Assembly (NCBI GenBank): GCA_043758205.1
Contig: JAYVNY010000191.1
Coordinates: 21,581 to 85,580, forward strand
Source: Akkermansia sp.
Lineage (GTDB): Bacteria; Verrucomicrobiota; Verrucomicrobiia; Limisphaerales; SIBH01
Length of the DNA: 64,000 nucleotides
Direction of reading: 5' to 3'
Made by a program: the position numbers and the translations under genes
Notes under the pieces: model-generated
The model's database searches: none
Told to the model about the DNA's origin: nothing
What the model saw: only the letters and a program-made list of their open reading frames with translations
Shown here: positions 1 through 64,000 of the stretch, one piece after another
How the letters are laid out: every line of letters begins with the position of its first letter
Numbering within the stretch: the first letter of the stretch is position 1

Positions 1-586
1 CGGCGGTTGAACTCTGCGGCCATTCAACGAGGAACACGGGCGGCAGCGTAGGAATCCACGGTCCCGCTTCCGTGGGAACCGGGCAGTCGCTCGCGCCGAT
101 GCGCTGCCCCACCGTGAAGCGCCGCTCGCAACGGGCGACACCGTCAGCGATGCCTTGATCATCTTGGGCAATGCTGACTTGCGTGAAGCCGGGATCGACA
201 TCGAGGAAGGCGCGGCGCGTGGGCGCATTGTATTCCTCCCGCCACACCCAAAGCGGGACGGCGCGCAGGATGAGTAAATCCGCCGACGCGCAACGCTCAA
301 TAAAACTGTTCAGCGGCATCCCCAGTGAACCTTCGTTCGTGCGGTAAATCCATTTGCCGGCGAAGCCAAAGGGTTCCAGGCACGCGCGAACGTAAGCCGC
401 GGGGTAATCGAGTTCGGTCGTCCACTCGTTCGTGTCCCAGTTGTAAACCCACGATGACTCGCCGCAATCTTCGAGGTAAATCACGTCGTGACCGAGCGCA
501 CGAAAGCCGAGCAGATATTGCAGAACGGCCCAGGCCTGTCCGCCAAGTCCCGAACGTCCGATGGTGCCTGCGACGATAATAGTCAT
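1..586 (-). CDS. Glycosyltransferase-like protein (GT-B/CgeB-like), N-terminal part only; runs off the window start
   Basis: Open-ended, so absent from the ORF track. My minus-strand translation from the ATG at ~585-587 gives MTIIVAGTIGRSGLGGQAWAVLQYLLGFRALGHDVIYLEDCGESSWVYNW...GPWIPTLPPVFLVEWPQSSTA. It is collinear with and paralogous to the 583..1758 product. Its ATG overlaps the upstream stop (ATGA). Confidence 0.6.
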   Translation of the reverse strand, partial: MTIIVAGTIGRSGLGGQAWAVLQYLLGFRALGHDVIYLEDCGESSWVYNWDTNEWTTELDYPAAYVRACLEPFGFAGKWIYRTNEGSLGMPLNSFIERCASADLLILRAVPLWVWREEYNAPTRRAFLDVDPGFTQVSIAQDDQGIADGVARCERRFTVGQRIGASDCPVPTEAGPWIPTLPPVFLVEWPQSSTA

Positions 587-1758
587 AGCCCGGCGCGCTG
601 CATCAGACTGCCGACAACTTTTTCAGCGGCGAAGTGTTCTTCCGCGACTTCGCGAGCCGCACGGCAATGTTTCGGGTAGTTCGATTCGATTGCATCCACC
701 GCTTCCGTAATGTCGGCCATCGTGCGAAAGCCGAAAAGTCCCTCTCCCGAGCCGTAGAATTTGCTGAAGCCAGTCTCCTGCGTAATGACCGGCCGGCCCG
801 CGGCCAGATAGCACGCGGTGCGATCACTGAACCACCCGGTGTTCGGGCGCACGTATTGATCGCGTGCCACCGTGAATTCGCCGCGCGACTGCGAGATGTA
901 ATCGCGGTAGCCATCCACGCTGGTCGAGACACCGATCGAATCAGCCAGCCGCCATTGATTTGCGGTCAGCAGTTCGCGCACTTCGGGAGTGACCCCAGCC
1001 GCAAGTTCGAACGACACGTTCGCGCGGCGCTTCGGCAGGTCGATGAATTTTTCGAACTCGCGATCCTTCGTCCAATACCAGGTGTCGCCCTGCCACTCGA
1101 TGTTCTTACCTTTGTTGTGCCAGGTGGTGATGGTGTTGAACGGCGCGCCCGGTTTCGACGCTGCGACCGGCCAGAGGTCGAGCAGCACCGGTTGTCGTGT
1201 GGGCATCCAGTGGAAGCGCGCGTCCATGGGAATGCCGCAGTCCGGCCCGCCGATATTTTCGCCGAAGGTGAAGAGCGTGTCGTGCGCTTCGAGCGTGCGA
1301 ATCATTCCCGCGTCGCCCTTCGCCACCTTGACCTGGGACACGAACGGGTCGCTCTCGACATAGATGCGGCGCTTCACCTGCAGGTGTTCGTCCCGGATTT
1401 CCTGTGCGCCGGTCACGTTCAAGAAGGCATCCGCTTCGAGATACAAAGCGTCCACCTGCGCCTCGCTCAAGCCGTAGCATTTGCCGTCGGGATATTTGCC
1501 GCGGAACGCCCATTTGCCGGCAAAGCCGTGTGCTTCCAGCGTGGGAACAATTGCCGCCAGGTTTCCGGTCGGGTCGGGCGAGAGATCGTTGAGCTTGGGG
1601 TCGTAAACCCAGCGTCCGGAATCTTCGATGTAATAAACGTCGTAACCCAGCCGCCGCAGCGCGATGAGGTAATGGAGAAACTGAAACGTGACGCCCGCCA
1701 GCGGATACCAAAACAGTATTCCGAAAACGATGATCTTGCCTTTGGTCGGTTTATTCAA
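583..1758 (-). CDS. Glycosyltransferase-like protein (GT-B fold, CgeB/Glyco_trans_1_2-like C-domain)
   Basis: 391-aa ORF with a TTG start. The N-terminus KIIVFGILFWYPLAGVTFQFLHYLIALRRLGYDVYYIEDSG looks like a GT-B N-domain. The C-terminus FSDRTACYLAAGRPVITQETGF..GLFGFRTMADITEAVDAI looks like a CgeB-type C-domain. No HMM run. Confidence 0.6.
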   Translation of the reverse strand: MNKPTKGKIIVFGILFWYPLAGVTFQFLHYLIALRRLGYDVYYIEDSGRWVYDPKLNDLSPDPTGNLAAIVPTLEAHGFAGKWAFRGKYPDGKCYGLSEAQVDALYLEADAFLNVTGAQEIRDEHLQVKRRIYVESDPFVSQVKVAKGDAGMIRTLEAHDTLFTFGENIGGPDCGIPMDARFHWMPTRQPVLLDLWPVAASKPGAPFNTITTWHNKGKNIEWQGDTWYWTKDREFEKFIDLPKRRANVSFELAAGVTPEVRELLTANQWRLADSIGVSTSVDGYRDYISQSRGEFTVARDQYVRPNTGWFSDRTACYLAAGRPVITQETGFSKFYGSGEGLFGFRTMADITEAVDAIESNYPKHCRAAREVAEEHFAAEKVVGSLMQRAGL

Positions 1759-2353
1759 AATGCGCCTCCCGTTCCACCGGAGAAATTTCGCGAATCACAC
1801 GCGCGGGATTTCCAGCCACGATCGTGAAGGGTGGCACCGACTGCGTGACCACCGAACGCGCGCCGACGATGGAGCCTTCGCCAATCGTCACTCCCGGTAA
1901 GACGCACGAGTCGAAGCCAATCCAGACGTTGCGTTCGATGCGGATGGGTTTCGCTTCGACTGCGGCGCAGGCGAGACGTTTTTCACGCGTTGGCACCAGT
2001 TTCATTTCTTTGCGTCGCTGCTCCGAATTCATCGGCACACGGTAGGTGTCCATCAACACTACGTTCCACGAGATAAGCGCGTAGTCGCCGATGATGACTT
2101 CCGCGTCGCAAATGATCCGGGCGCCATGCACCAGCGCGAAATCGCCGAGCTTCACGCGCGCGTGCGGCCCGAGATCGAACATGGTACCAAGATACGTGGA
2201 AGCGCCCCGGCCGTACTCCACCGCGCGCTCGTGTCGGCTGCGGAAGAATTGAAAACTGAACGTGGTTTCGACATAGGCCGTGTCGTCGATAAACACGTTT
2301 TCGGGGATCGTGCCGGGAAACCAATCCCACGAAAGTGTGCGGGCCGTGCTCAT
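1751..2353 (-). CDS. Hexapeptide-repeat (left-handed beta-helix) acyl/acetyltransferase
   Basis: The track ORF 1751..2635 has an implausible Arg/His-rich N-extension. The internal ATG at 2353 ([14 protein letters not shown]...) overlaps the upstream stop (ATGA). The LbH signature is [46 protein letters not shown]. Confidence 0.85.
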
Positions 2354-2961
2354 GGGGCGATCACCTGCGCTGGATTCCCCAACACGCGCGCCCCCGCCGG
2401 AACATCGCGAGTGACCAGCGAGCCTGGCTCCACAATCGCGCCCGCACCGATGCGCACGCCTTTCAGGATGGTGGCGTTCGGTCCAATCCAAACATCGTCC
2501 TCGATGATCACCGGCTTTCTGGTAACGACAGGGCGCGGGCGTCCTTGGCCGAGCGGTGAACAAGCGATCGCATCCGCAATCCGTTCCGCCGGCGCGATGG
2601 GATGAAAGTCGGTGTCTGTGACCGTGGTATTCCAACCGATGAGCACGTAGTTCCCCACGATAATTTCAAGTTCGCAAAGCAACACCGCGTTGGTGAAGTA
2701 ACAGTAATTGCCAATGCGCATTCGCCCGCCCGCGCCGAGATCGAAATGCACGCCGTCCATCGTGCATTGCTCGCCAATAATCAGTGCTTCCGATTGGGTC
2801 GCGTGGAAACGCTTAAAGGCCAGGTCACCGGTGACGAGAGTGTTTGTGCCCAACCGGACGTTCGACGGCGGTATGCCATTCGCCCAACGTCCGGGCGCCG
2901 CAGCAGCATGGGCCAGTTCTTGCACCCGACGGAAATAGCACAACAGACAAACCGCAGGCAA
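2350..2961 (-). CDS. Hexapeptide-repeat acyl/acetyltransferase (second paralog)
   Basis: 203-aa ORF with a TTG start in the track. The motif is [47 protein letters not shown]. The start codon is uncertain. Confidence 0.8.
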
Positions 2962-3137
2962 CGCGCGCGCGAATTTAACTTCATGCGACAGAAGCGTGCG
3001 AGGGGCGGCGTGTCAGAGAACACGGTGTTGCTCACGCCGCCCACGATGTTCGTCAATGACCGCCACTTCTATTGCACCGGACGATGAGCGTCTGGTTGTT
3101 TGTTCCCGCCGCAAAATCCACGTTGTAAATGGCGCAG

Positions 3138-4955
3138 CTATGACACTGGGGTCGCGGGCGCGTTTTGCAAGGCATGGAAACGCGCATAGTGACCGCCGAG
3201 CGCCACCAGTTCTTCGTGCGTTCCACTTTCCACCACCGCGCCTTGCTCCAGCACGATGATTCGCGTCGCGCGCCGGACGGTCGTAAGGCGATGCGCGATG
3301 ACGAAGGTGGTTCGATTCGCCGTGAGCCGCTCCAACACTTGCAGCAATGCGTGCTCGGTCGTCGCATCGAGCGCGCTCGTCGGTTCGTCGAGAATCAGGA
3401 TAGGAGCATTTTTCAGGAACGCGCGCGCGATGGAGAGCCGCTGGCGTTCGCCGCCGGAAAGCGTCGCGCCGCGCTCGCCGATGACCGTTTCGTATTTCTT
3501 GGGAAGGCGCTCGATGAAGGCGTCCGCGTTCGCATCTTTGGCTGCGGTCACAATGTCACGCGTCGTCGCGTGCGGATGGCCATAGGCGATATTTTCGGCG
3601 ATGGTCATCGGGAAGAGAAACGGTTCCTGGAGCACGACGGCGATATTCTGCCGCAGACTCTTCAACGTCACATCGCGTAAGTCGTGACCGTCGATCAGCA
3701 CCCGCCCATTCCACGGATCGGCAAAACGCGGAATCAGGCTGACTAACGTACTCTTGCCCGCGCCGGTCGCGCCGACGATGGCAATGGTTTCGCCGGGCCC
3801 CACATTTAGCGTGACTTCGCGCAGGACCGGACGGTCCGTTTCGTAGCCGAACGTGACTTTCTCAAACCGCACTTCGCCACGGACGTGCGGCAATGCAACT
3901 GCGCCGGGCTTGTCCCGAATCTCCACTTCACTCCTTAGAACTTCCAACACGCGACGCGCACTTCCGGATGCGCCTTGGATGGTGGAGGTCGTGTACATGA
4001 CTGCTTCCAGCGGCGCGTAGAGTGAACCGAGATAGGAGAGGAACAGCACGATGGCGCCGACCGTCAATTCACCGCGTAACGCGTGCTGGGCGCCGATCCA
4101 CAAGATGCCCGCTGTCCCCACGGCAGTGGCCAATCCAATGAGAAACTTGAACTGCATCTGCACGCGCGTGGCGGCCAGTGTCGTGGACATCGCTTCGTTC
4201 ACCGTGGCGTGGAACCGCTCATCGTTCGCGCGTTCGCGGGAAAACGCCTGCACGACGGGCATGGCGGAGAAGGTTTGTTCGACGACTTCGTAAATGTGCC
4301 CTTCGGCTTCCTGCTGCGCGTAACTGCGCTCCATCATCCGCTTCGCGAACAGGCGGAACACGACGATCAGGTAAGGCGCCACGGCGACGGCGAGCAAGGT
4401 GAGCGACGCGTTGATGCGCCACATCACCGTGAACATCGCGGTCAGAGCGAGGATGGAAGAGAACACGGGCAGCAGCGCGTCTTTGACAATTGTGGAGAGG
4501 CAGGTGCAATCCGCCGTCACGCGCCGGATGTTGTCACCCACCGATTTGCTGGCGTGAAATCGCAGCGAGAGTCCCTGGAATTTCGTGAACAAGTCCGACG
4601 CGAGATCATACGTCATGCGCTGGCCGAGGCTGATGTTTGCGTAATTGGTCACAACGTTTACGGACCAGCTCAACAGAAACAGAATGACTGTCGTCGCCAC
4701 GGCCCAGCCGATGAGATACGGCGCGTCGTGGGCACCCGGCAACGTGGCGACAAAATTTTCCAGCCACACCGGCATCGGCCTGTGGCGCAGGACGTAGTCG
4801 ATCAGGAAGACCATCGGCCATGGCTTCAGCACATCGAGGCCGACGCGCACCACCATCGTGGCAATCAAAACGACCAGCGGTGCGGGACGCCGGCACGCGT
4901 AACGCAGGGACCAGAGGCAGAGTCGCGTCGTGCTGATGTTCGTGGCTGAATTCAT
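3138..4955 (-). CDS. ABC exporter, fused permease/ATPase half-transporter (MsbA-like type I exporter)
   Basis: 605 aa with an N-terminal 6-TM region. Walker A GATGAGKST, signature LSGGERQRLSIARA, Walker B ILILDEPTSALD. The ATG overlaps the upstream stop (ATGA at 4952-4955). Confidence 0.95.
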   Translation of the reverse strand: MNSATNISTTRLCLWSLRYACRRPAPLVVLIATMVVRVGLDVLKPWPMVFLIDYVLRHRPMPVWLENFVATLPGAHDAPYLIGWAVATTVILFLLSWSVNVVTNYANISLGQRMTYDLASDLFTKFQGLSLRFHASKSVGDNIRRVTADCTCLSTIVKDALLPVFSSILALTAMFTVMWRINASLTLLAVAVAPYLIVVFRLFAKRMMERSYAQQEAEGHIYEVVEQTFSAMPVVQAFSRERANDERFHATVNEAMSTTLAATRVQMQFKFLIGLATAVGTAGILWIGAQHALRGELTVGAIVLFLSYLGSLYAPLEAVMYTTSTIQGASGSARRVLEVLRSEVEIRDKPGAVALPHVRGEVRFEKVTFGYETDRPVLREVTLNVGPGETIAIVGATGAGKSTLVSLIPRFADPWNGRVLIDGHDLRDVTLKSLRQNIAVVLQEPFLFPMTIAENIAYGHPHATTRDIVTAAKDANADAFIERLPKKYETVIGERGATLSGGERQRLSIARAFLKNAPILILDEPTSALDATTEHALLQVLERLTANRTTFVIAHRLTTVRRATRIIVLEQGAVVESGTHEELVALGGHYARFHALQNAPATPVS

Positions 4956-6715
4956 GCCGTGGCCCCGAGTTGCGGTTGATGAAAGCGTGCGTAGATGCCG
5001 CGGCGAGAAAGCAACTCATCGTGCGTGCCCAGTTCCGCGATGCGGCCATGATCGAGCACGGCAATTTTCGTGGCGCGGCGAATCGTTGAAAGCCGATGCG
5101 CAATCACGAACGTGGTGCGCCCGCGCATCAGTTGCTCCAAAGCCAACAGAATTGTTTGTTCCGTGCCGGAATCCAAAGCGCTGGTTGGTTCGTCGAGAAT
5201 GAGAATGGGCGAGTTCTTTAGAAACGCTCGGGCGATCGCAATGCGCTGACGTTCGCCACCGGACAGCGTTACTCCTCGCTCGGCAATAACCGTGTCGTAT
5301 CCATGCGGCAATCGCTCGATGAACTCGTGGGCATGGGCCGCTTGCGCCGCCGCAATAACTTCCGCGCGAGGCGCGCCAGGCCTTCCGTAGGCAATGTTCT
5401 CCGCCACGGAAAATGGAAAGAGAAACGGCTCTTGCAGCACGATTGAAATGTTCGCGCGCAGATCGGCAATGCGAAGGTCGCGCACATCGCTGCCGTCGAT
5501 CAGCACCCGGCCGGCCCTCACGTCGAAAAATCGCGGGATGAGATTCAACAGCGTGCTCTTGCCTGCGCCGGTCGCTCCGACAATCGCGATGGTTTCTCCC
5601 GGCGAAGCCACGAGCGAGACCTCGCAGAGCACCGGCTGGTTCGGTTCGTAAGCGAACGAAACGTCTTCGAATCGGACTTCGCCGCGCATTTTGGGCACGG
5701 GACGAGCATCGGGTTTGTCGGCCACCTCCGGCCTGGCCTCAAGCACTTCGACGACACGCTCAACACTCGCGCTCAGTCCCTGCATCGTCGTGTAAACACC
5801 GGTGAACGTTTTCATCTGCGTCTGCAACGAGTTCAGATACACTAGGAACACCAGCAGGCTGCCGAGAGAGAGTTCGTCCGCCAGCACGTGCCTCGCGCCG
5901 AACCAGAGAATGACACCCGTGCCGAGTGTCGTAATGAGTCCCGAGGCCAGGCTGTTCACGCTGCCGATCAAGGTGCTGCGCTGTTGCACGCGAATGGCGC
6001 TGTCGGCGAACTTCTCGAACTTCTCCTGCTCGCGCTCTTCCTGGCCGAACGCCTGCACGACGGGGATACCCGTGAGTGTTTGCTGGATATGAGACTGGAT
6101 TCGGCTCTCGATTTCGCGCCGCAACTTGGCGGCGGCCCGCAACGGTTTTCCCACCAGGAACGAAGCACAAACCATGAGCGGCGCGGTGATGAGGGCAATC
6201 CACGTCAGCGTCCCATCGAGCCGGGACATGAGGAAAATCATGGCGGCGATGGTGAGAAGCGCATGGCCCGGCGCGAAACACAACGCGTCCACCACATTGT
6301 GAACCGCCCAGCAGTCCACCGTGATGCGGCTCATCGTGTCGCCTACGGAGTTGCGACTGTGAAAGAGCAGCGAGCGGCGTTGCAGCCGGGCGAACATGTC
6401 CTCGGCGAGATCATAAACCATGCGGCGTCCGGCGACCGTCCAGAGCCACGTGAGCGCGGCATCGAGCGCGGCATTGATGACAAAGAGCGCGAGGCCGCAA
6501 ATAACGATTCCGGCGAGCAATCCCCGTGGTGTGGCGAAAATGTTCTGCAACCATTCGCCCGCGGGTTGCGTGCCGAGCACGTGATCGACAAGCAGTTTCA
6601 TCGGCCAGGGCTGAAGGGCGACCAGCGAGGAAGCGCAAACGGTCAGGAACGCGATGAAAATAAATCGCGAACGCTGTCGTCCAGCGTAAGGAAGCAACTT
6701 AAGCGCGCGTCGCAT
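4952..6715 (-). CDS. ABC exporter, fused permease/ATPase half-transporter (partner of 3138..4955)
   Basis: I trimmed the track ORF 4952..6841 to the ATG at 6715 (MRRALKLLPYAGRQRSRFIFIAFLTV...). It carries GATGAGKST, LSGGERQRIAIARA and ILILDEPTSALD. The gene pair suggests a heterodimer. Confidence 0.95.
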   Translation of the reverse strand: MRRALKLLPYAGRQRSRFIFIAFLTVCASSLVALQPWPMKLLVDHVLGTQPAGEWLQNIFATPRGLLAGIVICGLALFVINAALDAALTWLWTVAGRRMVYDLAEDMFARLQRRSLLFHSRNSVGDTMSRITVDCWAVHNVVDALCFAPGHALLTIAAMIFLMSRLDGTLTWIALITAPLMVCASFLVGKPLRAAAKLRREIESRIQSHIQQTLTGIPVVQAFGQEEREQEKFEKFADSAIRVQQRSTLIGSVNSLASGLITTLGTGVILWFGARHVLADELSLGSLLVFLVYLNSLQTQMKTFTGVYTTMQGLSASVERVVEVLEARPEVADKPDARPVPKMRGEVRFEDVSFAYEPNQPVLCEVSLVASPGETIAIVGATGAGKSTLLNLIPRFFDVRAGRVLIDGSDVRDLRIADLRANISIVLQEPFLFPFSVAENIAYGRPGAPRAEVIAAAQAAHAHEFIERLPHGYDTVIAERGVTLSGGERQRIAIARAFLKNSPILILDEPTSALDSGTEQTILLALEQLMRGRTTFVIAHRLSTIRRATKIAVLDHGRIAELGTHDELLSRRGIYARFHQPQLGATA

Positions 6716-6776
6716 CTGCGTTTGTAGCGTGCCAGAAAATGAGGCGCAGCAACAAATGTGGCTATTGTCGAAATCG

Positions 6777-7517
6777 TTACTCGCCCGCGCGCTGGGCGGC
6801 GACGTGGCCGTCGAAGTAAAGTGCGTTGCGCACGTTGCCATGCACGGGTTTGTACGGCAAATCGTCGTACCAACTCACCGCTGGATTGGGCACGTTGATA
6901 CGATCCGCGTCGGTAACGGCCCACAAATCCGCGCCGGATTTATATTGATCCATCGAGCCCAAAGTCATGGGTTCTTGTAAGGGACCGGGGCGGGACGGAT
7001 AGCCGAACGGGCGGACCTGCGCTCCGGGAGCAGGATCTATATTCTGGTTCAGAATGAAACATTTGCGACCATTCATGCTCGCGACGGCGGGGGCCTCCCT
7101 CTCATAGCCCGGACAGATCATCGTTTTCGCTATCACCATTTTGCCGGAAGGTTGCGGATAGCCCATCTGGGGAGCGATGTAGTAGGCCAATTCGTCCTTA
7201 CTGTTCTGGTCGTAATTCGGCCGGGCGCCACCCAGTGCTGGACCAGGCAATTTCTCTTCGTTATCACCGACGTAGAGGTAAATGCCGATGCCCATTTGCT
7301 TCAGATTGGAGAGACATTGCGTCTGCTGCGCTTTGCGCTTCGCTCGCGCCAAGGAGGGGAGCAATAGACTCGAGAGAATAGCAATGATCGCGATGACGAC
7401 GAGCAGTTCGATCAACGTAAAGCCTCGACACACGCAAGTTTTCAGCCCCGAACGGCCACACCAACTACCCATCGTTTTTCCAAATTGTTTCATAGTATTG
7501 GATCCTTCCTGATCCAC
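6777..7517 (-). CDS. Prepilin-type N-terminal cleavage/methylation domain protein (DUF1559 / H-X9-DG-like)
   Basis: Class III signal [24 protein letters not shown]. The C-terminus is [14 protein letters not shown] (H-x9-DG). The alternative ATG at 7493 (MKQFGK) is possible. Confidence 0.9.
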
Positions 7518-7583
7518 TGACGAGCGACTTTCTCTGCCGAATCTTTTGACCTTTAATGACTGCGAGCTAAAAATTTGTCGTCG

Positions 7584-7808
7584 TCACCGCAACAACAGCA
7601 TGACGACTGTCGCCAGGCCAATGGCGAGGCAGCAAACTGACACCCCCACAAGCCACAGTCCCAGCCTCCGCCGTGGCGTCCCTAACAGGAATCCAAAAGC
7701 CACAGCGAGCGTTATGACTGCGGCGACTATGAGAACCATCGCGCCGCAGAAGAGCGGGACAAACAAGTCGTGCGCGATCAACACGATGCCTTGCGGTGCA
7801 GCACACAT
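7584..7808 (-). CDS. Hypothetical small membrane protein (74 aa, 2-3 predicted TM segments)
   Basis: Internal ATG of track ORF 7584..8048: MCAAPQGIVLIAHDLFVPLFCGAMVLIVAAVITLAVAFGFLLG..LWLVGVSVCCLAIGLATVVMLLLR. The hydrophobic pattern is the only evidence. Confidence 0.3.
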   Translation of the reverse strand: MCAAPQGIVLIAHDLFVPLFCGAMVLIVAAVITLAVAFGFLLGTPRRRLGLWLVGVSVCCLAIGLATVVMLLLR

Positions 7809-8044
7809 ATTTCGACGTCGAACGCGGAATCCTCGAACGCTACAGGGATAGTCCGGCCTGGAGCGGAAATGATTTCCGTATCGGAGATAAGGTGGAGCAT
7901 CGCTTCGTAAAGTCCCCGGCGACCCACGAATCGACAGGCTTGGGCTAGGCCCGAAAATGTAAGCGCCTCGGGCAGGTCCTGGGTCCACGCGCCAGTGCGA
8001 CTGGCGTAAGCTCCTTCGCGATTTCTTTGCACCAAGACTTTCAT
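7778..8044 (-). CDS. Hypothetical protein (88 aa)
   Basis: ORF MKVLVQRNREGAYASRTGAWTQDLPEALTF... in an AT-richer spacer. It overlaps the start of the small membrane ORF by ~30 nt. No recognisable family. Confidence 0.3.
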   Translation of the reverse strand: MKVLVQRNREGAYASRTGAWTQDLPEALTFSGLAQACRFVGRRGLYEAMLHLISDTEIISAPGRTIPVAFEDSAFDVEICVLHRKASC

Positions 8045-8233
8045 TCACCCGGCTTTCGCACGTGCCATGCCAATAGTGTGACGAGTCATTTAATCAGGGA
8101 CCGGGGTGCTGGCCCGCCCGCCTCGGTGGGTGTCATTTCCCACGGCAAGACATTTTGGGCGACCTCACCCGAACGCCCTCCCAACGGATAAAACGTTGAA
8201 CTGGTACTCGTTCCGCCCCGATATTTGAACGGC

Positions 8234-9676
8234 ATGTCCCCTGGAAAATTAGCCGGAACAAATATTCTGGTCGTCGAAGACGACCCATTGCTGCATCGGC
8301 AGATCGTGGCGCATCTGCAAAGTAGCGGTGCGGATGTTGTCGGCGTACCCAACCTCCAGCAGGCGAAAGGCGAACTTGAATCGCAGCGGAGTTTCGACGT
8401 GGCGCTGCTGGATGTGAATTTGCCGGACGGTCTCGGCACTGACTTGCTGACCTCGGGAGTTTTTCCCCAACAGACGGCGGTGATTGTGATGACCGCTCAC
8501 GGCGGAATTGATTGCGCGGTCGCCGCGATGAAAAATGGCGCCGCCGATTATCTGCGCAAGCCGTTCGATCTGGCGGAACTGCCGCTGGTGATTTCAAGGG
8601 CGCGCGAATCGGGCCGGCAGGCACGCATCAAAGAACACGTGCGGGAAACGAACGAAGATGCGGAGGATTCGTTTTTTTTCGGTGCCAGTCTGACAGCCCT
8701 GGCCAACCAGATGGATAAAATTATCGCAGCAGATGAGCGTCTCGGCTCGCTGTTGCCGCCCATTCTGATCGAAGGCGAGACGGGCACGGGCAAGACCACG
8801 ATCGCGCGGCGGTTGCACGACCGCGGACCGCGACAAACCCGTCCGTTCATCGACATCAATTGCTCGGCGCTGCCCGATCATCTGCTGGAATCGGAATTGT
8901 TCGGGCACGAGCGCGGCGCTTTCACGGACGCGCGGACAGCGCGCATGGGGTTGTTCGAGGCAGCGGACGGCGGCACGCTTTTTTTGGATGAGCTTCCGAG
9001 CCTGCCACTCTCGGCGCAGGCGAAACTGCTCACGGCCATCGAGACGAAGCGCATTCGCCGCCTCGGCAGTAACAAGACCATTGAAGTGGATGTGCGGGTG
9101 ATCACCGCGACCAATCGCGACCTCAAGGAATCTGTCGCCCAGGGTGAGTTCCGGGAAGATCTGTATCACCGCCTCGATCTGTATCGTGTCAGCATTCCGC
9201 CCCTGCGCGAACGCGGCGAGGACATCATCAAGCTGGCCGGGTTAATCCTCGCGCGCGTGTGCCGGCGCCATCGCGCCGCGCCGCGAACTATCAGTGCGCA
9301 GGGCCAACGCCAGCTCTTGAGTTATCGCTGGCCCGGCAATGTCCGCGAGCTGGCCCATGAGATTGAGCGCGCGGTGGTTTTTGAAGACGCCGCTGTGCTC
9401 GACTTCGCACGGCTTGCGCCCGACTCAGCCGCGCCGATTGCCGCCCTCCCAATGGCCGATTCGAACGAATGGTTTAATGACCAATTCGTTTTTCCAACGG
9501 ATGGTTTTTCGCTGGATGCCGCCACGAATCGGCTCATTCATCAGGCTTTGAAACAGTCCAGGGCCAATGTCTCGGCAGCCGCACGCCTGTTGGGCGTCTC
9601 GCGAGATTTCCTGCGCTACAGACTGGCGGGAAAGCAAACTGAGAACATGCCCCCATCCGAGAGCGACAAAGGGTGA
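8234..9676 (+). CDS. Sigma54-dependent response regulator (NtrC/ZraR family enhancer-binding protein)
   Basis: REC domain ILVVEDDPLL...FDVALLDVNLPDGLG. AAA+ domain ILIEGETGTGKT and ESELFGHERGAFTDA (a GAFTGA-loop variant). C-terminal Fis-type HTH NVSAAARLLGVSRDFLRYRL. I prefer the ATG at 8234 over the track TTG at 8225. Confidence 0.95.
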   Translation: MSPGKLAGTNILVVEDDPLLHRQIVAHLQSSGADVVGVPNLQQAKGELESQRSFDVALLDVNLPDGLGTDLLTSGVFPQQTAVIVMTAHGGIDCAVAAMKNGAADYLRKPFDLAELPLVISRARESGRQARIKEHVRETNEDAEDSFFFGASLTALANQMDKIIAADERLGSLLPPILIEGETGTGKTTIARRLHDRGPRQTRPFIDINCSALPDHLLESELFGHERGAFTDARTARMGLFEAADGGTLFLDELPSLPLSAQAKLLTAIETKRIRRLGSNKTIEVDVRVITATNRDLKESVAQGEFREDLYHRLDLYRVSIPPLRERGEDIIKLAGLILARVCRRHRAAPRTISAQGQRQLLSYRWPGNVRELAHEIERAVVFEDAAVLDFARLAPDSAAPIAALPMADSNEWFNDQFVFPTDGFSLDAATNRLIHQALKQSRANVSAAARLLGVSRDFLRYRLAGKQTENMPPSESDKG

Positions 9677-9737
9677 AGACACCCATGATGGTTCACGTTC
9701 ACAGGCCACAGGCCGATGGGTTGGGGTGGGCCATCGG

Positions 9738-9753
9738 TGGCACGTTCTGTGCA
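9738..9753 (+). promoter_or_regulatory. Sigma54 (-24/-12) promoter candidate
   Basis: TGGCACGTTCTGTGCA compared with consensus TGGCACG-N4-TTGCW. The GG/GC spacing is exact and there is one mismatch in the -12 box. It lies ~40 nt upstream of the ATG at 9792, directly after a sigma54 activator gene. Confidence 0.6.
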
Positions 9754-9791
9754 TCTCGAAGGTCATAGGGATGCCACAACAGGTAAATAAC

Positions 9792-10310
9792 ATGAAAATA
9801 AGTAAAACAATGGTGACCGGGATCTTGAGCCTGACGATGGGGCTGGCCCTGCTCACGAACTCTGCCCGCGCGCAGAGTCCGACAAACGAACCGCCCGTCG
9901 TGCCGCCCGGACCTGGCACGCCGCCTCCGGCAGGGACGGTGCCAGTCAGTCCGAAAGTGCCGACGGTGGTCGTGGTGCCCACTGTGCCGGCAACTCCCGG
10001 GGTCCCAGACCGGCCGGGTCCACCCGCTGGCAGTCAGCCGCCCGCCGAAGTGAAAGACAAAGTTGATGCCTTCAAGCAGGCCCGTGAATCGTTCCTCGCC
10101 AAGCAGCGTGAACTGGCCGGCGCGAAGCGGCAGCAACTGACCGAGGAACAGCGGCAGGCGCTCATTGAAACCATCAAAGCCAACCAGCAGGAACTCCGGG
10201 CGCGCATCGATGAAATCAAAAACGAGTTTCGTAACCGGGACATCGACACGGTGATTGAGGATGTCAAACGCAGTGGAGGCGATGGACGCCCGCGCCGCGG
10301 TGAAGATTAA
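9792..10310 (+). CDS. Secreted Pro-rich / coiled-coil protein with LTXXQ motif (CpxP/Spy/ZraP-like)
   Basis: I trimmed track ORF 9567..10310 to the ATG at 9792. Signal peptide MKISKTMVTGILSLTMGLALLTNSARA, then a Pro-rich linker, then a helical part containing QQLTEEQRQALIETIKANQQELRARI. Confidence 0.7.
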   Translation: MKISKTMVTGILSLTMGLALLTNSARAQSPTNEPPVVPPGPGTPPPAGTVPVSPKVPTVVVVPTVPATPGVPDRPGPPAGSQPPAEVKDKVDAFKQARESFLAKQRELAGAKRQQLTEEQRQALIETIKANQQELRARIDEIKNEFRNRDIDTVIEDVKRSGGDGRPRRGED

Positions 10311-10322
10311 AATTCTCCCGGT

Positions 10323-11462
10323 GTGACGACTCATTCCAGCAGGCGGCCGCGTGGTCGCCTGCGCTGTTATTTTTTGATAGCCGCGCTGATGACCGCGCGG
10401 CTCTCGTTTGGTGCCATGGACACAAATGACGTGAGTGCAATCTCCTTGCCCGACTGGATGCGCTTCTACGCGCTGCGGTCGGGGATTGGTTACAAAGACA
10501 ATGTGCTTCTTTCGTTGCATCCGCGCGGCAGCGCCTTCGTGAGTGCGGGCGGAGATTTCATGATGGTGCGCCTGCCGGGCAGCGGCGTGGACGCACAATT
10601 TTTTCTCTCTGCGGACCGGACGCATTTTCTGGCGAGTGATGTCCCGGACAGCGAACACACCATTGCGGGCGTCGGCAAAGTTTCGTTCAAGAGCGGCCGG
10701 GCCACGACTACTCTGAGTGCCAATTACGTTTTTCAAGACCAGGTGCTCGACGTCTCGACGACAGAACCGGAGTTCAACACCATTCGCATCCGCGTGCATG
10801 ACATGGCGGTGAAACCCGCCGTCCGCTACGATCTCGCGCGGCAATGGTTTGTCGAAGTCGAGCCAGCGGGCCGGCGCCAGGAATTCGCCAAGCCGCTGGA
10901 CGACATTTGGGAAGCGAGCCTGAAAACGACACTCGGCTACGAATATGGTTTTCGCTCCCGCGCCACACTTTCAGCGCAAGCATCCGAACGGTTTTACGAT
11001 GAGAAGACGCAGCGCACCGTCGCCGGCGAAACGATTCCTGACACTTCGTTGCGCATGCACCGCGTTATCATCGAGTCCGCCGTGGATCATTACTGGGATA
11101 AAAAGCGCGTCTGGCGAACGCAGGGCCGCCTGGGTTACTGGCGCAACAACGACAATGGTTCGGGCTACTTCGATTACGACCGCTGGTTCGCACAGGTGCA
11201 GATGCGCTACAAGCGCGCGCCATGGGAACTGCGGGCGCAGGTACGGTTCGACGATTACATTTATGCCCACCAAACTGTGAGCACCACGAACTCCGACCGC
11301 CGTCGCGAAAATGAAATCACCGTGGGCTGCCGCGCCGAACGGCAGATCACGAAGGCGACCAAAGTGTTCGTGCAGTACGACCGGGTTGTTTCCCGCTCGT
11401 CCCGTTCTCTCGATGAATATGATTCGCAAACGGTGAGTGGTGGGGCACAATGGGATTTCTAA
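10323..11462 (+). CDS. Putative outer-membrane beta-barrel protein
   Basis: 379 aa with a signal-like N-terminus (CYFLIAALMTARLSFGA). The sequence alternates amphipathic Y/R/W-rich segments and ends in an aromatic residue (...GGAQWDF). No family recognised. Confidence 0.55.
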   Translation: MTTHSSRRPRGRLRCYFLIAALMTARLSFGAMDTNDVSAISLPDWMRFYALRSGIGYKDNVLLSLHPRGSAFVSAGGDFMMVRLPGSGVDAQFFLSADRTHFLASDVPDSEHTIAGVGKVSFKSGRATTTLSANYVFQDQVLDVSTTEPEFNTIRIRVHDMAVKPAVRYDLARQWFVEVEPAGRRQEFAKPLDDIWEASLKTTLGYEYGFRSRATLSAQASERFYDEKTQRTVAGETIPDTSLRMHRVIIESAVDHYWDKKRVWRTQGRLGYWRNNDNGSGYFDYDRWFAQVQMRYKRAPWELRAQVRFDDYIYAHQTVSTTNSDRRRENEITVGCRAERQITKATKVFVQYDRVVSRSSRSLDEYDSQTVSGGAQWDF

Positions 11463-11502
11463 TCAGAATGCAACCCGGCAATGCCGATGAGTTGATTGGC
11501 CA

Positions 11503-12915
11503 GTGAAAAGATTCCGCAAATTTCAGAAACGACCTGCGAGCGCATTTTGGCTCGGCACGGGCGCCGTTACGTTTGTCGTGGCGGTTCTTGGCGCCGCGGT
11601 GTGGCTCATCAGCGCGCGCCTCGAAAGGCAGGTGCAGCAACAAATTCTCGACCGTGATGCCTACGCGCTGCACTCGGTGTTCATGATGCAGGTGCTCTCG
11701 AAGCAGGATGCCGGCGGCGCGGATTGGGGCATCAAAGATCCGCTGAACCAACTCACGGCCATTCTCGAAACGTCACGGTTGAAAGGCGTGCTCGCGGCGC
11801 GTCTCTATTCTCCCGCCGGTAATTTTCTCTTCGCCGTTCCCAACAATGTGGCGAGCGCGCCACTGAACGCGGTGGCTCTTCGCGAGGCGCGACAACTCAA
11901 ACCATCGGCCCGGTTCGACGCGCAAGGGAAACTTCACGAACTGTTCGAAGGGGACCGCCCGACTCCACCCGTCCCGCTCGTGCGCGTAACGATTCCCATC
12001 CATGCGCTCGCCGCGCGGCAACTCGACGGCATTGCCGAGTTCATTCTGGACGGGCATCCCGTGGCCGCTGAATACAGCACGCTGGCGAGCCGGCTTTCGC
12101 GCCACGGTCTGATTGTATTCCTCCTCGCTGCGGGCCTGATCGGGCTGGTGATTGGCTGGTCGCTGCGGCGGTTGAGCCGCATCAACCACGCGCTGGCGGC
12201 GCGCACGGCGGAACTGGTGCGCGCGAATGAAGAACTCACCCTGGCGGCAAAAACTTCGGCGATTGGTTCTGTGGCGGCGCATCTGATGCATGGCCTGCGT
12301 AACCCTCTCGCGGGGTTGCAGAACTTCGTCACCGCCGGCGGGGGCGCCGCAATCACCAGTTCGGATTGGGAACTCGCCGCGGACGCCACCGCGCGAATGG
12401 GCCGGCTGATGGATGAGACGGTGCGCGTGCTCACTGAAGAACACGGCATCACGCGTTACAACATCACCAGTGGCGAACTCGCGTCCCTGCTCCGATCTCG
12501 GATGACGCCGCCGGCCGAGCAGTCGGACGTGAAGCTCGACATCGTGGCCGCCGCGGAGTCGTCCCTGCCGAATCGCGAAGCGAACATCGTGCTGCTCGTG
12601 CTTCAAAACCTCGTTAAGAATGCCATCGACTGCACTCTTGCGGGCCACACTGTCAGCGTGCGCTTGTTTGAAGACGCCAGTAGCTTTGTCTGCGAAGTGA
12701 GCGACGCAGGCCCGGGACTGCCGGAGCACGTGCGTGACAATCTGTTTCGCCCGGTGCGTTCGACGAAACCCGACGGCGCTGGCATCGGCCTGGCCATTTG
12801 CAAACAACTGGCCGCGCACATCGCCGCTGAACTCACGGTGAAAAAAACTTCGCGTGAGGGAACGGTGTTCGCACTCACGTTGCCGGCCAAAACCCATGCC
12901 TTGAAAGTCGCATGA
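11503..12915 (+). CDS. Sensor histidine kinase (two TM segments, ~170-aa extracytoplasmic domain)
   Basis: GTG start. H-box SVAAHLMHGLRNPLAGL, N-box LVLQNLVKNAIDCT, G1 VSDAGPGLP, G2 DGAGIGLAICKQL. Confidence 0.9.
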   Translation: MKRFRKFQKRPASAFWLGTGAVTFVVAVLGAAVWLISARLERQVQQQILDRDAYALHSVFMMQVLSKQDAGGADWGIKDPLNQLTAILETSRLKGVLAARLYSPAGNFLFAVPNNVASAPLNAVALREARQLKPSARFDAQGKLHELFEGDRPTPPVPLVRVTIPIHALAARQLDGIAEFILDGHPVAAEYSTLASRLSRHGLIVFLLAAGLIGLVIGWSLRRLSRINHALAARTAELVRANEELTLAAKTSAIGSVAAHLMHGLRNPLAGLQNFVTAGGGAAITSSDWELAADATARMGRLMDETVRVLTEEHGITRYNITSGELASLLRSRMTPPAEQSDVKLDIVAAAESSLPNREANIVLLVLQNLVKNAIDCTLAGHTVSVRLFEDASSFVCEVSDAGPGLPEHVRDNLFRPVRSTKPDGAGIGLAICKQLAAHIAAELTVKKTSREGTVFALTLPAKTHALKVA

Positions 12916-14885
12916 AAACCGGTGCGCTTCTGTGGCTGCTGGGGTTCGCGCTCGCCTGGGCGCAGCCGGATTTGCGCTGGCGCTGGTCGAACCCGCGTCC
13001 CTTCGGTAACAACGCCACCGACCTCGCTTACGCGGGCGGACTGTACCTCGTGGTCGGCGAACGCGGCCAACTCTACTCCAGCTACGATCTCGATACGTGG
13101 ACGCCGCAGGACAGTTTCACCACTAATTCACTTCGCGGCGTGGCGTTCCTCGGCGGACGCGCCATCATCGTCGGTGAAAATGGGACCGTCCTTTACGGCG
13201 ATACGCCGGAATCATTCAGCGTGACCAATCTCGGCACGGCGAACTGGCTCGAAGCCGTGGCGTGCAATTCAACCAATCTCGCCGTAGCGGTGGGCGACAA
13301 TGCAGCCGTGTACACGAGCACGAACGGGATTCTGTGGCAGCTTCGCTCGCAGCCGTTCAGCACCTGGCTGCGCGGTGTGGCCTACGGCGCGGGCGGGTTC
13401 GTTGCCGTTGGCGAGGGCGGATTCATCGCTACCAGCAGCAATGGAACGTCGTGGCAGCAACGCACCAGCGGCACGACGAGCAATCTCAATCGTGTGGTTT
13501 GGATTGTGGATCGTTACTGGGCCACGGGCGATGGCGGCAAAGCGCTGACCAGCGGGACGGGTGTCACGTGGACCCAGGAAAGTTCCGGTGCGAGCCGTCC
13601 ATTGTATCTCGCGGCAGGAGATTCTGTGAAAAAACTCGTGGGCGGCGACACGGAGTTGCGCCTCAAACAAAACGGCGTGTGGTCGAACCAGCTTTCAACA
13701 ACCAGGATTTCTCCCGCGCCCGCGTGGACTTACCTGAGCAGCGTGTGGGACGGACGCCTGTTTCTCGTGGGCGGGCGCACCGGAATGTTGCTCGAAGGTT
13801 TTAGCAACACAAACGGGACGGACACGTTGTGGGTGGATCGCAACCTTTCCGTGCGCACATGGCTTTGGGCCGTGACGCGCACCACCAATCTCTACGTCGC
13901 TGTCGGCGACAAGGGCACGGTGATGACGAGCTTTGACGGCGTGGATTGGCAACTGGAATTCGTGCCGTCCACCGTCACGAACAGTGTGTTCATCGGCGTG
14001 GGCGGCGCGCCGGGGTTGACCATCGCCGCAGGCAGCCAGGGTTCGCTTATCATCAGCACGAATGGTTTCGATTGGACGGCGATTGAGCCGCGACCTTCGG
14101 TGAACGATCTGCAAGGCGTCGCGTTCACGAACGGACTTTTCGTCGTGTGCGGCGGCGCGGGAACCATTCTCACCAGCACGAATGGCACGCAGTGGACGAC
14201 GCGCGTTTCCGGCACGACAAACTTCCTGTCCGGCGTGCTGGCGTACCCGGGCGGGTTCATCGCAGTCGGGCATCGCGGCACCATCCTCACCAGTCCCGAC
14301 GCTGTCACCTGGACGAAGCGCACCTCGGGGATCACGAATTGGCTTTACCGGATCGGCTGGTTCGGGAGCACGCTCGTAACGGTCGGCCAGAATGGCGTGA
14401 TTCTGACCAGCACTGATGGCGCGTCATGGACAGCGCGGACGAGCGGGACTTCTCAATGGCTGAACGACGTGGCGCGTCTCGATGGCTATTACTTTGCCGT
14501 CGGTAATGGCGGAGCCGTTGTCATCAGTTCCAACCTCACTTCGTGGTCAGCGATTGGCACCAGCACACGGAAATCACTGTTCGGCGTGGCGACGCATCAG
14601 GGACGGTTGGTGACGGTCGGCACTGAGGGCGTCATCCTCCGCACCCGCGTGTTTCCTCAGCTCGATCCGCCGGTCTTCCAGAACTACGCGCGAACCACGA
14701 ACTACAACTTGTATTTCCTTTCCGGCAAAACCGATCAACGCATCACGCTCGACCACAGTCTCAGGCTCACGAATTGGAATTCGGGCCCGCGTTTCGAATT
14801 CCTCGATGGAGGGGGCACGCTCCTGTTGCTGGAAACACGCGCCATGACCAATCGGGAATTCTACGAGGCTACGCTCGTTCCCTAA
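12912..14885 (+). CDS. Secreted multi-bladed beta-propeller repeat protein (BNR/Asp-box- or Ycf48-like repeats)
   Basis: Signal peptide MKTGALLWLLGFALAWA. At least 11 repeats of the form G.G..G.ILTS.(D/N)G..W (TSTNGILWQ, SSNGTSWQ, TSFDGVDWQ, STNGFDWT, TSTNGTQWT, TSTDGASWT...). The ATG overlaps the kinase stop (ATGA). Confidence 0.8.
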   Translation: MKTGALLWLLGFALAWAQPDLRWRWSNPRPFGNNATDLAYAGGLYLVVGERGQLYSSYDLDTWTPQDSFTTNSLRGVAFLGGRAIIVGENGTVLYGDTPESFSVTNLGTANWLEAVACNSTNLAVAVGDNAAVYTSTNGILWQLRSQPFSTWLRGVAYGAGGFVAVGEGGFIATSSNGTSWQQRTSGTTSNLNRVVWIVDRYWATGDGGKALTSGTGVTWTQESSGASRPLYLAAGDSVKKLVGGDTELRLKQNGVWSNQLSTTRISPAPAWTYLSSVWDGRLFLVGGRTGMLLEGFSNTNGTDTLWVDRNLSVRTWLWAVTRTTNLYVAVGDKGTVMTSFDGVDWQLEFVPSTVTNSVFIGVGGAPGLTIAAGSQGSLIISTNGFDWTAIEPRPSVNDLQGVAFTNGLFVVCGGAGTILTSTNGTQWTTRVSGTTNFLSGVLAYPGGFIAVGHRGTILTSPDAVTWTKRTSGITNWLYRIGWFGSTLVTVGQNGVILTSTDGASWTARTSGTSQWLNDVARLDGYYFAVGNGGAVVISSNLTSWSAIGTSTRKSLFGVATHQGRLVTVGTEGVILRTRVFPQLDPPVFQNYARTTNYNLYFLSGKTDQRITLDHSLRLTNWNSGPRFEFLDGGGTLLLLETRAMTNREFYEATLVP

Positions 14886-14912
14886 CCGGAACATTCAGTA
14901 CTTTTCGAGGAG

Positions 14913-14958
14913 CACACGCGCCTCGCGTGTTCCGACCGGCGCCCTCGCCGGTCGGAAC
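14913..14958 (+). terminator. Two consecutive GC-rich hairpins after the propeller gene
   Basis: ACACGCG-CCT-CGCGTGT is followed immediately by GTTCCGACCGGCG-CCCT-CGCCGGTCGGAAC, a perfect 13-bp stem. There is no U-tract, so intrinsic-terminator function is uncertain. Confidence 0.4.
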
Positions 14959-15257
14959 GAGCGCCCACCGACGGACCAAATCGTGCGGGCTGGGGACGTC
15001 TTTGGAATGTTGCGCGAGGGCAGCAACACCGCACGCGAGGGCGCGTGCGTGCATTTGAATCATTCCGTCTAGGTGCTCCTCCGTTGGGAACCAGAACCCA
15101 GCCCCGGGAGGCTCCTGGGTGAGCGCGCCCATCATCAATACCCGCACTTCGCACGGTGTTTCATGTTGGTGCAATTTCTGCATCACGACAGGACACCGGG
15201 CGCAGTCGCCACGTGGCATTGAGACTGCAAGCGACTGGAACAATAATTACAACAATC

Positions 15258-16505
15258 ATGAAAACATACAGATACATTCGACCAATCGCCCTCGCTGCAG
15301 CCGTGGTTTGCTCGTCCATCGCGATCCATGCCGCTGATTTTATCCCGGACCGCTATATCGTCGCATTACAGCCGAACGCCGACCCGGCGCAAGTTGCGGC
15401 GCGTTATGGCGTGACTCCAACGCACGTTTACACCGATGCCGTGCGCGGCTTCGCCGGACTCATCAGCAAAGCCCGCCTGCAACGGCTCGCGCAGGACGCT
15501 GACGTGACCGTCATCGAACAGGATCGAGTCGTATCACTCGGACAAGTGGCCAGCATGGGCGAGAGCGGAACCGTGGCTGCCACGTCCACGGATTACGTGC
15601 CGACCGGGGTCAACCGCATCGATGCGGAACTGAATCCGCGCACCGATGCCTCTGCTGTCGGAATCGCGATTATCGACACCGGCATTTCACTCACACACCC
15701 CGACCTGAACGTGGCTGGCGGCGTTTCCTATGTGCGCGGCGTGCGTTCGGCCAATGACGACAACGGCCACGGCAGCCATGTCTCTGGCATTGCAGCCGCG
15801 AAGGTCAATGACATCGGCATCCGCGGCGTTGCACCCAATGCGCGCCTCTTCGCCGTGAAGGTTTTGGATTCGACGGGCAGCGGCTCGCTGTCGGGTGTCA
15901 TTTCCGGCATCGACTGGGTGACGAAGAATACGAAGACCAAAGGCATTCAGGTCGCGAACATGAGCCTCGGGTTCCAAGGCACCAGCTCGACGCTCGACAG
16001 CGCCATTACGAAATCCGTGGACGCAGGCGTCACTTACGTGGTGGCAGCCGGGAACAACGCCGCGGATGCGAACACATTCAGCCCGGCGCGGCACCCGAAG
16101 GTCATCACCATCTCCGCGTTCGTGGATACGGACGGCCAATGCGGCGGCGCGGGCGTGGGCACGGGCTACGGCGCAGACGACAGCTTCGCCTCCTTCAGCA
16201 ACTACGGATCGGTGGTGGCGCTCGCCGCCCCCGGGGTGAACATCTACTCGACTTACAAGGACGGCGGCTACGCCACGATGTCCGGCACGAGCATGTCTTC
16301 TCCGCATGTGGCCGGCGCGGCTTTGCAATACATCGCCGGGCACGCGGGCGCGACACCCGCGCAAGTCCGTTCGGCGCTGCTCAATGCGGCCACGCCGCAA
16401 TCCTGGACCTCTTGCACGCAAGATGCGACCGGCCGCTACCGCGGCGGATTTTTCGGAGACGTAGATGCCTACGCGGAACCAGTCGTGGATGTCGCAACGT
16501 TCTAG
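15258..16505 (+). CDS. Secreted subtilisin-like serine protease (peptidase S8 with I9 propeptide)
   Basis: I trimmed the track ORF to the ATG at 15258 (MKTYRYIRPIALAAAVVCSSIAIHA). Catalytic triad: IAIIDTGI (Asp), GHGSHVSG (His), SGTSMSSPHVAG (Ser). Confidence 0.95.
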   Translation: MKTYRYIRPIALAAAVVCSSIAIHAADFIPDRYIVALQPNADPAQVAARYGVTPTHVYTDAVRGFAGLISKARLQRLAQDADVTVIEQDRVVSLGQVASMGESGTVAATSTDYVPTGVNRIDAELNPRTDASAVGIAIIDTGISLTHPDLNVAGGVSYVRGVRSANDDNGHGSHVSGIAAAKVNDIGIRGVAPNARLFAVKVLDSTGSGSLSGVISGIDWVTKNTKTKGIQVANMSLGFQGTSSTLDSAITKSVDAGVTYVVAAGNNAADANTFSPARHPKVITISAFVDTDGQCGGAGVGTGYGADDSFASFSNYGSVVALAAPGVNIYSTYKDGGYATMSGTSMSSPHVAGAALQYIAGHAGATPAQVRSALLNAATPQSWTSCTQDATGRYRGGFFGDVDAYAEPVVDVATF

Positions 16506-16631
16506 GACTTGCTGCGTGCGACTTCATGAGTATCCCCGCGCGCAGCTGGCCGCTCCACTTGGGTGGGGCGGCCATCACGCTTGAACAAGACGCAACCAAC
16601 GATCGACCGCACCAAAGCTAAAACTGTCACT

Positions 16632-18932
16632 ATGAAAAACTCAATCAATGCAATCGCGATCGCGCTTCTCGGCTTACTGACGGCAACGATGTCGCACGCA
16701 GCCGTGCCGGGCCCTGCACTCTCGGGAATATTCAGCTCCATCAGCGCGGGGAGCGTCGTGAACCTCTCCACCGAAGGAGAGATCGATTGGGTCCACTGGG
16801 GGTTGTTCACGGAGACGAGCCTTGATCGGAAAGCGGGTGTCATCGCGCAGATCAGCGACTTCACGCTCCTCGATGCGAGCAACGGATACGCCTACGTATA
16901 TCAATACGCCGACAACGCGAACAGCTACGGTTGGTTTGACGGCACGCCGAATGCGACCGTCACCAACACCACGACCGGGGTGTGGGCTTACGGCGTTCCA
17001 CAAATTGGCAGCGGGTTCAGGATCACCGCACCAGCCGACACCGCTACGCGCACGTTGAAAGTGTACGTTGGGGCCTACGGCGCGCGCGGGAAGTTTGAAG
17101 CCTTTCTGAGCGATGCCAGTGCCGCCGGATACACCAACACTTCGCTCTTCAATGTCATGAGCGGTCCGAGCGGAGTTTACACGCTCAACTACGCCGCCGC
17201 TTCAGCAGGGCAGCAGATGATTGTCCGATGGACGCTCACGTCGCCCTTTCAAGCGGATGGAAACGTGACGCTACAATCAGCCGCGCTGACTTCCAGCACC
17301 GCCAACAACCCTCCGTACGTCGCTCTCACGAATCCGCCGAACAACGCGAAGCTCTCCGCGGGAAACACCATTACGCTCCAGGCGACCGCGAGCGATCTGG
17401 ATGGCACCATTGCCAAAGTCGAATTCTACGCTGACAGCACGAAGCTGGGCGAAGACCTCACAAGTCCCTACAGCTTCGCATGGAGTTCGGTTCCCGCCGG
17501 CGCCTACGTGCTGACCGCGCGCGCGCTCGATAATCAAGGCGCCGCGTCTGTGTCACCGCCCGTGGAAATTTTTGTCAACGGCTCGGGCGGCACCTTGGCG
17601 GCGAGCAAAACAACGCCGGCCACTTCAATTAACCTCACGACAGACGGCAGCCGCGACTGGGCGCATTGGGGTCTGGCAACGAATAGCTTGTTCAATCACA
17701 AGGCCTCTGTCGTCCAGCAGATTAGCGACTACACCAAGATCGGCACCAACACAGCCCAACGATACACCGACAATTATACGGCGTTCGCGTGGAGCGACGG
17801 CACGCCGACGGCTTCCGTGTCCGGCGCGAACATCGGCGTGTACACGACCGGGGTGACGAATGGGTTCGAGATTACCGTTCCGGCCGACACCAACTCGCGC
17901 ACGCTGAAGGTGTACGTGGGGCTTTACGGAGCGCAGGGGAATTTTCAGGTGTGGTTGAGCGATTTCAGCGCCGCGGCTTTCACCGATACGAGCTTGAGCA
18001 ATTATTACGGCAGCTCGTACGGCGTTTACACCATCACGTATTCGGCAGCGTCCGCAGGGCAATCTCTCAAGGTGCGCTATCGCTCGTTGAAACTGTTCGA
18101 CCAGGACTACGGTAACGTCACGCTTCAAGCTGCGACCCTCGTCGTGAACTCGACGGGGAATACGCCACCCTTGGTGCAGATTACGTCACCGACCAACGGC
18201 ACGGTGTTGACCGCTCCGGCGAGCTTTACAGTTTCGGCAAGCGCTTCGGACAGTGACGGCACGATCAACCAGGTGGAGTTTTTCAACGGCAGCACATCGC
18301 TCGGCGTGGATAGTTCCAGTCCTTACAGCGTGTCCGTGAGCAGCCTGGCGGCAGGCAATTACACGCTCTCGGCTGTGGCCACGGACAACTCGGGCGCGAA
18401 GGCCACCAACAGCGTTTCCATCATCGTGAACAATCCGCCGACCGCGTCGATCACCAGCCCGACCAATGGGGCGTCCTTCGCAGCGCCCGCGACCATTACG
18501 ATTGCGGCGACGGCGAGTGACAGCGACGGAAGCATTGCGAAAGCGGAATTTTATCAAGGCGCGACCAAACTGGGCGAAGACACCACCTCTCCTTACTCAC
18601 TGGCGTGGAGCAACGTATCGGCGGGAAGTTACACGCTCAGTGTGAAAGCCATTGATGACCACGGCGCCGTGGGCACCTCGGCTGCGATTTCCATTAACGT
18701 GACGAACCTGCCGCCGCCGCCAGTCACGATTTTCGGCGCTGTCGCCCAGGGCGATGCACTGAGGTTCTCGTTTGCGACGGAACTTGGCCGCTCCTATTGG
18801 GTGGAGCGCGCGGCGGCATTGCCGTCCACCAATTGGCAAACCATCACGAACCTCAGCGGCACCGGCACGAACGTCACCGTGCGCGACGCCAGCGCACTGC
18901 CGATACACTTCTACCGCGTGGGGGCGCAATGA
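16632..18932 (+). CDS. Large secreted protein: SP - unknown domain A - Ig-like - domain A - Ig-like x2 - C-terminal FYRV module
   Basis: ATG at 16632 (MKNSINAIAIALLGLLTATMSHA). There are two ~220-aa copies of a domain marked by DW.HWGL, ISD(F/Y)T, RTLKVYVG.YGA.G.F...LSD and GNVTLQ.A.L. The Ig-like units have the form SP.NG....AP....T..A.ASDSDG.I..VEF. The protein ends ...LPIHFYRVGAQ. Confidence 0.85.
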   Translation: MKNSINAIAIALLGLLTATMSHAAVPGPALSGIFSSISAGSVVNLSTEGEIDWVHWGLFTETSLDRKAGVIAQISDFTLLDASNGYAYVYQYADNANSYGWFDGTPNATVTNTTTGVWAYGVPQIGSGFRITAPADTATRTLKVYVGAYGARGKFEAFLSDASAAGYTNTSLFNVMSGPSGVYTLNYAAASAGQQMIVRWTLTSPFQADGNVTLQSAALTSSTANNPPYVALTNPPNNAKLSAGNTITLQATASDLDGTIAKVEFYADSTKLGEDLTSPYSFAWSSVPAGAYVLTARALDNQGAASVSPPVEIFVNGSGGTLAASKTTPATSINLTTDGSRDWAHWGLATNSLFNHKASVVQQISDYTKIGTNTAQRYTDNYTAFAWSDGTPTASVSGANIGVYTTGVTNGFEITVPADTNSRTLKVYVGLYGAQGNFQVWLSDFSAAAFTDTSLSNYYGSSYGVYTITYSAASAGQSLKVRYRSLKLFDQDYGNVTLQAATLVVNSTGNTPPLVQITSPTNGTVLTAPASFTVSASASDSDGTINQVEFFNGSTSLGVDSSSPYSVSVSSLAAGNYTLSAVATDNSGAKATNSVSIIVNNPPTASITSPTNGASFAAPATITIAATASDSDGSIAKAEFYQGATKLGEDTTSPYSLAWSNVSAGSYTLSVKAIDDHGAVGTSAAISINVTNLPPPPVTIFGAVAQGDALRFSFATELGRSYWVERAAALPSTNWQTITNLSGTGTNVTVRDASALPIHFYRVGAQ

Positions 18933-19093
18933 TTCGCGAGCACACACGCCTGCACGCGCATCGTTCAACGCAGCCGCGCTTTTCCGTGAATATTGTGTTT
19001 TTCACTCCAGTGCCGGTATAACGCGATATGCGCCAAACCCGTGAGCGTTTGCTTTCTGTTCGGACCGGCGCGTCATGGCCGTGCGCCAGATCG

Positions 19094-19216
19094 TCATTTC
19101 ATTGGCCACGGCTGAAGGGCGACGAGTGATGAGGCGCAGATCGTCAGGAGGGCAATGACCACGAAACGCGACCTCTGGCGCCGGGCATATCCAATCAGTT
19201 TCCGGTAGGCATGCAT
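19094..19216 (-). pseudogene. Relic of an ABC-exporter N-terminus (40 codons, then stop)
   Basis: My translation is MHAYRKLIGYARRQRSRFVVIALLTICASSLVALQPWPMK*. It aligns with MRRALKLLPYAGRQRSRFIFIAFLTVCASSLVALQPWPMKLLVDH, the start of the 4952..6715 product. The similarity ends at the stop. Confidence 0.6.
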
Positions 19217-19353
19217 TCGCTGGGGCGCACCATTACACACAGCAACCAGCCGAAACAACATCAGGTGGTTCGTTCATTGCACTACGCTGCTGGTAACGAA
19301 AACGCCTCCCATGTTTGAGAGGCGCGGAACTATCGAAAAATCTGCGGCGTGAA

Positions 19354-20568
19354 TTACAACCCGGCAGCGTCAACGAGCGGCTCTGCATAACCATCGAAAT
19401 CGCCAGAGAATCCGCCGCGCGTTCGCCCGGTCGCGTCCTGCCAGCAGGCGACGGGAGACTGCGCCGTGCCAGTCGCTTGCAGCACCGACTTCACCTGGGC
19501 GGGGCTGAGCGAAGGATTGGAGATAACCAATTGTGCCGCCGCGCCAGCCACGTGTGGAGAAGCCATGCTTGTTCCGCTGAGCGTGGCATATCCGCCGTCC
19601 TTGTAAGTCGAATAGATGTTCACCCCGGGCGCCGCAATCGCGACCACAGAACCGTAGTTGCTGAAGGTAGCGAACGTGTCATCGCCGCCGTAGTAGGTGC
19701 CTGCACCCGCACCGCCACAACTGCCATCCGTGTCCGCAATGGCGGAGACGGCAATGACCTTGGGATGCTTCGCCGGGCTGAAGGTGCCGGCGTCCGCAGC
19801 GCTGTTGCCCGCCGCGACCACGTAAACGACACCTGAATCAACCGACTTGGAAAGGGCGCTGTCGAGGGTGGAACTGGTGCCAGAAAAACCGAGGCTCATG
19901 TTGGCGACCCGGATGCCTTTGACGGCCGCGTTTTTGGTCACCCAATCAATTCCAGAAACCACGGCTGAAAGAGCACCGCTGCCGCTCTTGTCGAGAACTT
20001 TGACCGCGTACAACCGTGCATTCGGGGCGACTCCGCGAATGCCAGCGCCGTTGATCTTGGCCGCCACGATGCCTGACACATGACTACCGTGCCCATTGTC
20101 GTCATTGCCTGACCGGACTCCGCGCACATAAGAAACGCTGCCGGCCACGTTCAAATCCGGATGGGTGAGTGAAATGCCCGTGTCAATAATCGCCACGCCC
20201 ATCGCAGAAGAGTCGGTGCGGGGATTGAGATTGGCACCGATCCGCGCCACGCCGAGGGGAACAGCGTCGCCGGTCGTCGCGCTGGCGACGCTCGTCTGCG
20301 CGGCGGTCTGGCCGATGCTGACCGTAATGTCCTGCTCAATGAGCAGTACGTCTGGATCGCGTTGCAGTGCATTGAGTCGGGCGGCGGGAATCATGCCGGC
20401 AAATCCATTCACGGCTGCGGTGTAAACGTGCTCGGCAGCGATGCCGTGACGATTGGCGACGGCAACTGGATTTGCCTGGGCCCGCACTTGCACGATGAAC
20501 GATCCTGGAATGGGAGCCGCGAGGAGGCTTCCGGCCATGAACGAGATTAACAGTATGTATTTTTTCAT
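19354..20568 (-). CDS. Secreted subtilisin-like serine protease (S8 + I9), paralog of 15258..16505
   Basis: ATG at 20568 (MKKYILLISFMAGSLLA). Triad: VAIIDTGI, GHGSHVSG, SGTSMASPHVAG. Most aligned positions are identical to the plus-strand paralog by eye, but synonymous sites differ. Confidence 0.95.
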   Translation of the reverse strand: MKKYILLISFMAGSLLAAPIPGSFIVQVRAQANPVAVANRHGIAAEHVYTAAVNGFAGMIPAARLNALQRDPDVLLIEQDITVSIGQTAAQTSVASATTGDAVPLGVARIGANLNPRTDSSAMGVAIIDTGISLTHPDLNVAGSVSYVRGVRSGNDDNGHGSHVSGIVAAKINGAGIRGVAPNARLYAVKVLDKSGSGALSAVVSGIDWVTKNAAVKGIRVANMSLGFSGTSSTLDSALSKSVDSGVVYVVAAGNSAADAGTFSPAKHPKVIAVSAIADTDGSCGGAGAGTYYGGDDTFATFSNYGSVVAIAAPGVNIYSTYKDGGYATLSGTSMASPHVAGAAAQLVISNPSLSPAQVKSVLQATGTAQSPVACWQDATGRTRGGFSGDFDGYAEPLVDAAGL

Positions 20569-20704
20569 AATGGGATTGTCGGTCGCGGAAAATAGCATGG
20601 CAGATGCCTCGCCACAACACGCTTGGAGAACAAATCCCGTGCCGCGAATTCAGACAATGGTGTCTCACGGCAGTCCAATTTCAGCACACGACGGTCAAAC
20701 AATT

Positions 20705-22459
20705 TCACTGCGTCAACACCCGGTAAAAACGTTGGGTGGCCGAGTTGACGATGTCCGTGACGGACAGAGTTCCACCATTGCCGACAACGTTCGTGAACGT
20801 CTGCCACGCCAATGGACTGAGCGACGGCGTGAATTGCGCGGCGTAGCTGTAAGATGGCTGGCTCTGGAATGAGAACGTGAACGTGTTGGCGGCCTGCCCT
20901 GGATTGTAGAGTTGAACGGGCAAACCCAGAGGGGGCGGGCCTTGCAACGTCGCGGCCGCGAGAGTCACGTTTCCGTAATCAACATCGAAAAGATTTTGAA
21001 TCGTCCAGCGAATGTGAAGGCGTTGTCCGGCGGAAGCCGCCGCGTAGTTCAGTGTGTAAATCACGTAGGAGTTTCCGAACACGTTGCTGAGGGTCAAATC
21101 GGTGAAGGCGCGTCCGCTGAAGTCGCTGAGCCAGGCCTGAAAATTTCCCTGCGCGCCGTAGAGGCCGGCGTAGATGCGCAACGTGCGCGAGTTCGTGTCG
21201 GCGGGAACCCTGAACTCGAAGCCATTCGTCAAGCCCGTGATGTAAACGCCCAGGTTGCTGTTATTCACGCTGCTGACCGGCGTGCCATCGCTCCACGAAA
21301 AGGCGGTGCGGTTGTCGGTGAAGCGAATCACTGCGTTCGTGCCGAGGCGGGAGAAGTCGGTGATCTGCGTGCCACCCGTTGCTTTGTGATTGAAGTTACT
21401 CGCGTTCAACAATCCCCGATGCGCCCAGTCCGACGTGCCTTCAGTGGTGAGATTCAAGGCCGTAGGCGCGGCGGTACGGCTGCCCGCGAGAGAGCCGCCG
21501 CTGCCCGCCACGAAGAGTGTCACCGGCGCGGACACGCCCGCGCCCGCCAGAGTGTCGATGGCGCGCGCCGTGATGATGTGCCGCCCGGGCGGCGGATTGG
21601 TCCAGACCAACGAATACGCCGGGCCGACCGAATCGCCGAGTTTCGTGACGCCCGCGTAGAATTCGACCAGCGTCACCGAGCCATCGCTGTCACTGGCATT
21701 GGCGGTCAGCGTGATGTTGGTGGGCGCAACGACGCTGGTGCCCTCCGGCGGCGAAGTGATGGTTACGAACGGCAGGTTGTTCGCACCGGGCGCCGTGAGC
21801 GCCGCCGACTGCAGCGTCACGTTCCCATCGGCCCGATACGCCGTTTGCAGCGTGTAAATGATGTCGAGGGTTTGATTGGTCGAATTCGCGGCAAAGTTAA
21901 GGGTGTAAAAAGCGCTCGGGCCATTTACGAGGTTGTTGACGGACGCGTTGGCGCTGTTGGTGTAGCCGTTGGCGCTGTTGTCGCTGAGGGTCGCGACGAA
22001 CCTGCCCCGCGCTGCGTATGCGCCTACGTAAACGCGCAACGTTTGCATGTTGGTGCGGGCCGGGACGTTGAGACGAAAACCAGAGCCGATGTTCGGAGTG
22101 CCGTAAGCCCACACGCCCGTCGTCGTATTCGTCACCGCCATGTGCGGCCCGCCATCACTCCAGGTGTAGCCATTCGCGTTGTCGGCGTATTGGTAGATGT
22201 AAACGTAGCCGTTGCTCGCATCGACGGGTGTGAAGTCGCTGATCTGGGGCGTGACACCGGCTTTGCGATCAAGGCTTGTTTCCGTGAACAACCCCCAATG
22301 CACCCAGTCGAGCACGCCGTTGGTGGTGAGGTTGACGACGGAGCCGGCCGGAATGGAATTGAAAGTCGCGGTCAAAGTTCCCGCGCGACCAGTCAGGGCC
22401 AGCATCGAGATGACGCAGACCAGCGAAGTGGGGAACCACCGAAACAAATTCATGCTCAT
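20705..22459 (-). CDS. Large secreted protein: SP - domain A - Ig-like - domain A - C-terminal FYRV module
   Basis: 584 aa starting MSMNLFRWFPTSLVCVISMLALTGRA. It has the same domain-A signatures as 16632..18932, one Ig-like unit, and ends ...ATQRFYRVLTQ. Confidence 0.85.
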   Translation of the reverse strand: MSMNLFRWFPTSLVCVISMLALTGRAGTLTATFNSIPAGSVVNLTTNGVLDWVHWGLFTETSLDRKAGVTPQISDFTPVDASNGYVYIYQYADNANGYTWSDGGPHMAVTNTTTGVWAYGTPNIGSGFRLNVPARTNMQTLRVYVGAYAARGRFVATLSDNSANGYTNSANASVNNLVNGPSAFYTLNFAANSTNQTLDIIYTLQTAYRADGNVTLQSAALTAPGANNLPFVTITSPPEGTSVVAPTNITLTANASDSDGSVTLVEFYAGVTKLGDSVGPAYSLVWTNPPPGRHIITARAIDTLAGAGVSAPVTLFVAGSGGSLAGSRTAAPTALNLTTEGTSDWAHRGLLNASNFNHKATGGTQITDFSRLGTNAVIRFTDNRTAFSWSDGTPVSSVNNSNLGVYITGLTNGFEFRVPADTNSRTLRIYAGLYGAQGNFQAWLSDFSGRAFTDLTLSNVFGNSYVIYTLNYAAASAGQRLHIRWTIQNLFDVDYGNVTLAAATLQGPPPLGLPVQLYNPGQAANTFTFSFQSQPSYSYAAQFTPSLSPLAWQTFTNVVGNGGTLSVTDIVNSATQRFYRVLTQ

Positions 22460-22483
22460 ACGTTATGGCCCTCCCGGACCAAT

Positions 22484-24814
22484 TCAAAATTGCGGCAGAG
22501 ATTGAGCGCCCGCGCGGAAGAACCTTTGGGCCGCGGGCGAGGTGCGATTAGTGATCGTCACGAGCGTGCCGTCCCCGCTGAAGTTCGTCAGAAACTGCCA
22601 GTTGATGGGGGAGAGGGAATCTGTGAATTCGACCGTGTAGGTCGTGGCGGCTCTGGTTTCGAAGGAAAAAACAAAATCTTCGCCGACAATTCGCGGATTA
22701 AAAATGACAGCCGCAGAGGGTGTATTGCTGACCACGGTGATGCTGATGGGGCTGGAGGTTGTGGACGCGCCACGATTGTCGGTGGCGAGGGCGGTCAAAC
22801 TGTAAGTGCCGACCGAGAGGTTGCTGACCGTGAAGTTGAATGGAGCAGCCGCATCAACCCCCAACACGGTTGTTCCCGCATAAAATTCCACGCTCGACAC
22901 CGTCCCGTCGGAATCTGATGCAGACGCCGCAATCGTAAATGTGGCCGGCGCGCTGAAAATTGCGTGGTTAATCGGACTGTTCATCGTGACCGTCGGCAGG
23001 GCGTTCACCGTAATGGTGATCGAATTCGTGGTCTTCGCTCCCTGATTGTCCGTGGCCACGGACGAAAACGCGTAGGTTCCGTCGGCAAGATTGCTGACCG
23101 TCACAGCGTACGGACTCGTCGTGTCAGCACCAACCGATACAGCTCCGTTGAAGAACTCCACTTGCGTCACGCTGCCGTCGCTATCGGATGCAGTCGCTTC
23201 CAGCGTAAACGTGGCCGGAGCGGTGAGGACCGCGTTGTTCACGGGATTGGTGATGCTGACGACGGGCGGCACGTTGGTCGCCGTCAGCGCTCCAAGCTGA
23301 AGGGTCGCGGCCTGGAGCGTCACGTTGCCGTAAGTGAAATCGTACGCGTTTCCGATGGTCTGCCGCACGATGAGCCGCTGTCCCGGTGAAGCCGCCGCGT
23401 AATCGATCGTGTAAACCACGTAGCGGTTCCCGAACACGTTGCTCAGGGAAGTATCCGTGAAGGCTCGGCCGCTGAAATCAGTGAGGAACGCTTCGAAGTT
23501 GGCCTGTGCTCCGTACAGGCCCGTGTAAACCTTGAGCGTCCGCAGGCGGGTGTCTGCTGGAGCACTGATCTCAAAGCCGTTGGCGGCACCCGTCACGAAG
23601 AGGCCGGTCGTGGAACCGTTCGTCGTCGCGAGGGGAACGCCATCCGACCATGAGAACGCTGTGTAATTGTTATCGTACCGCGTAACTACATTGCTGCCGA
23701 TGAGCGTGAAGTTGGAAATCTGCCCATTGCCCGTGGACTTGTGATCGAAGCTGGAGGCAGTCAGCGCGCCCCAGTGCGCCCAGTCTGAAGTCCCTTCCGC
23801 AGTGAGATTGACGGCCGCCGGCGAATTGCTGCGGGTGCCGGATAGCGCACCGCCTGGTCCGCCGACGAAGACGGTGACCCGCGAGGAAATCCCCACGCCG
23901 CCGGCATTGTCGATCGCGCGTGCGGTGAGCACGTAGGAGCCGGGCTGTGGATTTGTCCAGACGATAGAGTAGGGCGCACTCGTGGCTTGGCCGATCTTGT
24001 TCGAAGCAGCAAAGAACTCGACCGCGCTGACGGTCCCGTCGGCATCACCCGCCGTGGCGCTCAACACGATCATATTCGTTGGAGAAAAACTCGCCCGGTC
24101 CTCAGGATTGGTGAGAGCCACGAAGGGAAGATTGTTCAACCCCGGGGTGCTCAGAGCCGCCGCTTGCAAAGTCACATTGCCACCCCCGCCGCTGCCGCGC
24201 AGCCGTGCCAACGTGTAAAAAACGGTCAACGTCTGCCCCGGTGAATTGGCCGCGAAATTAAGGGTGTAAACGGCGCTCGGTCCATTGCCGTTGTTGTCCA
24301 CCGCCGTGCTGTTGGTGTAATTGGGCGCGCTGGCATCACTGAGAAAGGCCACGAACTTGCCCTGCGCGGCAAAAGCGCCCACATACACTTTGAGCGTCTG
24401 AACATTGGTGCTTGCCGGAACGCTAAAACGAAAACCTGTGTCCGCCGCCGGCACGCCGTAGGCCCACACCCCCGTCGTTGTATTCGTCACCGCCAGGTGC
24501 GGTGTGCCATCAGTCCAAGTGTAACCGTTGGCATTGTCCGCGAACTGGTAAATGTAAACGTAGCCACCGCTCGCAGCGACCGGTGTGAAATTGCTGATGC
24601 GCGGCGCCACATTGACTTTGCGGTCGATACTCGTGTCGGTGAGCAGGCCCCAATGAACCCAGTCGGCGGAGCCGGCCACCGTCAAATTCACTGCGGAGCC
24701 AGCGGGGATGGAATTGAATGTTGAGGTCAAAGTGCCCGCGCGACTGCTCAACGTTGAAATCGAAACGCCGCAGGCCAGCAAAATGGAAAACCGAAAAAGC
24801 CGATACATTTCCAA
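22484..24814 (-). CDS. Large secreted protein: SP - domain A - Ig-like - domain A - Ig-like x2 - C-terminal module
   Basis: 776 aa with a TTG start in the track. The ATG at 24808 (MYRLFRFSILLACGVSISTLSSRA) is more likely. The architecture is collinear with 16632..18932. It ends ...AAQRFFRAGAQSLPQF. Confidence 0.85.
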   Translation of the reverse strand: MEMYRLFRFSILLACGVSISTLSSRAGTLTSTFNSIPAGSAVNLTVAGSADWVHWGLLTDTSIDRKVNVAPRISNFTPVAASGGYVYIYQFADNANGYTWTDGTPHLAVTNTTTGVWAYGVPAADTGFRFSVPASTNVQTLKVYVGAFAAQGKFVAFLSDASAPNYTNSTAVDNNGNGPSAVYTLNFAANSPGQTLTVFYTLARLRGSGGGGNVTLQAAALSTPGLNNLPFVALTNPEDRASFSPTNMIVLSATAGDADGTVSAVEFFAASNKIGQATSAPYSIVWTNPQPGSYVLTARAIDNAGGVGISSRVTVFVGGPGGALSGTRSNSPAAVNLTAEGTSDWAHWGALTASSFDHKSTGNGQISNFTLIGSNVVTRYDNNYTAFSWSDGVPLATTNGSTTGLFVTGAANGFEISAPADTRLRTLKVYTGLYGAQANFEAFLTDFSGRAFTDTSLSNVFGNRYVVYTIDYAAASPGQRLIVRQTIGNAYDFTYGNVTLQAATLQLGALTATNVPPVVSITNPVNNAVLTAPATFTLEATASDSDGSVTQVEFFNGAVSVGADTTSPYAVTVSNLADGTYAFSSVATDNQGAKTTNSITITVNALPTVTMNSPINHAIFSAPATFTIAASASDSDGTVSSVEFYAGTTVLGVDAAAPFNFTVSNLSVGTYSLTALATDNRGASTTSSPISITVVSNTPSAAVIFNPRIVGEDFVFSFETRAATTYTVEFTDSLSPINWQFLTNFSGDGTLVTITNRTSPAAQRFFRAGAQSLPQF

Positions 24815-24818
24815 AACC

Positions 24819-25550
24819 TTATGGCACGGCAGGAACAGCGCTCACATGCCCGTCAAAATAAAGCCGGTTCCAAATCTTACCGTGGACTGGCCGGTCGGGC
24901 AGATCGTCATACCAGCTCGGCACGATGTTGATGCTCACCTTGTCCGCATCCTCGATGGCCCAACTCTCTGCCGCGGAAGCGAACTGGGTCATCTCGGAAA
25001 GTTTCATCGGCTTCTCGGCCGGGCCAGGTGGGCTGGGATAACCAAATGGCCGGGCGGTGCCCGCACCGGGATCCACGTCCCAGTTCAACAGGTAAATCTT
25101 ACGCCCGGTCACGCCGCCGGAGGCGCCGGGCGCGGACTTCACGTAGCCGGGGCAAATCATCACGTTCGCGGTTCGCATCTTCGTGTCCGGAGGGGGATAT
25201 CCGAGGTATGGAGCGAGGAAGAAGGCCAGTTCCCGGCTCTGGTTCCGATCATAGTTCGGCTGCGCACCACCGAGACAGGGACCCGGGAGACGCTCCTCTT
25301 CATCCTCATCGGCGTAAAGTTGAAGGCCGATGCCCAACTGCTTCAGGTTCGAGAGGCATACCGTCTGGTGAGCCTTCGACTTGGCGCGCGCCAGTGCCGG
25401 CAAGAGCAGGCTGGCAAGAATGGCGATAATGGCGATGACGACCAGCAATTCGATAAGCGTGAACGCGTTACCGGCTGAACTTCGGTGACTTGATGCTGCA
25501 ACGGGTAGTTTCATGGCGCGCCCACTTTCGAGCACCGTCTTTTTTATCAT
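24819..25550 (-). CDS. Prepilin-type N-terminal cleavage/methylation domain protein (DUF1559 / H-X9-DG-like), paralog of 6777..7517
   Basis: [30 protein letters not shown] ... [14 protein letters not shown]. It is collinear with the 6777..7517 product over the full length. The alternative ATG at 25514 is possible. Confidence 0.9.
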
Positions 25551-25664
25551 TGTTTTGCGCTATTGCAACGGACGTTTGCCGGCAAGAGTGGTCACGCCTT
25601 GAAGCACTGATTCACTGCGATTCCGCGTTTGGCTTTCGGAAAACCCGCCCGTATAAAACGGGGA

Positions 25665-26036
25665 ATGAGTTTTCGTCGCGAAAGAGTGTTACTGATCGGA
25701 CTCGCCGCCGTGCTGTTTCTGTGCGCTTTGATGACGGTGCGACAGGTTCTCGAAAACCAGTCGCATCACGCCGAGGTGCGCGAGGCGTTCATCCTGTCCC
25801 ACCACAAAGGGAACAACGCCGACGCACAGCGGCTTTACGACCGGCTGAAGTATGACCTTCCCGAAGAACCAACCCGGCATCTGATCGATGATTTGGAGCG
25901 CACGGCAGTCCTAGCGCCGACGAACCAGTCGCCGTCCTCCAATCTGCTGGTGCGCTATCATCTCTCCGTGCAGCACGAAGTGCAAAAACGCGTGGAGCAA
26001 AAATACCTGAAGCCCAAAACGGAGAACGGTTCCTGA
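25665..26036 (+). CDS. Hypothetical single-pass membrane protein
   Basis: ATG at 25665 (MSFRRERVLLIGLAAVLFLCALMTV...). It ends 2 nt before the next gene. No family recognised. Confidence 0.45.
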   Translation: MSFRRERVLLIGLAAVLFLCALMTVRQVLENQSHHAEVREAFILSHHKGNNADAQRLYDRLKYDLPEEPTRHLIDDLERTAVLAPTNQSPSSNLLVRYHLSVQHEVQKRVEQKYLKPKTENGS

Positions 26037-26038
26037 AC

Positions 26039-28564
26039 ATGGCTCCTGGCCAACAGCCCGCGCGTGTTGCAGTCGATGGAAAATTTTTCCGTCTCGGCCA
26101 CGAAAAGTTCATTCCCAAAGGAGTGACCTACGGTCCATTTGCCCCCAACGGCAGCGGCGAAACCTTTGGCACACCCGAACAGGCGGCAAAGGACTTCGCA
26201 CAAATCCGGGAACTGAACGCCAACGTCCTCCGGGTTTATTACGTCCCGCCGCTTTGGTTTCTCGATCTCGCGGAACAGCATGGGCTGAAGGTGTTCGTGG
26301 ACATCCCATGGGAAAAGCATCGTTGCTTCCTCGAAACTTATGAAATGAGGGAGGCCGCGCGAGAGAGCGTCCGGGCCGCGGCCCGCGCCTGCGCAGGACA
26401 TCCGGCGCTCTTTGCCTTCAGCGTGGCGAATGAAATTCCCGCAGAGATTGTGCGCTGGCATGGGGCCAGCGAAGCCGCCGAATTCATAGACCATCTGGTT
26501 TCCGAAGTGAAAGCCATTGACGCGGGCGCGCTCTGCACCTTCGCCTCGTTTCCGCCGACGGAGTTCCTCCAGCCCAAAGCCATAGATTTTGTCACCTTCA
26601 ACGTTTACCTCCATGAGCGGGGCGCGTTTGAAAGCTACCTCGCGCGCCTGCAAACGATGGCGAACGACAAGCCCCTGGTCCTCGGCGAATTCGGAGCCGA
26701 CTCGCACCGCGAAACAGAATCGCGCAAATGCGAGATGCTGCGCTGGCAAATCGAAGCCGCCTTTCGCTGCGGCCTCGCCGGCACGGTGCTCTTCTCCTTT
26801 ACGGATGAGTGGTTTCGCGGCGGACAGCAGATTACGGATTGGACCTTTGGCCTCACGACCGGCGAGCGCACGCCCAAGCCGTCGTTTGCTGCCGTGCGCG
26901 ATGCTTATGGGATCGCGCCCTATTTTCCGCTCGCCCGCGCGCCAAAGGTTTCCGTGGTCGTGGCGAGTTACAACGGAGCCGTGACGTTGCGCACCTGCCT
27001 GCAATCGCTCATCCGGCTGAATTATCCGGATTACGAAGTCATCCTGGTTGATGATGGGTCAACCGACACGACGCCGCAGATCGCTGCGGAGTTTCCAACC
27101 GTGCGCAACATCCGGCAAAACAACTTGGGTCTTTCGGCCGCGCGCAATACCGGCATCGCCGCCGCGACGGGAGAGATCGTGGCCTTCACGGACTCGGACT
27201 GCCGAGCGGACGAAGATTGGCTTTACTACCTCGTCAACGAGTTTCTCCGTTCGGACTTTGTCGGAGTGGGTGGTCACAACTTCCTGCCGCCCGAGGATTC
27301 GGCTGTCGCCGCAGCCGTGCTGGTCTCGCCCGGCGGTCCCGCGCATGTGATGTTGAGCGACCGTGAAGCCGAACACGTTCCCGGCTGCAACATGGCGTTC
27401 TACAAGTGGGCGCTGGACCAGATAAAAGGTTTCGATCCCTTGTATCGCAAGGCGGGCGATGACGTGGACCTTTGTTGGCGCTTGCAGGAGCTGGGTTACA
27501 AAATCGGTTTCGCGGCCAGCGCCTTTGTGTGGCACTACCGCCGATCTACGGTGAAGGCCTACCTGAAACAACAGGCCGGCTACGGCGAAGCCGAGGCGCT
27601 GTTGCAGCAGAAACATCCTGAGTATTTCAATGTGCTCGGCAGCGGGGTCTGGCGCGGGCGCATCTACGGGGCCGGGCTTCCGGGCATCGTGCTTCAGCGG
27701 GCCGTCATTTACCACGGCGTCTTCGGCAGCGGTTTTTTCCAGAAGCTTTACGCGCGCGAACCCTCATTTGCGCTGATGGTTTTCACGTCGTTGCAATTCT
27801 ACGCTTTCGTCACACTGCCGCTTCTGTTCCTGGCCAGTTGGTGGATCGGTTTCCTGCCGGTGGCATTTCTCGCACTGGGACTGTCAGTGGGTGTGTCTGT
27901 CGTGGCCGGAATGCAAGCCTCGCTTCCCGCCGACCGGACCCGGGTGTGGTCGCGGGCGCTCGTGGCGCTGATGTTTTTCCTGCAACCATTGGTGCGCGGC
28001 TGGGCGCGTTACAAACGCCACCTTCTGGTGGCGCAACCGAAAAGGTCGCCGGGGCATTTTGAAACTGCGGCGACGACGTTCACAAATCCGTTCTGCTTCT
28101 GGTCCCGCGGCACCGAGCGCTACGCTTTCATCGAGGCTGTTCAGCTCGAACTGGCGCCAAGCGGATGGGAACACCGCATTGATTCAGGCTGGGATGAGTT
28201 CGATGTGGAAATCACCACAAACCGCTGGAGCACGGCCCGACTCACGACGGTTCACGAGGAACTGGCGGCAGGACGCCGGTTTTTCCGCTGCCGCCTCGAC
28301 ACCCGATCATCTTGGACAAGCTGGTTGCTGATCACCCTGTTGGCACTCGCCAGTTCATTCGCCGTCCTCCTGTTCCGCGAACAACTGCCTTACGTTTGGT
28401 TCGCCCTCGCCCTCGTGCCGATGGCGCTCCTGTTCGTGGCCACGGAGGAACGTGACCAGAGCGAAGCGATCGCCGCCTTGGTCGCCACGGCAGCCCGCCG
28501 ACTTGGATTTGAGGATTGGCACGGCGAACCTTCGCAACACCCGGCCAGCATCACGGCTTCCTGA
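26039..28564 (+). CDS. Fusion protein: clan GH-A-like TIM-barrel glycosidase + GT2 glycosyltransferase + C-terminal multi-TM domain
   Basis: The N-terminus has FSVANEIP (NE acid/base-like) and LVLGEFGADS (nucleophile-like). The middle is KVSVVVASYNG...YEVILVDDGSTD...AFTDSDC...GDDVDLCWRL (GT2). The C-terminus has ~5 hydrophobic segments. Confidence 0.85.
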   Translation: MAPGQQPARVAVDGKFFRLGHEKFIPKGVTYGPFAPNGSGETFGTPEQAAKDFAQIRELNANVLRVYYVPPLWFLDLAEQHGLKVFVDIPWEKHRCFLETYEMREAARESVRAAARACAGHPALFAFSVANEIPAEIVRWHGASEAAEFIDHLVSEVKAIDAGALCTFASFPPTEFLQPKAIDFVTFNVYLHERGAFESYLARLQTMANDKPLVLGEFGADSHRETESRKCEMLRWQIEAAFRCGLAGTVLFSFTDEWFRGGQQITDWTFGLTTGERTPKPSFAAVRDAYGIAPYFPLARAPKVSVVVASYNGAVTLRTCLQSLIRLNYPDYEVILVDDGSTDTTPQIAAEFPTVRNIRQNNLGLSAARNTGIAAATGEIVAFTDSDCRADEDWLYYLVNEFLRSDFVGVGGHNFLPPEDSAVAAAVLVSPGGPAHVMLSDREAEHVPGCNMAFYKWALDQIKGFDPLYRKAGDDVDLCWRLQELGYKIGFAASAFVWHYRRSTVKAYLKQQAGYGEAEALLQQKHPEYFNVLGSGVWRGRIYGAGLPGIVLQRAVIYHGVFGSGFFQKLYAREPSFALMVFTSLQFYAFVTLPLLFLASWWIGFLPVAFLALGLSVGVSVVAGMQASLPADRTRVWSRALVALMFFLQPLVRGWARYKRHLLVAQPKRSPGHFETAATTFTNPFCFWSRGTERYAFIEAVQLELAPSGWEHRIDSGWDEFDVEITTNRWSTARLTTVHEELAAGRRFFRCRLDTRSSWTSWLLITLLALASSFAVLLFREQLPYVWFALALVPMALLFVATEERDQSEAIAALVATAARRLGFEDWHGEPSQHPASITAS

Positions 28565-28695
28565 CTTCGAGCCGGTAGAACGTTGCGGGCGAGTTCACTG
28601 GATTCGTGAAGCTCTGCACGGGTGCCGACAGTGGCCTTGCCCCGATGTGATGGACAGGTATTGGGTGAGTGTGTGAGCTGGGGAGCACACACATG

Positions 28696-29285
28696 AACAA
28701 CCCAAGCAAACGAAAATACAAACGCTACGGTCATCTTCGAGCGCAAGGCGTACGTCGAAAAAGTGTTTTCGGCGCTCGGCGCTCTCAAGCTGCGCTACTG
28801 GATTCACGAGGGCTTGAAGCTGCACAGCCGGGAAATTCGCCAATAGATCGGGCCATTCACGTTCTTGCATCACCCGGAGAAGCGATCCCGCTTCATTGCG
28901 TGCGTGAGCGGATTGATTACCGCCATCCCCTTCACGCTGATGGTGTCAGCGGTGCGCAAGCAGGAGCATCGTGATCGCTACGGAGCGGAGGCCATGAATC
29001 GTTACGACCTGGCCCTCGAATCCGTGATGGATCGCGTCCATCATTTCCTGCGGCTCGAAAACGAGACGGGCCTTCCTCTCGTCGCGGAAGCGCGCGGGCG
29101 GAACGAGGACAGGGCTTTGGAAAATGTCTTCCTGCGGATTCTCTTCTCGGGTACGCGGACCCTGGGCCGTGAGAAGTTTCAGGATTTGACCTGCCCGCTG
29201 GTGTTTCGTTCCAAGCGCGACAACATCGCGGGCATCCAGGTCGCCGACTTGTGCGCGTATCCGTGCGCGCGGCATGTTCTGGAGT
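28696..29285 (+). pseudogene. DUF3800-like gene remnant (N-terminus missing, in-frame TAG, 3' end cut)
   Basis: The frame reads ...VIFERKAYVEKVFSALGALKLRYWIHEGLKLHSREIRQ*IGPFTFLHHPEKRSRF...SKRDNIAGIQVADLCAYPCARHVL. The TAG is at 28844-28846. Similarity stops at ~29285, where the antisense integrase fragment begins. Confidence 0.5.
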
Positions 29286-29591
29286 GTAGAGGTCGTTCAT
29301 GGCTTGGGAGGAATGGCCGGTCAGCTTCATGCGGATTTCCCCGGCCATGCCGGCATTCGCCAGTGCGGAATTAAAACTGTGCCGGAGGGAATGGAAGGTC
29401 CGCTTGGAGAACAGATGCGTCCCTTTGCCGGCGACGGTCATGGGATCAAGGCCCGCCCTCATGACGATGCGTTTGAAGCCCTCGCTCAGTCCGTGATTGC
29501 CTCCCAGCCCATTGTTCGCAAGGGCAGGGCCGAGGAACCCCTCGGTCCCGAATTGGGAGAGACCCGCGAAGCCCATCGGCACGCTGCTCAA
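29286..29591 (-). pseudogene. Tyrosine recombinase (phage integrase family) C-terminal fragment
   Basis: GLSEGFKRIVMRAGL...RTFHSLRHSFNSALANAGMAGEIRMKLTGHSSQAMNDLYT carries the HxxR, GH and Tyr catalytic-box pattern. The N-terminal ~2/3 is absent, and the sequence after the Tyr is antisense DUF3800. Confidence 0.65.
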
Positions 29592-29900
29592 CGCGAGGGC
29601 GACAGCGCCTGGCCATCAACCCTGCTGCACGGCGCGCTGCGGATGCGCTGATACAGCCAGGCCTTGGCAAAGATCCAAGGCCGTTGCACGCTCTTTTCGG
29701 AAATGTCCAGAGATGCGGCGATTTCGGCGTCTTGCATGCCCATGAAGAATTTCATCTTCACAATTTGCGCTCGCACCGGATCCTCGGCCTGCAATTCCTC
29801 CAGGGCTTCGTTCTCGGCCGGCAGCTTGTCATCCCCCACTTCCACGGCCTGCTCGACGAGGATGTCGGACTGGATTTCCCATTGAGAAGCTTGGAGGAAT
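29588..29900 (-). pseudogene. ECF sigma factor fragment (region 4 only)
   Basis: ENEALEELQAEDPVRAQIVKMKFFMGMQDAEIAASLDISEKSVQRPWIFAKAWLYQRI matches the sigma-4 / TIGR02999-style C-terminus. No credible region 2 lies upstream. Confidence 0.5.
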
Positions 29901-30188
29901 TCACCAATTCTTGGCGTGTAAGAGTAGAATTTGACAAAGCGACCGGGCCTCCGCACCGTCACACCTAAGTTCGGGATTCGGGTCTCACGATAACCGCAGT
30001 CGTGTGTGAACATCGCGCTGCTCAACAACCGGCCAAGTATTTCAAGAAAATCAAGCAAGCGCAGAAGACCCCTGAGAAGAAGCAAGCAGGTTCACTTCTG
30101 GGCGGCAGCGTCGCGGGTGCGCTGCCGCCGTCCCGCTGTCTTCACCTTCAGTGTAATTGGGCGCGACCCTCTGCGTCAGCTTGGTTGA

Positions 30189-30734
30189 ATGAGCATGATT
30201 GAAAAGCATCTGTTGCAACACCTGAACGAGTTCACGGGGTTCGCCCGCAAGCGGCTGGCCGACCCGGAACTCGCCGACGATGCCGTGCAGGAGAGCCTGC
30301 TCAAAGCGTTGAAGGCGTCCGGCACCATGCGCGACACGGAGAACGCGAAGGCGTGGTTCTACCGCATCCTGCGGCGCACCATCATCGACCTGTATCGCCG
30401 CCGCGATGTGCAGAAGCGGGCCGTGGCCCGGATGGAACGCGAACTGGATTCACCGCCGACGCCGGACGAAGAGCGCGTGACGTGCGGCTGTCTTGAGAAG
30501 CTGATTCCGACCTTGAAGCCTGAATACTCAACGCTCGTGCGTCGGCTCGACTTGAATGGCGAGGCGTTGGAACCGGTCGCCGCGAGCCTCGGCATCACGA
30601 CAAACAATTTGAAAGTCCGGCTGCATCGCGCCCGCAGGCAGTTGAAGGAGCGCGTCACTCAAACCTGTCGCGTGTGCGCGAAGCACGGCTGCCTCGATTG
30701 CACCTGCGACACAATTTCCGAACGAAAGGACTGA
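30189..30734 (+). CDS. ECF sigma factor with Cys-rich C-terminal tail (CorE-like, putative metal-responsive)
   Basis: Region 2 DDAVQESLLKAL..WFYRILRRTIIDLYRRR. Region 4 ASLGITTNNLKVRLHRARRQLKE. Linker CGC (VTCGCLEK). Tail TQTCRVCAKHGCLDCTCD. The gene ends 3 nt before the copper ATPase. Confidence 0.85.
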   Translation: MSMIEKHLLQHLNEFTGFARKRLADPELADDAVQESLLKALKASGTMRDTENAKAWFYRILRRTIIDLYRRRDVQKRAVARMERELDSPPTPDEERVTCGCLEKLIPTLKPEYSTLVRRLDLNGEALEPVAASLGITTNNLKVRLHRARRQLKERVTQTCRVCAKHGCLDCTCDTISERKD

Positions 30735-30737
30735 CTT

Positions 30738-33275
30738 ATGGCCAAAGACCCCATCTGCGGAATGACGGTGGACGAGTCTTCACCGCTGCGTGCCGAGCGC
30801 GACGGGCAGACGTTTTACTTTTGCAGCGAGCACTGCCGACAGAAGTTCGTCGGGCAGACGCGGGCTGGGAAAACGATTCCGCTCACTCCGACCGACACAG
30901 GCGGCTGCTGCGGTGGTACGAAAACCAAACCCGTGACAGGCTCCAACGATTGCTGCGGCGGCAAGCAAGAGCCAACGCAGCACGAACCCGCCGCGCACGA
31001 ACATTCACAGCACGGGCCCGCAGCAGTGAAGCCGTCCGCTGCCGCGAAATACTTCTGCCCGATGTGTCCCGGCGTGGAGTCGGACACGCCGGGTGATTGT
31101 CCGAAGTGTGGCATGGCGCTGGAAAGGAATCCGGCGTGGGTTGACCCCGTAGCGGGCAAGGTCATCTACACCTGCCCGATGCACCCCGAAGTGCAACAAG
31201 ACCATCCCGGCGACTGTCCGAAGTGTGGGATGGCCTTGGAACCGAAAACCATTTCGGCGGCACCCGAAGAAGAGAATCCCGAACTCACCGATATGACGCG
31301 CCGGTTCTGGATTGGCGCGGCGCTCACGTTCCCCGTGTTCGTGATCGCGATGGCGCACATGATTCCGGCGCTACGTCATCAAGACTGGTTGATGAGTGAT
31401 GCCTCGCGGTGGATTCAGTTTGTGTTCTCAACTCCGGTTGTGGCGTGGGCGGGCTGGCCGTTTTTCAAACGCGGTTGGCGTTCCATCGTCCACCGCAGCC
31501 TGAACATGTTCACGCTCATCGCCATTGGCGTCGGCACGGCCTACGTGTTCAGCGCCGTGGCGGTGCTGGCCCCCGGTTTGTTCCCGCCATCGTTCGCGCA
31601 TGGCGGCAAGGTCGGCCTCTACTTCGAGGCGGCGGCGGTGATTATCGTGCTCGTGCTGCTCGGCCAGATGCTCGAACTGCGGGCGCGGAGTAAAACCGGC
31701 AACGCTCTTCGCGCACTCTTGAATCTCGCGCCGACGAAAGCGCGGGTCGTTTTCGGCGGCGACGAAATCGACACGCCCTTGGAACAAGTGCGCGTGGGTC
31801 AACAACTTCGCGTGCGCCCCGGCGAAAAGATTCCGGTCGATGGCGTCGTGCTCGATGGAAAAACTTCCATCGACGAGTCGATGATTACTGGTGAACCGAT
31901 TCCAGTGGAGAAAAGTGTCGGCGACAAAGTGACCGGCAGCACGCTCAACACGACGGGCAGCATTCTCGTGCAAGCCGAGCGCGTCGGCAGCGACACCGTG
32001 CTCGCCCGCATCGTGCAGATGGTCGGCGAAGCGCAACGCAGCCGCGCCCCGATTCAGGCGTTGGCCGACAAAGTGGCCGGATGGTTCGTGCCCGCCGTGC
32101 TGGCGATTGCCGTGCTCACGTTCGTCGCCTGGTTCGTGTGGGGGCCGGAGCCTCGACTAGCCTACGCCATCGTCAATGCCGTCGCCGTGCTCATCATCGC
32201 CTGCCCGTGCGCCCTTGGACTGGCCACGCCCATGTCCGTGATGGTCGGCGTCGGGCGCGGCGCTCAGTCCGGTGTGCTGATACGCAATGCCGAGGCCATC
32301 GAGATGATGGAGAAGGTGAACACCGTGGTTGTGGACAAGACCGGCACGCTCACCGAAGGCAAGCCGCGCCTCACGCAAGTTCTCCCGGTCAACGGCGTGC
32401 GCGAAGATGAACTGTTGCTGGCCGCTGCTTCGGTTGAACAGCGCAGTGAACACCCACTGGCGTCTGCGATTGTTCTGGGCGCGAAGGAGCGCGGTGTGAA
32501 GGCGCAGCCCGTCGTTGATTTTCAGTCCATCACTGGCGGCGGAGTAGTCGCCAAGTTGGGCAACAAGGAAATCGCGGTGGGCAAACTCAAATTCTTGCAA
32601 GAGCGCGGCGTGACCGGACTGGAAACCGTCGAGCAGCAAGCGAGCGTGTTTCAAGCCGAAGGACAGACCGCGATGTTCGTCGCCATCAACGGCCAGCCTG
32701 CGGGTGTCATCGTCGTCGCCGACCCCATCAAGAAGTCCACGCCGGAAGCCATCGAACAACTGCACCGGCTCGGTTTGAAAATCATCATGCTCACCGGCGA
32801 CAACGAGCGCACCGCCCGCGCCGTCGCGCAGAAACTCGGCATTGACGAAGTGGAAGCGGGTGTTGAACCGGCGCGAAAGCACGAGCGCATCCAACAACTC
32901 CGGCAGCAGGGCCGCATCGTGGCGATGGCCGGTGATGGCATCAACGACGCGCCAGCACTCGCCGCCGCGCATGTCGGCATCGCAATGGGCACCGGCACTG
33001 ATGTCGCAATGGAGAGCGCGGGCATCACGCTCGTCCAAGGCGACCTGCGGGCCATCGCGAAGGCCATCACGCTCAGTCGTTCGATGATGCGAAACATCCG
33101 GCAGAATCTTTTCTTCGCTTTCATCTACAACGCGCTTGGCATTCCGCTCGCCGCCGGTGCGCTCTACCCGTTCTTCGGCGTGCTGCTCAGTCCCATCATC
33201 GCAGGTGCGGCGATGAGCCTGAGTTCCGTCTCGGTCATCTCGAACGCGCTGCGGCTACGGCGGGTGAATCTGTAG
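30738..33275 (+). CDS. copA: Copper-translocating P1B-type ATPase with YHS/TRASH and two Cys4 metal-binding N-terminal modules
   Basis: DPICGMTVD...[12 protein letters not shown] (YHS/TRASH). [23 protein letters not shown] and [25 protein letters not shown]6 CPC ([12 protein letters not shown]), [17 protein letters not shown]. Confidence 0.95.
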
Positions 33276-33656
33276 GGAGGCTCGACTCCGTGGATAATTT
33301 TGGAACCAAGCGGCGCATTTGGCTGGCTGGCTTGCACAACCGTCTTTTTCAGGCAGCCCGTTGGCCGATGGGTTCAACGACGGCGTTCGTCGGCCAAGGC
33401 GAAGAACTCCGGCACGCACCACACTCCGGTGGTGTGTGCGCGGGAGCGCGATGTGGACGGGGAATGTTCGCGCGCTCCTGTGCGTCGCTTTTCCCCTCGC
33501 CGTTCGTTTTGGTTCACCAAGGTCAGTCCATATTTTCCTTCCCGGCGCAATCTGGTTCACTCCGTCCGTGCTCGGCGATTGAAAAAAGGCCCATCAAAAA
33601 AGATGAACTGATTTACTCCGAACTCGCGCGCCTCCACCCTGACCGCAGACAACTGC

Positions 33657-34679
33657 ATGAAAGCCAATCAAGCGAGCGGGACGAGCAAGCACCGACCCCG
33701 GCGGGGAGATGATTCTGGCGCGGGCGACGCTTGGTGCCAACTGCTGGGCCTAAACGACCAACTCCGCTTCGAACCGCATGACATCGCCGCGCAACTCGAC
33801 GCGCGCGGGCGCTACGATGTACCGCTCGACGAGGAATTTCCGCTGCTCATCAAACTCTTTCGCTACACCTCGCGGCGGCACACGCGCGGCGCGACGTGGC
33901 ACGAGCGGCTCGAGCTGTTTCTGCCGCTGGACGGCCCGGCGCGCTTCCGCATGGGCGAGCAGGAAGTCGAGTTGCAGGCGGGCGAACTGCTCGTGGTGGA
34001 CAATCTCAAGCTGCATCACGTCGTGGATTTTCCGGGCTTCGACACGCGCGTCATCGTCATCAGCTTTCTGCCGGAGTTCGTGTACAGTCTCGGCTCGCCG
34101 TCTCACGACTACGCCTTCCTGCTGCCGTTTTACTCGAAGGTCGAGCGGCGTCCGCATGTCGTGCGGAGCACCGACGCCGCGGCTCCGGAGGTGCATGGGG
34201 CACTGGTGCGATTGTTGCAATGTTACTTCGGCGGCGCGGCCAAACCGTTTTATGAGGCCGGCTCGAAGGCGTTTCTGCTCGAACTGCTCTACCATCTCGC
34301 CGCGCACTTCCGCGCCTCGGCGGTGGTGAAATGGGAATTCATGCGCCAGCAGGAACGGTCGTTGCGGCTCAAGAAACTTTTCGATCACATCAGCGCGCGC
34401 GCGGCGGAAAAACTCTCCGTCGGCGCGGCGGCGCGGCTCGTCGGGATGAGCGCGCCGCAATTCATGAAGACCTTCAAGCAGGTCGCGGGCATGACGCTCG
34501 TCGCGTACCTGAATCACGTCCGCCTCGCCCGCGCCGCGCGCCTGCTGCGCGAGACGAATCGCTCCATCGCCGACATCGCCGACGCGACGGGCTTCTCCGA
34601 CCAGAGCTATTTCGACAAGCGGTTCAAGCGGGCCTTCGGACTGACGCCGAAGACGTTTCGCGCGGAGGCCGTCCGGTAA
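33657..34679 (+). CDS. AraC-family transcriptional regulator (cupin-like N-domain + HTH)
   Basis: C-terminal AraC HTH: LSVGAAARLVGMSAPQFMKTFKQVAGMTLVAYLNHVRLARAARLLRETNRSIADIADATGFSDQSYFDKRFKRAFGLTP. Confidence 0.9.
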   Translation: MKANQASGTSKHRPRRGDDSGAGDAWCQLLGLNDQLRFEPHDIAAQLDARGRYDVPLDEEFPLLIKLFRYTSRRHTRGATWHERLELFLPLDGPARFRMGEQEVELQAGELLVVDNLKLHHVVDFPGFDTRVIVISFLPEFVYSLGSPSHDYAFLLPFYSKVERRPHVVRSTDAAAPEVHGALVRLLQCYFGGAAKPFYEAGSKAFLLELLYHLAAHFRASAVVKWEFMRQQERSLRLKKLFDHISARAAEKLSVGAAARLVGMSAPQFMKTFKQVAGMTLVAYLNHVRLARAARLLRETNRSIADIADATGFSDQSYFDKRFKRAFGLTPKTFRAEAVR

Positions 34680-34746
34680 ATTTCGTCCAACATTTCACGC
34701 GGCCTTGTCCTAGTCGTGCAGTCAGGCTTCAGCCAGTTTCGCCGGC

Positions 34747-36165
34747 ATGAACCCGTTTCGCATCGCCATCGTGCTCGCCTTGGGCTGCCTCATCGCCGCC
34801 GCCGCGCCTCTGCCGCGCCTCAAGGTCTCCGCCAATCGTCGCTTTCTTGTCACCGCCGACGGCCAGCCGTTCTTCTATCTGGGCGACACGACGTGGGAAC
34901 TCTTTCATCGCCTGAATCGTGAGGAGGCGATCCAGCTGTTCGAGAATCGCGCGGCGCGAAAGTTCAACGTGCTCCAGTCCGTCGCCATCGCGGAACTCGA
35001 AGGCCACACCGATCCGAACGCCTACGGCCATCGGCCGTTCGTCGATCTCGACGTGACCAAGCCGGACGTGAAGGACGGCCCGGCCAATGATTACTGGGAC
35101 CATGTGGACTTCATCGTGCGCGAGGCGAACGCGCGCGGACTCTACATCGGCTTCCTGCCGACGTGGGGCCGCTTCTGGCATGACACGAATCAGGGTCGCA
35201 AACCGCTCTTCACCGTCGCCAACGCCGAGACCTACGGCGAGTGGCTCGGCCAACGATACAAGGACGCGGGCCTAATCTGGATTCTCGGCGGCGACCGGGG
35301 CGTGGACAACGACGAGCAGAAAGAAATCATCCGTGCGATGGCGAAGGGCTTGCGCAAGGGCGACGGCGGCAATCATCTGATCACACTTCATCCGAACGGC
35401 GGTTCCGGCTCGTCGAAAACTTTCCACGACGACGCGTGGCTCGACTTCAACATGCGGCAGAACGGTCACGGCACCGAATTCACCGGGCGCTACGATCAGA
35501 CGCGCGCCGATTACGACCGCACGCCCGTCAAGCCGGTCCTTGATGGCGAGCCGATTTACGAAGATCATCCCGTGTCCTTCAATGCGAAGAGCCTCGGTCA
35601 CTCCATCGCCGCCGACGTGCGCCGTCCGCTCTATTGGGATTTGTTCGGCGGCGCCTTCGGCCACACCTACGGGCATCACTCGGTCTGGCAGATGTGGTCG
35701 CCGGGCAAGGGACCGATCAACAACCCGCTTCTGCCGTGGAGCGACGCCATCAACCAACCCGGCGCGGCGCAGATGCAGCATGGCCGCGCGCTCATGGAAT
35801 CGCGCCCGTTCCTCACCCGCATCCCGGACGACTCGGTGCTCGTCACGGACCTCGTGGCGACGAGCGTGCCCGGCACCGGCACGCGGCACTTCGCCGCCAC
35901 GCGCGACGAGTCGGGCAGCTACGCGATGGTCTATGCCCCGGTGGGGCGCGCGTTCAAAGTCCACATGGAGAAGATCACCGGCGCGCAGGTGAAGGCGTGG
36001 TGGTTCAATCCGCGCGACGGCTCGGCGAAACTTCTCGGCGAATTTCCGAACACGGGCGAACGCGAGTTTCTTTCCCCCGACAAGGGCGAGCACCTCGACT
36101 GGGTGCTGGTCCTGGATGACGCAGCGAAGAATTTTCCCGCGCCGGGCAAACTGCTCAAGCCATGA
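34747..36165 (+). CDS. Glycoside hydrolase family 140-like (DUF4038 + collagenase-binding-like C-domain)
   Basis: Signal peptide, then [37 protein letters not shown]...[11 protein letters not shown], which is characteristic of DUF4038/GH140 as I recall it. Confidence 0.8.
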
Positions 36166-36920
36166 GCAAGACCTTCAGAAGCGGCCTCTTGCTGTTCGTC
36201 TCAATGGCGGCGCTGGCGGCGGCGGATGAACCGCTGCCTCGTTACCACGAACTGCGCCTCTACACCGTCGCGTCGAACAAAATGGACGGCGTGCTGGAAC
36301 GCTTCCGGGAAACAGTCGATCCGGTGCGGCAAAAGCACGGCATCCGGACTGTGGGCTACTGGACCGCGCCGGGGACCACGAACGGCGGCACGTTCGCGTA
36401 TCTGATGGCGGCCGCGAGCAAGGAAGAATTGCAGAAGCAGGAGAAGGCGTTCGGTGCCGACGCGCAGTTCAAGGAAGGCTACGCGGCGTCGAATCAGAAG
36501 CACGGCAAGAACGTGGACAAAATTGTGGCGCTGCCGCTCGCCGTGGACGCGACGGCGACGTTTGACTTCGCGGCGTCCGCCAGGCCGCGCGCTTTCGACC
36601 TGCGCGTTTACTCCGTGCTGCCCGGCAAGCTCGACAAGTTCCGCAATCGCTGGCGTGATTTCGCGGTAGCAATCTACGAACGGCACGGCCTGCACAGCGT
36701 CGGTTGGTGGGTGGCGGAGAAGAAGGACGCGGACGGCCACGATCAATTCGTCTGCCTGCTCGCCGGTGACAGCGTCGCGGCGATTCAGAAATCCATCAGC
36801 GAATTTCATCAGGACGCCGAGTGGCAGCGCGTCGAGAAAGACACCGAGCAGAACGGCAAGCTGCGCAGCGGAGTAACGGCGCACAAACTAACTCCTACGG
36901 ACTTCTCCAAGTTGAAATGA
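36162..36920 (+). CDS. Secreted tandem NIPSNAP-domain protein
   Basis: Signal peptide [21 protein letters not shown]. Two halves begin YHELRLYTV and [16 protein letters not shown]. The ATG overlaps the previous stop. Confidence 0.75.
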
Positions 36921-37073
36921 AATCCATCCTTGTTGCTCTCACACTCACGTTCGCCGCGGCGCGAGCGCAAGAAGGTGGACGGAAAAGTTCGCATTACGCG
37001 CCAAGGCTCCAATGAACGGATTAGCGGAATGCTCGTCCAACTCGCCACCGATTGACCCAATTGACTCGCAACC

Positions 37074-38252
37074 ATGAACACATCAACTCCAAACTTGAAC
37101 CGTCGGGACTTCACCAAAACCACGCTGCTCGCGGGTGCCGCCCTCGCGTCGGGCGCGCTCAGCACCTTCGCCGCAGACGCGCCGACGAAACGCATCCGCA
37201 CCGGGCTGATTGGCTGTGGCAGTGTTTCAAATCAGTATCTGCCGCAGCTCACCCAGTCGCCGTTCGTGGAAGTCGTGAGCCTGTGCGACATCCGCCACGA
37301 GCGCGCGAAGAAGCAGGGCGAGCGATTCAAAGTGGCGAACACGTACCCGAACATCGACGCGATGCTCGCGGGCGTGCCGTTCGATTTCCTCGTGGACACC
37401 ACGGACATGCAGGAGCACGAGAAAATAAATCGTCGCGCGCTCGAAGCGGGCAAACATGTCTGGAGCGAGAAACCGATTGCGAACTCGCTGGCCGCGGGAC
37501 AGAAGCTCCTCGCGCTGGCGCTCAAGAAGAATCTGCGGCTGTGGGGTGCGCCCATCACGGTGCAGAGTCCGCAGTTCGCGTTCATGGCGAAGCAACTGGC
37601 GGCTGGCAAACTCGGTCGCGTCGCGGCGGCCCACGCGGATTATGGGCACGAGGGACCGAACTGGTCTTCCTTCTTTTACGAGAAGGGCGGCGGCTCGATG
37701 CCGGATCTCGCGGTGTACAATCTGACTTCACTCACCGGGTTGCTCGGCCCTGCGAAGCACGTCAGCGCGATGTTGAGCATCGTCACCCCGGAGCGGGAGA
37801 TTCGCGACAAAGGCAAAATCAAAGTGACCGAGGAAGACAACGCCATGGTGTTGCTCGACCACGGCCACGGCGTCATCTCGCATGTGCAGTCGGGCTTCAA
37901 TTATTTCAACCCGCACGGCCACGACGGCAGCCAGGAGACGCGGCACACGATCAGCATCGTCGGCTCGACCGGCTTCCTGGGAATGGTGGGCTACGACTGG
38001 GCGCCGCTCGGCGTGGACTTCGCGACAAAGGATGCGCCGAAGATGGAGCGGCACGCCACCGACGCACAGGGCTACGTCTGGCAGCAGGGCGCGGTGCTTG
38101 CGGCGGAATGCCTCGTCACTGGCAAGGAACTGCTCGTCACGCCGGAACAGGCGCTGCATGTCCTGGAGATCATCACCGCCGCACGCGAGTCGTCGCTCAC
38201 GGGAAAACGCATTAAACTTAGTTCCACATTCAAGTGGCCCGTGGTCGGTTGA
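37074..38252 (+). CDS. TAT-exported Gfo/Idh/MocA-family oxidoreductase
   Basis: Twin-arginine signal NRRDFTKTTLLAGAALASGA. Rossmann start IRTGLIGCGSVSNQYLPQL and EKPIANSL. Confidence 0.9.
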   Translation: MNTSTPNLNRRDFTKTTLLAGAALASGALSTFAADAPTKRIRTGLIGCGSVSNQYLPQLTQSPFVEVVSLCDIRHERAKKQGERFKVANTYPNIDAMLAGVPFDFLVDTTDMQEHEKINRRALEAGKHVWSEKPIANSLAAGQKLLALALKKNLRLWGAPITVQSPQFAFMAKQLAAGKLGRVAAAHADYGHEGPNWSSFFYEKGGGSMPDLAVYNLTSLTGLLGPAKHVSAMLSIVTPEREIRDKGKIKVTEEDNAMVLLDHGHGVISHVQSGFNYFNPHGHDGSQETRHTISIVGSTGFLGMVGYDWAPLGVDFATKDAPKMERHATDAQGYVWQQGAVLAAECLVTGKELLVTPEQALHVLEIITAARESSLTGKRIKLSSTFKWPVVG

Positions 38253-38350
38253 TTGCTCAACAGAGGCAACGACCAACCGGGGCAAGTTGTAGGTTCATAG
38301 AAGACATCAAGAAGACTCAGATTCGCAGCCGGGATGCAAATACCTCAGAG

Positions 38351-38689
38351 ATGAAATCACCGAAACCATGTCGTCGCGCCTTGGCCAATCGCGAAGCCGT
38401 GTCGTTCACGCCCGCCGCCGGACGGGAACCCGCGTGCGTGGCGGCCGCAGGCGACGACGTCTTCACCGGCGGCTGGAAAGAACGCGGACGCATCGGCGTG
38501 AACCGCCTGAGCGACGACGCGGAAGTGGGTGTGTTCGACCCCGGCGAAACTGTCGGTGGCAACAAGAACACCGGCTGGATGGACGTGATGACCGGCATCA
38601 CCGCGCACTGCCGCAAGAACGGCGAGTATCTGGTGTTCGTCGAGGAAGACTACAAGGCGAAGGTTTTGCTGTATCGATGGAAGCCATGA
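38351..38689 (+). CDS. Hypothetical protein (112 aa), possibly a propeller-blade fragment
   Basis: ATG at 38351 (MKSPKPCRRALANRE...). It ends ...NGEYLVFVEEDYKAKVLLYRWKP. Third-position GC bias is good, but there is no signal peptide and no recognised family. Confidence 0.35.
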   Translation: MKSPKPCRRALANREAVSFTPAAGREPACVAAAGDDVFTGGWKERGRIGVNRLSDDAEVGVFDPGETVGGNKNTGWMDVMTGITAHCRKNGEYLVFVEEDYKAKVLLYRWKP

Positions 38690-38706
38690 GAGTTGAAATG
38701 GCCTTG

Positions 38707-40080
38707 ATGAAAACGCTTCTACACTGGCTGCTGGCGCTCGCTTGCACAGCTCCGGCCTTTGCCGCCAACACCTTCGACATCCGCTCGCATGGCGCGAAAG
38801 GCGACGGCGCAACGCTCGACACCGCCGCGATTCAATCAGCCATCGATGCGTGCCGCGACGCGGGCGGCGGGCAGGTGTTGTTCCCCGCGGGGCGCTATCT
38901 CTCGGGCACGATTCATTTGCGCAGCGGCGTGACGCTGCATCTCGACGCGGGCGCGCGGCTCATCGGCACGACGAATCTAGCGCACTACGCGCAGCCCACG
39001 CCGCCGGCCTTCATGCCCGAAGCCAAGTGGGGCAAGTGGCATCGCGGTCTCATTGTCGGCGAGAATGTCGAGGACGTGGCCATCACGGGAACGGGCATCA
39101 TTGATGGCAACAAAGTCTTCGACCCGACGGGCGAGGAGCGGATGCGCGGGCCGCACACCATCATCTTCGTCAACTGCCGCCGGTTCACGCTGCGCGACGT
39201 GACGATGGTTGATGCGGCGAACTACGCCGTCTTTTTCCAGGCCAGCGACGACGTGGAGATTCGCAACGTGAAGTTCATCGGCGGCTGGGATGGCGTGCAT
39301 TGGCGCGGCGCACCCGAGCGCTGGTGCCAGAACGTGAACATCATCGGCTGCCAGTTCTTCACCGGCGACGACGCCATTGCGGGACGTTACTGGAACAACA
39401 CGGTCATCAAAGACTGCCTGATCAATTCCTCGTGCAATGGCATCCGGCTCATCGGTCCGGCCACGCGGCTGACCATCGCGAACAATTTGTTTCGCGGCCC
39501 CGGCGAAAAGCCGCATCGCACCTCCGGCGAGAAGCGCCGCACCAACATGCTTTCAGGAATCATCCTTCAACCCGGCGCGTGGGATGCCACGCGCGGCCCG
39601 CTCGACGACGTGCTCATCGCCAACAACGTCATGCAACACGTCGCCTCGCCCGTGACGCTTTGGACTAAGCCCGGCAACACCGTGGGCAAGGTCATCATCA
39701 GTGGACTCGACGCCACGGGTGTTTATCGTTCGGCGTTTTCGGCGGAGAGTTGGGCCAGCGAACCAATCACCAACGTGGTCCTGCGTGGCGTGCGCGTGGA
39801 ATTTTCCGGCGGCGGCAAGGGCTGGGCGACGAACCAAACCGTGCGCGGTCCCGGCGTCGATGCGCGACCGCTACCAGCGTGGGGTCTTTACGTTCGTAAC
39901 GTCGAGACGCTCACGCTGGAGGACGTGCGCTTCAGCCTCGCGGGCGACGACCTCCGCCCGGTCCTTCACGCCGAACGCGTGGTTCGATTGAACCTCGACA
40001 TCTTCAAGTTCACGCGCGTGCCGGGCGTGAACGAGCCGATGGTCACCACGAATGTGGGAAAGCTTTCCATCACTCCATGA
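38707..40080 (+). CDS. Secreted right-handed beta-helix glycoside hydrolase (GH28-like)
   Basis: The track ORF starts far upstream in another gene's frame. I use MKTLLHWLLALACTAPAFA at 38707 (ATGs at 38677/38686/38698 are also in frame). Motifs: FDIRSHGAKGDGATLDTAAIQSAIDAC, GIIDGN, FFTGDDAIAG. Confidence 0.85.
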   Translation: MKTLLHWLLALACTAPAFAANTFDIRSHGAKGDGATLDTAAIQSAIDACRDAGGGQVLFPAGRYLSGTIHLRSGVTLHLDAGARLIGTTNLAHYAQPTPPAFMPEAKWGKWHRGLIVGENVEDVAITGTGIIDGNKVFDPTGEERMRGPHTIIFVNCRRFTLRDVTMVDAANYAVFFQASDDVEIRNVKFIGGWDGVHWRGAPERWCQNVNIIGCQFFTGDDAIAGRYWNNTVIKDCLINSSCNGIRLIGPATRLTIANNLFRGPGEKPHRTSGEKRRTNMLSGIILQPGAWDATRGPLDDVLIANNVMQHVASPVTLWTKPGNTVGKVIISGLDATGVYRSAFSAESWASEPITNVVLRGVRVEFSGGGKGWATNQTVRGPGVDARPLPAWGLYVRNVETLTLEDVRFSLAGDDLRPVLHAERVVRLNLDIFKFTRVPGVNEPMVTTNVGKLSITP

Positions 40081-41540
40081 ACCGACGTGAATTCATCACT
40101 GCATCTGCCGCCGCGCTGGCGTTGCCTGTGGTGGGCTTGAGCGCCGAGGCGAGAAACATTTTCCAACAGCGCGGCTATTATCTCTGCTTCATGCGCATGC
40201 CGACGTTTGGGCTGGAGGTGTGGCGCGAAATCATTGATGGCGCGGCGGCGGATGGCGCGAACACGATCATCCTCTGGTTGGGCGGGGCGTTTCGCTCGAA
40301 GAAATTTCCCATCACCTGGCAGTGGGCGAAGGAGCACGAGAACGTGAAGGCCGACTTCGGTCGCGAACTTATCGCCCACGCGCATCGGCGCGGGATCAAG
40401 GTGCTGCTCGGCTTCACGCCCTTCGGCTACGACGGCGTGAATCAACTCCCGCTCGAAAAGCCCGAACTAAAAGCCGTCAGCAAAGATGGCAAGCCGGTGA
40501 ACGAATTCGGCATCGGTTGCTGGGGTTGGAACCTGTGTCCCGCGAAGACGGAGTCGCAGCGCTTCATGCGCGAGTATGCGCGCGAGATGGCGTTTGATTT
40601 TTATCCCGAAGCGGATGGCCTCTTCATCGAGTCGAGCGACTACGCCATCTGCCACTGCCCCGATTGCGGCCCCAAGTTTTTCGACCACGAGTTCGCTTTC
40701 GTCCGCGACATCTCGAACGAAGTCTGGGCGCGAAAGCCCGACGCGACGGTCGTGGTTTATCCGCATTACTTCTCCGGTGCGAAGCTGCGTTTCGCCTTCG
40801 CCGAGGCGACGGCGAGCAAGCAGCCCTTTGACCCGCGCTGGACGCTCTTCTTCACGCCGCACAGCGCGGCGCTGGAGCCGTCGCTCATCGCGAAAGCCCG
40901 CGGCGCTTGGTGGTGGAACGAAGCACCGTGCCGCTTCGATGTCGCGAACCTCCGCGCCGGTGTGAAGAAAGCACGCGACGCGAAGTGCAGCGGCTACGTC
41001 CCTTCACTCGAATGCTACAGCTATGTGCCGGTGAAAACCGAGTTCGGCGAACCGTGGCTCGTGGGCCAACGCCAAATCCCATTTGGCTTCGGCTGGTTGA
41101 AGGACGGCGCGAACCCGTATCGCGAACTGCCGGTACGCGCCATTCGCCTCGCCTTCCGCGAGCTGACCGCAAATCCCGACTTGCCTGACCCCGAACTTCG
41201 CGCGCGACTCGGACGCGAACTGTTCGGTGTGAACTGGCAGCCCGCGCAGATGGACGATTTGTTCGAGCTGTTCCGCGTCTTCAACACCGACCGCGACTGG
41301 TCCGTGCCTGGCGCGCTCACCACACCCGGTCTGGTGCGCAACCGCTCCGAGCGCGGCAAACTCGACGCCAAAAAACGCACGTTGCTGCGCGAACAACTAA
41401 ACCGCGTCCGCGCCATCGCCGCGCGTCACCGCGACTCGACGGGTGATGGCGCGAAGGAACTCCACCGCATTGCCCAATGGCTCGCTGACCGATGGACGCC
41501 CGAAAACTCCGCGCTGCTGAACGCGCCAGAGCCACAGTAG
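40077..41540 (+). CDS. TAT-exported protein of unknown family, putative TIM-barrel glycosidase
   Basis: Twin-arginine signal MNRREFITASAAALALPVVG. Alternating beta/alpha-like pattern (TIILWLGG, IKVLLGF, GLFIESSDY, VVVYPHYF). Cys cluster ICHCPDCG. The ATG overlaps the previous stop. Confidence 0.7.
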   Translation: MNRREFITASAAALALPVVGLSAEARNIFQQRGYYLCFMRMPTFGLEVWREIIDGAAADGANTIILWLGGAFRSKKFPITWQWAKEHENVKADFGRELIAHAHRRGIKVLLGFTPFGYDGVNQLPLEKPELKAVSKDGKPVNEFGIGCWGWNLCPAKTESQRFMREYAREMAFDFYPEADGLFIESSDYAICHCPDCGPKFFDHEFAFVRDISNEVWARKPDATVVVYPHYFSGAKLRFAFAEATASKQPFDPRWTLFFTPHSAALEPSLIAKARGAWWWNEAPCRFDVANLRAGVKKARDAKCSGYVPSLECYSYVPVKTEFGEPWLVGQRQIPFGFGWLKDGANPYRELPVRAIRLAFRELTANPDLPDPELRARLGRELFGVNWQPAQMDDLFELFRVFNTDRDWSVPGALTTPGLVRNRSERGKLDAKKRTLLREQLNRVRAIAARHRDSTGDGAKELHRIAQWLADRWTPENSALLNAPEPQ

Positions 41541-41693
41541 TCACTGGACGGCAGGAGCACCCGGTGCCCAATTCCATTGGGATTGTTCGAGGCCAGCCCC
41601 CATCCGCTACTTCGCCGCCGGCCCGGACTTCCAGCCGTCCACGGTGAATTCGCCGTGAATGTGGCTGCGTTTCCCCTGACGGTCCTGGATGCC

Positions 41694-41890
41694 TTAGCCG
41701 GAACCATGCAGTCCAAAACGATGCCAGACACCGCCGAGGCGGGAAGGGCGCAGAGAAGACAACCTTTCTCTCCTTTGGCTTCGGCCCACTATTTGGTGGG
41801 CGGCCTGCGGTTTCCAGTTCCGCTCTTTCTCTGCGACCTTCCCGCCTCGGCGGTGCCTTCCCGCTTTTCCGACGGCATGGTTCCGGCTAA
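41694..41890. repeat. Long imperfect palindrome (~80-nt arms) in a convergent intergenic region
   Basis: The left arm is TTAGCCGGAACCATGC...CACCGCCGAGGCGGGAAGGGCGCAGAGAAG. The right arm is its reverse complement, CTTTCTCTGCGACCTTCCCGCCTCGGCGGTG...GCATGGTTCCGGCTAA. The centre is GCCCAC-TATTTG-GTGGGC. Confidence 0.6.
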
Positions 41891-41921
41891 AACGCAGAGG
41901 CCGCAAAAGGGGACTGGGCAT

Positions 41922-42539
41922 TCAATGATGCGCGGCCAAGGCTGCGGCCACATCGGCGGCTCCCTGTTGCGCCGCGAGTGCGGCGGCATCGTTGCCGGAC
42001 GTGTCTTTGGCTTTGGCGTTGGCACCATTGTTCAGCAGCAGCTTCACGGCGGCGAAGCGGCCGGTGAGCGAGGCGAACATGAGCGCGGTCTGGCCGCTCA
42101 TGTTGCGATGATTGACGGTGGCTCCTGCGGCGATGAGTTGCTGCATGATGTCCGTGTAGCCTTTGAAGCTGGCTCCGGTGAGCGCGGTGAAGCCCATTTT
42201 GTTTTGGAAGTCCACCGGCACATTCGGCTGCGCCAGCACCAGCTTCACGAGATCGGGATAGCCGTGGTAAGCCGCGACGATGAGCAGACTGTCGCCGCGC
42301 GGGCTGACGATGTTCGGTGTATATCCAGCATCCAGATACAACTTCAGCGCCTCGGTCTCGCCGTTGCGAGCGTGATCGAAGATAAGCGTTAATAACTCGG
42401 CTCCGGGTTGCTTGCGCGCGTCCTTCACGACGACCACCACAGGAGATGGATTGAGCCATGCGGTGATAAGCGAGGTGGCGGCCAGGCTCAACACGACGAA
42501 CAGGAAAACGCGCACGGAGGTGAGTTTGAAGAAACGCAT
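41922..42539 (-). CDS. ankB: Membrane-anchored ankyrin-repeat protein (AnkB-like, catalase-associated)
   Basis: ATG at 42539 (MRFFKLTSVRVFLFVVLSLAATSLITAWL). Ankyrin repeats: GDSLLIVAAYHGYPDLVKLVL, GFTALTGASFKGYTDIMQQLIAAGATVN, GQTALMFASLTGRFAAVKLLLNNGAN. It lies directly downstream of the catalase. Confidence 0.85.
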   Translation of the reverse strand: MRFFKLTSVRVFLFVVLSLAATSLITAWLNPSPVVVVVKDARKQPGAELLTLIFDHARNGETEALKLYLDAGYTPNIVSPRGDSLLIVAAYHGYPDLVKLVLAQPNVPVDFQNKMGFTALTGASFKGYTDIMQQLIAAGATVNHRNMSGQTALMFASLTGRFAAVKLLLNNGANAKAKDTSGNDAAALAAQQGAADVAAALAAHH

Positions 42540-42555
42540 GATGGTATCAAATGAA

Positions 42556-42584
42556 GCCCTGCCTCTCGTCACGAGAGGCAGGGC
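42556..42584 (-). terminator. Perfect 13-bp hairpin between the catalase and ankyrin genes
   Basis: GCCCTGCCTCTCG-TCA-CGAGAGGCAGGGC. On the transcribed strand it is followed by TTCATTT. It could be a partial terminator or an mRNA-processing/stability element. Confidence 0.5.
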
Positions 42585-42596
42585 ATGCTTCATCAG

Positions 42597-44147
42597 TTAC
42601 TCGGCCAGCTTGTCTGCGACCGCTTTCACTTTCGCGACCTCAAGACCTGCGGCGGTGGCGACACCAGTGCCGTAGGCTACGTCAGCCTTGTAAGCGAAGG
42701 CCGCCATGCGGGTCTTCACGCCTTCATCTTTCACCCCGGCAAGAGTGCCGCCGAAGGTCGCGATCAGGTGGTCCTGGTCTTCCTTGCTGAAGTCGCGGAA
42801 TTTCTCACCCGCCTGGCGGAAGTTGAGCGTCTTTTTGGTCGGACGCTGCTGCGTCGTGCCAGTCAGCGGGCGCGTGCTGTAGGAATAGTCCGCGTCCTCT
42901 TTGAAAGAACCGGTCGCGATGCTTGGCTCGTAGTTCACATTGTTCTTCGTGTGTCCTGAGTTCGCAGCACCGTCCTGGTTGTTACTACGCACAGAGGCGA
43001 GCGGGCGATTGATCCGCAATTGATTGCCGTTCGGCCCCACGCGGTGGAGTTGGGTATCTGCATAGCTGAACATGCGGCCTTGCAGCAGGCGGTCTTCACT
43101 GGCTTCAATGCCTGGAACCAAGTTGGCCGGGGCAAATGCGCTCTGCTCCGTCTCTTGGAAGAAGTTATCGGGCATCCGGTTGAGCGTCATCTTGCCAATC
43201 GTTTTGAAAGCCACCCCGCGCCATTCTTTCGTCGCGTCGAGACCGTCGTAGTCCAGCTTGTCGAGTTCCGCCTGGGTCATCAAAGCCACCCGCAGTTCCC
43301 ACGAAGGGAAGTTGCCCTTGGCCACGGCGGCATACATGTCGGTGGTGTAGAGATTGAAATCGTCCGCCTGCGCTTGCTGCGCCTGAGCCGCGGTGAGGTT
43401 CTTGACGCCTTGTTGAGTGATCCAGCGGAATTTGACATAGGTGGTCTCGCCTTTGGCGTTGAGGAACTTGTAGGCGTGGACGCTGTTGCCATCCATCTGA
43501 CGGTAGTTCGCGGGCGTGCCGAGGTCGCTGAAGAGATGCGTCCACATGTGGATGCTCTCCGGCGTGTGGCTCATGAAATCCAGGAAGCGGTTCGCGTCCT
43601 GGCGGTTGTCCACCGGACTTGGCTTCAAGGAGTGAACCATGTCGGGGAACTTGATCGCATCCCGGATGAAGAAGACGGGCAGGTTGTTCCCCACGAGGTC
43701 CCAATTGCCTTCAGTCGTGTAGAACTTCGTCGCGAAACCCCGCGGGTCCCGCAGGGTCTCGGGCGAATGATTGCCATGAATGACGGCGGAGAAACGGACG
43801 AAGACAGGCGTCTTCTTGCCGCCGCCGGAAAATAACGCGGCACGCGTCACCGACGACATGTCTTCTGTGGAGACGAACTCACCATGCACACCGGTGCCCC
43901 GCGCGTGGACGACGCGCTCGGGAATGCGCTCGCGATCAAACCGCTGCAGCTTCTGGATCAGATGCACATCATCGAGGAGCACTGCTCCATCGGGTCCGGC
44001 GGTCTTGGAGTTTTGGTTGTTGCCCACGGGGGCACCGTTGTCCCGCGTCAGAGTCTGCGCGGAGAGAGGGTTGACGGCCAAGGCGGCCAGGGTGAGGGCG
44101 ACGAGTTGTAGTAATGGTTTCATAGGCACGGGAAAATTTTTACCCAC
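42597..44147 (-). CDS. katB: Monofunctional heme catalase with signal peptide
   Basis: RFDRERIPERVVHARGTGVHGEF, the catalase proximal-region pattern. Signal-like MKPLLQLVALTLAALAVNPLSA (ATG at 44123; the track GTG is at 44147). The symbol is assigned by analogy to katB-ankB synteny only. Confidence 0.95.
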   Translation of the reverse strand: MGKNFPVPMKPLLQLVALTLAALAVNPLSAQTLTRDNGAPVGNNQNSKTAGPDGAVLLDDVHLIQKLQRFDRERIPERVVHARGTGVHGEFVSTEDMSSVTRAALFSGGGKKTPVFVRFSAVIHGNHSPETLRDPRGFATKFYTTEGNWDLVGNNLPVFFIRDAIKFPDMVHSLKPSPVDNRQDANRFLDFMSHTPESIHMWTHLFSDLGTPANYRQMDGNSVHAYKFLNAKGETTYVKFRWITQQGVKNLTAAQAQQAQADDFNLYTTDMYAAVAKGNFPSWELRVALMTQAELDKLDYDGLDATKEWRGVAFKTIGKMTLNRMPDNFFQETEQSAFAPANLVPGIEASEDRLLQGRMFSYADTQLHRVGPNGNQLRINRPLASVRSNNQDGAANSGHTKNNVNYEPSIATGSFKEDADYSYSTRPLTGTTQQRPTKKTLNFRQAGEKFRDFSKEDQDHLIATFGGTLAGVKDEGVKTRMAAFAYKADVAYGTGVATAAGLEVAKVKAVADKLAE

Positions 44148-44204
44148 GCCGGTTCGATTGATCTAGTTCACAAAACAGACAAGACCGATATACTCAGTCA
44201 ATCA

Positions 44205-45071
44205 ATGAACTTCCGTGATCTCGAATATCTCGTCGCCGTCGCTGACCTCCGGCACTTCGGACAGGCCGCCACGCACTGCCATGTCAGCCAGAGCGCCCTG
44301 AGCCTCCAGTTGCAAAAGCTCGAAGCAGAACTGGGCGTCCAACTCATCGAGCGCACCAGCCGTCGCGTCGTGGTGGCACCTGCGGGCCGGGCGCTGGTGG
44401 AGCGGGCGCGGAGCATCCTTCTCTCGAAACAGGAGCTGCTCGACGACGCCGCGCTTGAGGTCGGCCAGATGCCAGCCACGATCACGCTGGGGATGATTCC
44501 GACCATCGCGCCCTATCAAATCGGCGCGGTGCTCCGGGGGATGAAGCAGAGGTATCCAGGTACCTCTTTGAACTTCGTCGAAGACATCACACAGAACCTG
44601 GTGCAGAGCACCGCGCGTGGTGAACTGGACGCGGCGATCGTGGCCACCGCAACCGATGACACACTGATCGCCGAGACCAACCTCGGCCACGACGAACTGT
44701 TGCTCGCGGTCGCCCGGACGCACCGGCTCGCCGCGCAAGCGCACGTCGAACCCAAACAACTCCAGAAAGAAACGATGCTGCTGCTGAAGGACGGCCATTG
44801 CCTGAGCGAGCAGGCCATCGGCTTCTGCACCGCCAAGCGGACGGGGGCCGCGCTGATCTCCATCGCCGCGAGCATCGAGACCTTGAAAGCGATGATCCGC
44901 GCCGGCCTGGGCGTGACGCTGATCCCACGCATGGCCATCGCCGCCGCACCGCCCGACAAGAGCTTGGTCTTCCTGCTCCTCAAGCCAGCGCCCTCGAGAA
45001 CCATTCGCCTCATCACGCGCAAGACCTCGCGCCTCGGCCCGCTGCTGCAAGCAGCACTGAAATGGCAGTGA
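44205..45071 (+). CDS. oxyR: LysR-family peroxide sensor OxyR
   Basis: HTH FRDLEYLVAVADLRHFGQAATHCHVSQSALSLQLQKLE. The redox Cys pair is in LLLKDGHCLSEQAIGFC, matching E. coli GHCLRDQAMGFC. It is divergent from the catalase. Confidence 0.9.
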   Translation: MNFRDLEYLVAVADLRHFGQAATHCHVSQSALSLQLQKLEAELGVQLIERTSRRVVVAPAGRALVERARSILLSKQELLDDAALEVGQMPATITLGMIPTIAPYQIGAVLRGMKQRYPGTSLNFVEDITQNLVQSTARGELDAAIVATATDDTLIAETNLGHDELLLAVARTHRLAAQAHVEPKQLQKETMLLLKDGHCLSEQAIGFCTAKRTGAALISIAASIETLKAMIRAGLGVTLIPRMAIAAAPPDKSLVFLLLKPAPSRTIRLITRKTSRLGPLLQAALKWQ

Positions 45072-45174
45072 CGACCTATTGAGCCTCGGGCCATTGGGTG
45101 ACACGGCAGAAGGCAGAATGGATCGCGGGCTTTAGCCCTTGTCATGACCCACATCTTGCCGAGCGCGGCGTTCC

Positions 45175-45306
45175 CCCTCACCCCGGCCCTCTCCCGCTGG
45201 GAGAGGGAGAACCGCATCCAGTCTCCTTCGTAAGAGGCGTGCTTTTCCGGTCTGGACGCGGGCGGACTGGCTCCCTCTCCCCTGGGGCGAGGGCTGGGGT
45301 GAGGGG
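45175..45306. repeat. Inverted pair of REP-like palindromic units (LTPALSP..GEGE-type)
   Basis: CCCTCACCCCGGCCCTCTCCCGCTGGGAGAGGGAGA at 45175-45210. The reverse-oriented TCCCTCTCCCCTGGGGCGAGGGCTGGGGTGAGGGG is at ~45271-45306. The same unit recurs at ~55079 and ~55910. Confidence 0.6.
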
Positions 45307-45826
45307 AATGGGACGTGCGGCTCACGGCGCGTTCCCCTCGATTACGTCCCGTTGGGGCTGAAAAAACAACGGTCGGTGCTGTGGGTAATGGAAAGGGCTT
45401 TAGCCCGCTGCACCGTGAAAAAGCCCAGCGGGCCAGGATGTTTCAAGCGCTCGGGATGGTGAACAGTGAAGCGGCCTCGAGGCCGCGCTCCGTCACCGTA
45501 TTGCGCGAGCCTCAATAAAATGCAGCAGCTTCCTCACCCTTCAGGGGCGCAACGGCTCGGGGAAAATCATTCAGCGCGCCATGCGGTTGTTGGCCGCGCC
45601 CTCGGCGGGTTCGGCCCCGATTAGGAAGAGGACGAAGAGCAGTCCGGCGAGACGCAGCCAAGGGGAGTCGGGCGTGGTCGCGGCGGCAAAGGAACGGTTT
45701 TGCTTTGGGATAATCACCTGACGACCCTCACGAGGCTCCGAAACACCAGCAAGCAAAAGAACCCGGAGACTGGCCAGGGATTCAGCGGCGCGACGTGTTC
45801 GAGGCGGTGCCGCCGCGCGTGGCTGG

Positions 45827-48800
45827 TTAACGAGGCGGGAACTCCGCCAACAATTTTCCGCCCTTCCCATCCCAGGCGCGCAGCACGCCGTCCGCGCCGC
45901 CACCGAGCACGATGCGTCCGTCGGCGCTGGCCGCCACGGCGTTCACGAATTCGCCCGCGCCGGCAAACGCGCGCACCTTGTCGCCCTTGTCCTTGAGCAG
46001 CGCCACCTGGCCGTCGGCGGAGACCAGCACGACCTCGTCGCTCACGCCGATGAAGGCGGCGGCGGTCACTTCTTTGCCGAAGCCTTCGAGATTTTTTTTC
46101 CGCTCGCCCGTGGTCGCATCCCAGACCTTGGCCACGTTGTCCGCGCCGGTGGTGATGAGTGTCCGTCCGTCGCGCTTCCAAGCGATGCCCATGACGTGAT
46201 GCGTGTGACCCTCGAAGGTCTTGAGGATTTTGCCGGTGCCGAGTTCCACCGTCCGGGCCATGCGGTCGGCGGCGCCGGAGGCAATCAGCCTTCCGTCGGC
46301 CGAGATGTCCAGCGCCAGCACCGAGTCGCTGTGGACGTTCGGGAAATCGCGGACGAGCGTGCCGTCCTTCACGCGCCACAGTTTGATCTCCCCGCCGCGC
46401 GTAGGCTCGCCGCCGCCGGTGAGCAGGTGCTGTCCGTCGGGCGTGAAGCGCAGTGCGTTCACGCGATCGGCCAGGGGTAAAAGGGGGCTGTTGTTTCCGA
46501 GGGCGCGTTCCAGCGTCCAGTTATCAGCGGGAACAATTCCCGCGCCGCCGTTCGCGCCGGAGGACACCACGGTTTCGCCGAGCAGGGCCAGGCGTTTAAT
46601 CGCCACCCCGGTCGGCAGCGAAGCAATGGCCGCCCCGGTGTCACCGTGCCAAAGTCGCGCCACGCCATCGTCGCCAGCCGTGATCAACTGTGATCCGTCC
46701 GCCGAGAACGTGACCGCCCGGACGGCGCGTTCGGTGGTGGCCAGCGATTGCTTCGCCGTGTTCAACGTTTTGCTGGCCTGGGTCAGCGCGGTCTCGGTGC
46801 CGGTGAGTGCGGTCCTGGCTTCGCTCAATGTGGACTCCGACTTCTTCACCGCGGCCGCCGCCAGGGCCAGTTCGTGTTCCGCAAAGGACTGGGGCGGCGC
46901 GGCTTTCTCCACGGCCTTTTCCGCGTCCTTCACAGTCTTGGTTGCGGCGGTGAGTTTCTCCGTCGTCTCCTTGTGCTTCTTGCGATCTTCGGCGGGAACT
47001 TTTTCCAGAGCGGCCCTGGCGTTGGTGAGGGTCATGGATTTTTCCTCCGCCTCGGTGGTGAGCTTGGCCACCTTGTCCTTGTCGTCCTTCGCCGCTTTCG
47101 CCAGCGCGGTGGCGTTGGTGGATTCCTTCTCGGCGGACTGGATGGCCTCGGTGAGTTTCTTAATCTCCGGACCGAGTTCATCGAGGGCCTTCTCGGCCAC
47201 GCGCTGCGCGGTGAGCGCGTTGGTCAGCGCCTCGCGCTTCTCGCCCAGAATTTTCGCCAGCGCCGCATTGGTGTCGGCGGCTTTTTGCTGGCGCGTGACG
47301 GCGTTGGCCCGGTTGGTCTCCGCCGTCTGGAGCGCGGCTTGGCGGAAATCCATTTCGGATTTGGCGAAGATCAGTTCGCGCTCCCGATCCGCGAGGAGAA
47401 ACGCCGCCGCGCTATCGCCCTTCAACTCGGCGACCGGGTTCGTCATGCCGATGCGCCAGAGCTTCGCTGAGTTTCCTCCGGCGGTGGCGAACACTTTTCC
47501 ATCCGGTCGCAGGGCCAGCGCGATTAGCCCGCCGTCGTGTCGGGCTTCGAAGATCGCCTTGCTGGTGGCGATGTCCCAAACACGCACCGAGCCATCGGCG
47601 CTGCCGGCCAGCAGCAGGTTGGTTCCCGCCGGGCTGGCTTCGAGCAACGTGATCGGCGTGGGCGACTTGAATTCCTTCTCGATGGCGAGCGCGCCGCCAT
47701 TTGTGGCCGCGCGTAAAATGCGAACTGCGCCGTCCGCGCCAGCCACCGCGAACTGATTCGTCCCCAGGCAGGCGAGCGCGGCAATTTCATCCGGCAACTG
47801 AAGCGCGCCGTTGGTGCCGAGCGATGGGACACTCACCAGTTGAAGGAGGTTGCTCCGCGCCAAAACCAGTTGGCGGCTCCCCGGGACAAACTTCAACGAA
47901 CTGATGCGCACCCCCGTGGCCACGGACTTCACGATTTTGCCGCCCGCGTCGAGCAGCCTGAGTTCGCCATTCGTCGAGACGGTGGCGACCCACTTCGCGT
48001 CGTAACTGGCCGCGAGCACATCATGGCCCGCCGGGAGTTTGAACTTCGTCGCCGGCTTCGCGCGCCGCCACAGCTTCACGTCGCGGTAGCCGCCCGAGGC
48101 GAGCACTTCGCCGTCAGGGCTGAAGGCCAGCGAGTTGATGGTGTCGCGATGCGCCGCGCCGGCATTGCTCGATTTCTGCAACTGCGGATCGTTCAACCGC
48201 GCCGCGAGCTTCCCGGTCGGCAGGTGATAGATGAAAATCTGGTTGCCCCGGCCGCACGCGGCGAACTGCCCGTCGCGCGTGAGGGCCACCGCGTAAATCG
48301 AGTTCAAACCCGCCGGCAGTGGTCGCCAGACGATGGGCGCAACCGGACGCACTTCGCCTTTGGCGCCCTGCTCGATCCAGAGTTGAACGAGACCCAGTTC
48401 TTCCGGCGTGAGCGCGGAAGCGGCGACCTTGTTGTCAGCGGGCGGCATGATCAACTCCGGGTCCAGATGCGCGGCCGCCTTGAGCAGCAGGCTTTCCGCC
48501 GGCTTCTTCGGCACGACCGCCGCGCCGCCGTCACCGCCTTTGAGAATCGTCTGGGGCGTTTCGAGAATCAGGGCGCCCTTGGCCTTGGTCTGGTTGTGGC
48601 AGGCCAGGCAGTTGTTGTTCAGGATGGGGAGAATCTCCCTTTCAAAGTCCACCGGCCCGGCGTGTTTGATCTTCGCGATGGGGATGGACTTGGTGGCGGC
48701 GGGATCAGCGGCGTGCGCGGGCGCGAGGCAGAGAAATCCGAAGATGGCGGAGGCAAGGAAGGGGAAATGAGGAATGACGAATGACGAATGATGAAGGCAG

Positions 48801-48874
48801 GCCCAAGCGCGACGCACCAAAGCCGGGGCGGTGTTGGTGGCATGTCGTTTGGGATTTTGGCCTTCGGATTTCAT
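45827..48874 (-). CDS. Secreted c-type cytochrome (PSCyt1-like) - WD40 - long coiled coil - WD40 protein
   Basis: FEREILPILNNNCLACHNQTKAKGALILE...MPP (CxxCH). There are multiple WD-like blades on both sides of a ~220-aa Ala/Lys/Glu/Thr-rich helical region. Confidence 0.9.
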   Translation of the reverse strand: MKSEGQNPKRHATNTAPALVRRAWACLHHSSFVIPHFPFLASAIFGFLCLAPAHAADPAATKSIPIAKIKHAGPVDFEREILPILNNNCLACHNQTKAKGALILETPQTILKGGDGGAAVVPKKPAESLLLKAAAHLDPELIMPPADNKVAASALTPEELGLVQLWIEQGAKGEVRPVAPIVWRPLPAGLNSIYAVALTRDGQFAACGRGNQIFIYHLPTGKLAARLNDPQLQKSSNAGAAHRDTINSLAFSPDGEVLASGGYRDVKLWRRAKPATKFKLPAGHDVLAASYDAKWVATVSTNGELRLLDAGGKIVKSVATGVRISSLKFVPGSRQLVLARSNLLQLVSVPSLGTNGALQLPDEIAALACLGTNQFAVAGADGAVRILRAATNGGALAIEKEFKSPTPITLLEASPAGTNLLLAGSADGSVRVWDIATSKAIFEARHDGGLIALALRPDGKVFATAGGNSAKLWRIGMTNPVAELKGDSAAAFLLADRERELIFAKSEMDFRQAALQTAETNRANAVTRQQKAADTNAALAKILGEKREALTNALTAQRVAEKALDELGPEIKKLTEAIQSAEKESTNATALAKAAKDDKDKVAKLTTEAEEKSMTLTNARAALEKVPAEDRKKHKETTEKLTAATKTVKDAEKAVEKAAPPQSFAEHELALAAAAVKKSESTLSEARTALTGTETALTQASKTLNTAKQSLATTERAVRAVTFSADGSQLITAGDDGVARLWHGDTGAAIASLPTGVAIKRLALLGETVVSSGANGGAGIVPADNWTLERALGNNSPLLPLADRVNALRFTPDGQHLLTGGGEPTRGGEIKLWRVKDGTLVRDFPNVHSDSVLALDISADGRLIASGAADRMARTVELGTGKILKTFEGHTHHVMGIAWKRDGRTLITTGADNVAKVWDATTGERKKNLEGFGKEVTAAAFIGVSDEVVLVSADGQVALLKDKGDKVRAFAGAGEFVNAVAASADGRIVLGGGADGVLRAWDGKGGKLLAEFPPR

Positions 48875-48905
48875 TCGTTATTCGTCATTCGTCATTCGGC
48901 ATTTC
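48765..48905. repeat. Inverted blocks of a GAATGAC heptamer tandem repeat bracketing the start codon of 45827..48874
   Basis: GAAATGAGGAATGACGAATGACGAATGATGAAGG at 48765-48797. TCATTCGTTATTCGTCATTCGTCATTCGGCATTTC at 48871-48905. The core is an 18-nt perfect complement, and the ATG (48872-48874) lies inside one arm. Confidence 0.6.
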
Positions 48906-48909
48906 AAAC

Positions 48910-51153
48910 TCATTTCGCCGGGGTGTTGGTTTTCGCCGCCGCCGTGACATTGAGCACGATGGGCGTCGAGTAGAGGGTGAAGGTCGCGTCCTTGCCGGGC
49001 GATTTTTTCCCCGGCTTGTCCGCCTTCATCGGCTTGCCAGTCGCCAGGCTCTGCAAGGCGAAGCTGTAACGGCCGGGCGCGAGTTTCTGCGCGCCGAGTT
49101 CGATTTCATAGACCGCGTTCGTCGCCTTGGGATCGAGGGTAAATTCCTTGGCCGACTCCAGCGCCGGGAGGCCCACCGGCTTGAGCTTCAGCGTGGCGGT
49201 GAATTCTCCATCGCGGATGACGCGCAGCGGGAGCTTGAGCTTGCCGCCCGCCACGGCCTCGACGGCTTGCCCCTCGGCGACTTCGATCCGCAAAGGCCCG
49301 GCTTCATCCATTACGCTCACTGAGGCATTGGCGTTGACGCGCGAGAACAAGGCTTCGGTCGCCGGATCGCCCACGCCCCAGACCAGGTTCGCCGACCGGG
49401 CCTCGCGCAGCAGATTCGTTCCGCCCACGCTGGCCGTGCCGCGAAATGTGAACGTCCCCGCAACCGCCGGCACATCTTCCGCCGCGTGCAGAAAGAGGAG
49501 CGTCGAATTCTGCCCCGCCTCGATCCGCGTCGGCGTGGCGGCAATTCCTTTGGGCAGATTCTCGACCGACAACTCGATGGATCCGTCGAAACCGTCGCGG
49601 CGCAGGGCGAGCACCTTGAACGGCTGCGTCTCACCGCGTCGCAAAGTCGCCGCGCTCACGACGAGGTTCTTCGCGTCTTTGTTCGCCGGCAACGGCGTGG
49701 CCGGGAAGGCGACGAGCCGGAAGTCGGGTGCAGCGGTGCGAATGACAAGTTGATAGGCGAGCGCCGGACGGCCCGATGGCTGGTTGAACAGGTCGCGGAC
49801 TTGCAGCAGGTAGGTGCCATCCTCCTTCACTTCAAACTTCCCCACCGGATCACGGTGCGTGGTGTTGAACTCCACGCCGCCGATGTTCGCCGGGCTGTCG
49901 TTCAACTCCAGCACCTCAGTTGCGCCGTTCGTGCCGGCGCGTTGCACGACCACGAACGGATCAGTCGGCCCTCCGAGCCGGTGGGAAATGACTTCGATCC
50001 AGAAGACCTCGCCCTTCTTCGCCGTGAGGCTGAACCAGTCGCGGTCGCCATTCGCGGAGAACGTGCCTGCGACTTCGCACGGTGCGGTCAGCACTTGCGC
50101 TGTCGCGGGCCAATGGTTCGACTCGCGCTCGGTGATGACCGGTGCGGCGGGGAACCGCAGCACCGCGCCATCTGAAAGGCCGCTGGCCTGGCGCACCCGA
50201 TACTCGAACAGGTCCAAGCCGGCTTGCGCGGGCATGGTCGAGAACGCCTTCGTCACGCCGGGCGAGTTGGGAGTCAATTCCACTTCGAGGCGTTCCAGCG
50301 CGGGATTCGCTTTCGCATCGATCACCTGGCCCTCGGGAAGATTTCTGCCGAACACGGCAAACTTCGTCCTGCCGTCCGCGCCGCCCGCCAGCGGGAGCAG
50401 ATAATCAATGTGCGGAAAAGTCCCAACGGAGAGGCGGTAAAAAAACTCCGGCCCGCCGCGATACGTGAGGTCATGCAGCCGCAGCGTGAACTCGCCGTCC
50501 GCAGCCGGCGAGAAATCCAGCAAACCACTGCGGCGGCTGCGGGCCACTTCGCGGCCTGCGCCGTCGTGCAGTTCCAGCACCGGCTCCAGCTTCGAGTCGA
50601 GTTGGCGCGCGTCGCAGCGCGCCAGTACGCGCTGGCCCTGACGCGCGGAGAAGCGGAAGGAACCGACGCCGCCCGCCTCGGTGCGCCCGTTCACCGTGCT
50701 CTCCAGCGGAATGGCCTGGGGCAGGCCGCTGCTGTTCTTCGTCTCGGCGATTTCTTTCCGCACGCCGATGGCGAAGGCGCGCGGATTCGACAAGCCGAAC
50801 TTCCCGAGCGCACGCGCGTCATAAATCCCCGGCGGCACCTCGGCGGCAATGGTGACCTCGAAGCGATTGGACTGCGGCTGGCCGGCCGTGATGCCGGGGT
50901 GTGAGAACTGAAGTTCCTTCAACTCATCCAGGTCGGTGCCGCCGACCGTGACCTCGACGACGCTGCCGATTTTTCCGCCGGTTGGTGAAAGGTGGAGCAA
51001 CCGCGCCGAGGGCAGTTGCCCGGAGACAGACGGCGCCCAATTGAAAACGAGCACGACGGACAGCCCGAGATAGGAAGCGACGCCCCGGCCAAGGCGGTTC
51101 CTCCGGCGCGACCCGGGGTTGCCTGATGACTTTTGGAATGTGCCATGCACCAC
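48910..51153 (-). CDS. Secreted protein with two pre-peptidase C-terminal (PPC)-like domains and Ig-like modules
   Basis: 747 aa. PPC-like stretches: GVGSFRFSARQGQRVLARCDA..LEPVLELHD..GEFTLRLHDLTYRGGPEFFYRLSV and NGDRDWFSLTAKKGEVFWIEV...DGTYLLQVRDL...AYQLVI. Confidence 0.7.
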   Translation of the reverse strand: MVHGTFQKSSGNPGSRRRNRLGRGVASYLGLSVVLVFNWAPSVSGQLPSARLLHLSPTGGKIGSVVEVTVGGTDLDELKELQFSHPGITAGQPQSNRFEVTIAAEVPPGIYDARALGKFGLSNPRAFAIGVRKEIAETKNSSGLPQAIPLESTVNGRTEAGGVGSFRFSARQGQRVLARCDARQLDSKLEPVLELHDGAGREVARSRRSGLLDFSPAADGEFTLRLHDLTYRGGPEFFYRLSVGTFPHIDYLLPLAGGADGRTKFAVFGRNLPEGQVIDAKANPALERLEVELTPNSPGVTKAFSTMPAQAGLDLFEYRVRQASGLSDGAVLRFPAAPVITERESNHWPATAQVLTAPCEVAGTFSANGDRDWFSLTAKKGEVFWIEVISHRLGGPTDPFVVVQRAGTNGATEVLELNDSPANIGGVEFNTTHRDPVGKFEVKEDGTYLLQVRDLFNQPSGRPALAYQLVIRTAAPDFRLVAFPATPLPANKDAKNLVVSAATLRRGETQPFKVLALRRDGFDGSIELSVENLPKGIAATPTRIEAGQNSTLLFLHAAEDVPAVAGTFTFRGTASVGGTNLLREARSANLVWGVGDPATEALFSRVNANASVSVMDEAGPLRIEVAEGQAVEAVAGGKLKLPLRVIRDGEFTATLKLKPVGLPALESAKEFTLDPKATNAVYEIELGAQKLAPGRYSFALQSLATGKPMKADKPGKKSPGKDATFTLYSTPIVLNVTAAAKTNTPAK

Positions 51154-51162
51154 GAAATTATT

Positions 51163-51480
51163 TTAGCCGAGGCGCTCCGCCCACTCGCCAGACAATTCCT
51201 TGATTTCTTCCGCCAGCCGGCGCGCCTCCCTCTCCAGCACGAGCGCCCGCTCTGCCGCCAGTTCGTCCAGCATGCCTGGCTTCCGCTCGCTCAACTGGCA
51301 AAGTTGGTAGTCAGGACTCTCCCGCAGCCGGTTCAGCGCTTCGATGACGTTGATGATTTCCCGTTGCAGCGTCTCATGCAGCCGCTCTTCTCCCTCTCTG
51401 CATTTGGCGTGGGGGCCAAGGTGAGGTGAACGGATTTGCGCTTGCTGCAAGTGTGGGAACGTGCCAATTACCCGCAGCAA
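51163..51480 (-). CDS. Hypothetical small helical protein
   Basis: ORF with good third-position GC bias, ending ...MLDELAAERALVLEREARRLAEEIKELSGEWAERLG. It stops 9 nt before the next gene. The start codon is unclear (TTG in the track). Confidence 0.35.
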   Translation of the reverse strand: MLRVIGTFPHLQQAQIRSPHLGPHAKCREGEERLHETLQREIINVIEALNRLRESPDYQLCQLSERKPGMLDELAAERALVLEREARRLAEEIKELSGEWAERLG

Positions 51481-51505
51481 TCAACTCGTCGAAAGGCATC
51501 TGCGC

Positions 51506-52720
51506 ATGAAAAAAATCACTCTCAAACTCAGCGGCATCCTGGCGCTCTTCTGCTTTGCACTCACGGCAGGAGCTGCCGCGCCAGTCGTTACCAACGTCGT
51601 CGCTTCGCAGCGCAGCGGAACGAAGCTTATCGACATCCGCTATAACGTGTTCGATGCGGACGGCGACCTGCTGAAAATTCGCATCGAGATTTCACACAAC
51701 GGCGGCAGCAATTATTCGGTGCCGGCCATCACGTTAAGCGGCGACGTGGGCAACAACATCACGCCGGGCACCAACAAGCTCATCGTGTGGAACGCCGCCG
51801 TGGATTGGGACGGCGAATACTCGCCGATGATGCGCGTGAAGGTGATTGCCAGCGACAGTCGCGGCTATCCGGGACTGCAGTGGGGCCAGGAAGTGCCGCC
51901 CGGCGGTTTTCTCCTCGGTCAGGACGGCGGCGCTGAAGGAGTTGGTCCCGCGAAGCATGTGAACATTCCGTATTCTTTCTGGCTCAGTAAGTTTGAGATT
52001 ACAGTGGGGCAATACGCGGACTTTTTGAACACTGCTCTTGTGGCGGGTGAAGTGACGCGCACTGGAAATTCGATCACGGCAAACAACGGTTTCTTCATCG
52101 GTATCCCCGCCACAACGCTCATCTACAATCTCGGAACTGACCTTCAATGGAACTTGAACAAGATTGACGTGCTGCAAGGCAAAACAAATTTGCCGGTGGT
52201 TCTCAACTGGTACGGCGCTATCGCCTTCGCGCAGCATTATGGTTACGACCTTCCGACGGATGCCGAATGGGAAAAAGCCGCTCGCGGTGCTGATCATGAC
52301 GGTCTTGGCGAACACCAAATTTATCCGTGGGGCAACGCAATAAACGGAGGCGACGCGAACTACAGTGGCAGCGGAGATACTTACGAGAACACAACGGCTC
52401 GGACACCTGTTGGATACTACAACGGCACGCAGGTTCCGTTCGGCCCGGATAGAGCAAACGGCTATAGTCTTTATGACATCGCTGGAAATGTCGCTGAATG
52501 GACACGCACGACATACACGGCGAGCGACTCCTATCCGTCCACTGAGTCACCCACAAACCCTCTGCATGCTCTTACACCGGCAGTCACGCGCTCTGTTCGC
52601 GGTGGTGGGTGGGCAAACAGTCCAAACGAAACTGCATTCAAATGCTATAGTCGCGACGGGGGCGGCCAGAGTTATCAGAGCGGCTATTGGGGTTTTCGTG
52701 TCGCCCGTCGTTCACCTTAA
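51506..52720 (+). CDS. Secreted FGE-sulfatase (SUMF1/formylglycine-generating-enzyme-like) domain protein
   Basis: ATG at 51506 (MKKITLKLSGILALFCFALTAGAA). N-terminal beta-sandwich, then YDLPTDAEWEKAARG...YPWGN...GYSLYDIAGNVAEWT...VRGGGWA...GFRVARR. Confidence 0.9.
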   Translation: MKKITLKLSGILALFCFALTAGAAAPVVTNVVASQRSGTKLIDIRYNVFDADGDLLKIRIEISHNGGSNYSVPAITLSGDVGNNITPGTNKLIVWNAAVDWDGEYSPMMRVKVIASDSRGYPGLQWGQEVPPGGFLLGQDGGAEGVGPAKHVNIPYSFWLSKFEITVGQYADFLNTALVAGEVTRTGNSITANNGFFIGIPATTLIYNLGTDLQWNLNKIDVLQGKTNLPVVLNWYGAIAFAQHYGYDLPTDAEWEKAARGADHDGLGEHQIYPWGNAINGGDANYSGSGDTYENTTARTPVGYYNGTQVPFGPDRANGYSLYDIAGNVAEWTRTTYTASDSYPSTESPTNPLHALTPAVTRSVRGGGWANSPNETAFKCYSRDGGGQSYQSGYWGFRVARRSP

Positions 52721-52740
52721 TTCGACTTCCGTCTCTTCAC

Positions 52741-54324
52741 TTGAAGAGCATTTTTTCATTCTTTTCGTGGACTGCGGCACTGCTTATTGGGTTGCTTGCC
52801 GGGATGGCACGCGCCGACCCCGAACCGTACGCTGAGTCCGCTCCCTTCGTTGTGAATACCAGCACGCCGCAACTTGACAGTGACGGTGACGGAATGCCGG
52901 ACAGCTACGAAATCGCGGTTGGACTCAACCCCTTCTTCAATGACGCCAACGCCGATCCTGATGGCGATGGTTTGACCAACCTCCAGGAATACAACGCCGG
53001 GACGAGTCCGTTCGCGCCCGACTTGCCACAACTCTCGCAGGGCGTTTCCGCCATCTTCAGTGTCAACACGCGCATCATCATCCTCGACAGCGATGGCGAC
53101 GGAATGCCTGACGACTGGGAAATTGCCCACGGACTCGATCCCTTTCGCAACGACGCCAACGAAGACCCGGACGGAGACGGATTGACGAACTTGCAGGAAT
53201 ACAACGGCGGCACGAGTCCGCTGTCGAACGATTCGCCCGCCACGAGCACGGGAGTCTCCGCGCTGTTCACGGTCAACACGGCGATTTATCCGTTCTCCCT
53301 GACCGCAGACACGGACGGCGATGGAATGCCGGATTGGTGGGAACAAAAGTATGGCTTGAACCCGCTCGTGAACGACGCCAGCGGAGATGCGGATGGTGAC
53401 GGCGTTTCCAATCTTGGGGAGTATCAACAAGGACGCAATCCAGCGGCGAACGAATCACTTACCGAGGTCGCGGCAGTCTCAGCGGCCTTCACGCTGAACA
53501 CTCTCGAAGCGAGAGTGGATACAGACGGCGACGGCATTCCTGATTCCTGGGAAATCGCGCACGGCTCTGATCCATTTCGCAACGATGCGAACGAAGACCC
53601 CGACGGCGATGGGCGGACCAATCTCGAAGAGTACAACGCTGGCACAGATCCGCTGGTGAATGATTGGCGCGGGCCGTCGTCCGCAGTGTCGCCACTGTTC
53701 CTCGCTGATACCGGCGGCTTCACCGTCTCGCGCACACAAGACACGGATGGCGATGGAATGCCGGACTGGTGGGAAATCCAATACAGACTGAACCCGATCT
53801 TGAATGACGCGGCTGGTGATGCGGACGGCGACGGCATTTCAAATGTCAGTGAATACAATTCCGGCAGCAATCCCATCGTCCAAGATCGTCCGCCCGTGAT
53901 CGGCATCTCCGGCATTTTCCTCGTGGACACCGGCGGTCGCTCCTTCGATTCGGATAGTGATGGGTTGCCGGACTGGTGGGAGAAACTCTACTTCAACGAT
54001 CCGCGTGCTGCCAACCCACTCACTGACACGGATGGCGATGGCCAATCGAACTACGAAGAATTTATCGCTGGCAGCAACCCGCTCGACGCAAGTTCCACTT
54101 TTCGCATCGCGGGCTATCAAGCCCTGCGCCAAACCAACGGAACGCAAATCGTGATTCACTGGGCAAGTTTCGAGGGAAACACCTATTCACTTTGGAGCGC
54201 ATCTGTCGTGCAAGGTCCGTATTCGATGGTCGCGACGAACATCGTCGCCACGCCGCCGTTCAACGCGGTAACGAATGTGGCGGGACCCAGCAACAAATTC
54301 CTCCGAATCGGTGTTGCGCGTTAA
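52741..54324 (+). CDS. Secreted thrombospondin type-3-like calcium-binding repeat protein
   Basis: Six ~70-aa units, each D(S/T)DGDG(M/I/L)PD.WE...NP..NDA..D.DGDG..N..EY. The TTG at 52741 gives the signal peptide MKSIFSFFSWTAALLIGLLAGMARA. The track start at 52687 overlaps the previous gene. Confidence 0.85.
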   Translation: MKSIFSFFSWTAALLIGLLAGMARADPEPYAESAPFVVNTSTPQLDSDGDGMPDSYEIAVGLNPFFNDANADPDGDGLTNLQEYNAGTSPFAPDLPQLSQGVSAIFSVNTRIIILDSDGDGMPDDWEIAHGLDPFRNDANEDPDGDGLTNLQEYNGGTSPLSNDSPATSTGVSALFTVNTAIYPFSLTADTDGDGMPDWWEQKYGLNPLVNDASGDADGDGVSNLGEYQQGRNPAANESLTEVAAVSAAFTLNTLEARVDTDGDGIPDSWEIAHGSDPFRNDANEDPDGDGRTNLEEYNAGTDPLVNDWRGPSSAVSPLFLADTGGFTVSRTQDTDGDGMPDWWEIQYRLNPILNDAAGDADGDGISNVSEYNSGSNPIVQDRPPVIGISGIFLVDTGGRSFDSDSDGLPDWWEKLYFNDPRAANPLTDTDGDGQSNYEEFIAGSNPLDASSTFRIAGYQALRQTNGTQIVIHWASFEGNTYSLWSASVVQGPYSMVATNIVATPPFNAVTNVAGPSNKFLRIGVAR

Positions 54325-54340
54325 TTCATCCCAGCGCCTG

Positions 54341-54410
54341 CAAAATCTCCTGTCCCGCCCGGCGTGCTGGCGCGGCGGGCCGGCTGGCCGCTCGGTGCCC
54401 GTTGTGCCCC
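54341..54410. repeat. Dispersed intergenic repeat, copy A (core only)
   Basis: CAAAATCTCCTGTCCCGCCCGGCGTGCTGGCGCGGCGGGCCGGCTGGCCGCTCGGTGCCCGTTGTGCC. It aligns with copies at 54983 and 55677. Confidence 0.6.
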
Positions 54411-54429
54411 TTCGCACCCGCGCTGGCCA

Positions 54430-54747
54430 TCAATCCAACCCCAGCCAGATTTTCACTTTTTCTTCCACGGCTTTCAGTTGGGCGGGATTCAACACCGCGC
54501 GACGGCGGATGAGTTTTACGGCGGGGACGGTGTAGAGGCTTTGCGCGTCGAAGCCGCCTTCGTCGAGGCCGGAGACGCGCAGCGGCACTTCGTAACGGGA
54601 ACCGCGCAAGGCGGTGGTGTAATAGACAACGGCGATCAGAACCCGGTCTTCGTCCGCGATGTCGCAGCCGAGCACAAGGGCGGGGCGGACCTTGGCGGCC
54701 ATCCCGAAATCGATCTGCCAGACTTCACCGCGCCTTGCGTTTGGCAT
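54430..54747 (-). CDS. mazF: MazF/PemK-family type II toxin (endoribonuclease)
   Basis: ATG at 54747: MPNARRGEVWQIDFGMAAKVRPALVLG...VLIAVVYYTTALRGSRYEVPL, the typical PemK pattern. Confidence 0.85.
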   Translation of the reverse strand: MPNARRGEVWQIDFGMAAKVRPALVLGCDIADEDRVLIAVVYYTTALRGSRYEVPLRVSGLDEGGFDAQSLYTVPAVKLIRRRAVLNPAQLKAVEEKVKIWLGLD

Positions 54748-54919
54748 ACTCGGCTTCCCGCTTGTCGAGGGCGCGGGCACCATCAGTCGCGAGTTGCATC
54801 AACTCGTCATCGTTCAGGCGATCATCAACCACTTGCGTTTGCAGCCAGCGAACCAGCTTGATCTTCTGACGATCCGGCAGGCGGGTGCAGGCTTGTTTGA
54901 TTTCGGCCACCGTGCTCAT
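54725..54919 (-). CDS. Putative antitoxin of the MazF-like toxin
   Basis: 64-aa ORF from the ATG at 54919 (MSTVAEIKQACTRLPDRQKIKLVRWLQ...). It overlaps the toxin start. The call rests on position and size only. Confidence 0.5.
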   Translation of the reverse strand: MSTVAEIKQACTRLPDRQKIKLVRWLQTQVVDDRLNDDELMQLATDGARALDKREAEYAKRKAR

Positions 54920-54982
54920 GGGCGGAAAATTAGGCGGCCTGAGTTTCTGCGTCAATCTCGTGGTCACGCCGCATCATCCCAA

Positions 54983-55127
54983 GCGACGGAAACGCGCCGG
55001 CCCAGCGGCGGCAAAATCTCCAGTCCCGCCCAGCGTGCTGGCGCGGCGTGCCGGCTGGCCGCTCCCCGCCCGTTGCGCAGGAAGTCCCACCTCACCCCGG
55101 CCCTCTCCCCCAGCGGAGAGGGAGAAG
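54983..55127. repeat. Dispersed intergenic repeat, copy B (head + core + palindromic tail)
   Basis: GCGACGGAAACGCGCCGGCCCAGCGGCGGCAAAATCTCCAGTCCCGCCC...CGTTGCGC, followed by CCCACCTCACCCCGGCCCTCTCCCCCAGCGGAGAGGGAGAAG. Confidence 0.6.
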
Positions 55128-55153
55128 CCTTGCGCCGCGCAGATTTGCCACGG

Positions 55154-55372
55154 TCAGCGGAAATCGTCCGCGTCCAAACCGCTGCCTTTGATGATGCTCT
55201 TGAGGGTGCCGATGGGGATGGGCTTGCTGCCGTGCTGCGCGACGATGACCTGTCGCCCGTCGGAGTGACGCCATTTTTGGTGGCTGCCGCGTTGATCCAC
55301 CAGAACAAATCCGTGGCGGCGCAACACCCTGACCACTTCATGGGCGTTGCAAACTGGGAAGTGCCGGCTCAA
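55154..55372 (-). CDS. hicA: HicA-family type II toxin
   Basis: 72 aa: HEVVRVLRRHGFVLVDQRGSHQKWRH..GRQVIVAQHGSKPIPIGTLKSIIKGSGL. Confidence 0.9.
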   Translation of the reverse strand: MSRHFPVCNAHEVVRVLRRHGFVLVDQRGSHQKWRHSDGRQVIVAQHGSKPIPIGTLKSIIKGSGLDADDFR

Positions 55373-55572
55373 GGCAGAGCCAGTTCGATTAGGCGGGAAT
55401 TCTTGCGGAGCTTGACCGGCGAAGGTTCAAACCAGAGCGCCAGCGCCTCTTTGGCGTTGAGGATGGCTTCCGCTTCCGTGTCGCCTGCCGTACTGCAACC
55501 CGGCAGTTCGGGGAACACCGCCGACCATCGCTTCGTCCGCGCATCCAATTCGATCAGCAACCGGAATTTCAT
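55369..55572 (-). CDS. hicB: HicB-family antitoxin (UPF0150-like)
   Basis: ATG at 55572: MKFRLLIELDARTKRWSAVFPELPGCSTAGDTEAEAILNAKEALALWFE. There is a 4-nt overlap with hicA. The long track ORF 55369..56115 reads through repeat DNA and was trimmed. Confidence 0.8.
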   Translation of the reverse strand: MKFRLLIELDARTKRWSAVFPELPGCSTAGDTEAEAILNAKEALALWFEPSPVKLRKNSRLIELALP

Positions 55573-55676
55573 GTTCTGAAAATAGTGCGGCGGCCAACGG
55601 TTGCCAATCATGTTTGTGCCGTAGTTAAATTTGGTTCCCATCTCGCACGGCGCGGCGCTCTGGCGTTTCGTTTCAT

Positions 55677-55952
55677 GCGACGGAACGCGCCGGCCCAGCG
55701 GCGGCAAAATCTCCTGTCCCGCCCGGCGTGTTGGCACGGCGTGCCGGCTGGACGCTCCGTGCCCGTTGCGCCCGCGTGGTGGGGCCAGTCTCGGCACGAA
55801 TCTTTGCCCGGAGATTTGGGGCGGACGGAGATTAAAACTGTCATCCCCGTCCGCCCCAAATCCACGGGACACTGCCGGGCTGGTGAAAAAGTTCCGGTTG
55901 CGCGCGAAGCCCACCTCACCCCGGCCCTCTCCCCCAGCGGAGAGGGAGAAGT
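55677..55952. repeat. Dispersed intergenic repeat, copy C (as copy B but with a ~130-nt insertion carrying a 16-bp perfect hairpin)
   Basis: The head and core are nearly identical to copy B, and the tail CCCACCTCACCCCGGCCCTCTCCCCCAGCGGAGAGGGAGAAG is at 55910-55952. The insertion contains GATTTGGGGCGGACGG...CCGTCCGCCCCAAATC (55813-55862). Confidence 0.6.
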
Positions 55953-56025
55953 TTATGCGCGGCGCGGGCGATTCGTGATTCATCGGCGTCTTGTCAGCCC
56001 CATTGCGCCAGCGTATTCTTCGGCC

Positions 56026-56268
56026 ATGAAAAGCAGCCACGCCTCCGCGCCGGTTCCGCCGGAAAAGCTCAAGCCCGTCCTGCACGAAAAGATCGAGCGC
56101 ATGAACGGCGAGCAACTGGCGTTACTAGACCGCGTGTTGCTGCAACTCGAAGCCGAGCAGGCCGCCGACCGATTGAGCGAAGCTTTCGATGCGGATCACG
56201 CGCAGGGCAAGCTGCGGCGCGTGGCGGAGTTGGTGCGGCAGTTCCGGGCTGAACACCGCTACGCATGA
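56026..56268 (+). CDS. Putative antitoxin of the PIN-domain toxin
   Basis: 80-aa ORF from the ATG at 56026 (MKSSHASAPVPPEKLKPVLHEKIERMNGEQLALLDRVLLQLE...). It has an ATGA overlap with the PIN gene. The call rests on position only. Confidence 0.5.
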   Translation: MKSSHASAPVPPEKLKPVLHEKIERMNGEQLALLDRVLLQLEAEQAADRLSEAFDADHAQGKLRRVAELVRQFRAEHRYA

Positions 56269-56686
56269 CGGTCTGCCTCGACACGAACGTCTTTCTGCAA
56301 ATCTTCGGGCGGAAGCAGCCATTTCATCAAATCCTCTGCGCCTTGCTGGATGGCCGGCTCACCTTGGCGGTGTCGAACGAAATCCTGCTCGAATACGAGG
56401 AGGTCACGGTCAAGTTTTCCGGTGCGGAGCGCTGGCGGGACGTGGTGGCGTTGCTCGAACTGCTGGACCGGCTTCACGGCTACACCGGCAGACAGAGCCG
56501 CAGTATCGCTTCGCCGTCATCACCGCCGACCCGGACGACAACAAATTCTGCGATTGCGCCATCGCGGCCGAAGCGGATTTCGTGGTAACGGAGGACACGC
56601 ATTTTGCGGTGTTGAAATCCGCCGGTTATAAGCCGCAGCCCATTTCGCCGGAGGAATTTATCCGGGTCCATCTGGCCTCTGAATAA
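56265..56686 (+). pseudogene. PIN-domain toxin (TIGR00305-like) interrupted by a frameshift
   Basis: The N-part is in one frame: MTVCLDTNVFLQIFG...AVSNEILLEYEEV...LLELLDRLHGYT. The C-part is in another frame: YRFAVITADPDDNKFCDCAIAAEADFVVTEDTHFAVL. The switch lies at ~56480-56500. Confidence 0.7.
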
Positions 56687-56696
56687 CCACCACGCG

Positions 56697-59195
56697 TCAG
56701 TGGTTGAACAAAAACTCTTTGGTGTTGAGCAGCGCCCACACGATGTCCTCGTAGGCCTGGCGGCGCGCGGCGATTTCCTTGTCCGGCTTTCCCTGGATCG
56801 TCTTCTCGACGTGCGCCTGGCCGGTCTTGATTTCCGACGGCAAGGGCGCGCGCGTGTAGGCGAGGAAATAAAGTTCCCGCAGCTTCTCCTCGTCGCTGCG
56901 CGTGCTGTCTTCGCCCAGTGAAGCGGCGCGTCCGCCATCGCGGGCGAGCTTCTCCTGAATGTCCTTGGCGTTCAGCAGGTGCAGGCTCTGCGCGAGGCTG
57001 GCGTCCTGCGAACGCTCGCACTCGCACGCGCTCGACATGTCGGGGCGACCAAAAACGGTGAGGAAATACGACGAGGCGTTGAAGCTGTTGTCGGGCAACT
57101 GCACCGCCTGCGTCCCGGCGGGCAGGCCGTCAAACTTGCTCTCGGCTTTCGCGACGGCGTTCACCGAGTCCAGCAGCACCTCGGCGGTGAGACGCTTCGG
57201 GTAGTAGCGGGAGAAATTTTGCTTGTCGATTTTGTTGTGCGCGTTCGGCACGGCGCTGAGCTGGTAGGTCTGCGAGTTGCAGAGGTCGCGCACGAGCTGC
57301 TTCAAGTCATAGCCGCTTCCGATGAATGATTGCGCCAGTGCGTCGAGCAACTCGGGATTGGTCGCGGGATTCGTGTCGCGCATGTCGTCCTCCGGCTCGA
57401 CGAGGCCGCGATTGAAGAAGTGCTTCCAATACCGGTTCACCAACGAGCGCGCGAAGAATCGGTTTTGCTTCCCGGTCATCCAATCGGTGAGCGGCTGCCG
57501 CGCGTCATCGTCGGCCGTGAGATTCAACGGCGTGGCCCCCAGCCCGGCCGGCTTTACGGATTGCTTGGTCTTCTTGTTCGTGGCGGTGGCGACGGAGCGT
57601 TTGGCAAAAACAATTTCATCGCCCGGCTGGGTGCCGCCTTTGCGGCTCACCTGCGAGAAGAAGGCGGCGAAGCTGTAATAGTCCTGCTGGCTCCAGCGTT
57701 CATAAGGATGATGGTGGCACTCGGCGCACTTGAGGCGTTGGCCGAGGAAGACCTGAGCCGTGTCCTCCAACTGCGTGGTCGTGTCGCGCGCCTGACGATA
57801 CCAGGCGGTGGCCGGGTTCTGTGAGACCTCGCCCGAGGCCGTGAGCAGCTCGCGCACGAAATCATTGTAGGGCTTGTTCTCCAGCAGTCCGTCCCGCACC
57901 CAGTCGTGGAAAGCGTAGGTCATGCGCGCCTGATTGGCGTCGGCGCGTTTGTTGCGCAGCAGCGCGGCCCATTTGTTGGCGAAGTGATCGGCGTAATCCG
58001 GGCTGTCGAGCAGGCGGTCAATGCAGCGCGCGCGCTTGTCCGTCCGTCCGTCCGCGAGAAACTTTTGCGTCTCATCCAGCGTCGGCAGCCGGCCCGCGAC
58101 ATCCACGGTGACACGACGAAGGAAGGTCGCGTCATCGGTGATTTCGGACGGCGGCATGCCGATGGTCTTGAGTTTTTTGAAGACCTGTTCATCAATGAAA
58201 TTTTTCGCCACGGGCAGGTTCGTGACCGCGATGCCGAGCGGAATGATGGCGCGGAAGACGGCGACCTTGGCCTGATAACGCACCATCACCGCCACATCGC
58301 CGGGCTGCTGGTAGAGCTTCACCAAGCCGCTCTCCTCGGTGCGCGCCATGTCCTTGTCGTTCGCCTCGTAGAGCGCGCTGCGCGTCACATCCTCGGCGTG
58401 GCCGTCGGTGTAATGCGCCAGCACAGCGAGCTGCTGTTCGGCGCCAAACGAAAGCGTGCGCTCCCTCGGAAACACTTCGATGCGATCCACGACCGGATCG
58501 TTCGTGCTGCCGTAAGGCATGCCCTGCGTGATCCAGCGGATGATCAAGCGGTAGTCGTCGGAGTTCGGGTCGAGGCGTTTGCCGCCGCCGTGCGGCAGCG
58601 TGGCCGCGCCTTTCAGCAAGAGCAGGCTGCGATCCGGCGCGGCGGGGAACAGCCGGCGACCGCGCGCTTCCTTGACGAGGTGTTCGTAATCTTCGCTTGG
58701 CTCGAAGCCGAGCAGCGAGAGCTTGAATCCGTTTTGCCCGCTGGCCTTGCCGTGGCAGCCGCCACCATTGCAGCCGGCCTTGGTGAAGATGGGCACGATC
58801 TGGTTGGGAAAGTTGACCGCCGCCGCGACGCGCACGTTCTCAACCTTCACCGTCATCTGGCCGGTGACGCCTTCCGAGGTGCGCGCGGTGACGGTCGCGG
58901 TGCCGTCGCCCACAGGCGCGAGAAATCCTGACGCGTCCACGGTCACGATGCCGGCGGGCTTCACCTCGTATTTCGCGCGGCGTGCGAAATCGCGTTCCGC
59001 ACCGTCGTCGAGCTTCGCGGTGACGAGCAGTTGCCGCCGCGCGTCGCTGGAGCGCAGGCGGAGCGTCGTGCCGGGTGGGGCGTCGCCCGTGCCGAGTTCC
59101 AGCGCGACAGGCTTGGCGGCTGCGACCTGGTTCGCCGTGACGAGCCACGCGGCGAACAACAGGGCGCTGAGGAATGGGGTGGAAGTCATTCGCAT
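56697..59195 (-). CDS. DUF1549/DUF1553 (PSD1-type) protein with N-terminal Ig-like domain and PSCyt-like CX4CH motif
   Basis: FLRRVTVDVAGRLPTLDE...LLDSPDYADHFANKWAALL (DUF1549). CAECHHHPYERWSQQDYYSFAAFF (DUF1553). IVPIFTKAGCNGGGCHGKASG. Confidence 0.9.
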   Translation of the reverse strand: MRMTSTPFLSALLFAAWLVTANQVAAAKPVALELGTGDAPPGTTLRLRSSDARRQLLVTAKLDDGAERDFARRAKYEVKPAGIVTVDASGFLAPVGDGTATVTARTSEGVTGQMTVKVENVRVAAAVNFPNQIVPIFTKAGCNGGGCHGKASGQNGFKLSLLGFEPSEDYEHLVKEARGRRLFPAAPDRSLLLLKGAATLPHGGGKRLDPNSDDYRLIIRWITQGMPYGSTNDPVVDRIEVFPRERTLSFGAEQQLAVLAHYTDGHAEDVTRSALYEANDKDMARTEESGLVKLYQQPGDVAVMVRYQAKVAVFRAIIPLGIAVTNLPVAKNFIDEQVFKKLKTIGMPPSEITDDATFLRRVTVDVAGRLPTLDETQKFLADGRTDKRARCIDRLLDSPDYADHFANKWAALLRNKRADANQARMTYAFHDWVRDGLLENKPYNDFVRELLTASGEVSQNPATAWYRQARDTTTQLEDTAQVFLGQRLKCAECHHHPYERWSQQDYYSFAAFFSQVSRKGGTQPGDEIVFAKRSVATATNKKTKQSVKPAGLGATPLNLTADDDARQPLTDWMTGKQNRFFARSLVNRYWKHFFNRGLVEPEDDMRDTNPATNPELLDALAQSFIGSGYDLKQLVRDLCNSQTYQLSAVPNAHNKIDKQNFSRYYPKRLTAEVLLDSVNAVAKAESKFDGLPAGTQAVQLPDNSFNASSYFLTVFGRPDMSSACECERSQDASLAQSLHLLNAKDIQEKLARDGGRAASLGEDSTRSDEEKLRELYFLAYTRAPLPSEIKTGQAHVEKTIQGKPDKEIAARRQAYEDIVWALLNTKEFLFNH

Positions 59196-59196
59196 A

Positions 59197-60537
59197 TCAA
59201 ATCAGTTCGCGCATCGGCGGCCATCCATCCACCAGATACTGCGGGCGTCCGGAAAGGTCGGGCAGGGTGACGCGGTTCGGGTCGAGGCCGAGTTGGTGAT
59301 AGAGCGTGGCAAAGACTTCGCCGAAGTGAACGCCCCGATCCGCAATCTCCCCGCCGAGCCGATCCGTCGCGCCGATGACCTGGCCGGTTTTCATGCCGCC
59401 GCCGGCCAGCAGCGCGCAGCCGACCTGCGGCCAATGGTCGCGCCCGGCGTCCGCATTGATCTGCGGGGTGCGGCCAAATTCGCCCCAGGCCACGACCGCC
59501 ACATCCTTGTCCAGTCCGCGCTCGTGCAGATCCTCGACCAGCGCGCTCATGGCCTGATCGAAGAGCGGCAGGTGCGTGAGCAACTCGCTGTGATTGTTGC
59601 TGTGAAAATCCCAGCGGCCAAAGTTCAGCGTCACGCAGCGCGCGCCCGCTTCGACGAGGCGGCGGGCGATGAGAAACTGTTCGCAATTTCTCGGAGCGCC
59701 GTCGCCATAGTTCTTCGGGTCGCCCTTGCCGTAACGCTCGCGCACTTTCGCCGGTTCCCGGCTGACGTCGAGCGCCTCCAGAAGTTTGCTCGAAGTGAGA
59801 ATGCTGAAGGCCTGTTGCTGGAAGGAATCCATCCCTTCGACCGCGCCGCTACCATCCACGTCGCGCCGGAAATTATCGAAGCCCGTCAGCAGCGCCTTGC
59901 GATCCGAAAGACGGTCGAGCGTCACTCCGTTAAGTTTGAGGTCGCCCAAGCCCGGTCCATCAGGACGAAAGGCCGAGTGCGTCGGGCCGAGAAACCCCGG
60001 ATGACCGGGCGAACCGTACGGCGGATGCCCGGCCTTGGGCGCGAGTCCGACAAAAGGCGGAATCGTCGGCTCGGTCGGGCCGCGCAGCTTGGAAAGCACC
60101 GCGCCCATCGAAGGCCAGCCGCCAGGCGGTTGCGTCGGCACCGGACGGCCCGTGTAGCAGATGAACGAGTCGTGGTCGCCGTTGGGCGAGCCGTACATCG
60201 TGCGGATGGGCACGAGCTTGTCCATGATCGCGGCGCAGCGGGGCATGTGCTCGGAGATTTGGATGCCGGGGACGTTGGTGCGGATGGGGCGGTGCGGGCC
60301 GCGAATTTCCATCGGCGCGTCCATCTTCAAGTCGAACATGTCCTGATGCGGCGGCGCGCCGACCAGATAGATCATGATCACGGCCTTGTGCGACTTGCGA
60401 ATTCCGGCGAGCTGTTCGGCCTGGAGCAACTGCGGCAGGGCCAGACCGCCGAAGGCCAGGCTGCCAATCCTCAAAAAATCACGACGCGAAACTCCGTCGC
60501 AAAACTTGGATGAGGAGGTTCCGGCGATAGTCAACAT
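59197..60537 (-). CDS. DUF1501 (sulfatase/phosphatase-superfamily-like) protein, TAT signal; copy 3 of 3
   Basis: SRRDFLRIGSLAFGG...WGEFGRTP..N...GRDHWP, the typical DUF1501 pattern. Confidence 0.9.
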   Translation of the reverse strand: MLTIAGTSSSKFCDGVSRRDFLRIGSLAFGGLALPQLLQAEQLAGIRKSHKAVIMIYLVGAPPHQDMFDLKMDAPMEIRGPHRPIRTNVPGIQISEHMPRCAAIMDKLVPIRTMYGSPNGDHDSFICYTGRPVPTQPPGGWPSMGAVLSKLRGPTEPTIPPFVGLAPKAGHPPYGSPGHPGFLGPTHSAFRPDGPGLGDLKLNGVTLDRLSDRKALLTGFDNFRRDVDGSGAVEGMDSFQQQAFSILTSSKLLEALDVSREPAKVRERYGKGDPKNYGDGAPRNCEQFLIARRLVEAGARCVTLNFGRWDFHSNNHSELLTHLPLFDQAMSALVEDLHERGLDKDVAVVAWGEFGRTPQINADAGRDHWPQVGCALLAGGGMKTGQVIGATDRLGGEIADRGVHFGEVFATLYHQLGLDPNRVTLPDLSGRPQYLVDGWPPMRELI

Positions 60538-60540
60538 GGT

Positions 60541-61875
60541 TCAAATCAGCTCGCGCATCGGCTGGTAATTGTTGTCCACGAGGAATTGCGGACGTCCGCT
60601 CAGGTCGTGGACTACGGCCTTGTTCACGTCGATGCCCAGGCGTTGATAAAGCGTGGCGAACACTTCCTGGAAATGGACCGGACGTTCGTTCGCCTCGCCG
60701 CCGAGACGGTCGGTGGCACCAATAACTTGCCCGGTCTTCATGCCGCCACCGGCAAGCAGGGCGCACGAGACGCGCGGCCAATGATCGCGTCCGCCGTCCT
60801 TGTTGATGGTCGGGGTGCGACCGAATTCGCCCCAGACGATCACCGAAACATCCTTGTCGAGTCCGCGGTCGTGAAGGTCTTGCACCAGCGCGGTCACGCC
60901 GCGATCCAGCAGCGGCAAATCCTTGCGCGCGTTGTCGAAATTCTTGCCGTGATAATCCCAGAAACCAAACGCCACGGTCACGAAGCGCGCGCCGGCTTCG
61001 ACGAGGCGGCGGGCCATGAGGAATTGCTCGGTGAGCATCGGGGCGGCGTCGCCGTGCGTCTTGGGATCACCTTGGCCGTAGCGTTCCACGATGCGCTTGT
61101 CCTCGCGCCCAAGGTCGAGGGCTTCGATAAGCTTGCTGGACGTGAGCACGCCGAAGGCCTGCTGGTTGAAGGCATCGAGTCCTTCCATCGAACCACTCGC
61201 GTCCACGTCGCGGCGAAATTTGTCGAAGCTGGCGAGCAGCGCCTTGCGGTCGTTCAGCCGCTCCAAGGTCACGCCATTCAGCACCATGTCGGATTTGCCT
61301 TCGCCCGCCGGACGGAACGAGCGATGCGGCACGCCGAGGAATCCCGGCCCGGAAGCGTTGTAAGGCCGGTGCTGCATGACCGGCTCCAGCCCGACGAAGG
61401 GCGGCACCGCCGGATGCGTCGCGCCTTGCAGCTTGGAGATGACCGAGCCGATGGACGGCCAGCCGCCCGGCGGCTCGTTGCGCTTCAGTCGGCCGGTCAG
61501 GCATTGGTAGTCGTAGTGATTGTCCTCGGCGCCCACGACGCTGCGGACGAACGCGAGCTTGTCCGCCATGCGCGCCATGAGCGGCAGATGCTCGCAGATT
61601 TCGATGCCGGGGACGTTGGTGCGAATGGGTTTGAACTCGCCGCGAATCTCCGACGGCGCGTCCAGCTTCAGGTCGAAGGTGTCCTGATGCGGCGGCCCGC
61701 CGGGCAGGTAGATCATGATGATCGACTTGTGCGACTTGCGAAGACCGGAGCCGGACTCCGCCTGCAACAAGCCCGGCAGCGAAAGTCCCCCAAGGCCCAG
61801 CCCGCCAATTCTCAGAAAATTCCGGCGCGAAAGTCCGTCGCAGAATTTTGAGGATGGGCCGGGAATGGTCAGCAT
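60541..61875 (-). CDS. DUF1501 protein, TAT signal; copy 2 of 3
   Basis: [15 protein letters not shown]...[21 protein letters not shown]. It is collinear with both neighbours over the full length. Confidence 0.9.
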
Positions 61876-61877
61876 GA

Positions 61878-63218
61878 TCAGATCAGTTCGCGGATGGGTT
61901 GGAAATTATTGTCCACGAGGAACTGCGGGCGGCTGGAAAGATCGTTGAACGTGACCTTGTTGGCGTCAATGCCGAGCCGCTGGTAGAGCGTGGCGAAGAC
62001 TTCGCCGAACTGCACCGGGCGCTCGACCGCTTCGCCGCCGAGACGATCCGTGGCCCCGATGACCTGACCGGTCTTCATCCCGCCGCCCGCCAGCATCGCG
62101 CAAGAAACGCGGGGCCAGTGATCGCGCCCGCCGTCCTTGTTGATCGTCGGCGTGCGGCCGAACTCGCCCCAGACGACCACCGAGACATCCTTGTCCATCC
62201 CGCGCTGGTGCAAATCCTCGATGAGCGCGCTCACGCCCTGATCGAGCATGGGCAAGTCCTGGCGCAGCGCGTCGAAGTTTTTCCCGTGATGGTCCCAGCG
62301 GCTGAAGGCAAGCGTGACGCAGCGCGCGCCCGCTTCGACCAAGCGCCGGGCCGTGAGGAAATGCTCCATCAGCTTCGGCCCGCCATCGTCGCGGTTCTTG
62401 GGGTCGCCCTTGCCGTAACGCGCGCGAACTTTTGGATCTTCTTTTTCGATGTCGAGCGCCTCCAGCAGCTTGCTGGAAGTAAGCAGTCCGAAGGCTTGCT
62501 GATTGAACGCGTCGAGACCGTTCATCATGCCGCTCGTGTCCACGTCGCGGCGGAAATTGTCAAAGCTGGTGAGGAGCGCCTGGCGATCCGCGAGGCGGTC
62601 GAGCGTCACGCCGTTGAGCACCATGTCGCTCTTGCCGGCACCCTCGGGCTTGAAGGGTCCAAACGCCGGGCCGAGAAATCCCGGTTCGCCCGCCCGCGCC
62701 CATTCCATGTGGCCCATCTTCGGTGCGAGGCCGACGAACGGCGGGATGAATTTATTGACCGGGCCTTCAAGTTTCGAGAGTACCGCACCGAGCGAGGGCC
62801 AGCCCCCGGGCGGTTGGTTGCGTGAAGCACGCCCGGACAGACATTGAAAGGCATCGTGATCATCCAGCGCGCCGACCATCGAGCGGATGATGGCGATCTT
62901 GTCCATCTGTTTGGCGAGCAGCGGCAGGTGTTCGCAAATCTGAATGCCGGGAACTTTCGTGGAAATCGGCTTGAACTCGCCGCGCACCTCGGACGGCGCG
63001 TCCATCTTCAAATCGAAGATGTCCTGATGCGACGGCCCGCCCGGCAGGAAAATCATGATGATGGCCTTGTGCGAGCGACGAACGCCGGCCGCGGATTCCG
63101 CTTGAAGCAACTGTGGCAGCGCCATCCCTCCCAGCCCGAGCGCGCCGATCTTCAGGAAATTACGACGCGATACTCCGTCGCAAAAGCGGGACGGCCGAGG
63201 TCCGAAAATCGTTAGCAT
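61878..63218 (-). CDS. DUF1501 protein, TAT signal; copy 1 of 3
   Basis: [15 protein letters not shown]...[21 protein letters not shown]. It starts MLTI.G and ends RELI like the other two copies. Confidence 0.9.
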
Positions 63219-63441
63219 GGTGTCGCGTTATTTCTATCAGTGCTGCCGTGCTCTGACCAGTTCGCAAAACGACTTATTCACCAGAGCTTTGTCGAGCGCG
63301 GTCGCTTCCTCGAAGTGGCGCGGAGGTGGCACGGCCAAGGTGCGGCCGGTTTGCCACCGTGGGCCCGTTGGGGTGCCAAACGAATTTGAATCATCGCCCT
63401 CGGGCAGGCCGTCAGAAAACCTCGTGACCCCAATCCCACGA

Positions 63442-64000
63442 ATGCTCCGTGCGGGCTGCGCCGTCCTCCTGACGGCGGCGCTCAGTCTTCGTGCGGCGGA
63501 GCCGTCCACGGGTTGGGCCGTGTTGCAGAAGCGTTGCCTGGAATGTCACGGGCCGGAAAAGCACAAGAGCGGCTATCGCGTGGATGACCGTGAGACTTTG
63601 TTGCGCGGCGGTGACTCCGGGCAGGCGGCGATGGTGGCGAGCAACAGCGCGGCGAGTTCGCTGGTGCAACGGCTCATCACGACCAATCTCGACGAGCGGA
63701 TGCCGCCGAAGGGCGAGCCGCTGGCGCCGGGAGAAATCGCGGCGGTGAAGGCGTGGATTGACGCTGGTGCGCGATGGCCAGCGGAAGCGCAAGCCAAGGC
63801 CGGTGGAGCAAATCAGCATTGGGCGTTCAAAGCTCCAGTTCGTCCGCCGGTGCCCGCGCTCGCAAATCGTAAATCAAAAATCATAAACCCCATCGACGCC
63901 TTCATCCTGTCGCGCCTGGAACGCGAGCGCCTGAAGCCTTCGCCCGAAGCAGGACGGGCCACGCTCCTTCGCCGGGTGTATTTGGATCTGGTGGGACTCC
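63442..64000 (+). CDS. PSCyt1 cytochrome + DUF1549 protein, N-terminal part; runs off the window end
   Basis: Open-ended, so not in the track. My translation from the ATG at 63442 is MLRAGCAVLLTAALSLRAAEPSTGWAVLQKRCLECHGPEKHKSGYRVDD...ERMPPKGEPL...NPIDAFILSRLERERLKPSPEAGRATLLRRVYLDLVGL. Confidence 0.85.
   Translation, partial: MLRAGCAVLLTAALSLRAAEPSTGWAVLQKRCLECHGPEKHKSGYRVDDRETLLRGGDSGQAAMVASNSAASSLVQRLITTNLDERMPPKGEPLAPGEIAAVKAWIDAGARWPAEAQAKAGGANQHWAFKAPVRPPVPALANRKSKIINPIDAFILSRLERERLKPSPEAGRATLLRRVYLDLVGL

Follow-up and report, generated by a model that had tools for sequence, protein, structure and literature searches.

Evidence for a conserved sigma-54-dependent two-component envelope module in the Verrucomicrobiota

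Background

The Verrucomicrobiota are abundant in soil and water, and gene regulation in this phylum is almost unknown. The window analysed here, a stretch of 64 kb, contains five consecutive genes for a sigma-54 activator, three envelope proteins and a histidine kinase. Do these genes form a single regulatory system, and is ZraPSR the right precedent for it? In E. coli and Salmonella, the ZraPSR system pairs a kinase that senses the periplasm with an NtrC-type sigma-54 activator, and their target is a small helical protein that is secreted. A preliminary description of this locus answered yes to both questions and named the small protein as a member of the LTXXQ family. We argue that the first answer is supported and that the second must be split.

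A conserved block of five genes

All five genes are on the + strand. They encode an NtrC-type activator (8234-9676), a small secreted protein of 172 aa (9792-10310, alternative start 9771), a predicted outer-membrane beta-barrel (10323-11462), a sensor histidine kinase (11503-12915) and a secreted repeat protein of 657 aa that is a putative propeller (12912-14885). From the small gene onwards, the gap is 12 nt to the barrel gene, 40 nt from there to the kinase gene and -4 nt between kinase and propeller genes, where ATGA at 12912-12915 is shared. The kinase is parted from its regulator by two envelope genes. Four features named in the preliminary description are present in the sequence: the gene order, the -24/-12 element, the overlap and the GAFTDA loop.

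Related loci were gathered by a search with an 8-sequence barrel alignment, and almost all of them come from metagenomes. The block is found again in more than 30 Verrucomicrobiota loci. The flanking genes are unrelated and different in every locus, and clustering is limited to these five genes. Four loci (L015, L023, L031, L039) have the block with no activator gene adjoining it. Conservation in related genomes was among the checks suggested for the claim of one sigma-54 two-component envelope module, and it supports that claim at the level of sequence. Our literature search found no paper describing the module. No RpoN-box motif occurs in a six-frame translation of the 64-kb window.

The promoter and its putative enhancers

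The earlier claim of a -24/-12 promoter ahead of the small gene is confirmed. The element TGGCACGTTCTGTGCA (9738-9753, + strand) has one mismatch to the consensus TGGCAC-N5-TTGCW, in which the GG and GC elements are 10 bp apart. No other site in the window comes within one mismatch, but chance alone predicts one such match per 64 kb. Its weight therefore comes from its position and its conservation across loci, not from the rarity of the match. In 335.6 kb of loci there are 33 -24/-12 sites on the gene strand versus 12 on the opposite strand, and most of the 33 directly precede the small gene. The remaining loci have three-mismatch promoter sites about 100 nt past a palindrome. In five loci (L020, L022, L024, L025, L026) the small gene is found between those for kinase and propeller, and its promoter has moved there with it. 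A scan for sigma-70-like sites, whose model does not cover the phylum's own sigma-70 promoters, finds none on the + strand from 7959 to 15218, so the stretch from the small gene to the propeller gene is without one. Upstream of the activator gene, the last sigma-70-like site on the + strand ends at 7959.

A tandem pair of TGGG-N8-CCCA palindromes lies about 70-150 bp upstream of the promoters. This pair is likely the binding site of the activator, that is, an enhancer. It occurs three times in the window: before the activator gene, before the small gene and after the propeller gene. Pair A (TGGGTGTCATTTCCCA and TGGGCGACCTCACCCG, 29 bp apart, 8127-8171) has a counterpart upstream of the activator gene in the related locus L036. 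From pair A to the start of the activator gene, the + strand has no good -24/-12 element. Pair B (TGAGAACATGCCCCCA and AGGGTGAAGACACCCA, 9640-9685) overlaps the activator stop codon and sits at -98 and -68 relative to the promoter. Its palindromes, at 9640 and 9670, have one mismatch each. The pair is kept in L036, and nearly all loci have an equivalent. The two palindromes of pair C (TGGGAACCAGAACCCA and TGGGTGAGCGCGCCCA, 15085-15131) are exact and 31 bp apart, and the pair has equivalents past the propeller gene in L036, L005 and L015. The window has four exact palindromes, three of them within intergenic regions of the module, and in the loci compared the pairs are restricted to module promoter regions.

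It could be objected that these genes are mere neighbours, transcribed separately and with no common function. The phylum's sigma-70 promoters do fall outside the coverage of our scan, and some blocks have no adjoining activator gene. However, neighbours of that kind would have to co-occur in more than 30 loci while their flanks change. They would also have to share enhancer motifs between promoters, carry a promoter that moves with the small gene, and fuse the kinase to the propeller (see below). This reading is already disfavoured and we find it hardly credible.

The activator

The activator matches Pfam Response_reg (72 bits), Sigma54_activat (210.4), AAA_lid_14 (63.4) and HTH_8 (27.8). This combination of a receiver, an AAA+ sigma-54 interaction domain and a Fis-type HTH makes it a member of the NtrC family. 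It scores under every NCBIfam equivalog cut-off. PrsR (TIGR02915) is among its top matches with 296.7 bits against a cut-off of 502.6, and PrsK (TIGR02916) is the best NCBIfam match of the kinase with 79.9 against 300. The PEP-CTERM-associated PrsK/PrsR pair is also a kinase and sigma-54 regulator controlling exported proteins, but no exosortase or PEP-CTERM genes are conserved near the block. The system is an uncharacterised variant of the NtrC-type two-component system.

The preliminary description drew attention to the sigma-54 contact loop, which reads GAFTDA (codons at 8915-8932) instead of the canonical GAFTGA. The observation is correct, and the loop is unchanged in all 16 activator ORFs scanned, counting the window's own. 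We accept GAFTDA as a variant form of the contact loop, but it is not special. It has already been reported in a sigma-54-dependent regulator listed for D. vulgaris and is considered compatible with activation (PMC4641369). For VfmH the effect of the same variant is not known (PMC10714721).

The kinase and the propeller protein

The kinase has a first transmembrane segment at about residues 15-38, a periplasmic domain of about 160 aa and a second transmembrane segment at about residues 201-222. Together with its H-box (AHLMHGLRNPL) and a match to HATPase_c, this confirms its assignment as a histidine kinase. The propeller protein has about 14 putative blades of 39-aa Asp-box-like repeats, followed by some 80 aa of C-terminal domain. 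The Asp-box-like motif S-x-(D/N)-G-x-x-W occurs nine times in it, with a 39-aa period. One relative matches PSII_BNR just under the cut-off, and a sequence search against the PDB gave nothing useful. What stands of the earlier propeller call is a secreted 657-aa protein with these repeats and motifs; the propeller fold itself is a prediction from the repeats.

Kinase and propeller are a single protein in at least three other genomes, in three different module contexts. These fusion proteins have a hydrophobic or transmembrane segment at the junction, and one of them is found on 11 contigs. The fusions support the proposal that the propeller is a partner of the kinase, and we regard it as a putative periplasmic co-sensor. 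Translational coupling of the two genes, also proposed before, fits the ATGA overlap in the window, but it is not universal since one clade has the promoter and small gene between them.

Other kinases offer partial parallels. In the Bacteroides hybrid two-component systems (e.g. BT4663), Reg_prop/Y_Y_Y propellers are N-terminal and an AraC-type regulator is fused. There too a periplasmic-side propeller is coupled to a histidine kinase, in one polypeptide as in some genomes here. Unlike those hybrids, our propeller is either secreted on its own or fused C-terminally past a third transmembrane segment, its repeats are Asp-box-like, and the output would go through sigma-54. The kinases LuxQ and TorS have separate ligand-binding partners, LuxP and TorT, of the periplasmic binding-protein fold. 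Like them, our kinase has a secreted protein encoded beside it as a putative partner, but their partners are not propellers and no outer-membrane barrel is involved.

The propeller also raises the alternative that the module is for outer-membrane-protein biogenesis or quality control. Envelope stress would then induce a Skp-like small protein and a propeller resembling BamB or BamH, together with the barrel as their client or partner. The propeller does match Pfam DUF6242 at threshold (29.5 versus 29 bits) and BamI_Bacteroidota weakly, and 5 of 19 small proteins have weak OmpH matches. DUF6242 is the family of Bt3727, which co-purifies with Bacteroides BamA (bioRxiv 10.1101/2025.01.31.636011). 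However, all of these matches are at noise or threshold level, and their coverage is limited to generic coiled coil or to one or two blades. The small protein lacks a Skp-like beta body, and fusion to a kinase favours a sensing role. We consider a biogenesis module highly unlikely.

The outer-membrane barrel

The earlier barrel assignment is borne out. The AlphaFold2 model has 16 strands (pLDDT 89.9), and the closest PDB matches in Foldseek are porins, with TM about 0.45. The GTG start at 10323 yields a proper signal peptide, and the protein ends in Phe, a residue that does not vary across the eight sequences of alignment A2. By these predictions the protein qualifies as an outer-membrane beta-barrel. 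None of its 54 homologues is annotated. A hairpin at 10339-10362 was considered as a terminator and rejected, because it lies inside the coding region of the barrel signal peptide and its T-run is not conserved in L036.

The model resembles the substrate-specific porins OprO/OprP, Occ and CymA. This would suit a nutrient or glycan sensing and uptake unit, with the barrel as a substrate channel and the propeller as a ligand-binding protein feeding the kinase, comparable to the Bacteroides hybrid sensors. The coupling of propeller to kinase agrees with this, as do glycoside hydrolases near some loci. Yet the block has no catabolic or transporter gene as a conserved neighbour, the flanks varying as they do, and the constant output is a small helical protein rather than an enzyme. 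The modelled barrel loops are short and there is no constriction loop. An uptake unit is thus unlikely in our judgement.

The small secreted protein

The small protein has a signal peptide, a Pro-rich disordered linker, an Arg/Glu/Gln-rich helix and a C-terminal RPRRGED. The signal peptide, read from the sequence, has an A-x-A cleavage site and is kept in relatives, which predicts export to the periplasm. Proteins of the LTXXQ family have conserved LTXXQ motifs, typically two per chain. Here LTEEQ occurs once, at residues 116-120, and is common to the two closest relatives only. The other relatives read A-T-x-x-E-R, so neither the L nor the Q is conserved.

The Pfam/HMM check proposed in the preliminary description found no family match, and the LTXXQ name falls. 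The window protein does not match Pfam LTXXQ (PF07813), Metal_resist (PF13801) or their NCBIfam counterparts at E<=0.1. We found 72 relatives, 58 of which are in alignment A4, and built a 19-member alignment as well. With members scanned at E<=1, neither family is among the best 25 Pfam families for the 19 or the 58 members, and the best 25 NCBIfam families for the 58 are coiled-coil noise with nothing relevant. Spy, CpxP and ZraP were also absent from the PDB sequences that a profile search returned at E<=10. In hhalign comparisons, Spy reached a probability of 1.2% and ZraP one of 13.7%. The AlphaFold2 monomer (pLDDT 65) is an 84-residue disordered region followed by one long helix (85-148) and a short one, and Foldseek found no PDB matches for it. 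On the motif, family and profile results the protein is not a recognisable LTXXQ, ZraP, Spy or CpxP member. The lesson is that a lone LTXXQ-like string is insufficient to name a Spy/ZraP-type protein.

Could this still be a true ZraPSR- or Cpx-type system, in which the small protein is a divergent LTXXQ periplasmic chaperone and a repressor of the kinase as well? The setting agrees: the protein is small, secreted and helical, its gene follows a sigma-54 promoter, and genes for a kinase and an NtrC-type regulator lie close by. It has the one LTEEQ, and one of the 72 relatives carries the JGI name 'Spy/CpxP family protein refolding chaperone'. ZraS is also among the top kinase matches, yet under the cut-off. 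Against this stand the profile, alignment and structure results above and the single motif that relatives replace, so we think true membership quite unlikely.

The broad logic of ZraPSR (reviewed in PMC4987338) does carry over, a kinase and a sigma-54 activator serving a small periplasmic helical protein, and here too the activator appears to have putative sites at its own gene. The homology does not: ZraP is undetectable, the activator scores 270.9 bits against the ZraR cut-off of 760, and the kinase 67.5 against the ZraS cut-off of 479 (NCBIfam). Our genes are collinear where those of ZraPSR are divergent, they include a barrel and a propeller in addition, and kinase and regulator genes do not adjoin. 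CpxAR/CpxP/Spy shares one idea, an envelope-stress system in which the product induced most strongly is a small helical protein of the periplasm with possible feedback on the kinase. However, the Cpx regulator is OmpR-type and works with sigma-70, and LTXXQ membership is lacking here.

A proposed mechanism

We think it probable that this is a Verrucomicrobiota-specific sigma-54-dependent two-component module that works as follows. The inner-membrane kinase and the secreted multi-blade propeller, as periplasmic co-sensor, would sense an envelope cue. The kinase would phosphorylate the NtrC-type activator, which would bind the tandem palindromes and activate sigma-54 RNA polymerase at the -24/-12 promoters. 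The constant product directly behind such a promoter is the small Arg/Glu/Gln-rich helical protein, which by analogy may be a ZraP- or CpxP-like feedback modulator or chaperone. In the window, transcription from the same promoter probably continues through the closely spaced genes for barrel, kinase and propeller, which would give positive autoregulation. A second enhancer and promoter past the propeller gene probably drive a subtilase and an Ig-repeat surface protein. The sequences themselves show the gene content, its conservation, the cis-elements and the fusions; phosphotransfer, DNA binding, the operon structure and the co-sensor role are inferred from them. The module offers a complete testable circuit, with a defined enhancer motif, promoter, kinase and a partner protein supported by fusions, and adds three families of envelope proteins that are conserved but unannotated.

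A bolder scheme is that the barrel, a periplasmic double propeller and the kinase are in physical contact and act as a single trans-envelope sensor. Through it, sigma-54 would be informed of the state of the cell surface or outer membrane, with the small protein as induced feedback modulator. We hold this to be speculative and rather doubtful. If true, three unannotated families would make up an architecture for envelope surveillance that has no described counterpart.

Candidate regulon members

A GC-rich hairpin (14928-14959, + strand, 14-bp stem, no U-tract, z-score -3.19) follows the propeller stop codon and is a candidate operon end. Past pair C is a candidate second sigma-54 promoter, TGGCATTGAGACTGCA (15214-15229, + strand), with three mismatches. 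It has clearer counterparts in L036 (8943), L005 (12271), L015 (12265) and L037 (9121). Then come, on the + strand, a secreted subtilase with an I9 propeptide (15258-16505; Pfam Peptidase_S8, Inhibitor_I9) and a secreted Ig-like repeat protein (16563-18932; Pfam Big_7, PKD). Since the palindrome pair is ahead of this putative operon, the regulon likely extends to about 18932. The subtilase is likely a lineage-specific member. The Big_7/PKD protein is likely a member too; its orthologue in L036 is 75% identical and directly behind a palindrome pair and promoter. A '...FYR' C-terminal domain common to the Big_7 and propeller proteins was considered and rejected, as BLAST finds no similarity.

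On the other side of the block, a possible ORF of 88 aa with no signal peptide (7778-8044, - strand) diverges from the activator gene. L036 has an ORF in the corresponding place with 43% identity to it (E 1.8e-16) and codon-position differences of 40/30/61; it was seen in these two close relatives only. We include it tentatively in the regulon. A weak -24/-12-like element, TGGCATGGCACGTGCG (8057-8072, - strand), faces away from the activator gene 55 bp from pair A. It has three mismatches and the correct GG/GC spacing, its aligned counterpart in L036 is TGGCACAGACCATGCG, and we tentatively consider it promoter-like.

Gene content and conservation of the module

The module is made of five head-to-tail genes, all on the + strand. 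The product of the first (8234-9676) is a response regulator that combines a receiver, a sigma-54-interaction AAA+ and a Fis-type HTH domain. The second (9792-10310) encodes a small protein of 172 aa, in which a signal peptide and a proline-rich stretch are followed by a charged helical region. The third (10323-11462) encodes a protein without a family match that AlphaFold2 models as a 16-strand beta-barrel (pLDDT 89.9). The histidine kinase (11503-12915) has an NtrB-like H-box, HATPase_c and two transmembrane segments, which flank a periplasmic domain of ~160 aa at residues 39-200. The last gene (12912-14885) encodes a secreted, putative propeller protein of 657 aa built from 39-aa repeats with Asp-box-like motifs. 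The sequence bears out the gene order first proposed (activator, -24/-12 element, small protein, barrel, kinase, propeller), and the ATGA overlap of the kinase and propeller genes is there at 12912-12915. The small, barrel, kinase and propeller genes follow each other with gaps of 12, 40 and -4 nt. In the window the promoter probably drives the barrel, kinase and propeller genes as well, and the operon may end at a GC-rich hairpin at 14928-14959. A second, strong hairpin (10339-10362; 10-bp stem, 8 GC pairs, then a T-run) lies 30 nt past the small gene's stop codon, within the region coding for the barrel's signal peptide. The close relative L036 keeps the hairpin but not the T-run. It might attenuate read-through, or it might be a mere consequence of coding for RRPRGRL.

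Conservation of the block in related genomes had been suggested as a check, and the block is conserved. We compared the contigs of barrel relatives, L036, and 27 GTDB genome loci, all metagenome-assembled and nearly all labelled Verrucomicrobiota. The same genes occur in the same order between unrelated flanks. When all ORFs were clustered across loci, only the module's five genes were recovered, plus opposite-strand shadow ORFs. Identity to the window protein is 56-62% for the activator, mostly 40-52% for the propeller (34-68% over all loci). The kinase reaches 35-43% and the barrel 26-39%, with outlier or partial loci at 28% and 40% beside these last two ranges. Similarity of the small protein is barely detectable across loci. 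Upstream of the module, the window has at 6777-7517 (-) and 3138-6841 (-) a gene for a prepilin-type N-methyl protein and a pair of ORFs (605 and 629 aa), the second of which resembles an ABC exporter as read from its sequence. Prepilin-type N-methyl proteins are typical of Verrucomicrobiota, and the synteny of this pilin-like gene is shared with L036 only.

The sigma-54 promoter, its putative enhancer and the activator

The sequence TGGCACGTTCTGTGCA at 9738-9753 is the sole site in the window with at most one mismatch to the -24/-12 consensus. Alone it proves nothing, since one such match is expected by chance per 64 kb. The argument for a real promoter before the small gene comes from strand bias and from conservation of position. 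In 335.6 kb of related loci there are 33 sites with at most two mismatches on the gene strand versus 12 on the opposite strand. About 21 of those 33 directly precede the small gene; in the other loci this place is taken by sites with three mismatches. In five loci (L020, L022, L024, L025, L026) the barrel gene comes directly after the activator gene, and the promoter and small gene are found ahead of the propeller gene, behind that for the kinase. These two elements therefore move together. L020 has two small-protein genes, at 6430-6846 and 9596-10102: one overlaps the activator's stop codon and lacks a sigma-54 promoter, and the other, which has such a promoter, comes after the kinase gene. 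The arrangement appears to be intermediate between these gene orders. In the clade with the alternative order the small proteins have two conserved cysteines.

A tandem pair of 16-bp palindromes, TGGG-N8-CCCA, lies upstream of the -24/-12 promoters and is a putative enhancer. Within a pair the spacing is 29-44 bp, and the distance to the -24 element is ~70-150 bp. The whole window has four exact copies, three of them in intergenic regions of the module. One pair (8127/8156) is before the activator gene, a second (9640/9670) is before the promoter and overlaps the activator's stop codon, and a third (15085/15116) is after the propeller gene. Downstream of the third pair are a -24/-12 candidate (15214) and then genes for a subtilase (15258-16505) and a Big_7/PKD repeat protein (16563-18932). 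In L036, L005 and L015 the propeller gene is likewise followed by a palindrome pair, a promoter and a large Big_7 protein gene; L037 has the promoter there without the pair. The preliminary description placed the module at 8234-14885. This holds for the five-gene block, but the regulon probably reaches further, given the third pair, its element and genes, and their counterparts in the three relatives. A weaker divergent -24/-12-like element at 8057-8072 (-) and an 88-aa ORF at 7778-8044 (-) are shared with L036 only, and we regard both as tentative. The element faces away from the activator gene and its leader would be only ~2 nt; the ORF has no signal peptide and is 43% identical to its L036 counterpart. 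Extra copies occur elsewhere. Between its small and propeller genes, L022 contains another palindrome pair with a promoter (10595-10720), and L031 (9493-14760) has a duplicated propeller as well as an additional small-like gene that is preceded by a palindrome pair of its own.

The activator was described as having GAFTDA in place of GAFTGA. The loop is indeed present (encoded at 8915-8932) and is invariant in 16 of 16 activator ORFs scanned, the window's own included, but it is a known variant rather than a new one. It is present in a D. vulgaris regulator whose targets are predicted to depend on sigma-54, and it is considered compatible with activation (PMC4641369). Dickeya VfmH has it too, and what it does there is not known (PMC10714721).

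The propeller as a probable partner of the kinase

An exhaustive search at E<=0.001 gave 29,285 representatives, which places the blade repeat in a very large superfamily. Among the best matches of the propeller search are five kinase-propeller fusions, and these support the proposal that the propeller is the kinase's partner. HATPase_c lies at about residues 365-470 and is followed by a linker, a hydrophobic segment and the conserved W-x-W-S-N-P start of the propeller. The hydrophobic segment takes the position of the propeller's signal peptide. With this topology the propeller would be periplasmic and anchored next to the sensor domain of the kinase. Three fusions were traced to contigs, and each has the module around it; fusion junctions lie in L037, L038 and L039. 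One fusion protein was found on 11 contigs.

We argue that a signal would pass from the kinase and its periplasmic propeller to the activator, and then through the palindromic enhancer and the sigma-54 promoter to the small secreted protein. Comparative evidence supports this regulatory skeleton well. Literature searches turned up no description of the module. It follows the NtrC-type two-component theme and includes three families of envelope proteins that lack annotation.

The small protein and the barrel

The small protein had been called an LTXXQ periplasmic protein, and this assignment is not supported. It has no relevant Pfam or NCBIfam match, and when relatives (19 or 58) were scanned singly only generic coiled-coil families were among the most-matched families listed. 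A profile search of PDB sequences at E<=10 gave no Spy, CpxP or ZraP match. The hhalign probability was 1.2% for Spy and 13.7% for ZraP. The AlphaFold2 model has a disordered N-terminus of 84 residues and one long helix, and it has no structural match in the PDB. LTEEQ occurs once and is not kept in relatives, which read A-T-x-x-E-R when aligned. The JGI name 'Spy/CpxP family...' is on 1 of 72 relatives. Any resemblance to ZraP would therefore lie in regulatory logic and not in family membership. A ZraP/CpxP-like feedback or chaperone role is plausible by analogy only. A basic-acidic tail (RPRRGED, RRGD or RRGE) is conserved at the C-terminus of the small proteins. In L001, a MAG locus, the small protein (6853-7476) is extremely Met- and Gln-rich, and the module is followed ~1 kb downstream by a CusCBA-like efflux set (OEP, HMBD-CusB, ACR_tran; 13212-16691). 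This may be a hint of a link to metals, confined to that lineage.

The barrel's closest PDB matches are porins (TM ~0.45). Its C-terminal Phe is invariant in an alignment of eight sequences, and none of its 54 relatives is annotated. Every loop of the model is short. The best-conserved motifs (GYKDN, QDQVLDVS, PLDD, DNGSGYFDY) are all at one rim of the model. With periplasmic termini, this rim would be extracellular. Barrel paralogues outside the module occur in L009 (1911-8083) and L010 (2577-7618). They directly follow giant secreted proteins with GDSL-lipase and DUF7133 domains, one with HEAT repeats and the other with an NHL repeat. DUF7133 may also be propeller-like; if so, the barrel is again paired with a propeller-type protein in these loci.

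Follow-up and report, generated by a model that had tools for sequence, protein, structure and literature searches.

The T9SS CTD (type A, TIGR04183 / Por_Secre_tail PF18962; type B, CHU_C) is a C-terminal beta-sandwich of ~70–90 aa found on unrelated adhesins and enzymes with signal peptides. The module described here, which closes five proteins encoded in a 64-kb window (the whole stretch of DNA that was analysed), shares this architecture and likewise ends at the last strand of the domain. The two differ in that the module has six strands instead of seven and occurs in arrays of up to eight units with equivalent internal copies, and no sequence match to TIGR04183, PF18962 or CHU_C was obtained with Pfam and NCBIfam at permissive E-values. 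Verrucomicrobia and other PVC bacteria are not known to have a T9SS. SLH, cell-wall-binding, choline-binding and GW repeats are also terminal tandem modules on diverse exported cargo. As in the module arrays, one conserved polar and aromatic signature recurs from unit to unit, which by analogy would suggest multivalent binding to a repetitive envelope polymer. Their fold and sequence are unrelated to those of the module, and these anchoring systems are known from Gram-positive or S-layer-bearing cells. PEP-CTERM/exosortase, LPXTG/sortase, GlyGly-CTERM and MYXO-CTERM signals are C-terminal on diverse secreted cargo as well; these, however, are tripartite stretches of ~25 aa in which a motif is followed by a transmembrane helix and then by a basic cluster, whereas the module is a folded tandem domain with no transmembrane helix. 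PEP-CTERM is present in Verrucomicrobia. The module proteins end in ...RFYRVxxx without a hydrophobic helix and gave no NCBIfam sorting-signal match; YTV repeats and PEP-CTERM were rejected on the lack of Pfam and NCBIfam matches and on direct reading of the sequences.

With respect to fold, the comparison is with FN3 and Ig-like domains (Pfam fn3, PF00041): the module is likewise a predicted small Greek-key sandwich and likewise occurs in tandem. The order of its conserved residues would mirror FN3 strands B, C, C' and F: its second strand carries F/W, its third Y-x-V, its fourth W and its last a Tyr-corner-like FYRV. An FN3 domain, however, is a seven-stranded ABE / C'CFG Greek-key sandwich, whereas the module has six predicted strands in ~72 aa and, on this mapping, ends right after the F-equivalent strand, the seventh (G) strand apparently being missing. 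It further differs in its strongly conserved R-x-x-R and E/Q, in its near-obligatory C-terminal placement, and in matching neither fn3 nor any other Pfam Ig/FN3 model at the level of sequence.

Five C-terminal copies in one window

Homologous modules of ~70 aa close all five proteins, namely P1, P2, P3, a beta-propeller protein and a TSP3-repeat protein (Table 1). The tails of P1, P2 and P3 matched one another by BLASTP at 1e-10 to 1e-18 and a 306-copy family HMM at 2e-19 to 2e-22, confirming the shared terminal module where a preliminary description of this DNA had placed it on these three A-domain proteins. The remark that the tails often end in FYRV was also accurate, the consensus being R-F-Y-R-V followed by 3–4 residues and the stop. 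The view that the five proteins are otherwise different needs amendment: P1, P2 and P3 are paralogous over their whole length, each with two CBM-like 'A' domains and Big_7, which leaves three independent types of cargo in the window instead of five. These three types are unrelated and carry one terminal copy each. Signal peptides could be read from the ORF translations of all five proteins and occur on clearly complete relatives too.

Table 1. Genes, end modules and related features in the window
Feature	Position	Strand	Description	Evidence
P1 gene	16563..18932	+	Signal peptide, CBM-like 'A', Big_7, 'A', Big_7 x2, end module	ORF list, Pfam, A-domain model/Foldseek
P2 gene	20705..22459	-	Signal peptide, A domain, Big_7, A domain, end module	
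P3 gene	22484..24814	-	Paralog of P1 and P2	ORF list, Pfam
Beta-propeller gene	12912..14885	+	Signal peptide, divergent end module	ORF list, Pfam
TSP3-repeat gene	52687..54324	+	Calcium-binding repeat; signal peptide, divergent end module	ORF list, Pfam, NCBIfam
A-domain gene remnant	2967..3137	-	Frame-shifted fragment left by the deletion of a fourth A-domain paralog	Weak HMM match (E 0.018); tblastx synteny
Prepilin-type N_methyl gene	24819..25550	-		
FGE-sulfatase protein	51461..52720			
End module, P1	18714..18923	+	aa 729–798 of the ORF; then 2 residues and stop	HMM envelope; family HMM 1.9e-19
End module, P2	20714..20920	-		Family HMM 2.5e-22; BLASTP vs P1 tail 1e-10, vs P3 tail 6e-18
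End module, P3	22511..22717	-	Then 8 residues	Family HMM 2e-22
End module, beta-propeller protein	14646..14882	+	Divergent and partly degenerate	Ortholog HMM matches, hhalign
End module, TSP3-repeat protein	54121..54309	+	Divergent, 'W-S-x-x-G-x-x-Y' subtype, ending KFLRIGVAR	phmmer, sub-family HMM

The true start of P1 is likely the ATG at 16632 (MKNSINAIAIALL...). The A domain is CBM-like, with CBM22, CBM4 and CBM61 as structural neighbours of its model in Foldseek, and a GT2 polysaccharide-synthase-like gene and ABC exporters accompany the A-domain genes in a conserved cluster; the P3 gene directly follows the prepilin-type N_methyl gene. An HMM search of the 64-kb window found no further intact module copy. 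Still present in the remnant of a fourth paralog are the final part of its last A domain and, from its end module, the terminal ~30 codons. By tblastx its pieces map syntenically, between the ABC exporter and the Hexapep gene, to the 3' end of the 841-aa A-domain gene of L002.

The TSP3 and propeller tails, the latter named earlier as a more distant case, hold as divergent members through transitive and profile–profile matches. Both were unmatched by the first profiles, which were built from A-domain tails only (3 and 120 sequences); this early miss resembled a refutation until broader and ortholog profiles were used. The TSP3 tail matched multi-copy members in phmmer (P0129, 2.7e-18; P0131, 1e-15), with full-length alignments to P0129 at ~2e-5 per copy. 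A sub-family HMM made from the copies of multi-copy members and run on 715 six-frame ORFs recovered it at 1.9e-5 and the P2 tail at 7.7e-6, and the 306-copy HMM gave it an E of 0.015. The propeller copy in the window is degenerate, reading EFYEAT where EFYRAT would be expected, and is undetected on its own. Among 120 propeller orthologs, 58 match the family HMM at <1e-3, and 57 of these 58 matches end within 8 aa of the C-terminus. The profile of the ortholog tails aligned end to end with the family profile in hhalign (97%, E=7.8e-11; reversed control, 0.6%), and their HMM also matches the P1–P3 tails. Full-length family membership was found directly for P1–P3, via the sub-family HMM and P0129 for the TSP3 protein, and via the ortholog profile for the propeller protein. 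When the genome contigs were scanned with the propeller protein, the only match was a 28%-identical Nitrospiraceae locus.

Family size, position and cargo

The module belongs to a very large family of FN3-like domains, ~70–75 aa long with six strands, that has no entry in Pfam-A or NCBIfam. The family is defined here by a profile (A3) and the 306-copy HMM. At E<=1e-3 it numbers 22,186 cluster representatives, of which 3,374 reach <=1e-10. Positional counts were taken from the best 150 of ~22,000 matches and from two ortholog sets, and the positional rule is thus set for high-scoring members and these two sets. In 140 of 148 top matches no more than 5 aa separate the end of the last copy from the C-terminus, and for the 117 detected A-domain homologs this distance never exceeds 7 aa; the stop falls exactly 4–5 residues past R-[FY]-[YF]-R in 256 of 278 proteins. 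Tandem arrays of 2–8 copies with a period of ~75 aa were present in 104/148 top matches, so that the module shares with a T9SS CTD the extreme C-terminal placement and not the single copy. Internal copies are common (168 of 306) because these arrays extend to the C-terminus, and ~3/148 proteins (e.g. P0173 and P0222) have internal copies only. The preliminary description would have taken internal copies as a refutation, and on this point its interpretation is partly contradicted. The conserved motif (RFYRV) is the same in internal and terminal copies, and the two classes are statistically separable (cross-validated, p=5e-15).

The cargo includes Ig, RCC1, DUF11, Laminin_G_3 (LamG), MBG, Calx-beta, Big_9, LTD, cupredoxin, LRR, cadherin and CBM-like domains, as well as S8, P-domain and M4 peptidases, and the claim that the module is common to unrelated cargo thus extends from the window to the wider family. 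In the window proteins, Big_7, PKD and similar spacers are internal, upstream of the tail, according to Pfam.

Sequence signature and predicted fold

The family signature, at the protein end, is F/W...G..Y.V[EQ]...L....W..L...G.G....[DN].......RFYRV. Conservation across copies reaches 100% for W, 96% for R68, 92% for E/Q30, 87% for R65 and 81% for D/N57; Y, G, E/Q and the last-strand R-F-Y-R-V are also part of the signature that every copy keeps. Such conserved charged and polar positions are unusual for a plain FN3 spacer. Their surface exposure was judged from strand periodicity only. The conserved Arg, Glu and aromatics could be purely structural, for example in stabilizing a sandwich without a seventh strand.

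The AF2 model of the P1 module has six strands (pLDDT 92.8), and its best structural neighbours in Foldseek are FN3 domains at TM 0.6–0.69 (Tie1, titin, cytokine receptors and PelI). The family profile searched against PDB sequences gave Ig/FN3 matches that were all insignificant, and the five tails gave no fn3 or Ig family match in Pfam (hmmscan, E<=10). No Pfam-A or NCBIfam model covers the module, including fn3, Por_Secre_tail and the T9SS CTD models. The sole fn3 match in the multi-copy proteins (P0135, aa 27–101) falls outside the module array (from aa 111 on). The preliminary description had also named a match to a known generic Ig/FN3 family without positional bias as a refutation; the predicted fold is FN3-like, no Pfam or NCBIfam model matches the module, and the C-terminal bias is very strong. 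Literature searches on the RFYRV motif and on Verrucomicrobia C-terminal sorting or FN3 returned nothing relevant.

Possible roles of the terminal module

The near-constant C-terminal placement on diverse exported Verrucomicrobia proteins suggests a surface-anchoring or sorting role. Sorting could take the form of a T9SS-CTD-like secretion domain, in which dedicated outer-membrane machinery would read the terminal copy and translocate the cargo, which it might also cleave or attach. Strict terminal placement on very diverse signal-peptide cargo, the tightly fixed distance from motif to stop and the separability of terminal from internal copies all point in this direction, as does the position of two cargo families beside type II secretion or type IV pilus-like genes (N_methyl directly upstream of the A-domain genes in three loci, and, for an S8 giant carrying 8 module copies, T2SSF and three N_methyl genes on its upstream side). 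Such a signal is nevertheless unlikely: a simple signal would hardly be expected in 2–8 tandem copies that all bear one signature, the terminal–internal difference may be positional orthology, T9SS CTD models are unmatched, and the N_methyl/T2SS neighbours are missing in four of six cargo families. Pseudopilin/T2SS genes, present for two families and absent for four, were rejected as general machinery. The sole T9SS-like match in the window was that of the FGE-sulfatase protein to GldK; with a score of 73 bits, where the cut-off is 350, it reflects the FGE-sulfatase superfamily and was rejected as T9SS evidence, and no T9SS component was found in the 64 kb. Across the neighbourhoods of six cargo families, no sorting enzyme, translocon or binding partner was identified and no constant neighbour gene was common to all, and the co-varying sorting enzyme proposed earlier thus did not emerge there.

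The module might instead be a plain structural domain of FN3-like type, a spacer or cap that serves neither sorting nor anchoring, its arrays merely happening to form at the C-terminus. The FN3-like fold, the tandem repetition and the richness of the cargo in Ig-like spacers fit this explanation, and the conserved W, Y, L and Tyr-corner-like FYRV occupy what we take to be the usual FN3 core positions. We consider it doubtful, however, as the generic Big_7 and PKD domains of the same proteins are internal while the module is essentially always last, a single terminal copy has been kept on three unrelated cargo types within one 64-kb window, and charged positions are conserved at 87–96%. Binding of a ligand, as by the C-terminal tandem CBMs of glycoside hydrolases, would make the module an adhesion or carbohydrate-binding unit for external substrates or the cell's own exopolysaccharide. 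C-terminal tandem arrays with a conserved aromatic-plus-arginine signature would suit such a function, the A-domain cargo is CBM-like and clusters with the GT2 polysaccharide-synthase-like gene and ABC exporters, and several other loci have polysaccharide biosynthesis genes no more than 10 kb away. The module itself, however, has no similarity to any CBM family, and polysaccharide genes are common anyway; we regard this function as distinctly unlikely, and it would overlap with anchoring if the ligand were the cell's own surface glycan.

Because of the tandem and internal copies, the FN3-like fold and the lack of a consistent partner, anchoring is kept as a reasonable reading and a single cleaved sorting tag is less likely. 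The original suggestion of a sorting or anchoring signal thus retains its basis in terminal placement and unrelated cargo and is weakened by tandem copies, equivalent internal copies and the missing sorting partner. We infer that a multivalent C-terminal surface-retention or stalk module fits better than a cleaved T9SS-like signal, and the proposed function would by analogy be nearer to that of tandem anchoring repeats (SLH, cell-wall-binding repeats). We tentatively propose, as a possible rather than a probable role, that the module is a specialized C-terminal end piece of Sec-exported, multidomain surface or extracellular proteins of Verrucomicrobiota, holding them at the surface non-covalently and multivalently. 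Sec export would come first, and the module or modules would then tether the protein to the cell surface through non-covalent, multivalent contacts with an envelope component, the likeliest target being a repetitive surface polymer or an outer-membrane protein. Binding may involve conserved polar and aromatic residues that form a patch about the last strand, and additional copies could add avidity and a stalk. The more far-reaching possibility of a domain-type C-terminal surface-display system specific to PVC bacteria, analogous to T9SS-CTD or SLH anchoring, whose cargo the module would mark, seems doubtful to us.

Implications for Verrucomicrobiota

How PVC bacteria, notably Verrucomicrobiota, export many giant surface proteins and retain them at the surface is poorly understood, and only some of the giant surface proteins of Verrucomicrobiota carry PEP-CTERM. 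If the module is merely a structural cap, its value is limited to the definition of a new domain family. It offers an annotation handle for many proteins now listed as 'hypothetical' or 'Ig-like domain-containing' and would define a candidate surface proteome, and the recombinant module could serve as bait for an anchoring or sorting partner. If the surface-display reading is true, it would account for the display of the many giant adhesin-like and enzyme proteins of Verrucomicrobiota; the surface proteome of the phylum could then be predicted from the module profile, and the partner would be findable by phylogenetic profiling.

The module on five window proteins

The C-terminal module of about 70 aa closes P1, P2 and P3, the three A-domain proteins of the window, as well as a propeller protein and a TSP3-repeat protein (table below). 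All five begin with a typical Sec signal peptide, as read from their translations, and none of the tails matched a Pfam-A or NCBIfam model, even at E ≤ 10. P1 combines a signal peptide and the tail with three Big_7 Ig domains (Pfam) and an unannotated 'A' domain of ~200 aa, present twice; P2 and P3 are built from the same parts. The preliminary description counted five otherwise different proteins; because P1-P3 are paralogous, the window holds three independent types of cargo (the rest of the protein), not five.

Features in the window and in the fetched loci (L002-L005)
Feature	Position	Strand	Remarks
A-domain paralog remnant	2967-3137	-	frame-shifted; directly downstream of ABC exporter pair
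Sigma-54 response regulator, unannotated 379-aa ORF, histidine kinase	8225-12915	+	immediately upstream of propeller gene
Propeller protein	12912-14885	+	unrelated to P1-P3 and to TSP3 protein
S8 subtilase, I9 propeptide	15156-16505	+	interleaved with A-domain genes
P1	16563-18932	+	789-aa ORF; likely true start ATG at 16632
'A' domain	16632-17300		homologous segments in P1-P3
End module of P1	18717-18929		final ~70 codons of P1 ORF
S8 subtilase, I9 propeptide	19354-20598	-	paralog of the other; interleaved with A-domain genes
P2	20705-22459	-	P1 paralog
P3	22484-24814	-	P1 paralog
A-domain cluster	24819-28564; L002 6233-17980; L003 6292-18477		conserved gene order
FGE-sulfatase-domain gene	51461-52720	+	signal peptide; upstream of TSP3 gene, overlapping its start
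TSP3-repeat protein	52687-54324	+	unrelated to P1-P3 and to propeller protein
T2SSF to S8/P-domain peptidase	L004 1-18985		operon-like; 10.5-Mb contig
P0123	L005 8087-10495		multi-copy protein

The P1-P3 tails match each other in pairwise BLASTP (1e-10 to 1e-18), and HMMs built from them or from 120 A-domain homolog tails did not detect the propeller and TSP3 tails. Against the family HMM, made from 306 module copies in the best database matches, the TSP3 tail gave a marginal, full-length match at the C-terminus (E 0.015). As a phmmer query it retrieved the multi-copy members P0129 (2.7e-18), P0131 (1e-15) and P0155 (2e-9), aligning end to end with each copy (…W.S..G.tY.L…AtgP..a.TN…rFyRv), and in a six-frame translation of the window an HMM from these copies recovered the TSP3 tail (1.9e-5) as well as the P2 tail (7.7e-6). 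The propeller tail is degenerate in the window (EFYEATLVP); 58 of 120 propeller orthologs matched the family HMM at <1e-3, 57 of them within 8 aa of the C-terminus. The ortholog-tail profile aligned with the family profile over 70 columns (hhalign probability 97%, E=7.8e-11; reversed-profile control 0.6%), and among the window matches of the corresponding HMM the P1-P3 tails ranked next. Because of these sequence comparisons, all five tails can be assigned to one family, which upholds the proposal of a shared terminal module.

Fold, signature and family size

The AlphaFold2 model of the module, from a 72-sequence alignment, has six beta strands (pLDDT 92.8, pTM 0.78). Its Foldseek neighbours in the PDB are FN3 domains, namely those of Tie1, titin, cytokine receptors, the pectate lyase PelI and the RsgI4 sensor (TM-scores 0.6-0.69, with weak E-values of 0.03-0.3). 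A sequence-level search of PDB chains returned no significant match. Across the 306 copies, the conserved positions are F/W19 (87%), G24 (79%), Y27 (95%), V29 (61%), E/Q30 (92%), L35 (81%), W40 (100%), G50 (69%), D/N57 (81%) and R-F-Y-R-V at 65-69 (87, 79, 89, 96 and 66%). Since these residues run in an order parallel to that of FN3 strands B, C, C', E and F, and the stop falls 4-5 residues past R-F-Y-R in 256/278 proteins, we infer, from strand count and motif order only, an FN3-like sandwich that would lack the seventh (G) strand.

The fold is ordinary and the family very large. Among 1.84 billion cluster representatives, the 72-sequence tail profile matched 22,186 with E ≤ 1e-3, of which 3,374 reached E ≤ 1e-10. 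The family is absent from Pfam-A (2025 copy) and NCBIfam 20.0, and literature searches found it in no paper. In multi-copy proteins such as P0123, each module repeat is matched by positions 37-78 of the 167-position model of DUF7298 (PF23972), which thereby exceeds its cut-off (38 vs 27 bits) and may hold a sub-structure related to the module.

Position and cargo

Positions were censused by local re-annotation of the best 148 new matches among the 22,186. In 140 of them no more than 5 aa follow the last copy, and in three more 6-20 aa do; 104 have at least two copies, and up to eight, repeating head to tail every ~75 aa. Among the five exceptions, the end of P0235 looks like a further divergent copy, P0232 and P0270, in which unrelated sequence comes after the only copy, appear to be gene-call problems, and P0173 and P0222 have internal copies only, with other sequence downstream. 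The expected restriction to C-termini stands for the last copy in nearly all of these matches, but internal copies are common through arrays of 2-8 units. The rule also holds in two independent ortholog sets, the A-domain homologs (117/122, none with more than 7 aa after the module) and the propeller orthologs (57/58), and was kept in every locus fetched, including a 2,994-aa S8 peptidase with eight terminal copies. Internal and terminal copies have a common consensus, RFYRV included; a cross-validated HMM test separates them (p=5e-15), for which positional orthology among related proteins could be the source.

The cargo is diverse. Pfam domains in 44 scanned members include Ig_3/I-set, RCC1, DUF11, Laminin_G_3, MBG, Calx-beta, Big_9, LTD, cupredoxin, LRR and cadherin, with no family common to all 44, and source names include P-domain proprotein convertase, RCC1 protein, M4 metallopeptidase and tandem-95 repeat protein. 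Signal peptides are present on the five window proteins, and an obvious one occurs in about half of the M-start relatives with long cargo; the others look like gene calls cut short, starting within extracellular domains. No cytoplasmic-type cargo was seen among the members examined. Named sources are nearly all Verrucomicrobia/Verrucomicrobiota MAGs, with one 'Candidatus Acidoferrum', and the window carries genes characteristic of PVC bacteria, namely PSCyt1, PSCyt2, PSD1 and DUF1501.

Gene neighbourhoods

The 'A' domain occurs twice per protein, has >700 homologs and matches nothing in Pfam or NCBIfam; its model is a jelly-roll beta sandwich (pLDDT 95.1) weakly similar to CBM22, CBM4, CBM61 and CBM36. 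Its cluster keeps the order GT2 (EPS-synthase-like; 841 aa, with a GH2-like TIM-barrel N-terminus), small ORF, prepilin-type N_methyl, A-domain gene, two MsbA-like ABC exporters and second A-domain gene, and this conservation suggests that the CBM-like A-domain proteins work together with an exopolysaccharide system and pseudopilin. The window version is enlarged by two S8 subtilases, P1, P2 and a two-component system. Because neither subtilase occurs at the corresponding syntenic positions of L002 or L003, the two look, with P1 and P2, like a lineage-specific insertion or duplication. The A-domain gene past the exporters, intact in L002 and L003 (841-843 aa), is deleted in the window to a 170-bp remnant that retains the end of the A domain (…IYNVDFAAGTNNQTLIVR…) and the last ~30 end-module codons.

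The propeller gene start overlaps the stop codon of the histidine kinase, and since one of the propeller orthologs (P0285, 1130 aa) has kinase and propeller fused, a functional tie to the adjoining two-component system is suggested. Through its TSP3 repeats, the TSP3-repeat protein reaches 100 bits (cut-off 50) against the NCBIfam model 'Amuc_1099 family pilus-like system protein'; it also matches MtsD and CglD-type cohesion/gliding proteins, below their cut-offs. A T9SS was considered through the FGE-sulfatase match to PorK/GldK and rejected as superfamily resemblance only (73 vs cut-off 350 bits).

In L004, T2SSF, three N_methyl pseudopilins and three unannotated proteins (259, 349 and 1385 aa) precede the S8/P-domain giant with its eight copies, a possible link to a type II or type IV pilus-like system. 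N_methyl/T2SS-type neighbours are absent from the loci of four other cargo families.

Possible roles of the module

No constant partner, such as the sorting enzyme envisaged earlier, was found in the neighbourhoods of six cargo families. The module behaves positionally like known C-terminal display domains and is a member of none of them. A plain structural cap seems somewhat unlikely: the strict C-terminal rule, the very diverse exported cargo and a signature with conserved charged residues argue for more than a generic spacer. A true sorting signal for a putative machinery we regard as unlikely, and a single cleaved T9SS-like tag is disfavoured by the frequency of tandem arrays and the equivalence of all copies. 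Binding of a ligand or carbohydrate appears quite improbable.

The same arrays and equivalence of copies fit a multivalent surface-retention or stalk module, which we tentatively favour on sequence grounds. One or more modules would retain the protein on an envelope component, non-covalently and multivalently, and additional copies may serve as a stalk.

Follow-up and report, generated by a model that had tools for sequence, protein, structure and literature searches.

A predicted clan GH-A-like glycosidase fused to a GT2 glycosyltransferase and a C-terminal membrane anchor: a large unnamed protein family found in at least three phyla

Which role can a glycosidase play when it is joined in one polypeptide to a glycosyltransferase and a membrane part? 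The question is raised by a single gene in the window, the whole stretch of 64,000 nucleotides of DNA analysed here. To our knowledge, glycosidase-glycosyltransferase fusions are rare, and NdvB and Cgs are the two studied cases. Both enzymes make cyclic glucans, which are linked to antibiotic tolerance of biofilms for NdvB and to host interactions for Cgs. The first-pass annotation described the gene product as one polypeptide made up of a clan GH-A-like glycosidase, a GT2 domain and C-terminal membrane segments, and translation, Pfam and an AlphaFold2 model bear this out. The ORF list and its translation give an ATG start and, with the stop codon included in the coordinates, a product of 841 aa. 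Translation also shows the catalytic signatures reported for the hydrolase (N131-E132 and E217) and for the GT2 domain (DDGSTD, DSD and GDDVDLCWR) to be intact. The model of the full-length protein reaches a mean pLDDT of 89.8 and a pTM of 0.81. The pLDDT of 97-98 across the junction of the two catalytic domains suggests that these form a fixed two-domain unit. An exact-sequence lookup finds no identical protein on record, and a promoter and terminator scan gives no signal exceeding the shuffled background. The fusion gene and the features of its N-terminal domain are as follows.

26039..28564, + strand: fusion protein with GH-A-like domain, GT2 domain and membrane anchor (ORF, Pfam, homologues, AlphaFold2)
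26063..26923, + strand: (beta/alpha)8 clan GH-A-like glycosidase or transglycosidase domain, residues 9-295, no signal peptide (Pfam, PDB profile, Foldseek, AlphaFold2)
26429..26434, + strand: N131-E132, predicted acid/base 'NE' motif (conservation; aligns with 'INE' of LaGH157)
26687..26689, + strand: E217, predicted catalytic nucleophile (conservation; aligns with E224 of LaGH157)

By fold and catalytic motif, the N-terminal domain is predicted to be a retaining glycosidase or transglycosidase of clan GH-A. The Pfam model of the Glyco_hydro_2_C TIM barrel (PF02836) matches residues 11-222 with 25.7 bits at a cut-off of 21, and the same match is precomputed for many homologues. The sugar-binding (PF02837) and Ig-like (PF00703) domains of GH2 show no Pfam match in the protein, in which the barrel already begins at residue 9. 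In the AlphaFold2 model, strands and helices alternate as in a (beta/alpha)8 barrel, with pLDDT of about 90-98. A profile of the domain compared with the PDB finds LaGH157 as the best match (E 6e-23), followed by GH2, GH72 and GH158, with the GH72 enzyme Gas at 3.5e-9 and GH158 at 4e-7. Foldseek matches barrels of GH157, GH2 and GH5 with E values from 1e-12 to 4e-15, the best being LaGH157 bound to laminaritriose (E 4e-15). GH17 gives no Pfam match at E<=0.1, and none of the 60 profile and 50 fold matches listed is named GH17.

LaGH157 (PDB 9fz9/9g4n/9g5g) is thus the top match of residues 9-295 in both profile and fold searches, and the catalytic glutamate pair is present on the alignment. 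E217 corresponds to E224, the residue changed in the E224A laminaritriose-complex structure 9g4n, and N131-E132 corresponds to 'INE'. The literature search found no paper citing 9FZ9, 9G4N or 9G5G. GH157 is a family of endo-beta-1,3-glucanases (PMC10229575). A specificity for beta-1,3-glucan is only weakly indicated for the N-terminal domain, because its identity with GH157 is only 17-18% and the GH2 enzymes are nearly equal by fold score.

The second catalytic domain follows directly.

26936..27673, + strand: GT2 (GT-A fold) glycosyltransferase domain, residues 300-545 (Pfam, NCBIfam, PDB profile, Foldseek)
27050..27067, + strand: DDGSTD nucleotide-binding motif, D338-D343 (D339 invariant)
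27191..27199, + strand: D385-S-D387, DxD metal and nucleotide-sugar motif (conservation)
27455..27469, + strand: G473-D-D-V-D477, candidate catalytic-base motif, continuing as LCWR (conservation of D474, D475 and D477)
27530..27586, + strand: W498-H-Y-R-R502 through Q511-Q-A-G-Y-G516 (conservation; motif within model helix 505-525)

Pfam assigns this domain to Glycos_transf_2 (PF00535) with 114 bits and to Glyco_tranf_2_3 (PF13641) with 77.5 bits, and PDB profile and Foldseek searches both return GT-A enzymes of GT2. The domain scores below the cut-off of every NCBIfam model; the best match is MftF (TIGR03965), with 164.6 bits against a cut-off of 280 over residues 300-538. An inverting GT-A enzyme is proposed, with the DxD motif, GDD as the candidate base and a C-terminal cluster of His and Arg residues. 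The Q(Q/R)xRW motif of synthase-type GT2 enzymes is missing. Its place is occupied by an invariant QQxGYG, which reads QQAGYG in this protein and lacks R-W.

Both active sites are strongly conserved. In a set of 55 diverse members, D339, D385, D474, D475, D477, Q511, Q512, Y515 and R653 are found in 55/55, D387, H499 and E217 each in 54/55, and N131 and E132 each in 53/55. Every catalytic residue is kept in 78/78 genome orthologues, and all are retained in the Actinomycetota clade at 35% identity. Both catalytic signatures are evidently under strong purifying selection. The phylogenetic distribution of the fusion, a point raised in the first-pass annotation, proves to be wide: full-length homologues number in the thousands, and at least 598 GTDB species carry the fusion, mostly Verrucomicrobiota and Planctomycetota, with the Actinomycetota as a separate clade. 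Distant representatives of the family are mostly metagenomic sequences. Public databases label the homologues only as 'glycosyltransferase' or 'O-antigen biosynthesis protein', and no paper found by the literature search describes the fusion. Plasmid-borne or annotated homologues give only matches to the GT2 domain, with coverage of <= 36% and MftF among the best. The fusion is a large unnamed and uncharacterised family.

The remaining part of the protein contains the membrane segments.

27767..27919, + strand: first TM hairpin, about residues 577-600 and 604-627, with an uncharged turn of 4 residues (hydropathy; model helices 585-599 and 603-626)
27950..28027, + strand: amphipathic interface helix, residues 638-663, with conserved LQPxxR (conservation of R653; hydrophobic moment)
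28091..28309, + strand: small alpha/beta insert between the hairpins, residues 685-757 (secondary structure, pLDDT about 80-90, conservation)
28313..28450, + strand: second TM hairpin, residues 759-779 and 784-804 (hydropathy)

The C-terminal hydrophobic segments are predicted as helices and appear as long helices in the AlphaFold2 model. The first-pass annotation counted 'about five TM segments', which hydropathy and model resolve into four TM helices and one interface helix. The latter shows a hydrophobic moment of 1.22 and a mean hydropathy of 0.31 (family mean 0.23), with a family average of 4.2 for K+R. The insert contains the conserved residues W688, D715, G717-W718, D722 and E740 and has no Pfam match. 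The second hairpin is probably an anchor, because it is poorly conserved, with 14% mean identity among 77 orthologues. The hairpin turns comprise about 4 and about 1 residues, and positive charges gather on the loops, linker and tail adjoining the soluble parts.

Hydropathy reveals neither a signal peptide nor a TM helix before residue 577, with no hydrophobic segment in residues 1-576, and an N-terminal signal is absent from all 55 diverse members. The glycosidase would therefore be located together with the GT2 domain, which uses nucleotide sugars, and the predicted topology has both domains on the cytoplasmic side. A hydrolase at this site would apparently work against the transferase; the placement points to controlled transglycosylation, to editing of chain length or to release from a primer, in each case before the product is exported.

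The gene neighbourhoods differ between the clades. On 5/5 contigs from Actinomycetota, the fusion gene overlaps the start of the gene directly downstream, which codes for an exporter with ABC_membrane and ABC_tran domains; the best scores of this exporter are those with models of MsbA and of glucan exporters. Behind the exporter lie further GT2 and GT4 genes and a sulfotransferase-like gene. These additional transferases and the sulfotransferase-like protein suggest that the product of the actinobacterial operons may be a complex heteroglycan and not simply a glucan. A second large GT2 enzyme of these operons was rejected as a paralogue of the fusion, with only the GT2 core aligning (30% over 221 residues).

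The fusion gene is solitary in the Verrucomicrobia/Planctomycetes clade, which includes the window. A search for partners across 80 genome loci yields housekeeping synteny only (thyA at 20, aminotransferase at 10, TolC-like at 9 and DHFR at 8 loci; also Sua5), and no exporter or sugar-nucleotide gene is linked to the fusion in the loci of this clade. The neighbours in the window are prepilin-like and Big_7 surface proteins, subtilases, an integrase fragment, ECF sigma factors and a copper ATPase. A polysaccharide operon around the gene was considered and rejected, the adjoining genes being unrelated, and no mft genes lie near the fusion gene in the window. Immediately upstream is one small gene.

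25665..26036, + strand: small 123-aa protein with an N-terminal TM segment or signal-anchor followed by a helical soluble part (ORF, hydropathy)

The small ORF starts with ATG at 25665, stops at 26036 and contains one N-terminal hydrophobic segment (Kyte-Doolittle 2.47). The 2-nt spacer noted between this single-pass membrane protein gene and the fusion ORF is real: the TGA stop is followed by 'AC' and the ATG at 26039. The protein has no Pfam or NCBIfam match. Its homologues show 41% and 34% identity in a three-way alignment, with Cys20 invariant, and a local BLASTP match of 49% to locus L004. They lie directly 5' of the fusion gene in L004 and L005 only (2/84 related loci). As a family-wide partner the small protein was rejected, since it is detectable only in these two loci; by its distribution, the gene appears to be a lineage-specific extra.

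The best explanation of these features is a self-contained enzyme, anchored in the inner membrane, whose two cytoplasm-facing catalytic domains make and then remodel a glycan before export, a reading that takes about half of our confidence. The domain composition, the conserved catalytic residues, the N-terminal stretch free of TM segments and signal peptide, the size of the family and the gene neighbourhoods are shown directly; we infer how the protein lies in the membrane, that its two activities are coupled, what it makes and how the product is exported. At the inner membrane face, the GT2 domain would assemble a beta-linked oligo- or polysaccharide from a nucleotide sugar, with the acceptor held close to the conserved LQPxxR helix. 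The rigidly attached GH-A domain would cut or transfer the chain in the same compartment, serving chain-length control, primer release, branching or cyclisation; transglycosylation is assumed here, and plain hydrolysis is possible. The finished product would leave through a separate transporter, which in the Actinomycetota clade would be the MsbA/ChvA-type ABC exporter encoded immediately downstream and in the Verrucomicrobial clade would be encoded at an unlinked site. The earlier proposal that the hydrolase trims, primes or ends the polymer thus survives in part: processing of the transferase product is the best reading, but it would take place in the cytoplasm before export and not on an extruded polymer. 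A beta-glucan is the most likely substrate, because the relatives of the N-terminal domain act on beta-1,3-glucan (GH157, GH72, GH158) and the nearest named GT2 enzyme is MftF. A more specific version remains tentative. It describes a one-protein cytoplasmic machine for polymerisation and transglycosylation, in which a GT2 domain without QxxRW builds a beta-glucan-like chain, the GH157-like domain cyclises, branches or releases it, and an MsbA/ChvA-type transporter exports it.

A GT-A domain followed by an interface helix and TM hairpins recalls polyprenyl-phosphate glycosyltransferases. This layout leads to the rather unlikely alternative of glycoconjugate editing, in which the GT2 domain would glycosylate a membrane lipid, a polyprenyl phosphate or a small molecule, as MftF or enzymes of the DPMS/GtrB type do, and the glycosidase would remove or exchange the sugar in a cycle or as proofreading. 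The structure of DPMS (5mlz) is matched by profile with E 3.9e-15, a phosphate head group could bind to the conserved basic interface helix, and lipid-linked glycans are flipped by exporters of the MsbA/PglK type. MftF, the nearest named relative, decorates a small cofactor (PMC7491314), but the MftF cut-off is not reached and no mft genes lie near the fusion gene in the window. The matches with DPMS and ArnC are confined to the nucleotide-binding 100-115 residues, and the endo-acting relatives of the glycosidase domain (GH157, GH72, GH158) bind multi-sugar chains.

An NdvB- or BcsA-like synthase, in which the chain would be threaded through a channel of the C-terminal helices, possibly in an oligomer, with the hydrolase acting on the extruded polymer, is very improbable. 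Pfam matches to Glyco_tranf_2_3 and Glyco_trans_2_3 and 84.9 bits with PgaC_IcaA are in line with a synthase, as are the positions of GDDVD and QQxGYG where synthases have TED and QxxRW, the presence of BcsA among the Foldseek matches and the precedent of NdvB as a known GH-GT2 fusion (PMC10237404). The 'membrane-embedded synthase' with a translocation channel, as envisaged in the first-pass annotation, is nevertheless contradicted by the lack of QxxRW and by the arrangement of only four TM helices in two tight hairpins, none of them N-terminal to the GT domain. BcsA aligns to the model with an rmsd of about 27-30 Å and a TM-score of 0.27-0.38, and the C-terminal part of the model matches only generic soluble GT-A enzymes in Foldseek. 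A BcsA-like channel was rejected on motif, topology, fold match and conservation, the last hairpin being conserved at 14%. With no signal peptide and no TM segment between the two catalytic domains, the glycosidase cannot be periplasmic; the dedicated ABC exporter adjoining the gene in Actinomycetota also argues against a self-translocating synthase, which needs none. A functionally independent N-terminal domain, which would either act in the cytoplasm on an unrelated substrate and be joined to the GT2 domain by chance or serve without catalysis as a scaffold or for glycan binding, fits the lack of linked sugar-metabolism genes in the PVC clade and the GH2-type exo-glycosidases among the close fold matches. 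It has little chance, however, against the fixation of the fusion in at least three phyla (32-35% identity) with the residues of both active sites retained, an inter-domain junction modelled with very high confidence and an NE and E set in 78/78 orthologues that a pseudo-enzyme would not keep.

The family comprises thousands of sequences from abundant soil and freshwater phyla. A single characterised member would give a function to this large group, would probably define new CAZy families or subfamilies and might uncover an envelope glycan of PVC bacteria and Acidimicrobiia not known so far. Should the reading of combined polymerisation and transglycosylation hold true, it would add a new GH or GH-like family and a new subfamily of GT2, and Verrucomicrobia, Planctomycetes and Actinomycetota would prove to possess an envelope or periplasmic glycan that has so far gone unrecognised. 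The fusion overturns no principle and, encoded by a single gene, is a clean target.

Among known systems, the GH157 enzyme BcellWH2_01931 is predicted to be degradative and to lie at the cell surface, and it carries an additional C-terminal part (PMC10229575). The N-terminal domain described here is instead predicted to be cytoplasmic and is joined to a GT2 domain. MftF is an intracellular GT2 enzyme that adds a short beta-1,4-glucan chain in mycofactocin (PMC7491314). It represents the best-scoring named GT2 family, yet it lacks a GH domain, and its alignment with the fusion does not extend to the C-terminal part. BcsA and BcsZ combine a glycan-forming GT2 enzyme, which forms its own channel, with a separate periplasmic endoglucanase for the same polymer. 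The fusion shares this theme of GT2 plus glycosidase and differs in its joined domains, their cytoplasmic side and the absence of a channel signature.

For the export of its cyclic glucan, Cgs depends on a separate ABC transporter similar to MsbA, ChvA/NdvA, a pairing that resembles the gene pair of the Actinomycetota. Like the fusion, Cgs is membrane-anchored and carries its GT and GH-type processing domains all in the cytoplasm (PMC10901819). It differs in its very large size, with a C-terminal GP domain beginning only at residue 1536, and in its composition of GT84, an alpha/alpha cyclase and a GH94 phosphorylase. Pfam, NCBIfam and PDB searches find neither GT84 nor GH94 in the fusion protein and no sequence or fold kinship to Cgs. 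NdvB, the 'Orphan' cyclic-beta-(1,3)-glucan synthase of Pseudomonas (GH17-TM-GT2), resembles the fusion in its ~850 aa, its GH-A barrel followed by GT2 and membrane helices, its stand-alone gene and the proposed logic of a transferase that makes the chain and a GH that cuts or cyclises it (PMC10237404). NdvB possesses a signal peptide, and its GH17 domain is periplasmic and separated by a TM bundle from a BcsA-like GT2 domain that carries Q(Q/R)xRW and has a channel (PMC10237404), whereas the fusion lacks the signal peptide, the intervening TM segments, GH17, QxxRW and a BcsA-like channel, and its N-terminal domain is GH157/GH2-like. On the best reading, the fusion would be a functional analogue of Cgs and NdvB and a member of neither group.

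The fusion protein is read from a forward-strand ORF that follows closely on a smaller one.

25665-26036, forward strand: upstream ORF encoding a 123-aa single-pass membrane protein, from its first ATG to the end of its TGA stop
26039-28564, forward strand: fusion ORF, ATG start, 841 codons

The dinucleotide AC is the sole spacer between the upstream TGA and the ATG of the fusion gene, confirming the 2-nt spacing reported by the first-pass annotation. Translation recovers N131-E132, E217, DDGSTD, DSD, and GDDVD(LCWR). Pfam places a Glyco_hydro_2_C TIM barrel at residues 11 to 222 (25.7 bits versus a cut-off of 21), with sub-threshold GH72 and GH5 matches over the same region, and strong GT2 models at residues 302 to 605 (PF00535, 114 bits; PF13641, 77.5 bits; PF13632, 44.5 bits). 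Strongly hydrophobic stretches are found at about 577-600, 605-629, 758-783, and 782-804. ORF, motifs, Pfam, and hydropathy thus agree with the earlier proposal of a single polypeptide joining a GH-A-like domain, a GT2 domain, and a membrane part.

A word-indexed search returns thousands of full-length relatives of ∼840 aa at ∼60% identity, which belong to the Verrucomicrobiota where named. With HMMER, an exhaustive search of representatives at 50% identity yields 1,586 matches at an E value of ≤1e-30, and most of the best 150 of these cover the whole protein, with identities down to ∼34%. Among 55 diverse aligned members, D339, D385, D474, D475, D477, Q511, Q512, Y515, and R653 are present in 55/55, E217 is present in 54/55, and N131 and E132 are present in 53/55 each; all of these residues are invariant in 78/78 full-length orthologues translated from genome loci. 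The mean identity of these 78 orthologues to the window protein is 69% for the GT2 domain, 56% for the GH part, 40% for the first hairpin with the interface helix, 36% for the alpha/beta insert, and 14% for the last hairpin. An AlphaFold2 model of the full-length protein built from the 55-sequence alignment reaches a mean pLDDT of 89.8 and a pTM of 0.81, with a pLDDT of 97 to 98 throughout the GH/GT2 junction. Judged by its sequence conservation, the fusion protein is real and constrained.

A profile of the N-terminal domain (residues 6 to 296; 26 members) was run against all PDB sequences. The top match (E value of 6e-23), 9fz9/9g4n/9g5g, has 537 residues and the title "GH2 catalytic domain-containing protein"; the Foldseek library labels it as the GH157 enzyme from Labilibaculum antarcticum (LaGH157), solved with laminaribiose and laminaritriose. 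GH157 is a family of endo-β-1,3-glucanases (PMC10229575). GH2 β-glucuronidases (1e-15 to 1e-9), GH72 β-1,3-glucanosyltransferases (3.5e-9), and GH158 (4e-7) follow, and LaGH157 is also the top Foldseek match of the full model (E value of 4e-15), at an identity of 17 to 18%. In the profile alignment, GNEIP of the fusion family falls on INEPQ of LaGH157 and LGEFG falls on TTEFG, whose Glu is the residue exchanged in the E224A substrate complex. Both members of the Glu pair, read as intact in the first-pass annotation, therefore lie on the LaGH157 motifs, and the loss of this pair that would have refuted the first-pass proposal is not seen. As a clan GH-A barrel, the domain has its predicted catalytic pair complete; it is nearest to β-1,3-glucan enzymes, yet too distant to be placed in GH157 on these matches alone. 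In contrast to true GH2 enzymes, it shows neither the sugar-binding nor the Ig-like Pfam domain ahead of the barrel.

The best NCBIfam model for the GT2 domain is MftF, with 164.6 bits where the cut-off is 280; EpsD and PgaC-type models come next, and every match lies under its own cut-off. The profile matches in the PDB, confined mostly to the first 100 to 115 residues, are GT-A enzymes of soluble or peripheral type (K4CP chondroitin polymerase, GalT1, heparosan synthase, TarP/TarS, and ppGalNAc-transferases). Fold matches of a separate model of residues 297 to 841 (pLDDT of 83.8) are again of this type, and BcsA aligns to it only at an rmsd of 27 to 30 Å. An invariant QQxGYG occupies the place of the Q(Q/R)xRW of synthase-type GT2 enzymes. 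Because of this replacement, together with the NCBIfam, PDB profile, and fold results, we assign the domain to an unnamed GT2 subfamily rather than to the BcsA/NdvB-type synthases.

AlphaFold2 models helices at 585-599, 603-626, 638-663, 759-779, and 784-821. Across the family, the turn of the first hairpin consists of 4 uncharged residues and that of the last hairpin of ∼1 residue. For helix 638-663 the hydrophobic moment is 1.22 and the mean hydropathy in the window protein is 0.31 (family mean, 0.23); the helix carries an average of 4.2 Lys plus Arg residues across the family and holds R653, which is invariant, within an LQPxxR motif; the linker after it and the C-terminal tail hold 4.4 Lys plus Arg residues each. 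The simplest reading is a pair of hairpins in an N-in/C-in arrangement, in which helix 638-663 would be an interface helix and the soluble parts would all be cytoplasmic. The fusion protein has no hydrophobic stretch before residue 577, and an N-terminal signal or transmembrane segment is absent from all 55 diverse members. Together with the cytoplasmic location of the nucleotide sugars that a GT2 requires, this means that the GH domain must be cytoplasmic as well. This puts it in the compartment of the GT2 domain, the main departure from the first-pass picture of a hydrolase ahead of a membrane-embedded synthase. Between the hairpins lies an insert (residues 685 to 757; window positions 28091-28309), modeled as β-α-β-rich, with conserved W688, D715, G717-W718, D722, and E740 and no Pfam family match; a role in regulation or glycan binding is possible.

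A pattern scan covering one genome for each GTDB species confirms at least 598 loci. The best 80 of these are almost all from Verrucomicrobiota (Pedosphaera-like, Chthoniobacterales, and Terrimicrobiaceae) and Planctomycetota (Tepidisphaerales and Phycisphaerae). In these 80 the fusion gene is solitary, the only recurrent neighbors being thymidylate synthase (20), class III aminotransferase (10), TolC-like (9), DHFR (8), and Sua5 (6) genes. The small partner protein is conserved in just two related loci (L004, 5581-5955; L005, 4598-4972). Its Cys20 is invariant and directly follows the hydrophobic stretch (LFLC/LVFC/LVVC), which could point to a lipoprotein box of non-canonical type instead of a plain signal anchor.

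A search with a 36%-identical representative reveals a second large clade, labeled where names exist as Nitriliruptorales, Acidimicrobiales, and Actinomycetota, which retains every motif. In 5/5 long contigs of this clade, the stop of the fusion gene overlaps the start of an ABC_membrane plus ABC_tran exporter gene, followed by genes for an unrelated ∼820-aa GT2, a sulfotransferase-like protein, and multidomain GT4/GT2 proteins, sometimes with UDP-glucose dehydrogenase, methyltransferase, or pyruvyl transferase nearby. The exporter scores best with MsbA (419 to 453 bits), a cyanophycin-associated ABC transporter (418 to 444 bits), and the glucan exporter PRK13657 (368 to 403 bits), all under the cut-offs. 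[quoted passage not shown] The operon directly downstream of the fusion gene is conserved (about 10.4 to 18.5 kb in each of the Actinomycetota loci L085 to L089) and begins with this MsbA/ChvA-type exporter; its sulfotransferase-like product is Sulfotransfer_3-like and ∼750 aa long, and its multi-GT4/GT2 proteins are giant. In L085, exporter and a GT2 domain form one polypeptide of 1375 aa.

The window itself holds the following genes around the fusion ORF.

3138-4955 and 4952-6841, reverse strand: adjacent MsbA-type ABC exporter half-transporters (ABC_membrane plus ABC_tran), 19 kb from the fusion gene
6777-7517: prepilin-like N_methyl gene adjoining this pair
12912-25550: large Big_7/PKD surface proteins in repeated cassettes (16563-18932, 20705-22459, 22484-24814) with two I9-propeptide subtilases (15156-16505, forward; 19354-20598, reverse)
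24819-25550: prepilin-like N_methyl protein
28865-29374, forward strand: DUF3800 fragment
28932-29591, reverse strand: C-terminal fragment of a tyrosine recombinase, overlapped by the DUF3800 fragment
29588-30085, reverse strand: C-terminal fragment of an ECF sigma factor
30189-33275: ECF sigma factor and, 3 nt on, a copper/heavy-metal P-type ATPase with YHS and HMBD metal-binding domains
33657-41540: plant-pectin-type degradation cluster with an AraC regulator, NIPSNAP, a GFO/IDH/MocA oxidoreductase, an apiosidase-like GH with a collagen-binding-like domain (34747-36165; PF13204, 367 bits), a GH28/pectate-lyase-like beta-helix protein, and a weak GHL6 protein
45827-48874 and 56697-63218: gene sets typical of Planctomycetes/Verrucomicrobia, among them a PSCyt1-WD40 protein (1015 aa), a PSCyt2/PSD1 (DUF1549/DUF1553) protein, and three tandem DUF1501 sulfatase-like paralogues

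L004 shows the same Big_7/N_methyl arrangement divergent from its fusion gene, with a similar ABC gene adjoining. At most one of the overlapping recombinase and DUF3800 ORFs is real, and the stretch at 28865-30085, just downstream of the fusion gene, looks like decayed mobile or regulatory remnants.

In the proposed mechanism, the GT2 domain would build a β-linked chain at the inner membrane face, where the fused retaining GH-A domain would remodel it before export through length control, primer release, branching, or cyclization; a separate exporter would then carry the chain out. We judge this mechanism about equally likely to be right or wrong. MftF makes a β-1,4-glucosyl chain (PMC7491314). 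A β-glucan product, suggested only by this chain for the GT2 domain and by GH157, GH72, and GH158 as nearest relatives of the N-terminal domain, is a more tentative proposal. Unlikely, though the best surviving of the alternatives, is a transferase that acts on a lipid or small molecule and is coupled to a glycosidase for editing; similarity to MftF, the interface helix, and an exporter of the MsbA/PglK type would all be in keeping with it. A self-translocating synthase of the NdvB/BcsA type is improbable, being at odds with topology, motif, fold, and conservation as well as with the adjacent exporter. Equally poor are the prospects of an N-terminal domain that is unrelated in function or non-catalytic, which is hard to reconcile with the invariant catalytic pair and with a fusion fixed in at least three phyla.

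No description of this family was found in the searchable literature, and source labels give only "glycosyltransferase" or "O-antigen biosynthesis protein." The family is well defined, abundant, experimentally tractable, and unusual in topology, its function being entirely inferred. Cgs and NdvB can be regarded as its functional analogues. The product of Cgs exits via the ChvA/NdvA ABC exporter. The GT84, cyclase, and GH94 domains of Cgs are all cytoplasmic (PMC10901819), and NdvB, which fuses GH17 to GT2, is proposed to make cyclic β-1,3-glucan (PMC10237404); the predicted cytoplasmic GH domain is also the main departure from NdvB. Glycosidase-GT2 fusions such as NdvB and cytoplasmic machines combining GT and GH-type processing such as Cgs are already known; this family puts such features together differently, as a GH157/GH2-like barrel joined without a transmembrane segment to an MftF-like GT2 domain that lacks QxxRW and carries a two-hairpin anchor.

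Follow-up and report, generated by a model that had tools for sequence, protein, structure and literature searches.

The locus analysed here raises the question of whether an ECF sigma factor gene and the P1B-type ATPase gene that directly follows it constitute a copper-resistance unit in which the sigma factor itself senses the metal. Both genes are located within a 64,000-nt stretch of DNA of Akkermansia sp. (Verrucomicrobiota), hereafter referred to as the window. An earlier, sequence-only reading of the window had interpreted the sigma factor as a CorE-like protein coupled to a copper pump. The open reading frames form a two-gene unit of approximately 3.1 kb, whose features are as follows:

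30152..30177, + strand: predicted ECF-type promoter (-35 TGTAAT at 30152-30157, 16-nt spacer, -10 CGTC at 30174-30177)
30189..30734, + strand: CorE-like ECF sigma factor gene, 181 aa (sigma2, linker CxC, sigma4, C-terminal Cys-rich domain, CRD)
30483..30491, + strand: codons for C99-G-C101, the CxC between sigma2 and sigma4 (conservation in homologues)
30666..30707, + strand: codons for the CRD core C160-RV-C163-A164-K-H166-G-C168-LD-C171-T-C173 (conservation in homologues)
30726..30730, + strand: AAGGA, a Shine-Dalgarno-like sequence within the last codons of the sigma gene, 7 nt ahead of the ATPase ATG (read from the sequence)
30738..33275, + strand: P1B-1 (Cu+/Ag+-type) P-type ATPase gene, 845 aa, related to Legionella CopA
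30744..30848, + strand: YHS/TRASH domain, ATPase residues 3-37 (Pfam PF04945, E 2.4e-10; shared by orthologues)
30900..31013, + strand: variable linker, residues 55-92, with GGCCGG, DCCGG and a His-rich stretch (motifs recurring in orthologues)
31047..31124, + strand: HMBD module 1, residues 104-129, four Cys (Pfam PF19335; motif scan)
31164..31241, + strand: HMBD module 2, residues 143-168, three Cys and one His (equivalent of the Legionella CopA MBD core)
32202..32210, + strand: codons for the transmembrane CPC metal site (ACPCA found at 32199)

The sigma gene ends with a TGA stop codon (30732-30734), separated by the spacer CTT from the ATG of the ATPase gene; the ORFs and the 3-nt gap between them are exactly as the sequence-only reading gave them. 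The presence of AAGGA inside the 3′ end of the sigma gene, together with this short gap, suggests that translation of the ATPase is coupled to that of the sigma factor. The 3-nt junction is also kept in four relatives (L002, L007, L011 and L017), at sigma factor identities of 65-95%. DNA homology to the relatives starts at 30123-30150 and stops at 33253-33274, and thus spans only the promoter, the sigma gene and the pump gene. A scan of the region 28.5-34 kb for sigma-70 promoters and terminators revealed nothing above chance, and a hairpin 3′ of the ATPase gene (33469-33484) was indistinguishable from background. When the whole 64-kb window was scanned for HMA, HMBD, YHS and CRD motifs, none was found outside the sigma-ATPase cassette.

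The sigma factor contains the Pfam domains Sigma70_r2 (residues 10-73) and Sigma70_r4_2 (residues 101-152), i.e. it has the ECF architecture of sigma2 and sigma4 only, and it scores 73.5 bits with TIGR02937 (cut-off 42.9). Its top curated (NCBIfam) match is SigZ (TIGR02959, 96.1 bits; NF007215, 92.9 bits). The respective cut-offs are 168.65 and 212 bits, which rules out a SigZ orthologue and leaves only a relative. SigZ belongs to ECF238, a group that merged ECF44 (CorE-like) and whose regulation involves a Cys-rich C-terminal extension instead of an anti-sigma factor (PMC7826278). The placement of the sigma factor in ECF238/ECF44 uses as a proxy this best NCBIfam match, which scored below the trusted cut-off. 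Homology searches yielded 1682 homologues. Using tblastn (E 7e-27 and 4e-32), we found that the sigma factor is 36-41% identical to plasmid-encoded CRD-bearing sigma factors from P. zucineum HLK1 and from Roseovarius TM1035; both organisms are named in the founding CorE paper of 2011, and the plasmid proteins were matched to it by organism rather than by accession. A search of the PDB with the sigma sequence retrieved generic ECF structures only (SigH, SigL, SigE), and no CorE-like structure. In an AlphaFold2 model built from 69 homologues (pTM 0.46), sigma2 and sigma4 were predicted with confidence and residues 164-181 of the tail had pLDDT values below 50. The numbers of "CorE" proteins published for marine bacteria (PMC10141476) appear to come from a generic ECF model and have little bearing on the CorE-like family.

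The hallmark published for CorE-like sigma factors consists of a CxC in the linker combined with a C-terminal CRD (PMC4937300, PMC6851896). The CGC that had been noticed in the linker between regions 2 and 4 is C99-G-C101, and the tail carries the pattern CxxCAxHGCxxCxC (C160-x2-C163-x4-C168-x2-C171-x-C173). The Cys-rich tail was correctly recognised in the sequence-only reading, but ...CTCD, given there as the end, is followed by 7 more residues (TISERKD). The Cys cannot be ascribed to chance: in the best 120 homologues, which are 62-94% identical, all but one of the seven show no variation, and the exception, C99, is replaced in just one of 121 sequences. All seven are invariant at 55 species-level genomic loci, with identities down to 40%, in a set chosen partly by the peptide pattern CAKHGCLD. 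Residues A164, H166, G167, L169 and D170 are conserved in at least 90% of the homologues, and a six-sequence alignment (A4), including the P. zucineum and Roseovarius TM1035 proteins, revealed C99, C101, C160, C163, H166, G167, L169, D170, C171 and C173 to be invariant.

With an offset of +21, the seven Cys correspond to C120, C122, C181, C184, C189, C192 and C194 of CorE, in a register that relies on published residue numbers (PMC3107203, PMC4937300) instead of an alignment to the CorE sequence. C120 and C122 are essential for CorE activity (PMC4937300). The equivalents of the universally conserved CorE Cys 181, 184, 192 and 194 are C160, C163, C171 and C173, all of which are invariant. By the same offset, A164 corresponds to Ala185 of CorE and C168 to C189, as in the copper subtype: Ala185 of CorE versus Cys174 of CorE2 is the residue separating the copper type from the Cd/Zn type, and C189 is the main Cys for copper activation, found in those sigma factors whose genes show synteny with copper genes (PMC3107203, PMC4937300). 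The sixth CorE Cys, C206, which plays only a minor role in CorE, is absent. The conservation of the Cys in orthologues, the linker CxC with the CRD, the spacing equal to the CorE numbers and the nearest curated family (SigZ, ECF238) support the interpretation of this protein as a CorE-type ECF sigma factor. Two observations contrary to a CorE-like protein, placement in a group with a conventional anti-sigma factor and poor conservation of the Cys, were looked for, and neither was made. It is the residue pattern and the genomic context that point to copper as the probable metal.

No anti-sigma gene adjoins the sigma gene in the window, as had already been noted, and the same holds at the 55 related loci, where no anti-sigma Pfam family occurs among all 23 families of downstream neighbours or the 25 commonest of the 83 families of upstream neighbours. 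The immediate neighbours of the sigma gene at these loci are P1B ATPases (14 downstream, 6 upstream), DUF4396 (12), CusF (9), and also HMA and cupredoxin proteins; at one locus (L005) the gene is flanked by a multicopper oxidase and CusF. The genomic environment is therefore metal-related, with an adjacent P1B ATPase in the window and a dominance of copper genes at the related loci.

Eleven nucleotides separate the end of the predicted promoter from the sigma ATG, and TGTAAY-N16-CGTY is matched nowhere else in the 64-kb window. Taken by itself, the promoter match lacks significance (22 of 100 shuffled sequences yielded at least one); what lends it weight is where it lies and that other loci conserve it, and on this we base the proposed promoter function. 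The motif is found at an equal distance ahead of the orthologous sigma genes of ten loci (L002, L007, L011, L017, L019, L020, L024, L025, L031 and L033). In 54 related loci, the relaxed form TGTAAY-N15-17-CGTY occurs at 58 sites, compared with 6.8 in shuffled sequences, and 48 of the 54 loci contain at least one site. It is placed before the sigma operon or before an adjacent or divergent pump gene, on the ATPase strand where the ATPase is divergent, and in lineages with longer leaders it is followed downstream by a clear AAAGGAG. This family-wide promoter motif is the new element of the present analysis. Since it lies ahead of the operon, and since the 3-nt junction is conserved in relatives, the sigma factor and the pump appear to be coupled.

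The product of the second gene contains the E1-E2_ATPase and Hydrolase domains of Pfam, and the P-type catalytic motifs DKTGT, TGE and GDGIND and the HP dipeptide (SEHPLA) are all present in its translation, as is the complete transmembrane Cu(I) signature: CPC, YN(x4)P and MSLSS (AAMSLSS). The score with the copper model TIGR01511 was 605 bits (cut-off 397), as against 411 bits with the Cd model. The closest solved relative is Legionella CopA (PDB 3RFU; E 5e-265 over ATPase residues 138-845). Judged from its sequence, the ATPase is a Cu(I)-type P1B-1 pump related to Legionella CopA. An assignment to the E. coli-type CopA equivalog NF007952 was rejected (664 bits, cut-off 1316); this low score is explained by the lack of a classical HMA domain.

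The absence of a ferredoxin-like domain with MxCxxC, reported previously, was evident from zero PF00403 matches and zero GMxCxxC motifs in the ATPase; such a domain is not obligatory, as Legionella CopA also lacks one (PMC11970713). The elements described in its place, i.e. the YHS/TRASH motif, the GGCCGG...DCCGG stretch (residues 55-60 and 71-75) and two modules, were all found, although only module 1 is of the Cys4 type ascribed to both (CPMC...CPKC, residues 107-124), and module 2 is Cys3-His (CPMH...CPKC, residues 146-163). PF19335 matched both stretches (E 9.8e-25). The region of module 2 (ATPase residues 138-188) aligns to residues 34-83 of 3RFU and 8OVL (E 3e-19 and 2.6e-14); the latter is the NMR structure of the Legionella CopA MBD core, a Cu+ sensor controlling autoinhibition (PMC11970713). 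In orthologues, one to three copies of CCGG and runs of HxH recur within a linker of variable length, the version in the window being a shorter one. The description of this N-terminus as unusually elaborate was overstated: HMBD is the known CopA core, many ATPases of Verrucomicrobiota and Planctomycetota have a YHS+HMBD N-terminus, an architecture common in PVC-group bacteria, and a similar subtype with His-rich, TRASH-YHS, CPKC and MSLSS elements is known in Rhizobiales (PMC5552934).

Based on the directly observed gene structure, motif conservation, synteny, promoter-motif distribution and family assignments, we consider it probable that the locus is a self-contained copper-resistance operon, in which a promoter drives the expression of a CorE-type self-sensing sigma factor and a Cu(I) pump whose N-terminus provides a second layer of control. 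The sigma factor would carry its own sensor, composed of the linker CxC and the C-terminal CxxCAxHGCxxCxC domain, with no anti-sigma partner. Binding of metal to the sensor thiols (we infer its identity, copper, as well as any redox preference, by analogy with CorE) would induce a conformation that steers RNA polymerase to TGTAAT-N16-CGTC. This promoter lies directly 5′ of the sigma gene, and the sigma-ATPase mRNA may thus be leaderless or nearly so. Copper would raise the levels of sensor and pump together, in a positive feedback, the CPC/YN/MSLSS ATPase would export Cu(I), and the resulting drop in copper would turn the system off. Most likely, the N-terminus of the ATPase senses copper at the post-translational level and thereby relieves autoinhibition, and is not a part of the transport path. 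One point against this model is that autoregulation of CorE and CorE2 is reported to be partial or absent (PMC6851896), whereas no promoter other than the cognate one is recognisable here, and basal expression is thus not accounted for.

Several other explanations of the locus have to be weighed. The invariant His166 and the CxxC pairs resemble H-x3-C-x2-C, the combination of CxC and CRD has been called reminiscent of ZAS motifs in a review (PMC6851896), the tail was not placed by AlphaFold2, and the gene of a remote anti-sigma factor could lie beyond the 64-kb window. The Cys cluster might accordingly be a structural zinc site or a ZAS-like thiol-redox switch, responding to oxidative or thiol stress or to a remote anti-sigma factor, with copper acting indirectly. 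We regard this as unlikely, given that CorE is not induced by H2O2 or diamide, requires copper for DNA binding, and is inactivated rather than activated by deletion of its CRD (PMC3107203, PMC4937300); moreover, the neighbourhood is copper-specific over 55 loci from many phyla, with no anti-sigma Pfam among the families listed. Distinctly improbable is a divalent Cd/Zn sensor of the CorE2 type heading a Zn/Cd resistance unit. CorE-like CRDs do differ in metal specificity, which one residue can switch (PMC4937300), CorE itself is weakly responsive to Zn and Cd (PMC3107203), and the fold of the Cys4 and Cys3His modules in the ATPase N-terminus is shared with zinc-binding domains (PMC11970713). 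However, position 164 carries Ala, the CorE residue, where CorE2 has Cys174, and this Ala is kept in at least 90% of the homologues, the signature and model scores of the pump are those of a copper ATPase, and the neighbours in relatives encode CusF, multicopper oxidase, cupredoxin and HMA proteins.

The adjacency of the two genes could also be incidental, the ATPase being driven by another promoter or regulator. About half of the related loci contain no ATPase within 5 kb, and copA of M. xanthus is dually regulated, with a dependence on CorE that is not clear-cut (PMC3107203). Nevertheless, a 3-nt gap offers no space for an internal promoter, the junction persists over the 65-95% range of sigma identity, the homology to relatives covers exactly the promoter, sigma and pump, and divergent or more distant downstream ATPases carry their own copy of TGTAAY-N15-17-CGTY. 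Incidental adjacency is therefore hardly to be expected. The operon with a self-sensing, CorE-type sigma factor and a Cu(I) pump is the interpretation that we prefer; the cassette is a fresh and clean example of an already described copper system, and not a new kind.

A more far-reaching reading, which we put forward only tentatively, sees in the cassette a horizontally portable minimal module going beyond CorE, with (i) a leaderless mRNA made from a promoter adjoining the start codon, (ii) full autoregulation, in contrast to CorE and CorE2, (iii) discrimination of Cu(II) from Cu(I) by His166 and Asp170, and (iv) a graded multi-site pump N-terminus. Within the CAxHGCLDC core, His166 and Asp170, which are both invariant, could serve as N/O ligands, and the YHS domain, the CCGG/His-rich linker and the duplicated MBD core could act as a graded copper sensor or buffer. 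If this is true, the more than 1,600 homologues from many phyla would represent a far wider distribution of single-protein copper sensors than the 67 members reported, and the CorE-like family would have a defined promoter code.

CorE-like proteins are the best-understood sigma factors that sense a signal directly, and the two that have been studied come from a single myxobacterium. The present data indicate that the copper-type Cys arrangement has been kept with little change in Verrucomicrobiota, Binatia, Ignavibacteria, Calditrichia, Leptospirales and others. They leave the present view of copper homeostasis as it is, and extend a known system to new lineages. The consensus TGTAAY-N15-17-CGTY could serve for the prediction of regulons, and the compact sensor-plus-pump cassette is convenient for biochemistry or synthetic biology.

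The closest known counterpart of the sigma factor is the founder of the CorE-like/ECF44 group, CorE (MXAN_3426) of Myxococcus xanthus, with which it shares the ECF architecture, the linker CxC, the CRD spacing CxxCAxxxCxxCxC, Ala at the specificity position, the lack of an adjacent anti-sigma gene and a link to copper P1B ATPases. It differs from CorE in its phylum (Verrucomicrobiota), in the length of its tail (approximately 26 residues versus 38) and in the missing C206. It also heads a pump operon behind its cognate promoter, which implies full autoregulation, whereas CorE is partly autoregulated. CorE is switched on by Cu(II) and off by Cu(I); the window protein is known here from its sequence. 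CorE2 (MXAN_5263) of M. xanthus belongs to the same family and has the CxC and CRD, but its CRD is C-x3-CC-x3-C-x2-C-x-C (Cys169, 173, 174, 178, 181 and 183), with Ala in the window protein at the position of Cys174, and its signal is Cd/Zn, with a CDF transporter under its control. SigZ of Bacillus subtilis (ECF238 subgroup 9; TIGR02959/NF007215) gives the highest curated HMM scores, far below the equivalog cut-offs, but its C-terminus contains just two Cys, and it is not known to have a role related to metals.

The ATPase shares with Legionella pneumophila CopA (3RFU, 8OVL) the Cu(I) transmembrane motifs and the non-ferredoxin CPMH...CPxCGM core beside the membrane domain; it has two such cores, and the disordered autoinhibitory tail of the Legionella protein is replaced by YHS and the CCGG/His-rich linker. 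The Rhizobiales "P1B-1b" Cu-ATPases (PMC5552934) likewise contain YHS/TRASH, a His-rich segment, CPKC and CPC/YN/MSLSS (TM8). The ATPase of the window is distinguished from them by one YHS domain instead of two, by its CCGG repeats, and by the gene of a CorE-like sigma factor located immediately upstream.

In the window, the end of an ECF sigma factor gene and the start of a P1B-type ATPase gene had been placed 3 nt apart by the sequence-only reading, and the ORF listing bears out this two-gene arrangement: the junction reads GAA CGA AAG GAC TGA CTT ATG, which leaves a gap of 3 nt. The features of this region are as follows.

Predicted promoter, sigma factor and ATPase (window positions and strand, or residues)
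30152-30177, plus strand: predicted promoter TGTAAT-N16-CGTC, ending 11 nt before the sigma factor ATG
30189-30734, plus strand: sigma factor gene (181 aa)
30726-30730, plus strand: AAGGA, separated by 7 nt from the ATPase ATG
30738-33275, plus strand: P1B ATPase gene (845 aa)
Sigma factor residues 10-73: Sigma70_r2 (Pfam)
Sigma factor residues 101-152: Sigma70_r4_2 (Pfam)
ATPase residues 3-37: YHS domain (Pfam)
ATPase N-terminus: two HMBD modules (PF19335; Pfam)
ATPase: E1-E2_ATPase and HAD domains (Pfam)

CorE-like sigma factors (ECF44, since merged into ECF238) are defined by a CxC motif between the sigma2 and sigma4 regions, a C-terminal Cys-rich domain (CRD) and the lack of an anti-sigma factor (PMC3107203, PMC4937300, PMC6851896, PMC8999054, PMC7826278). 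The window sigma factor contains the linker motif C99-G-C101 and the tail C160-x2-C163-x4-C168-x2-C171-x-C173, and no anti-sigma gene was seen adjoining its gene in the window. In the copper-responsive CorE of Myxococcus xanthus, the linker contributes the functional Cys residues C120 and C122, and the CRD contributes C181, C184, C189, C192, C194 and C206 (PMC3107203, PMC4937300). According to these published residue numbers, all but C206, whose mutation had little effect (PMC3107203, PMC4937300), correspond exactly to the Cys residues of the window protein with an offset of 21. The same offset places A164 on Ala185 of CorE, a position occupied by Cys174 in the Cd/Zn sensor CorE2 (PMC4937300), whose Cys spacing (residues 169, 173, 174, 178, 181 and 183), in contrast, differs from that of the window sigma factor.

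The Cys residues are conserved among orthologs. In the best 120 of 1682 homologs six of them are invariant, and just one of 121 sequences lacks Cys at the position of C99; A164, H166, G167, L169 and D170 are each conserved in at least 90% of a 69-sequence alignment. The Cys pattern is also retained in 55 species-level loci, at identities down to 40%, although the invariance of the tail in this set is inflated, because the set was recruited in part by the peptide pattern CAKHGCLD. These results support the earlier proposal that the protein is a CorE-type sensor sigma factor.

The ATPase contains the catalytic motifs DKTGT, TGE, GDGIND and HP, as well as the Cu(I) signature CPC, YN(x4)P and MSLSS. 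It scores 605 bits with the copper-ATPase model TIGR01511 (cut-off 397), and its nearest solved relative is CopA of Legionella pneumophila (3RFU; E 5e-265, residues 138-845). As had been claimed, no classical HMA domain was found in the protein by Pfam. The N-terminus comprises the YHS domain, a linker that carries GGCCGG, DCCGG and a His-rich stretch, and two cores (CPMC...CPKC and CPMH...CPKC). The second module (IYTCPMHPE...[13 protein letters not shown]) aligns to the N-terminal metal-binding core of Legionella CopA (8OVL), which has a zinc-ribbon-like fold determined by NMR and serves as a Cu+-binding copper sensor that controls an autoinhibitory tail (PMC11970713). The "Cys modules" of the sequence-only reading are thus a known, structurally solved domain, present in two copies, in contrast to Legionella CopA. 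Orthologs retain the YHS domain and both cores, with a variable linker (1-3 CCGG motifs and HxH runs).

The elements of this N-terminus are present, with a second module that is Cys3-His instead of Cys4, but the view that they are unusually elaborate did not hold. A query of the N-terminal 175 residues matched 4629 proteins (E ≤ 1e-5), and almost all of the top 120 combine YHS and HMBD; those named are mostly from Verrucomicrobia, Planctomycetota and their relatives and are often labeled Cu+-exporting ATPase. Since a comparable His-rich/TRASH-YHS/CPKC/MSLSS subtype also exists in Rhizobiales (PMC5552934), the N-terminus is a lineage-typical variant rather than an oddity. Short YHS+HMBD proteins (135-170 aa; P0129, P0221, P0232 and others) are also encoded on contigs of 168-828 kb, whose length suggests that the genes may be complete and stand-alone, not fragments; such proteins might bind copper in soluble form and be relatives of the pump N-terminus.

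An identical sigma factor is carried by a 23.8-kb metagenome contig, and the nearest genome match is a Verrucomicrobiota MAG (locus L011; 95% identity). The order sigma factor, 3-nt gap, YHS/HMBD ATPase recurs in loci L002, L007, L011 and L017 (sigma factor identity 65-95%). At the DNA level, homology to relatives starts at 30123-30150 of the window and stops at 33253-33274, with unrelated flanks; the promoter, sigma factor and pump therefore form a conserved unit. Within the 55 loci, the immediate neighbors of the sigma gene include P1B ATPases (14 downstream, 6 upstream), DUF4396 (12), CusF (9), HMA proteins and cupredoxins, and the sigma gene of locus L005 stands amid CusF, outer-membrane factor and multicopper oxidase genes. 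No anti-sigma family occurs among all 23 downstream-neighbor Pfam families and the top 25 of 83 upstream ones, in agreement with the earlier observation for the window. The uncharacterized DUF4396, an immediate neighbor in 12 of the 55 loci, may be an unrecognized member of the copper regulon. In several loci (e.g. L014:4337-4963, L015:4386-4985, L021:4382-4987, L022:4398-4979) a gene of approximately 200 codons directly upstream of the sigma gene is preceded by TGTAAY-N16-CGTC; such genes may include those that match DUF4396.

The predicted promoter, TGTAAT-N16-CGTC, emerged from an alignment of the DNA 5′ of the sigma genes and resembles classical ECF promoters in form. Its single match in the 64 kb is not significant by itself, because at least one match occurred in 22 of 100 shuffles of the window. 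Across 54 non-redundant loci (486 kb), however, TGTAAY-N15-17-CGTY has 58 matches versus 6.8 in shuffles, and 48 of the 54 loci contain at least one. Nearly all sites adjoin the sigma gene: some precede it or the first gene of its operon, some separate it from the gene that follows, and others are on the complementary strand, directed toward a divergent ATPase gene. In Verrucomicrobiota loci (L029, L030, L035, L062 and the window, 30177-30189) a constant 11-12 nt separates the end of the motif from the first start codon, be it that of a sigma-first operon or of a divergent ATPase gene. ECF promoters initiate approximately 6-8 nt past the -10 element, so that at this spacing the mRNA would be leaderless or nearly so. 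The corresponding distance in Binatia-like and delta-like loci is longer, 25-35 nt with AAAGGAG inside it, as expected of a real promoter. This difference suggests a lineage-specific use of leaderless transcripts, and the window operon is probably leaderless and fully autoregulated.

Most likely, copper would bind the Cys cluster of the sigma factor itself and license it to use the TGTAAT-N16-CGTC promoter, yielding a single sigma factor-ATPase transcript with positive feedback and translational coupling. Cu(I) would then be removed by the pump, whose N-terminal modules would provide a second, post-translational level of sensing. CorE is switched on by Cu(II) and off by Cu(I), a logic that the window sigma factor may share. 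His166 and Asp170, both invariant, could supply the non-thiol ligands postulated by the authors of the CorE studies; no confident model of the tail was obtained with AlphaFold2.

Specificity of the sigma factor for Cd/Zn is disfavored by A164, the motifs of the pump and the copper-related neighbors. The same copper-specific context, together with the experiments on CorE, makes a redox (ZAS-like) switch or a remotely encoded anti-sigma factor less likely. An incidental adjacency of the two genes is improbable in view of their 3-nt spacing, the synteny and the distribution of the promoter. Direct copper sensing by the sigma factor is thus the favored reading.

The surroundings of the cassette contain the following features.

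Flanking features (window positions)
26039-28564: GT2 glycosyltransferase, unrelated to metals
28865-29374, plus strand: DUF3800 fragment
28932-29591, minus strand: C-terminal part of a tyrosine recombinase (Phage_integrase profile positions 114-168 of 172)
29588-30085, minus strand: region-4 end of a PF07638-type ECF sigma factor
33657-34679: AraC-family regulator gene
34747-36165: apiosidase-like, unrelated to metals
36162-36920: NIPSNAP, unrelated to metals

The three overlapping fragments directly upstream (28865-30085) look like decayed mobile-element remnants, which, with the unrelated flanks in relatives, suggests that the cassette arrived by horizontal transfer. Downstream, 380 nt without a convincing gene (33276-33656) separate the ATPase stop codon from the AraC-family regulator gene. 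The similarity between L011:4935-8155 and window positions 30123-33253 is mosaic: 90% identity from the promoter through the sigma gene and YHS region (to 30999) and 73% over the remaining ATPase, a drop which suggests that recombination took place within the variable linker, with its CCGG motifs and His-rich stretch. Locus L007 is 83% identical to the window throughout.

Independently of these sets, tblastn against plasmids revealed CRD-bearing sigma factors in Phenylobacterium zucineum HLK1 (E 7e-27) and from a culture of Roseovarius sp. TM1035 (E 4e-32), both of which appear in Figure 9 of the 2011 CorE paper (PMC3107203). Both align with the window protein over its full length, and C99, C101, C160, C163, H166, G167, L169, D170, C171 and C173 are invariant in the six-sequence alignment. 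The position of C168 is Phe in both, in agreement with the finding that an equivalent of CorE C189 occurs in only about half of the CorE-like family, namely in members linked to copper genes (CorE paper). A sigma-70 family protein with ~35% identity to the window sigma factor (E ~1e-14) is encoded in approximately 1,400 plasmid records, mostly of Klebsiella, Salmonella and Citrobacter; it may carry a Cys-rich tail or belong to an unrelated ECF type such as FecI. The top curated HMMs for the window sigma factor are SigZ models, which score 96 and 93 bits but fall short of their cut-offs; SigZ belongs to ECF238 (PMC7826278). The present analysis adds the exact register with the functional residues of CorE, the recognition of the pump modules as a solved domain, a promoter consensus and an operon that is probably leaderless and fully autoregulated. 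The combined evidence supports a very clean new addition to the CorE-like family, with a Cu(I) pump resembling Legionella CopA as its partner.
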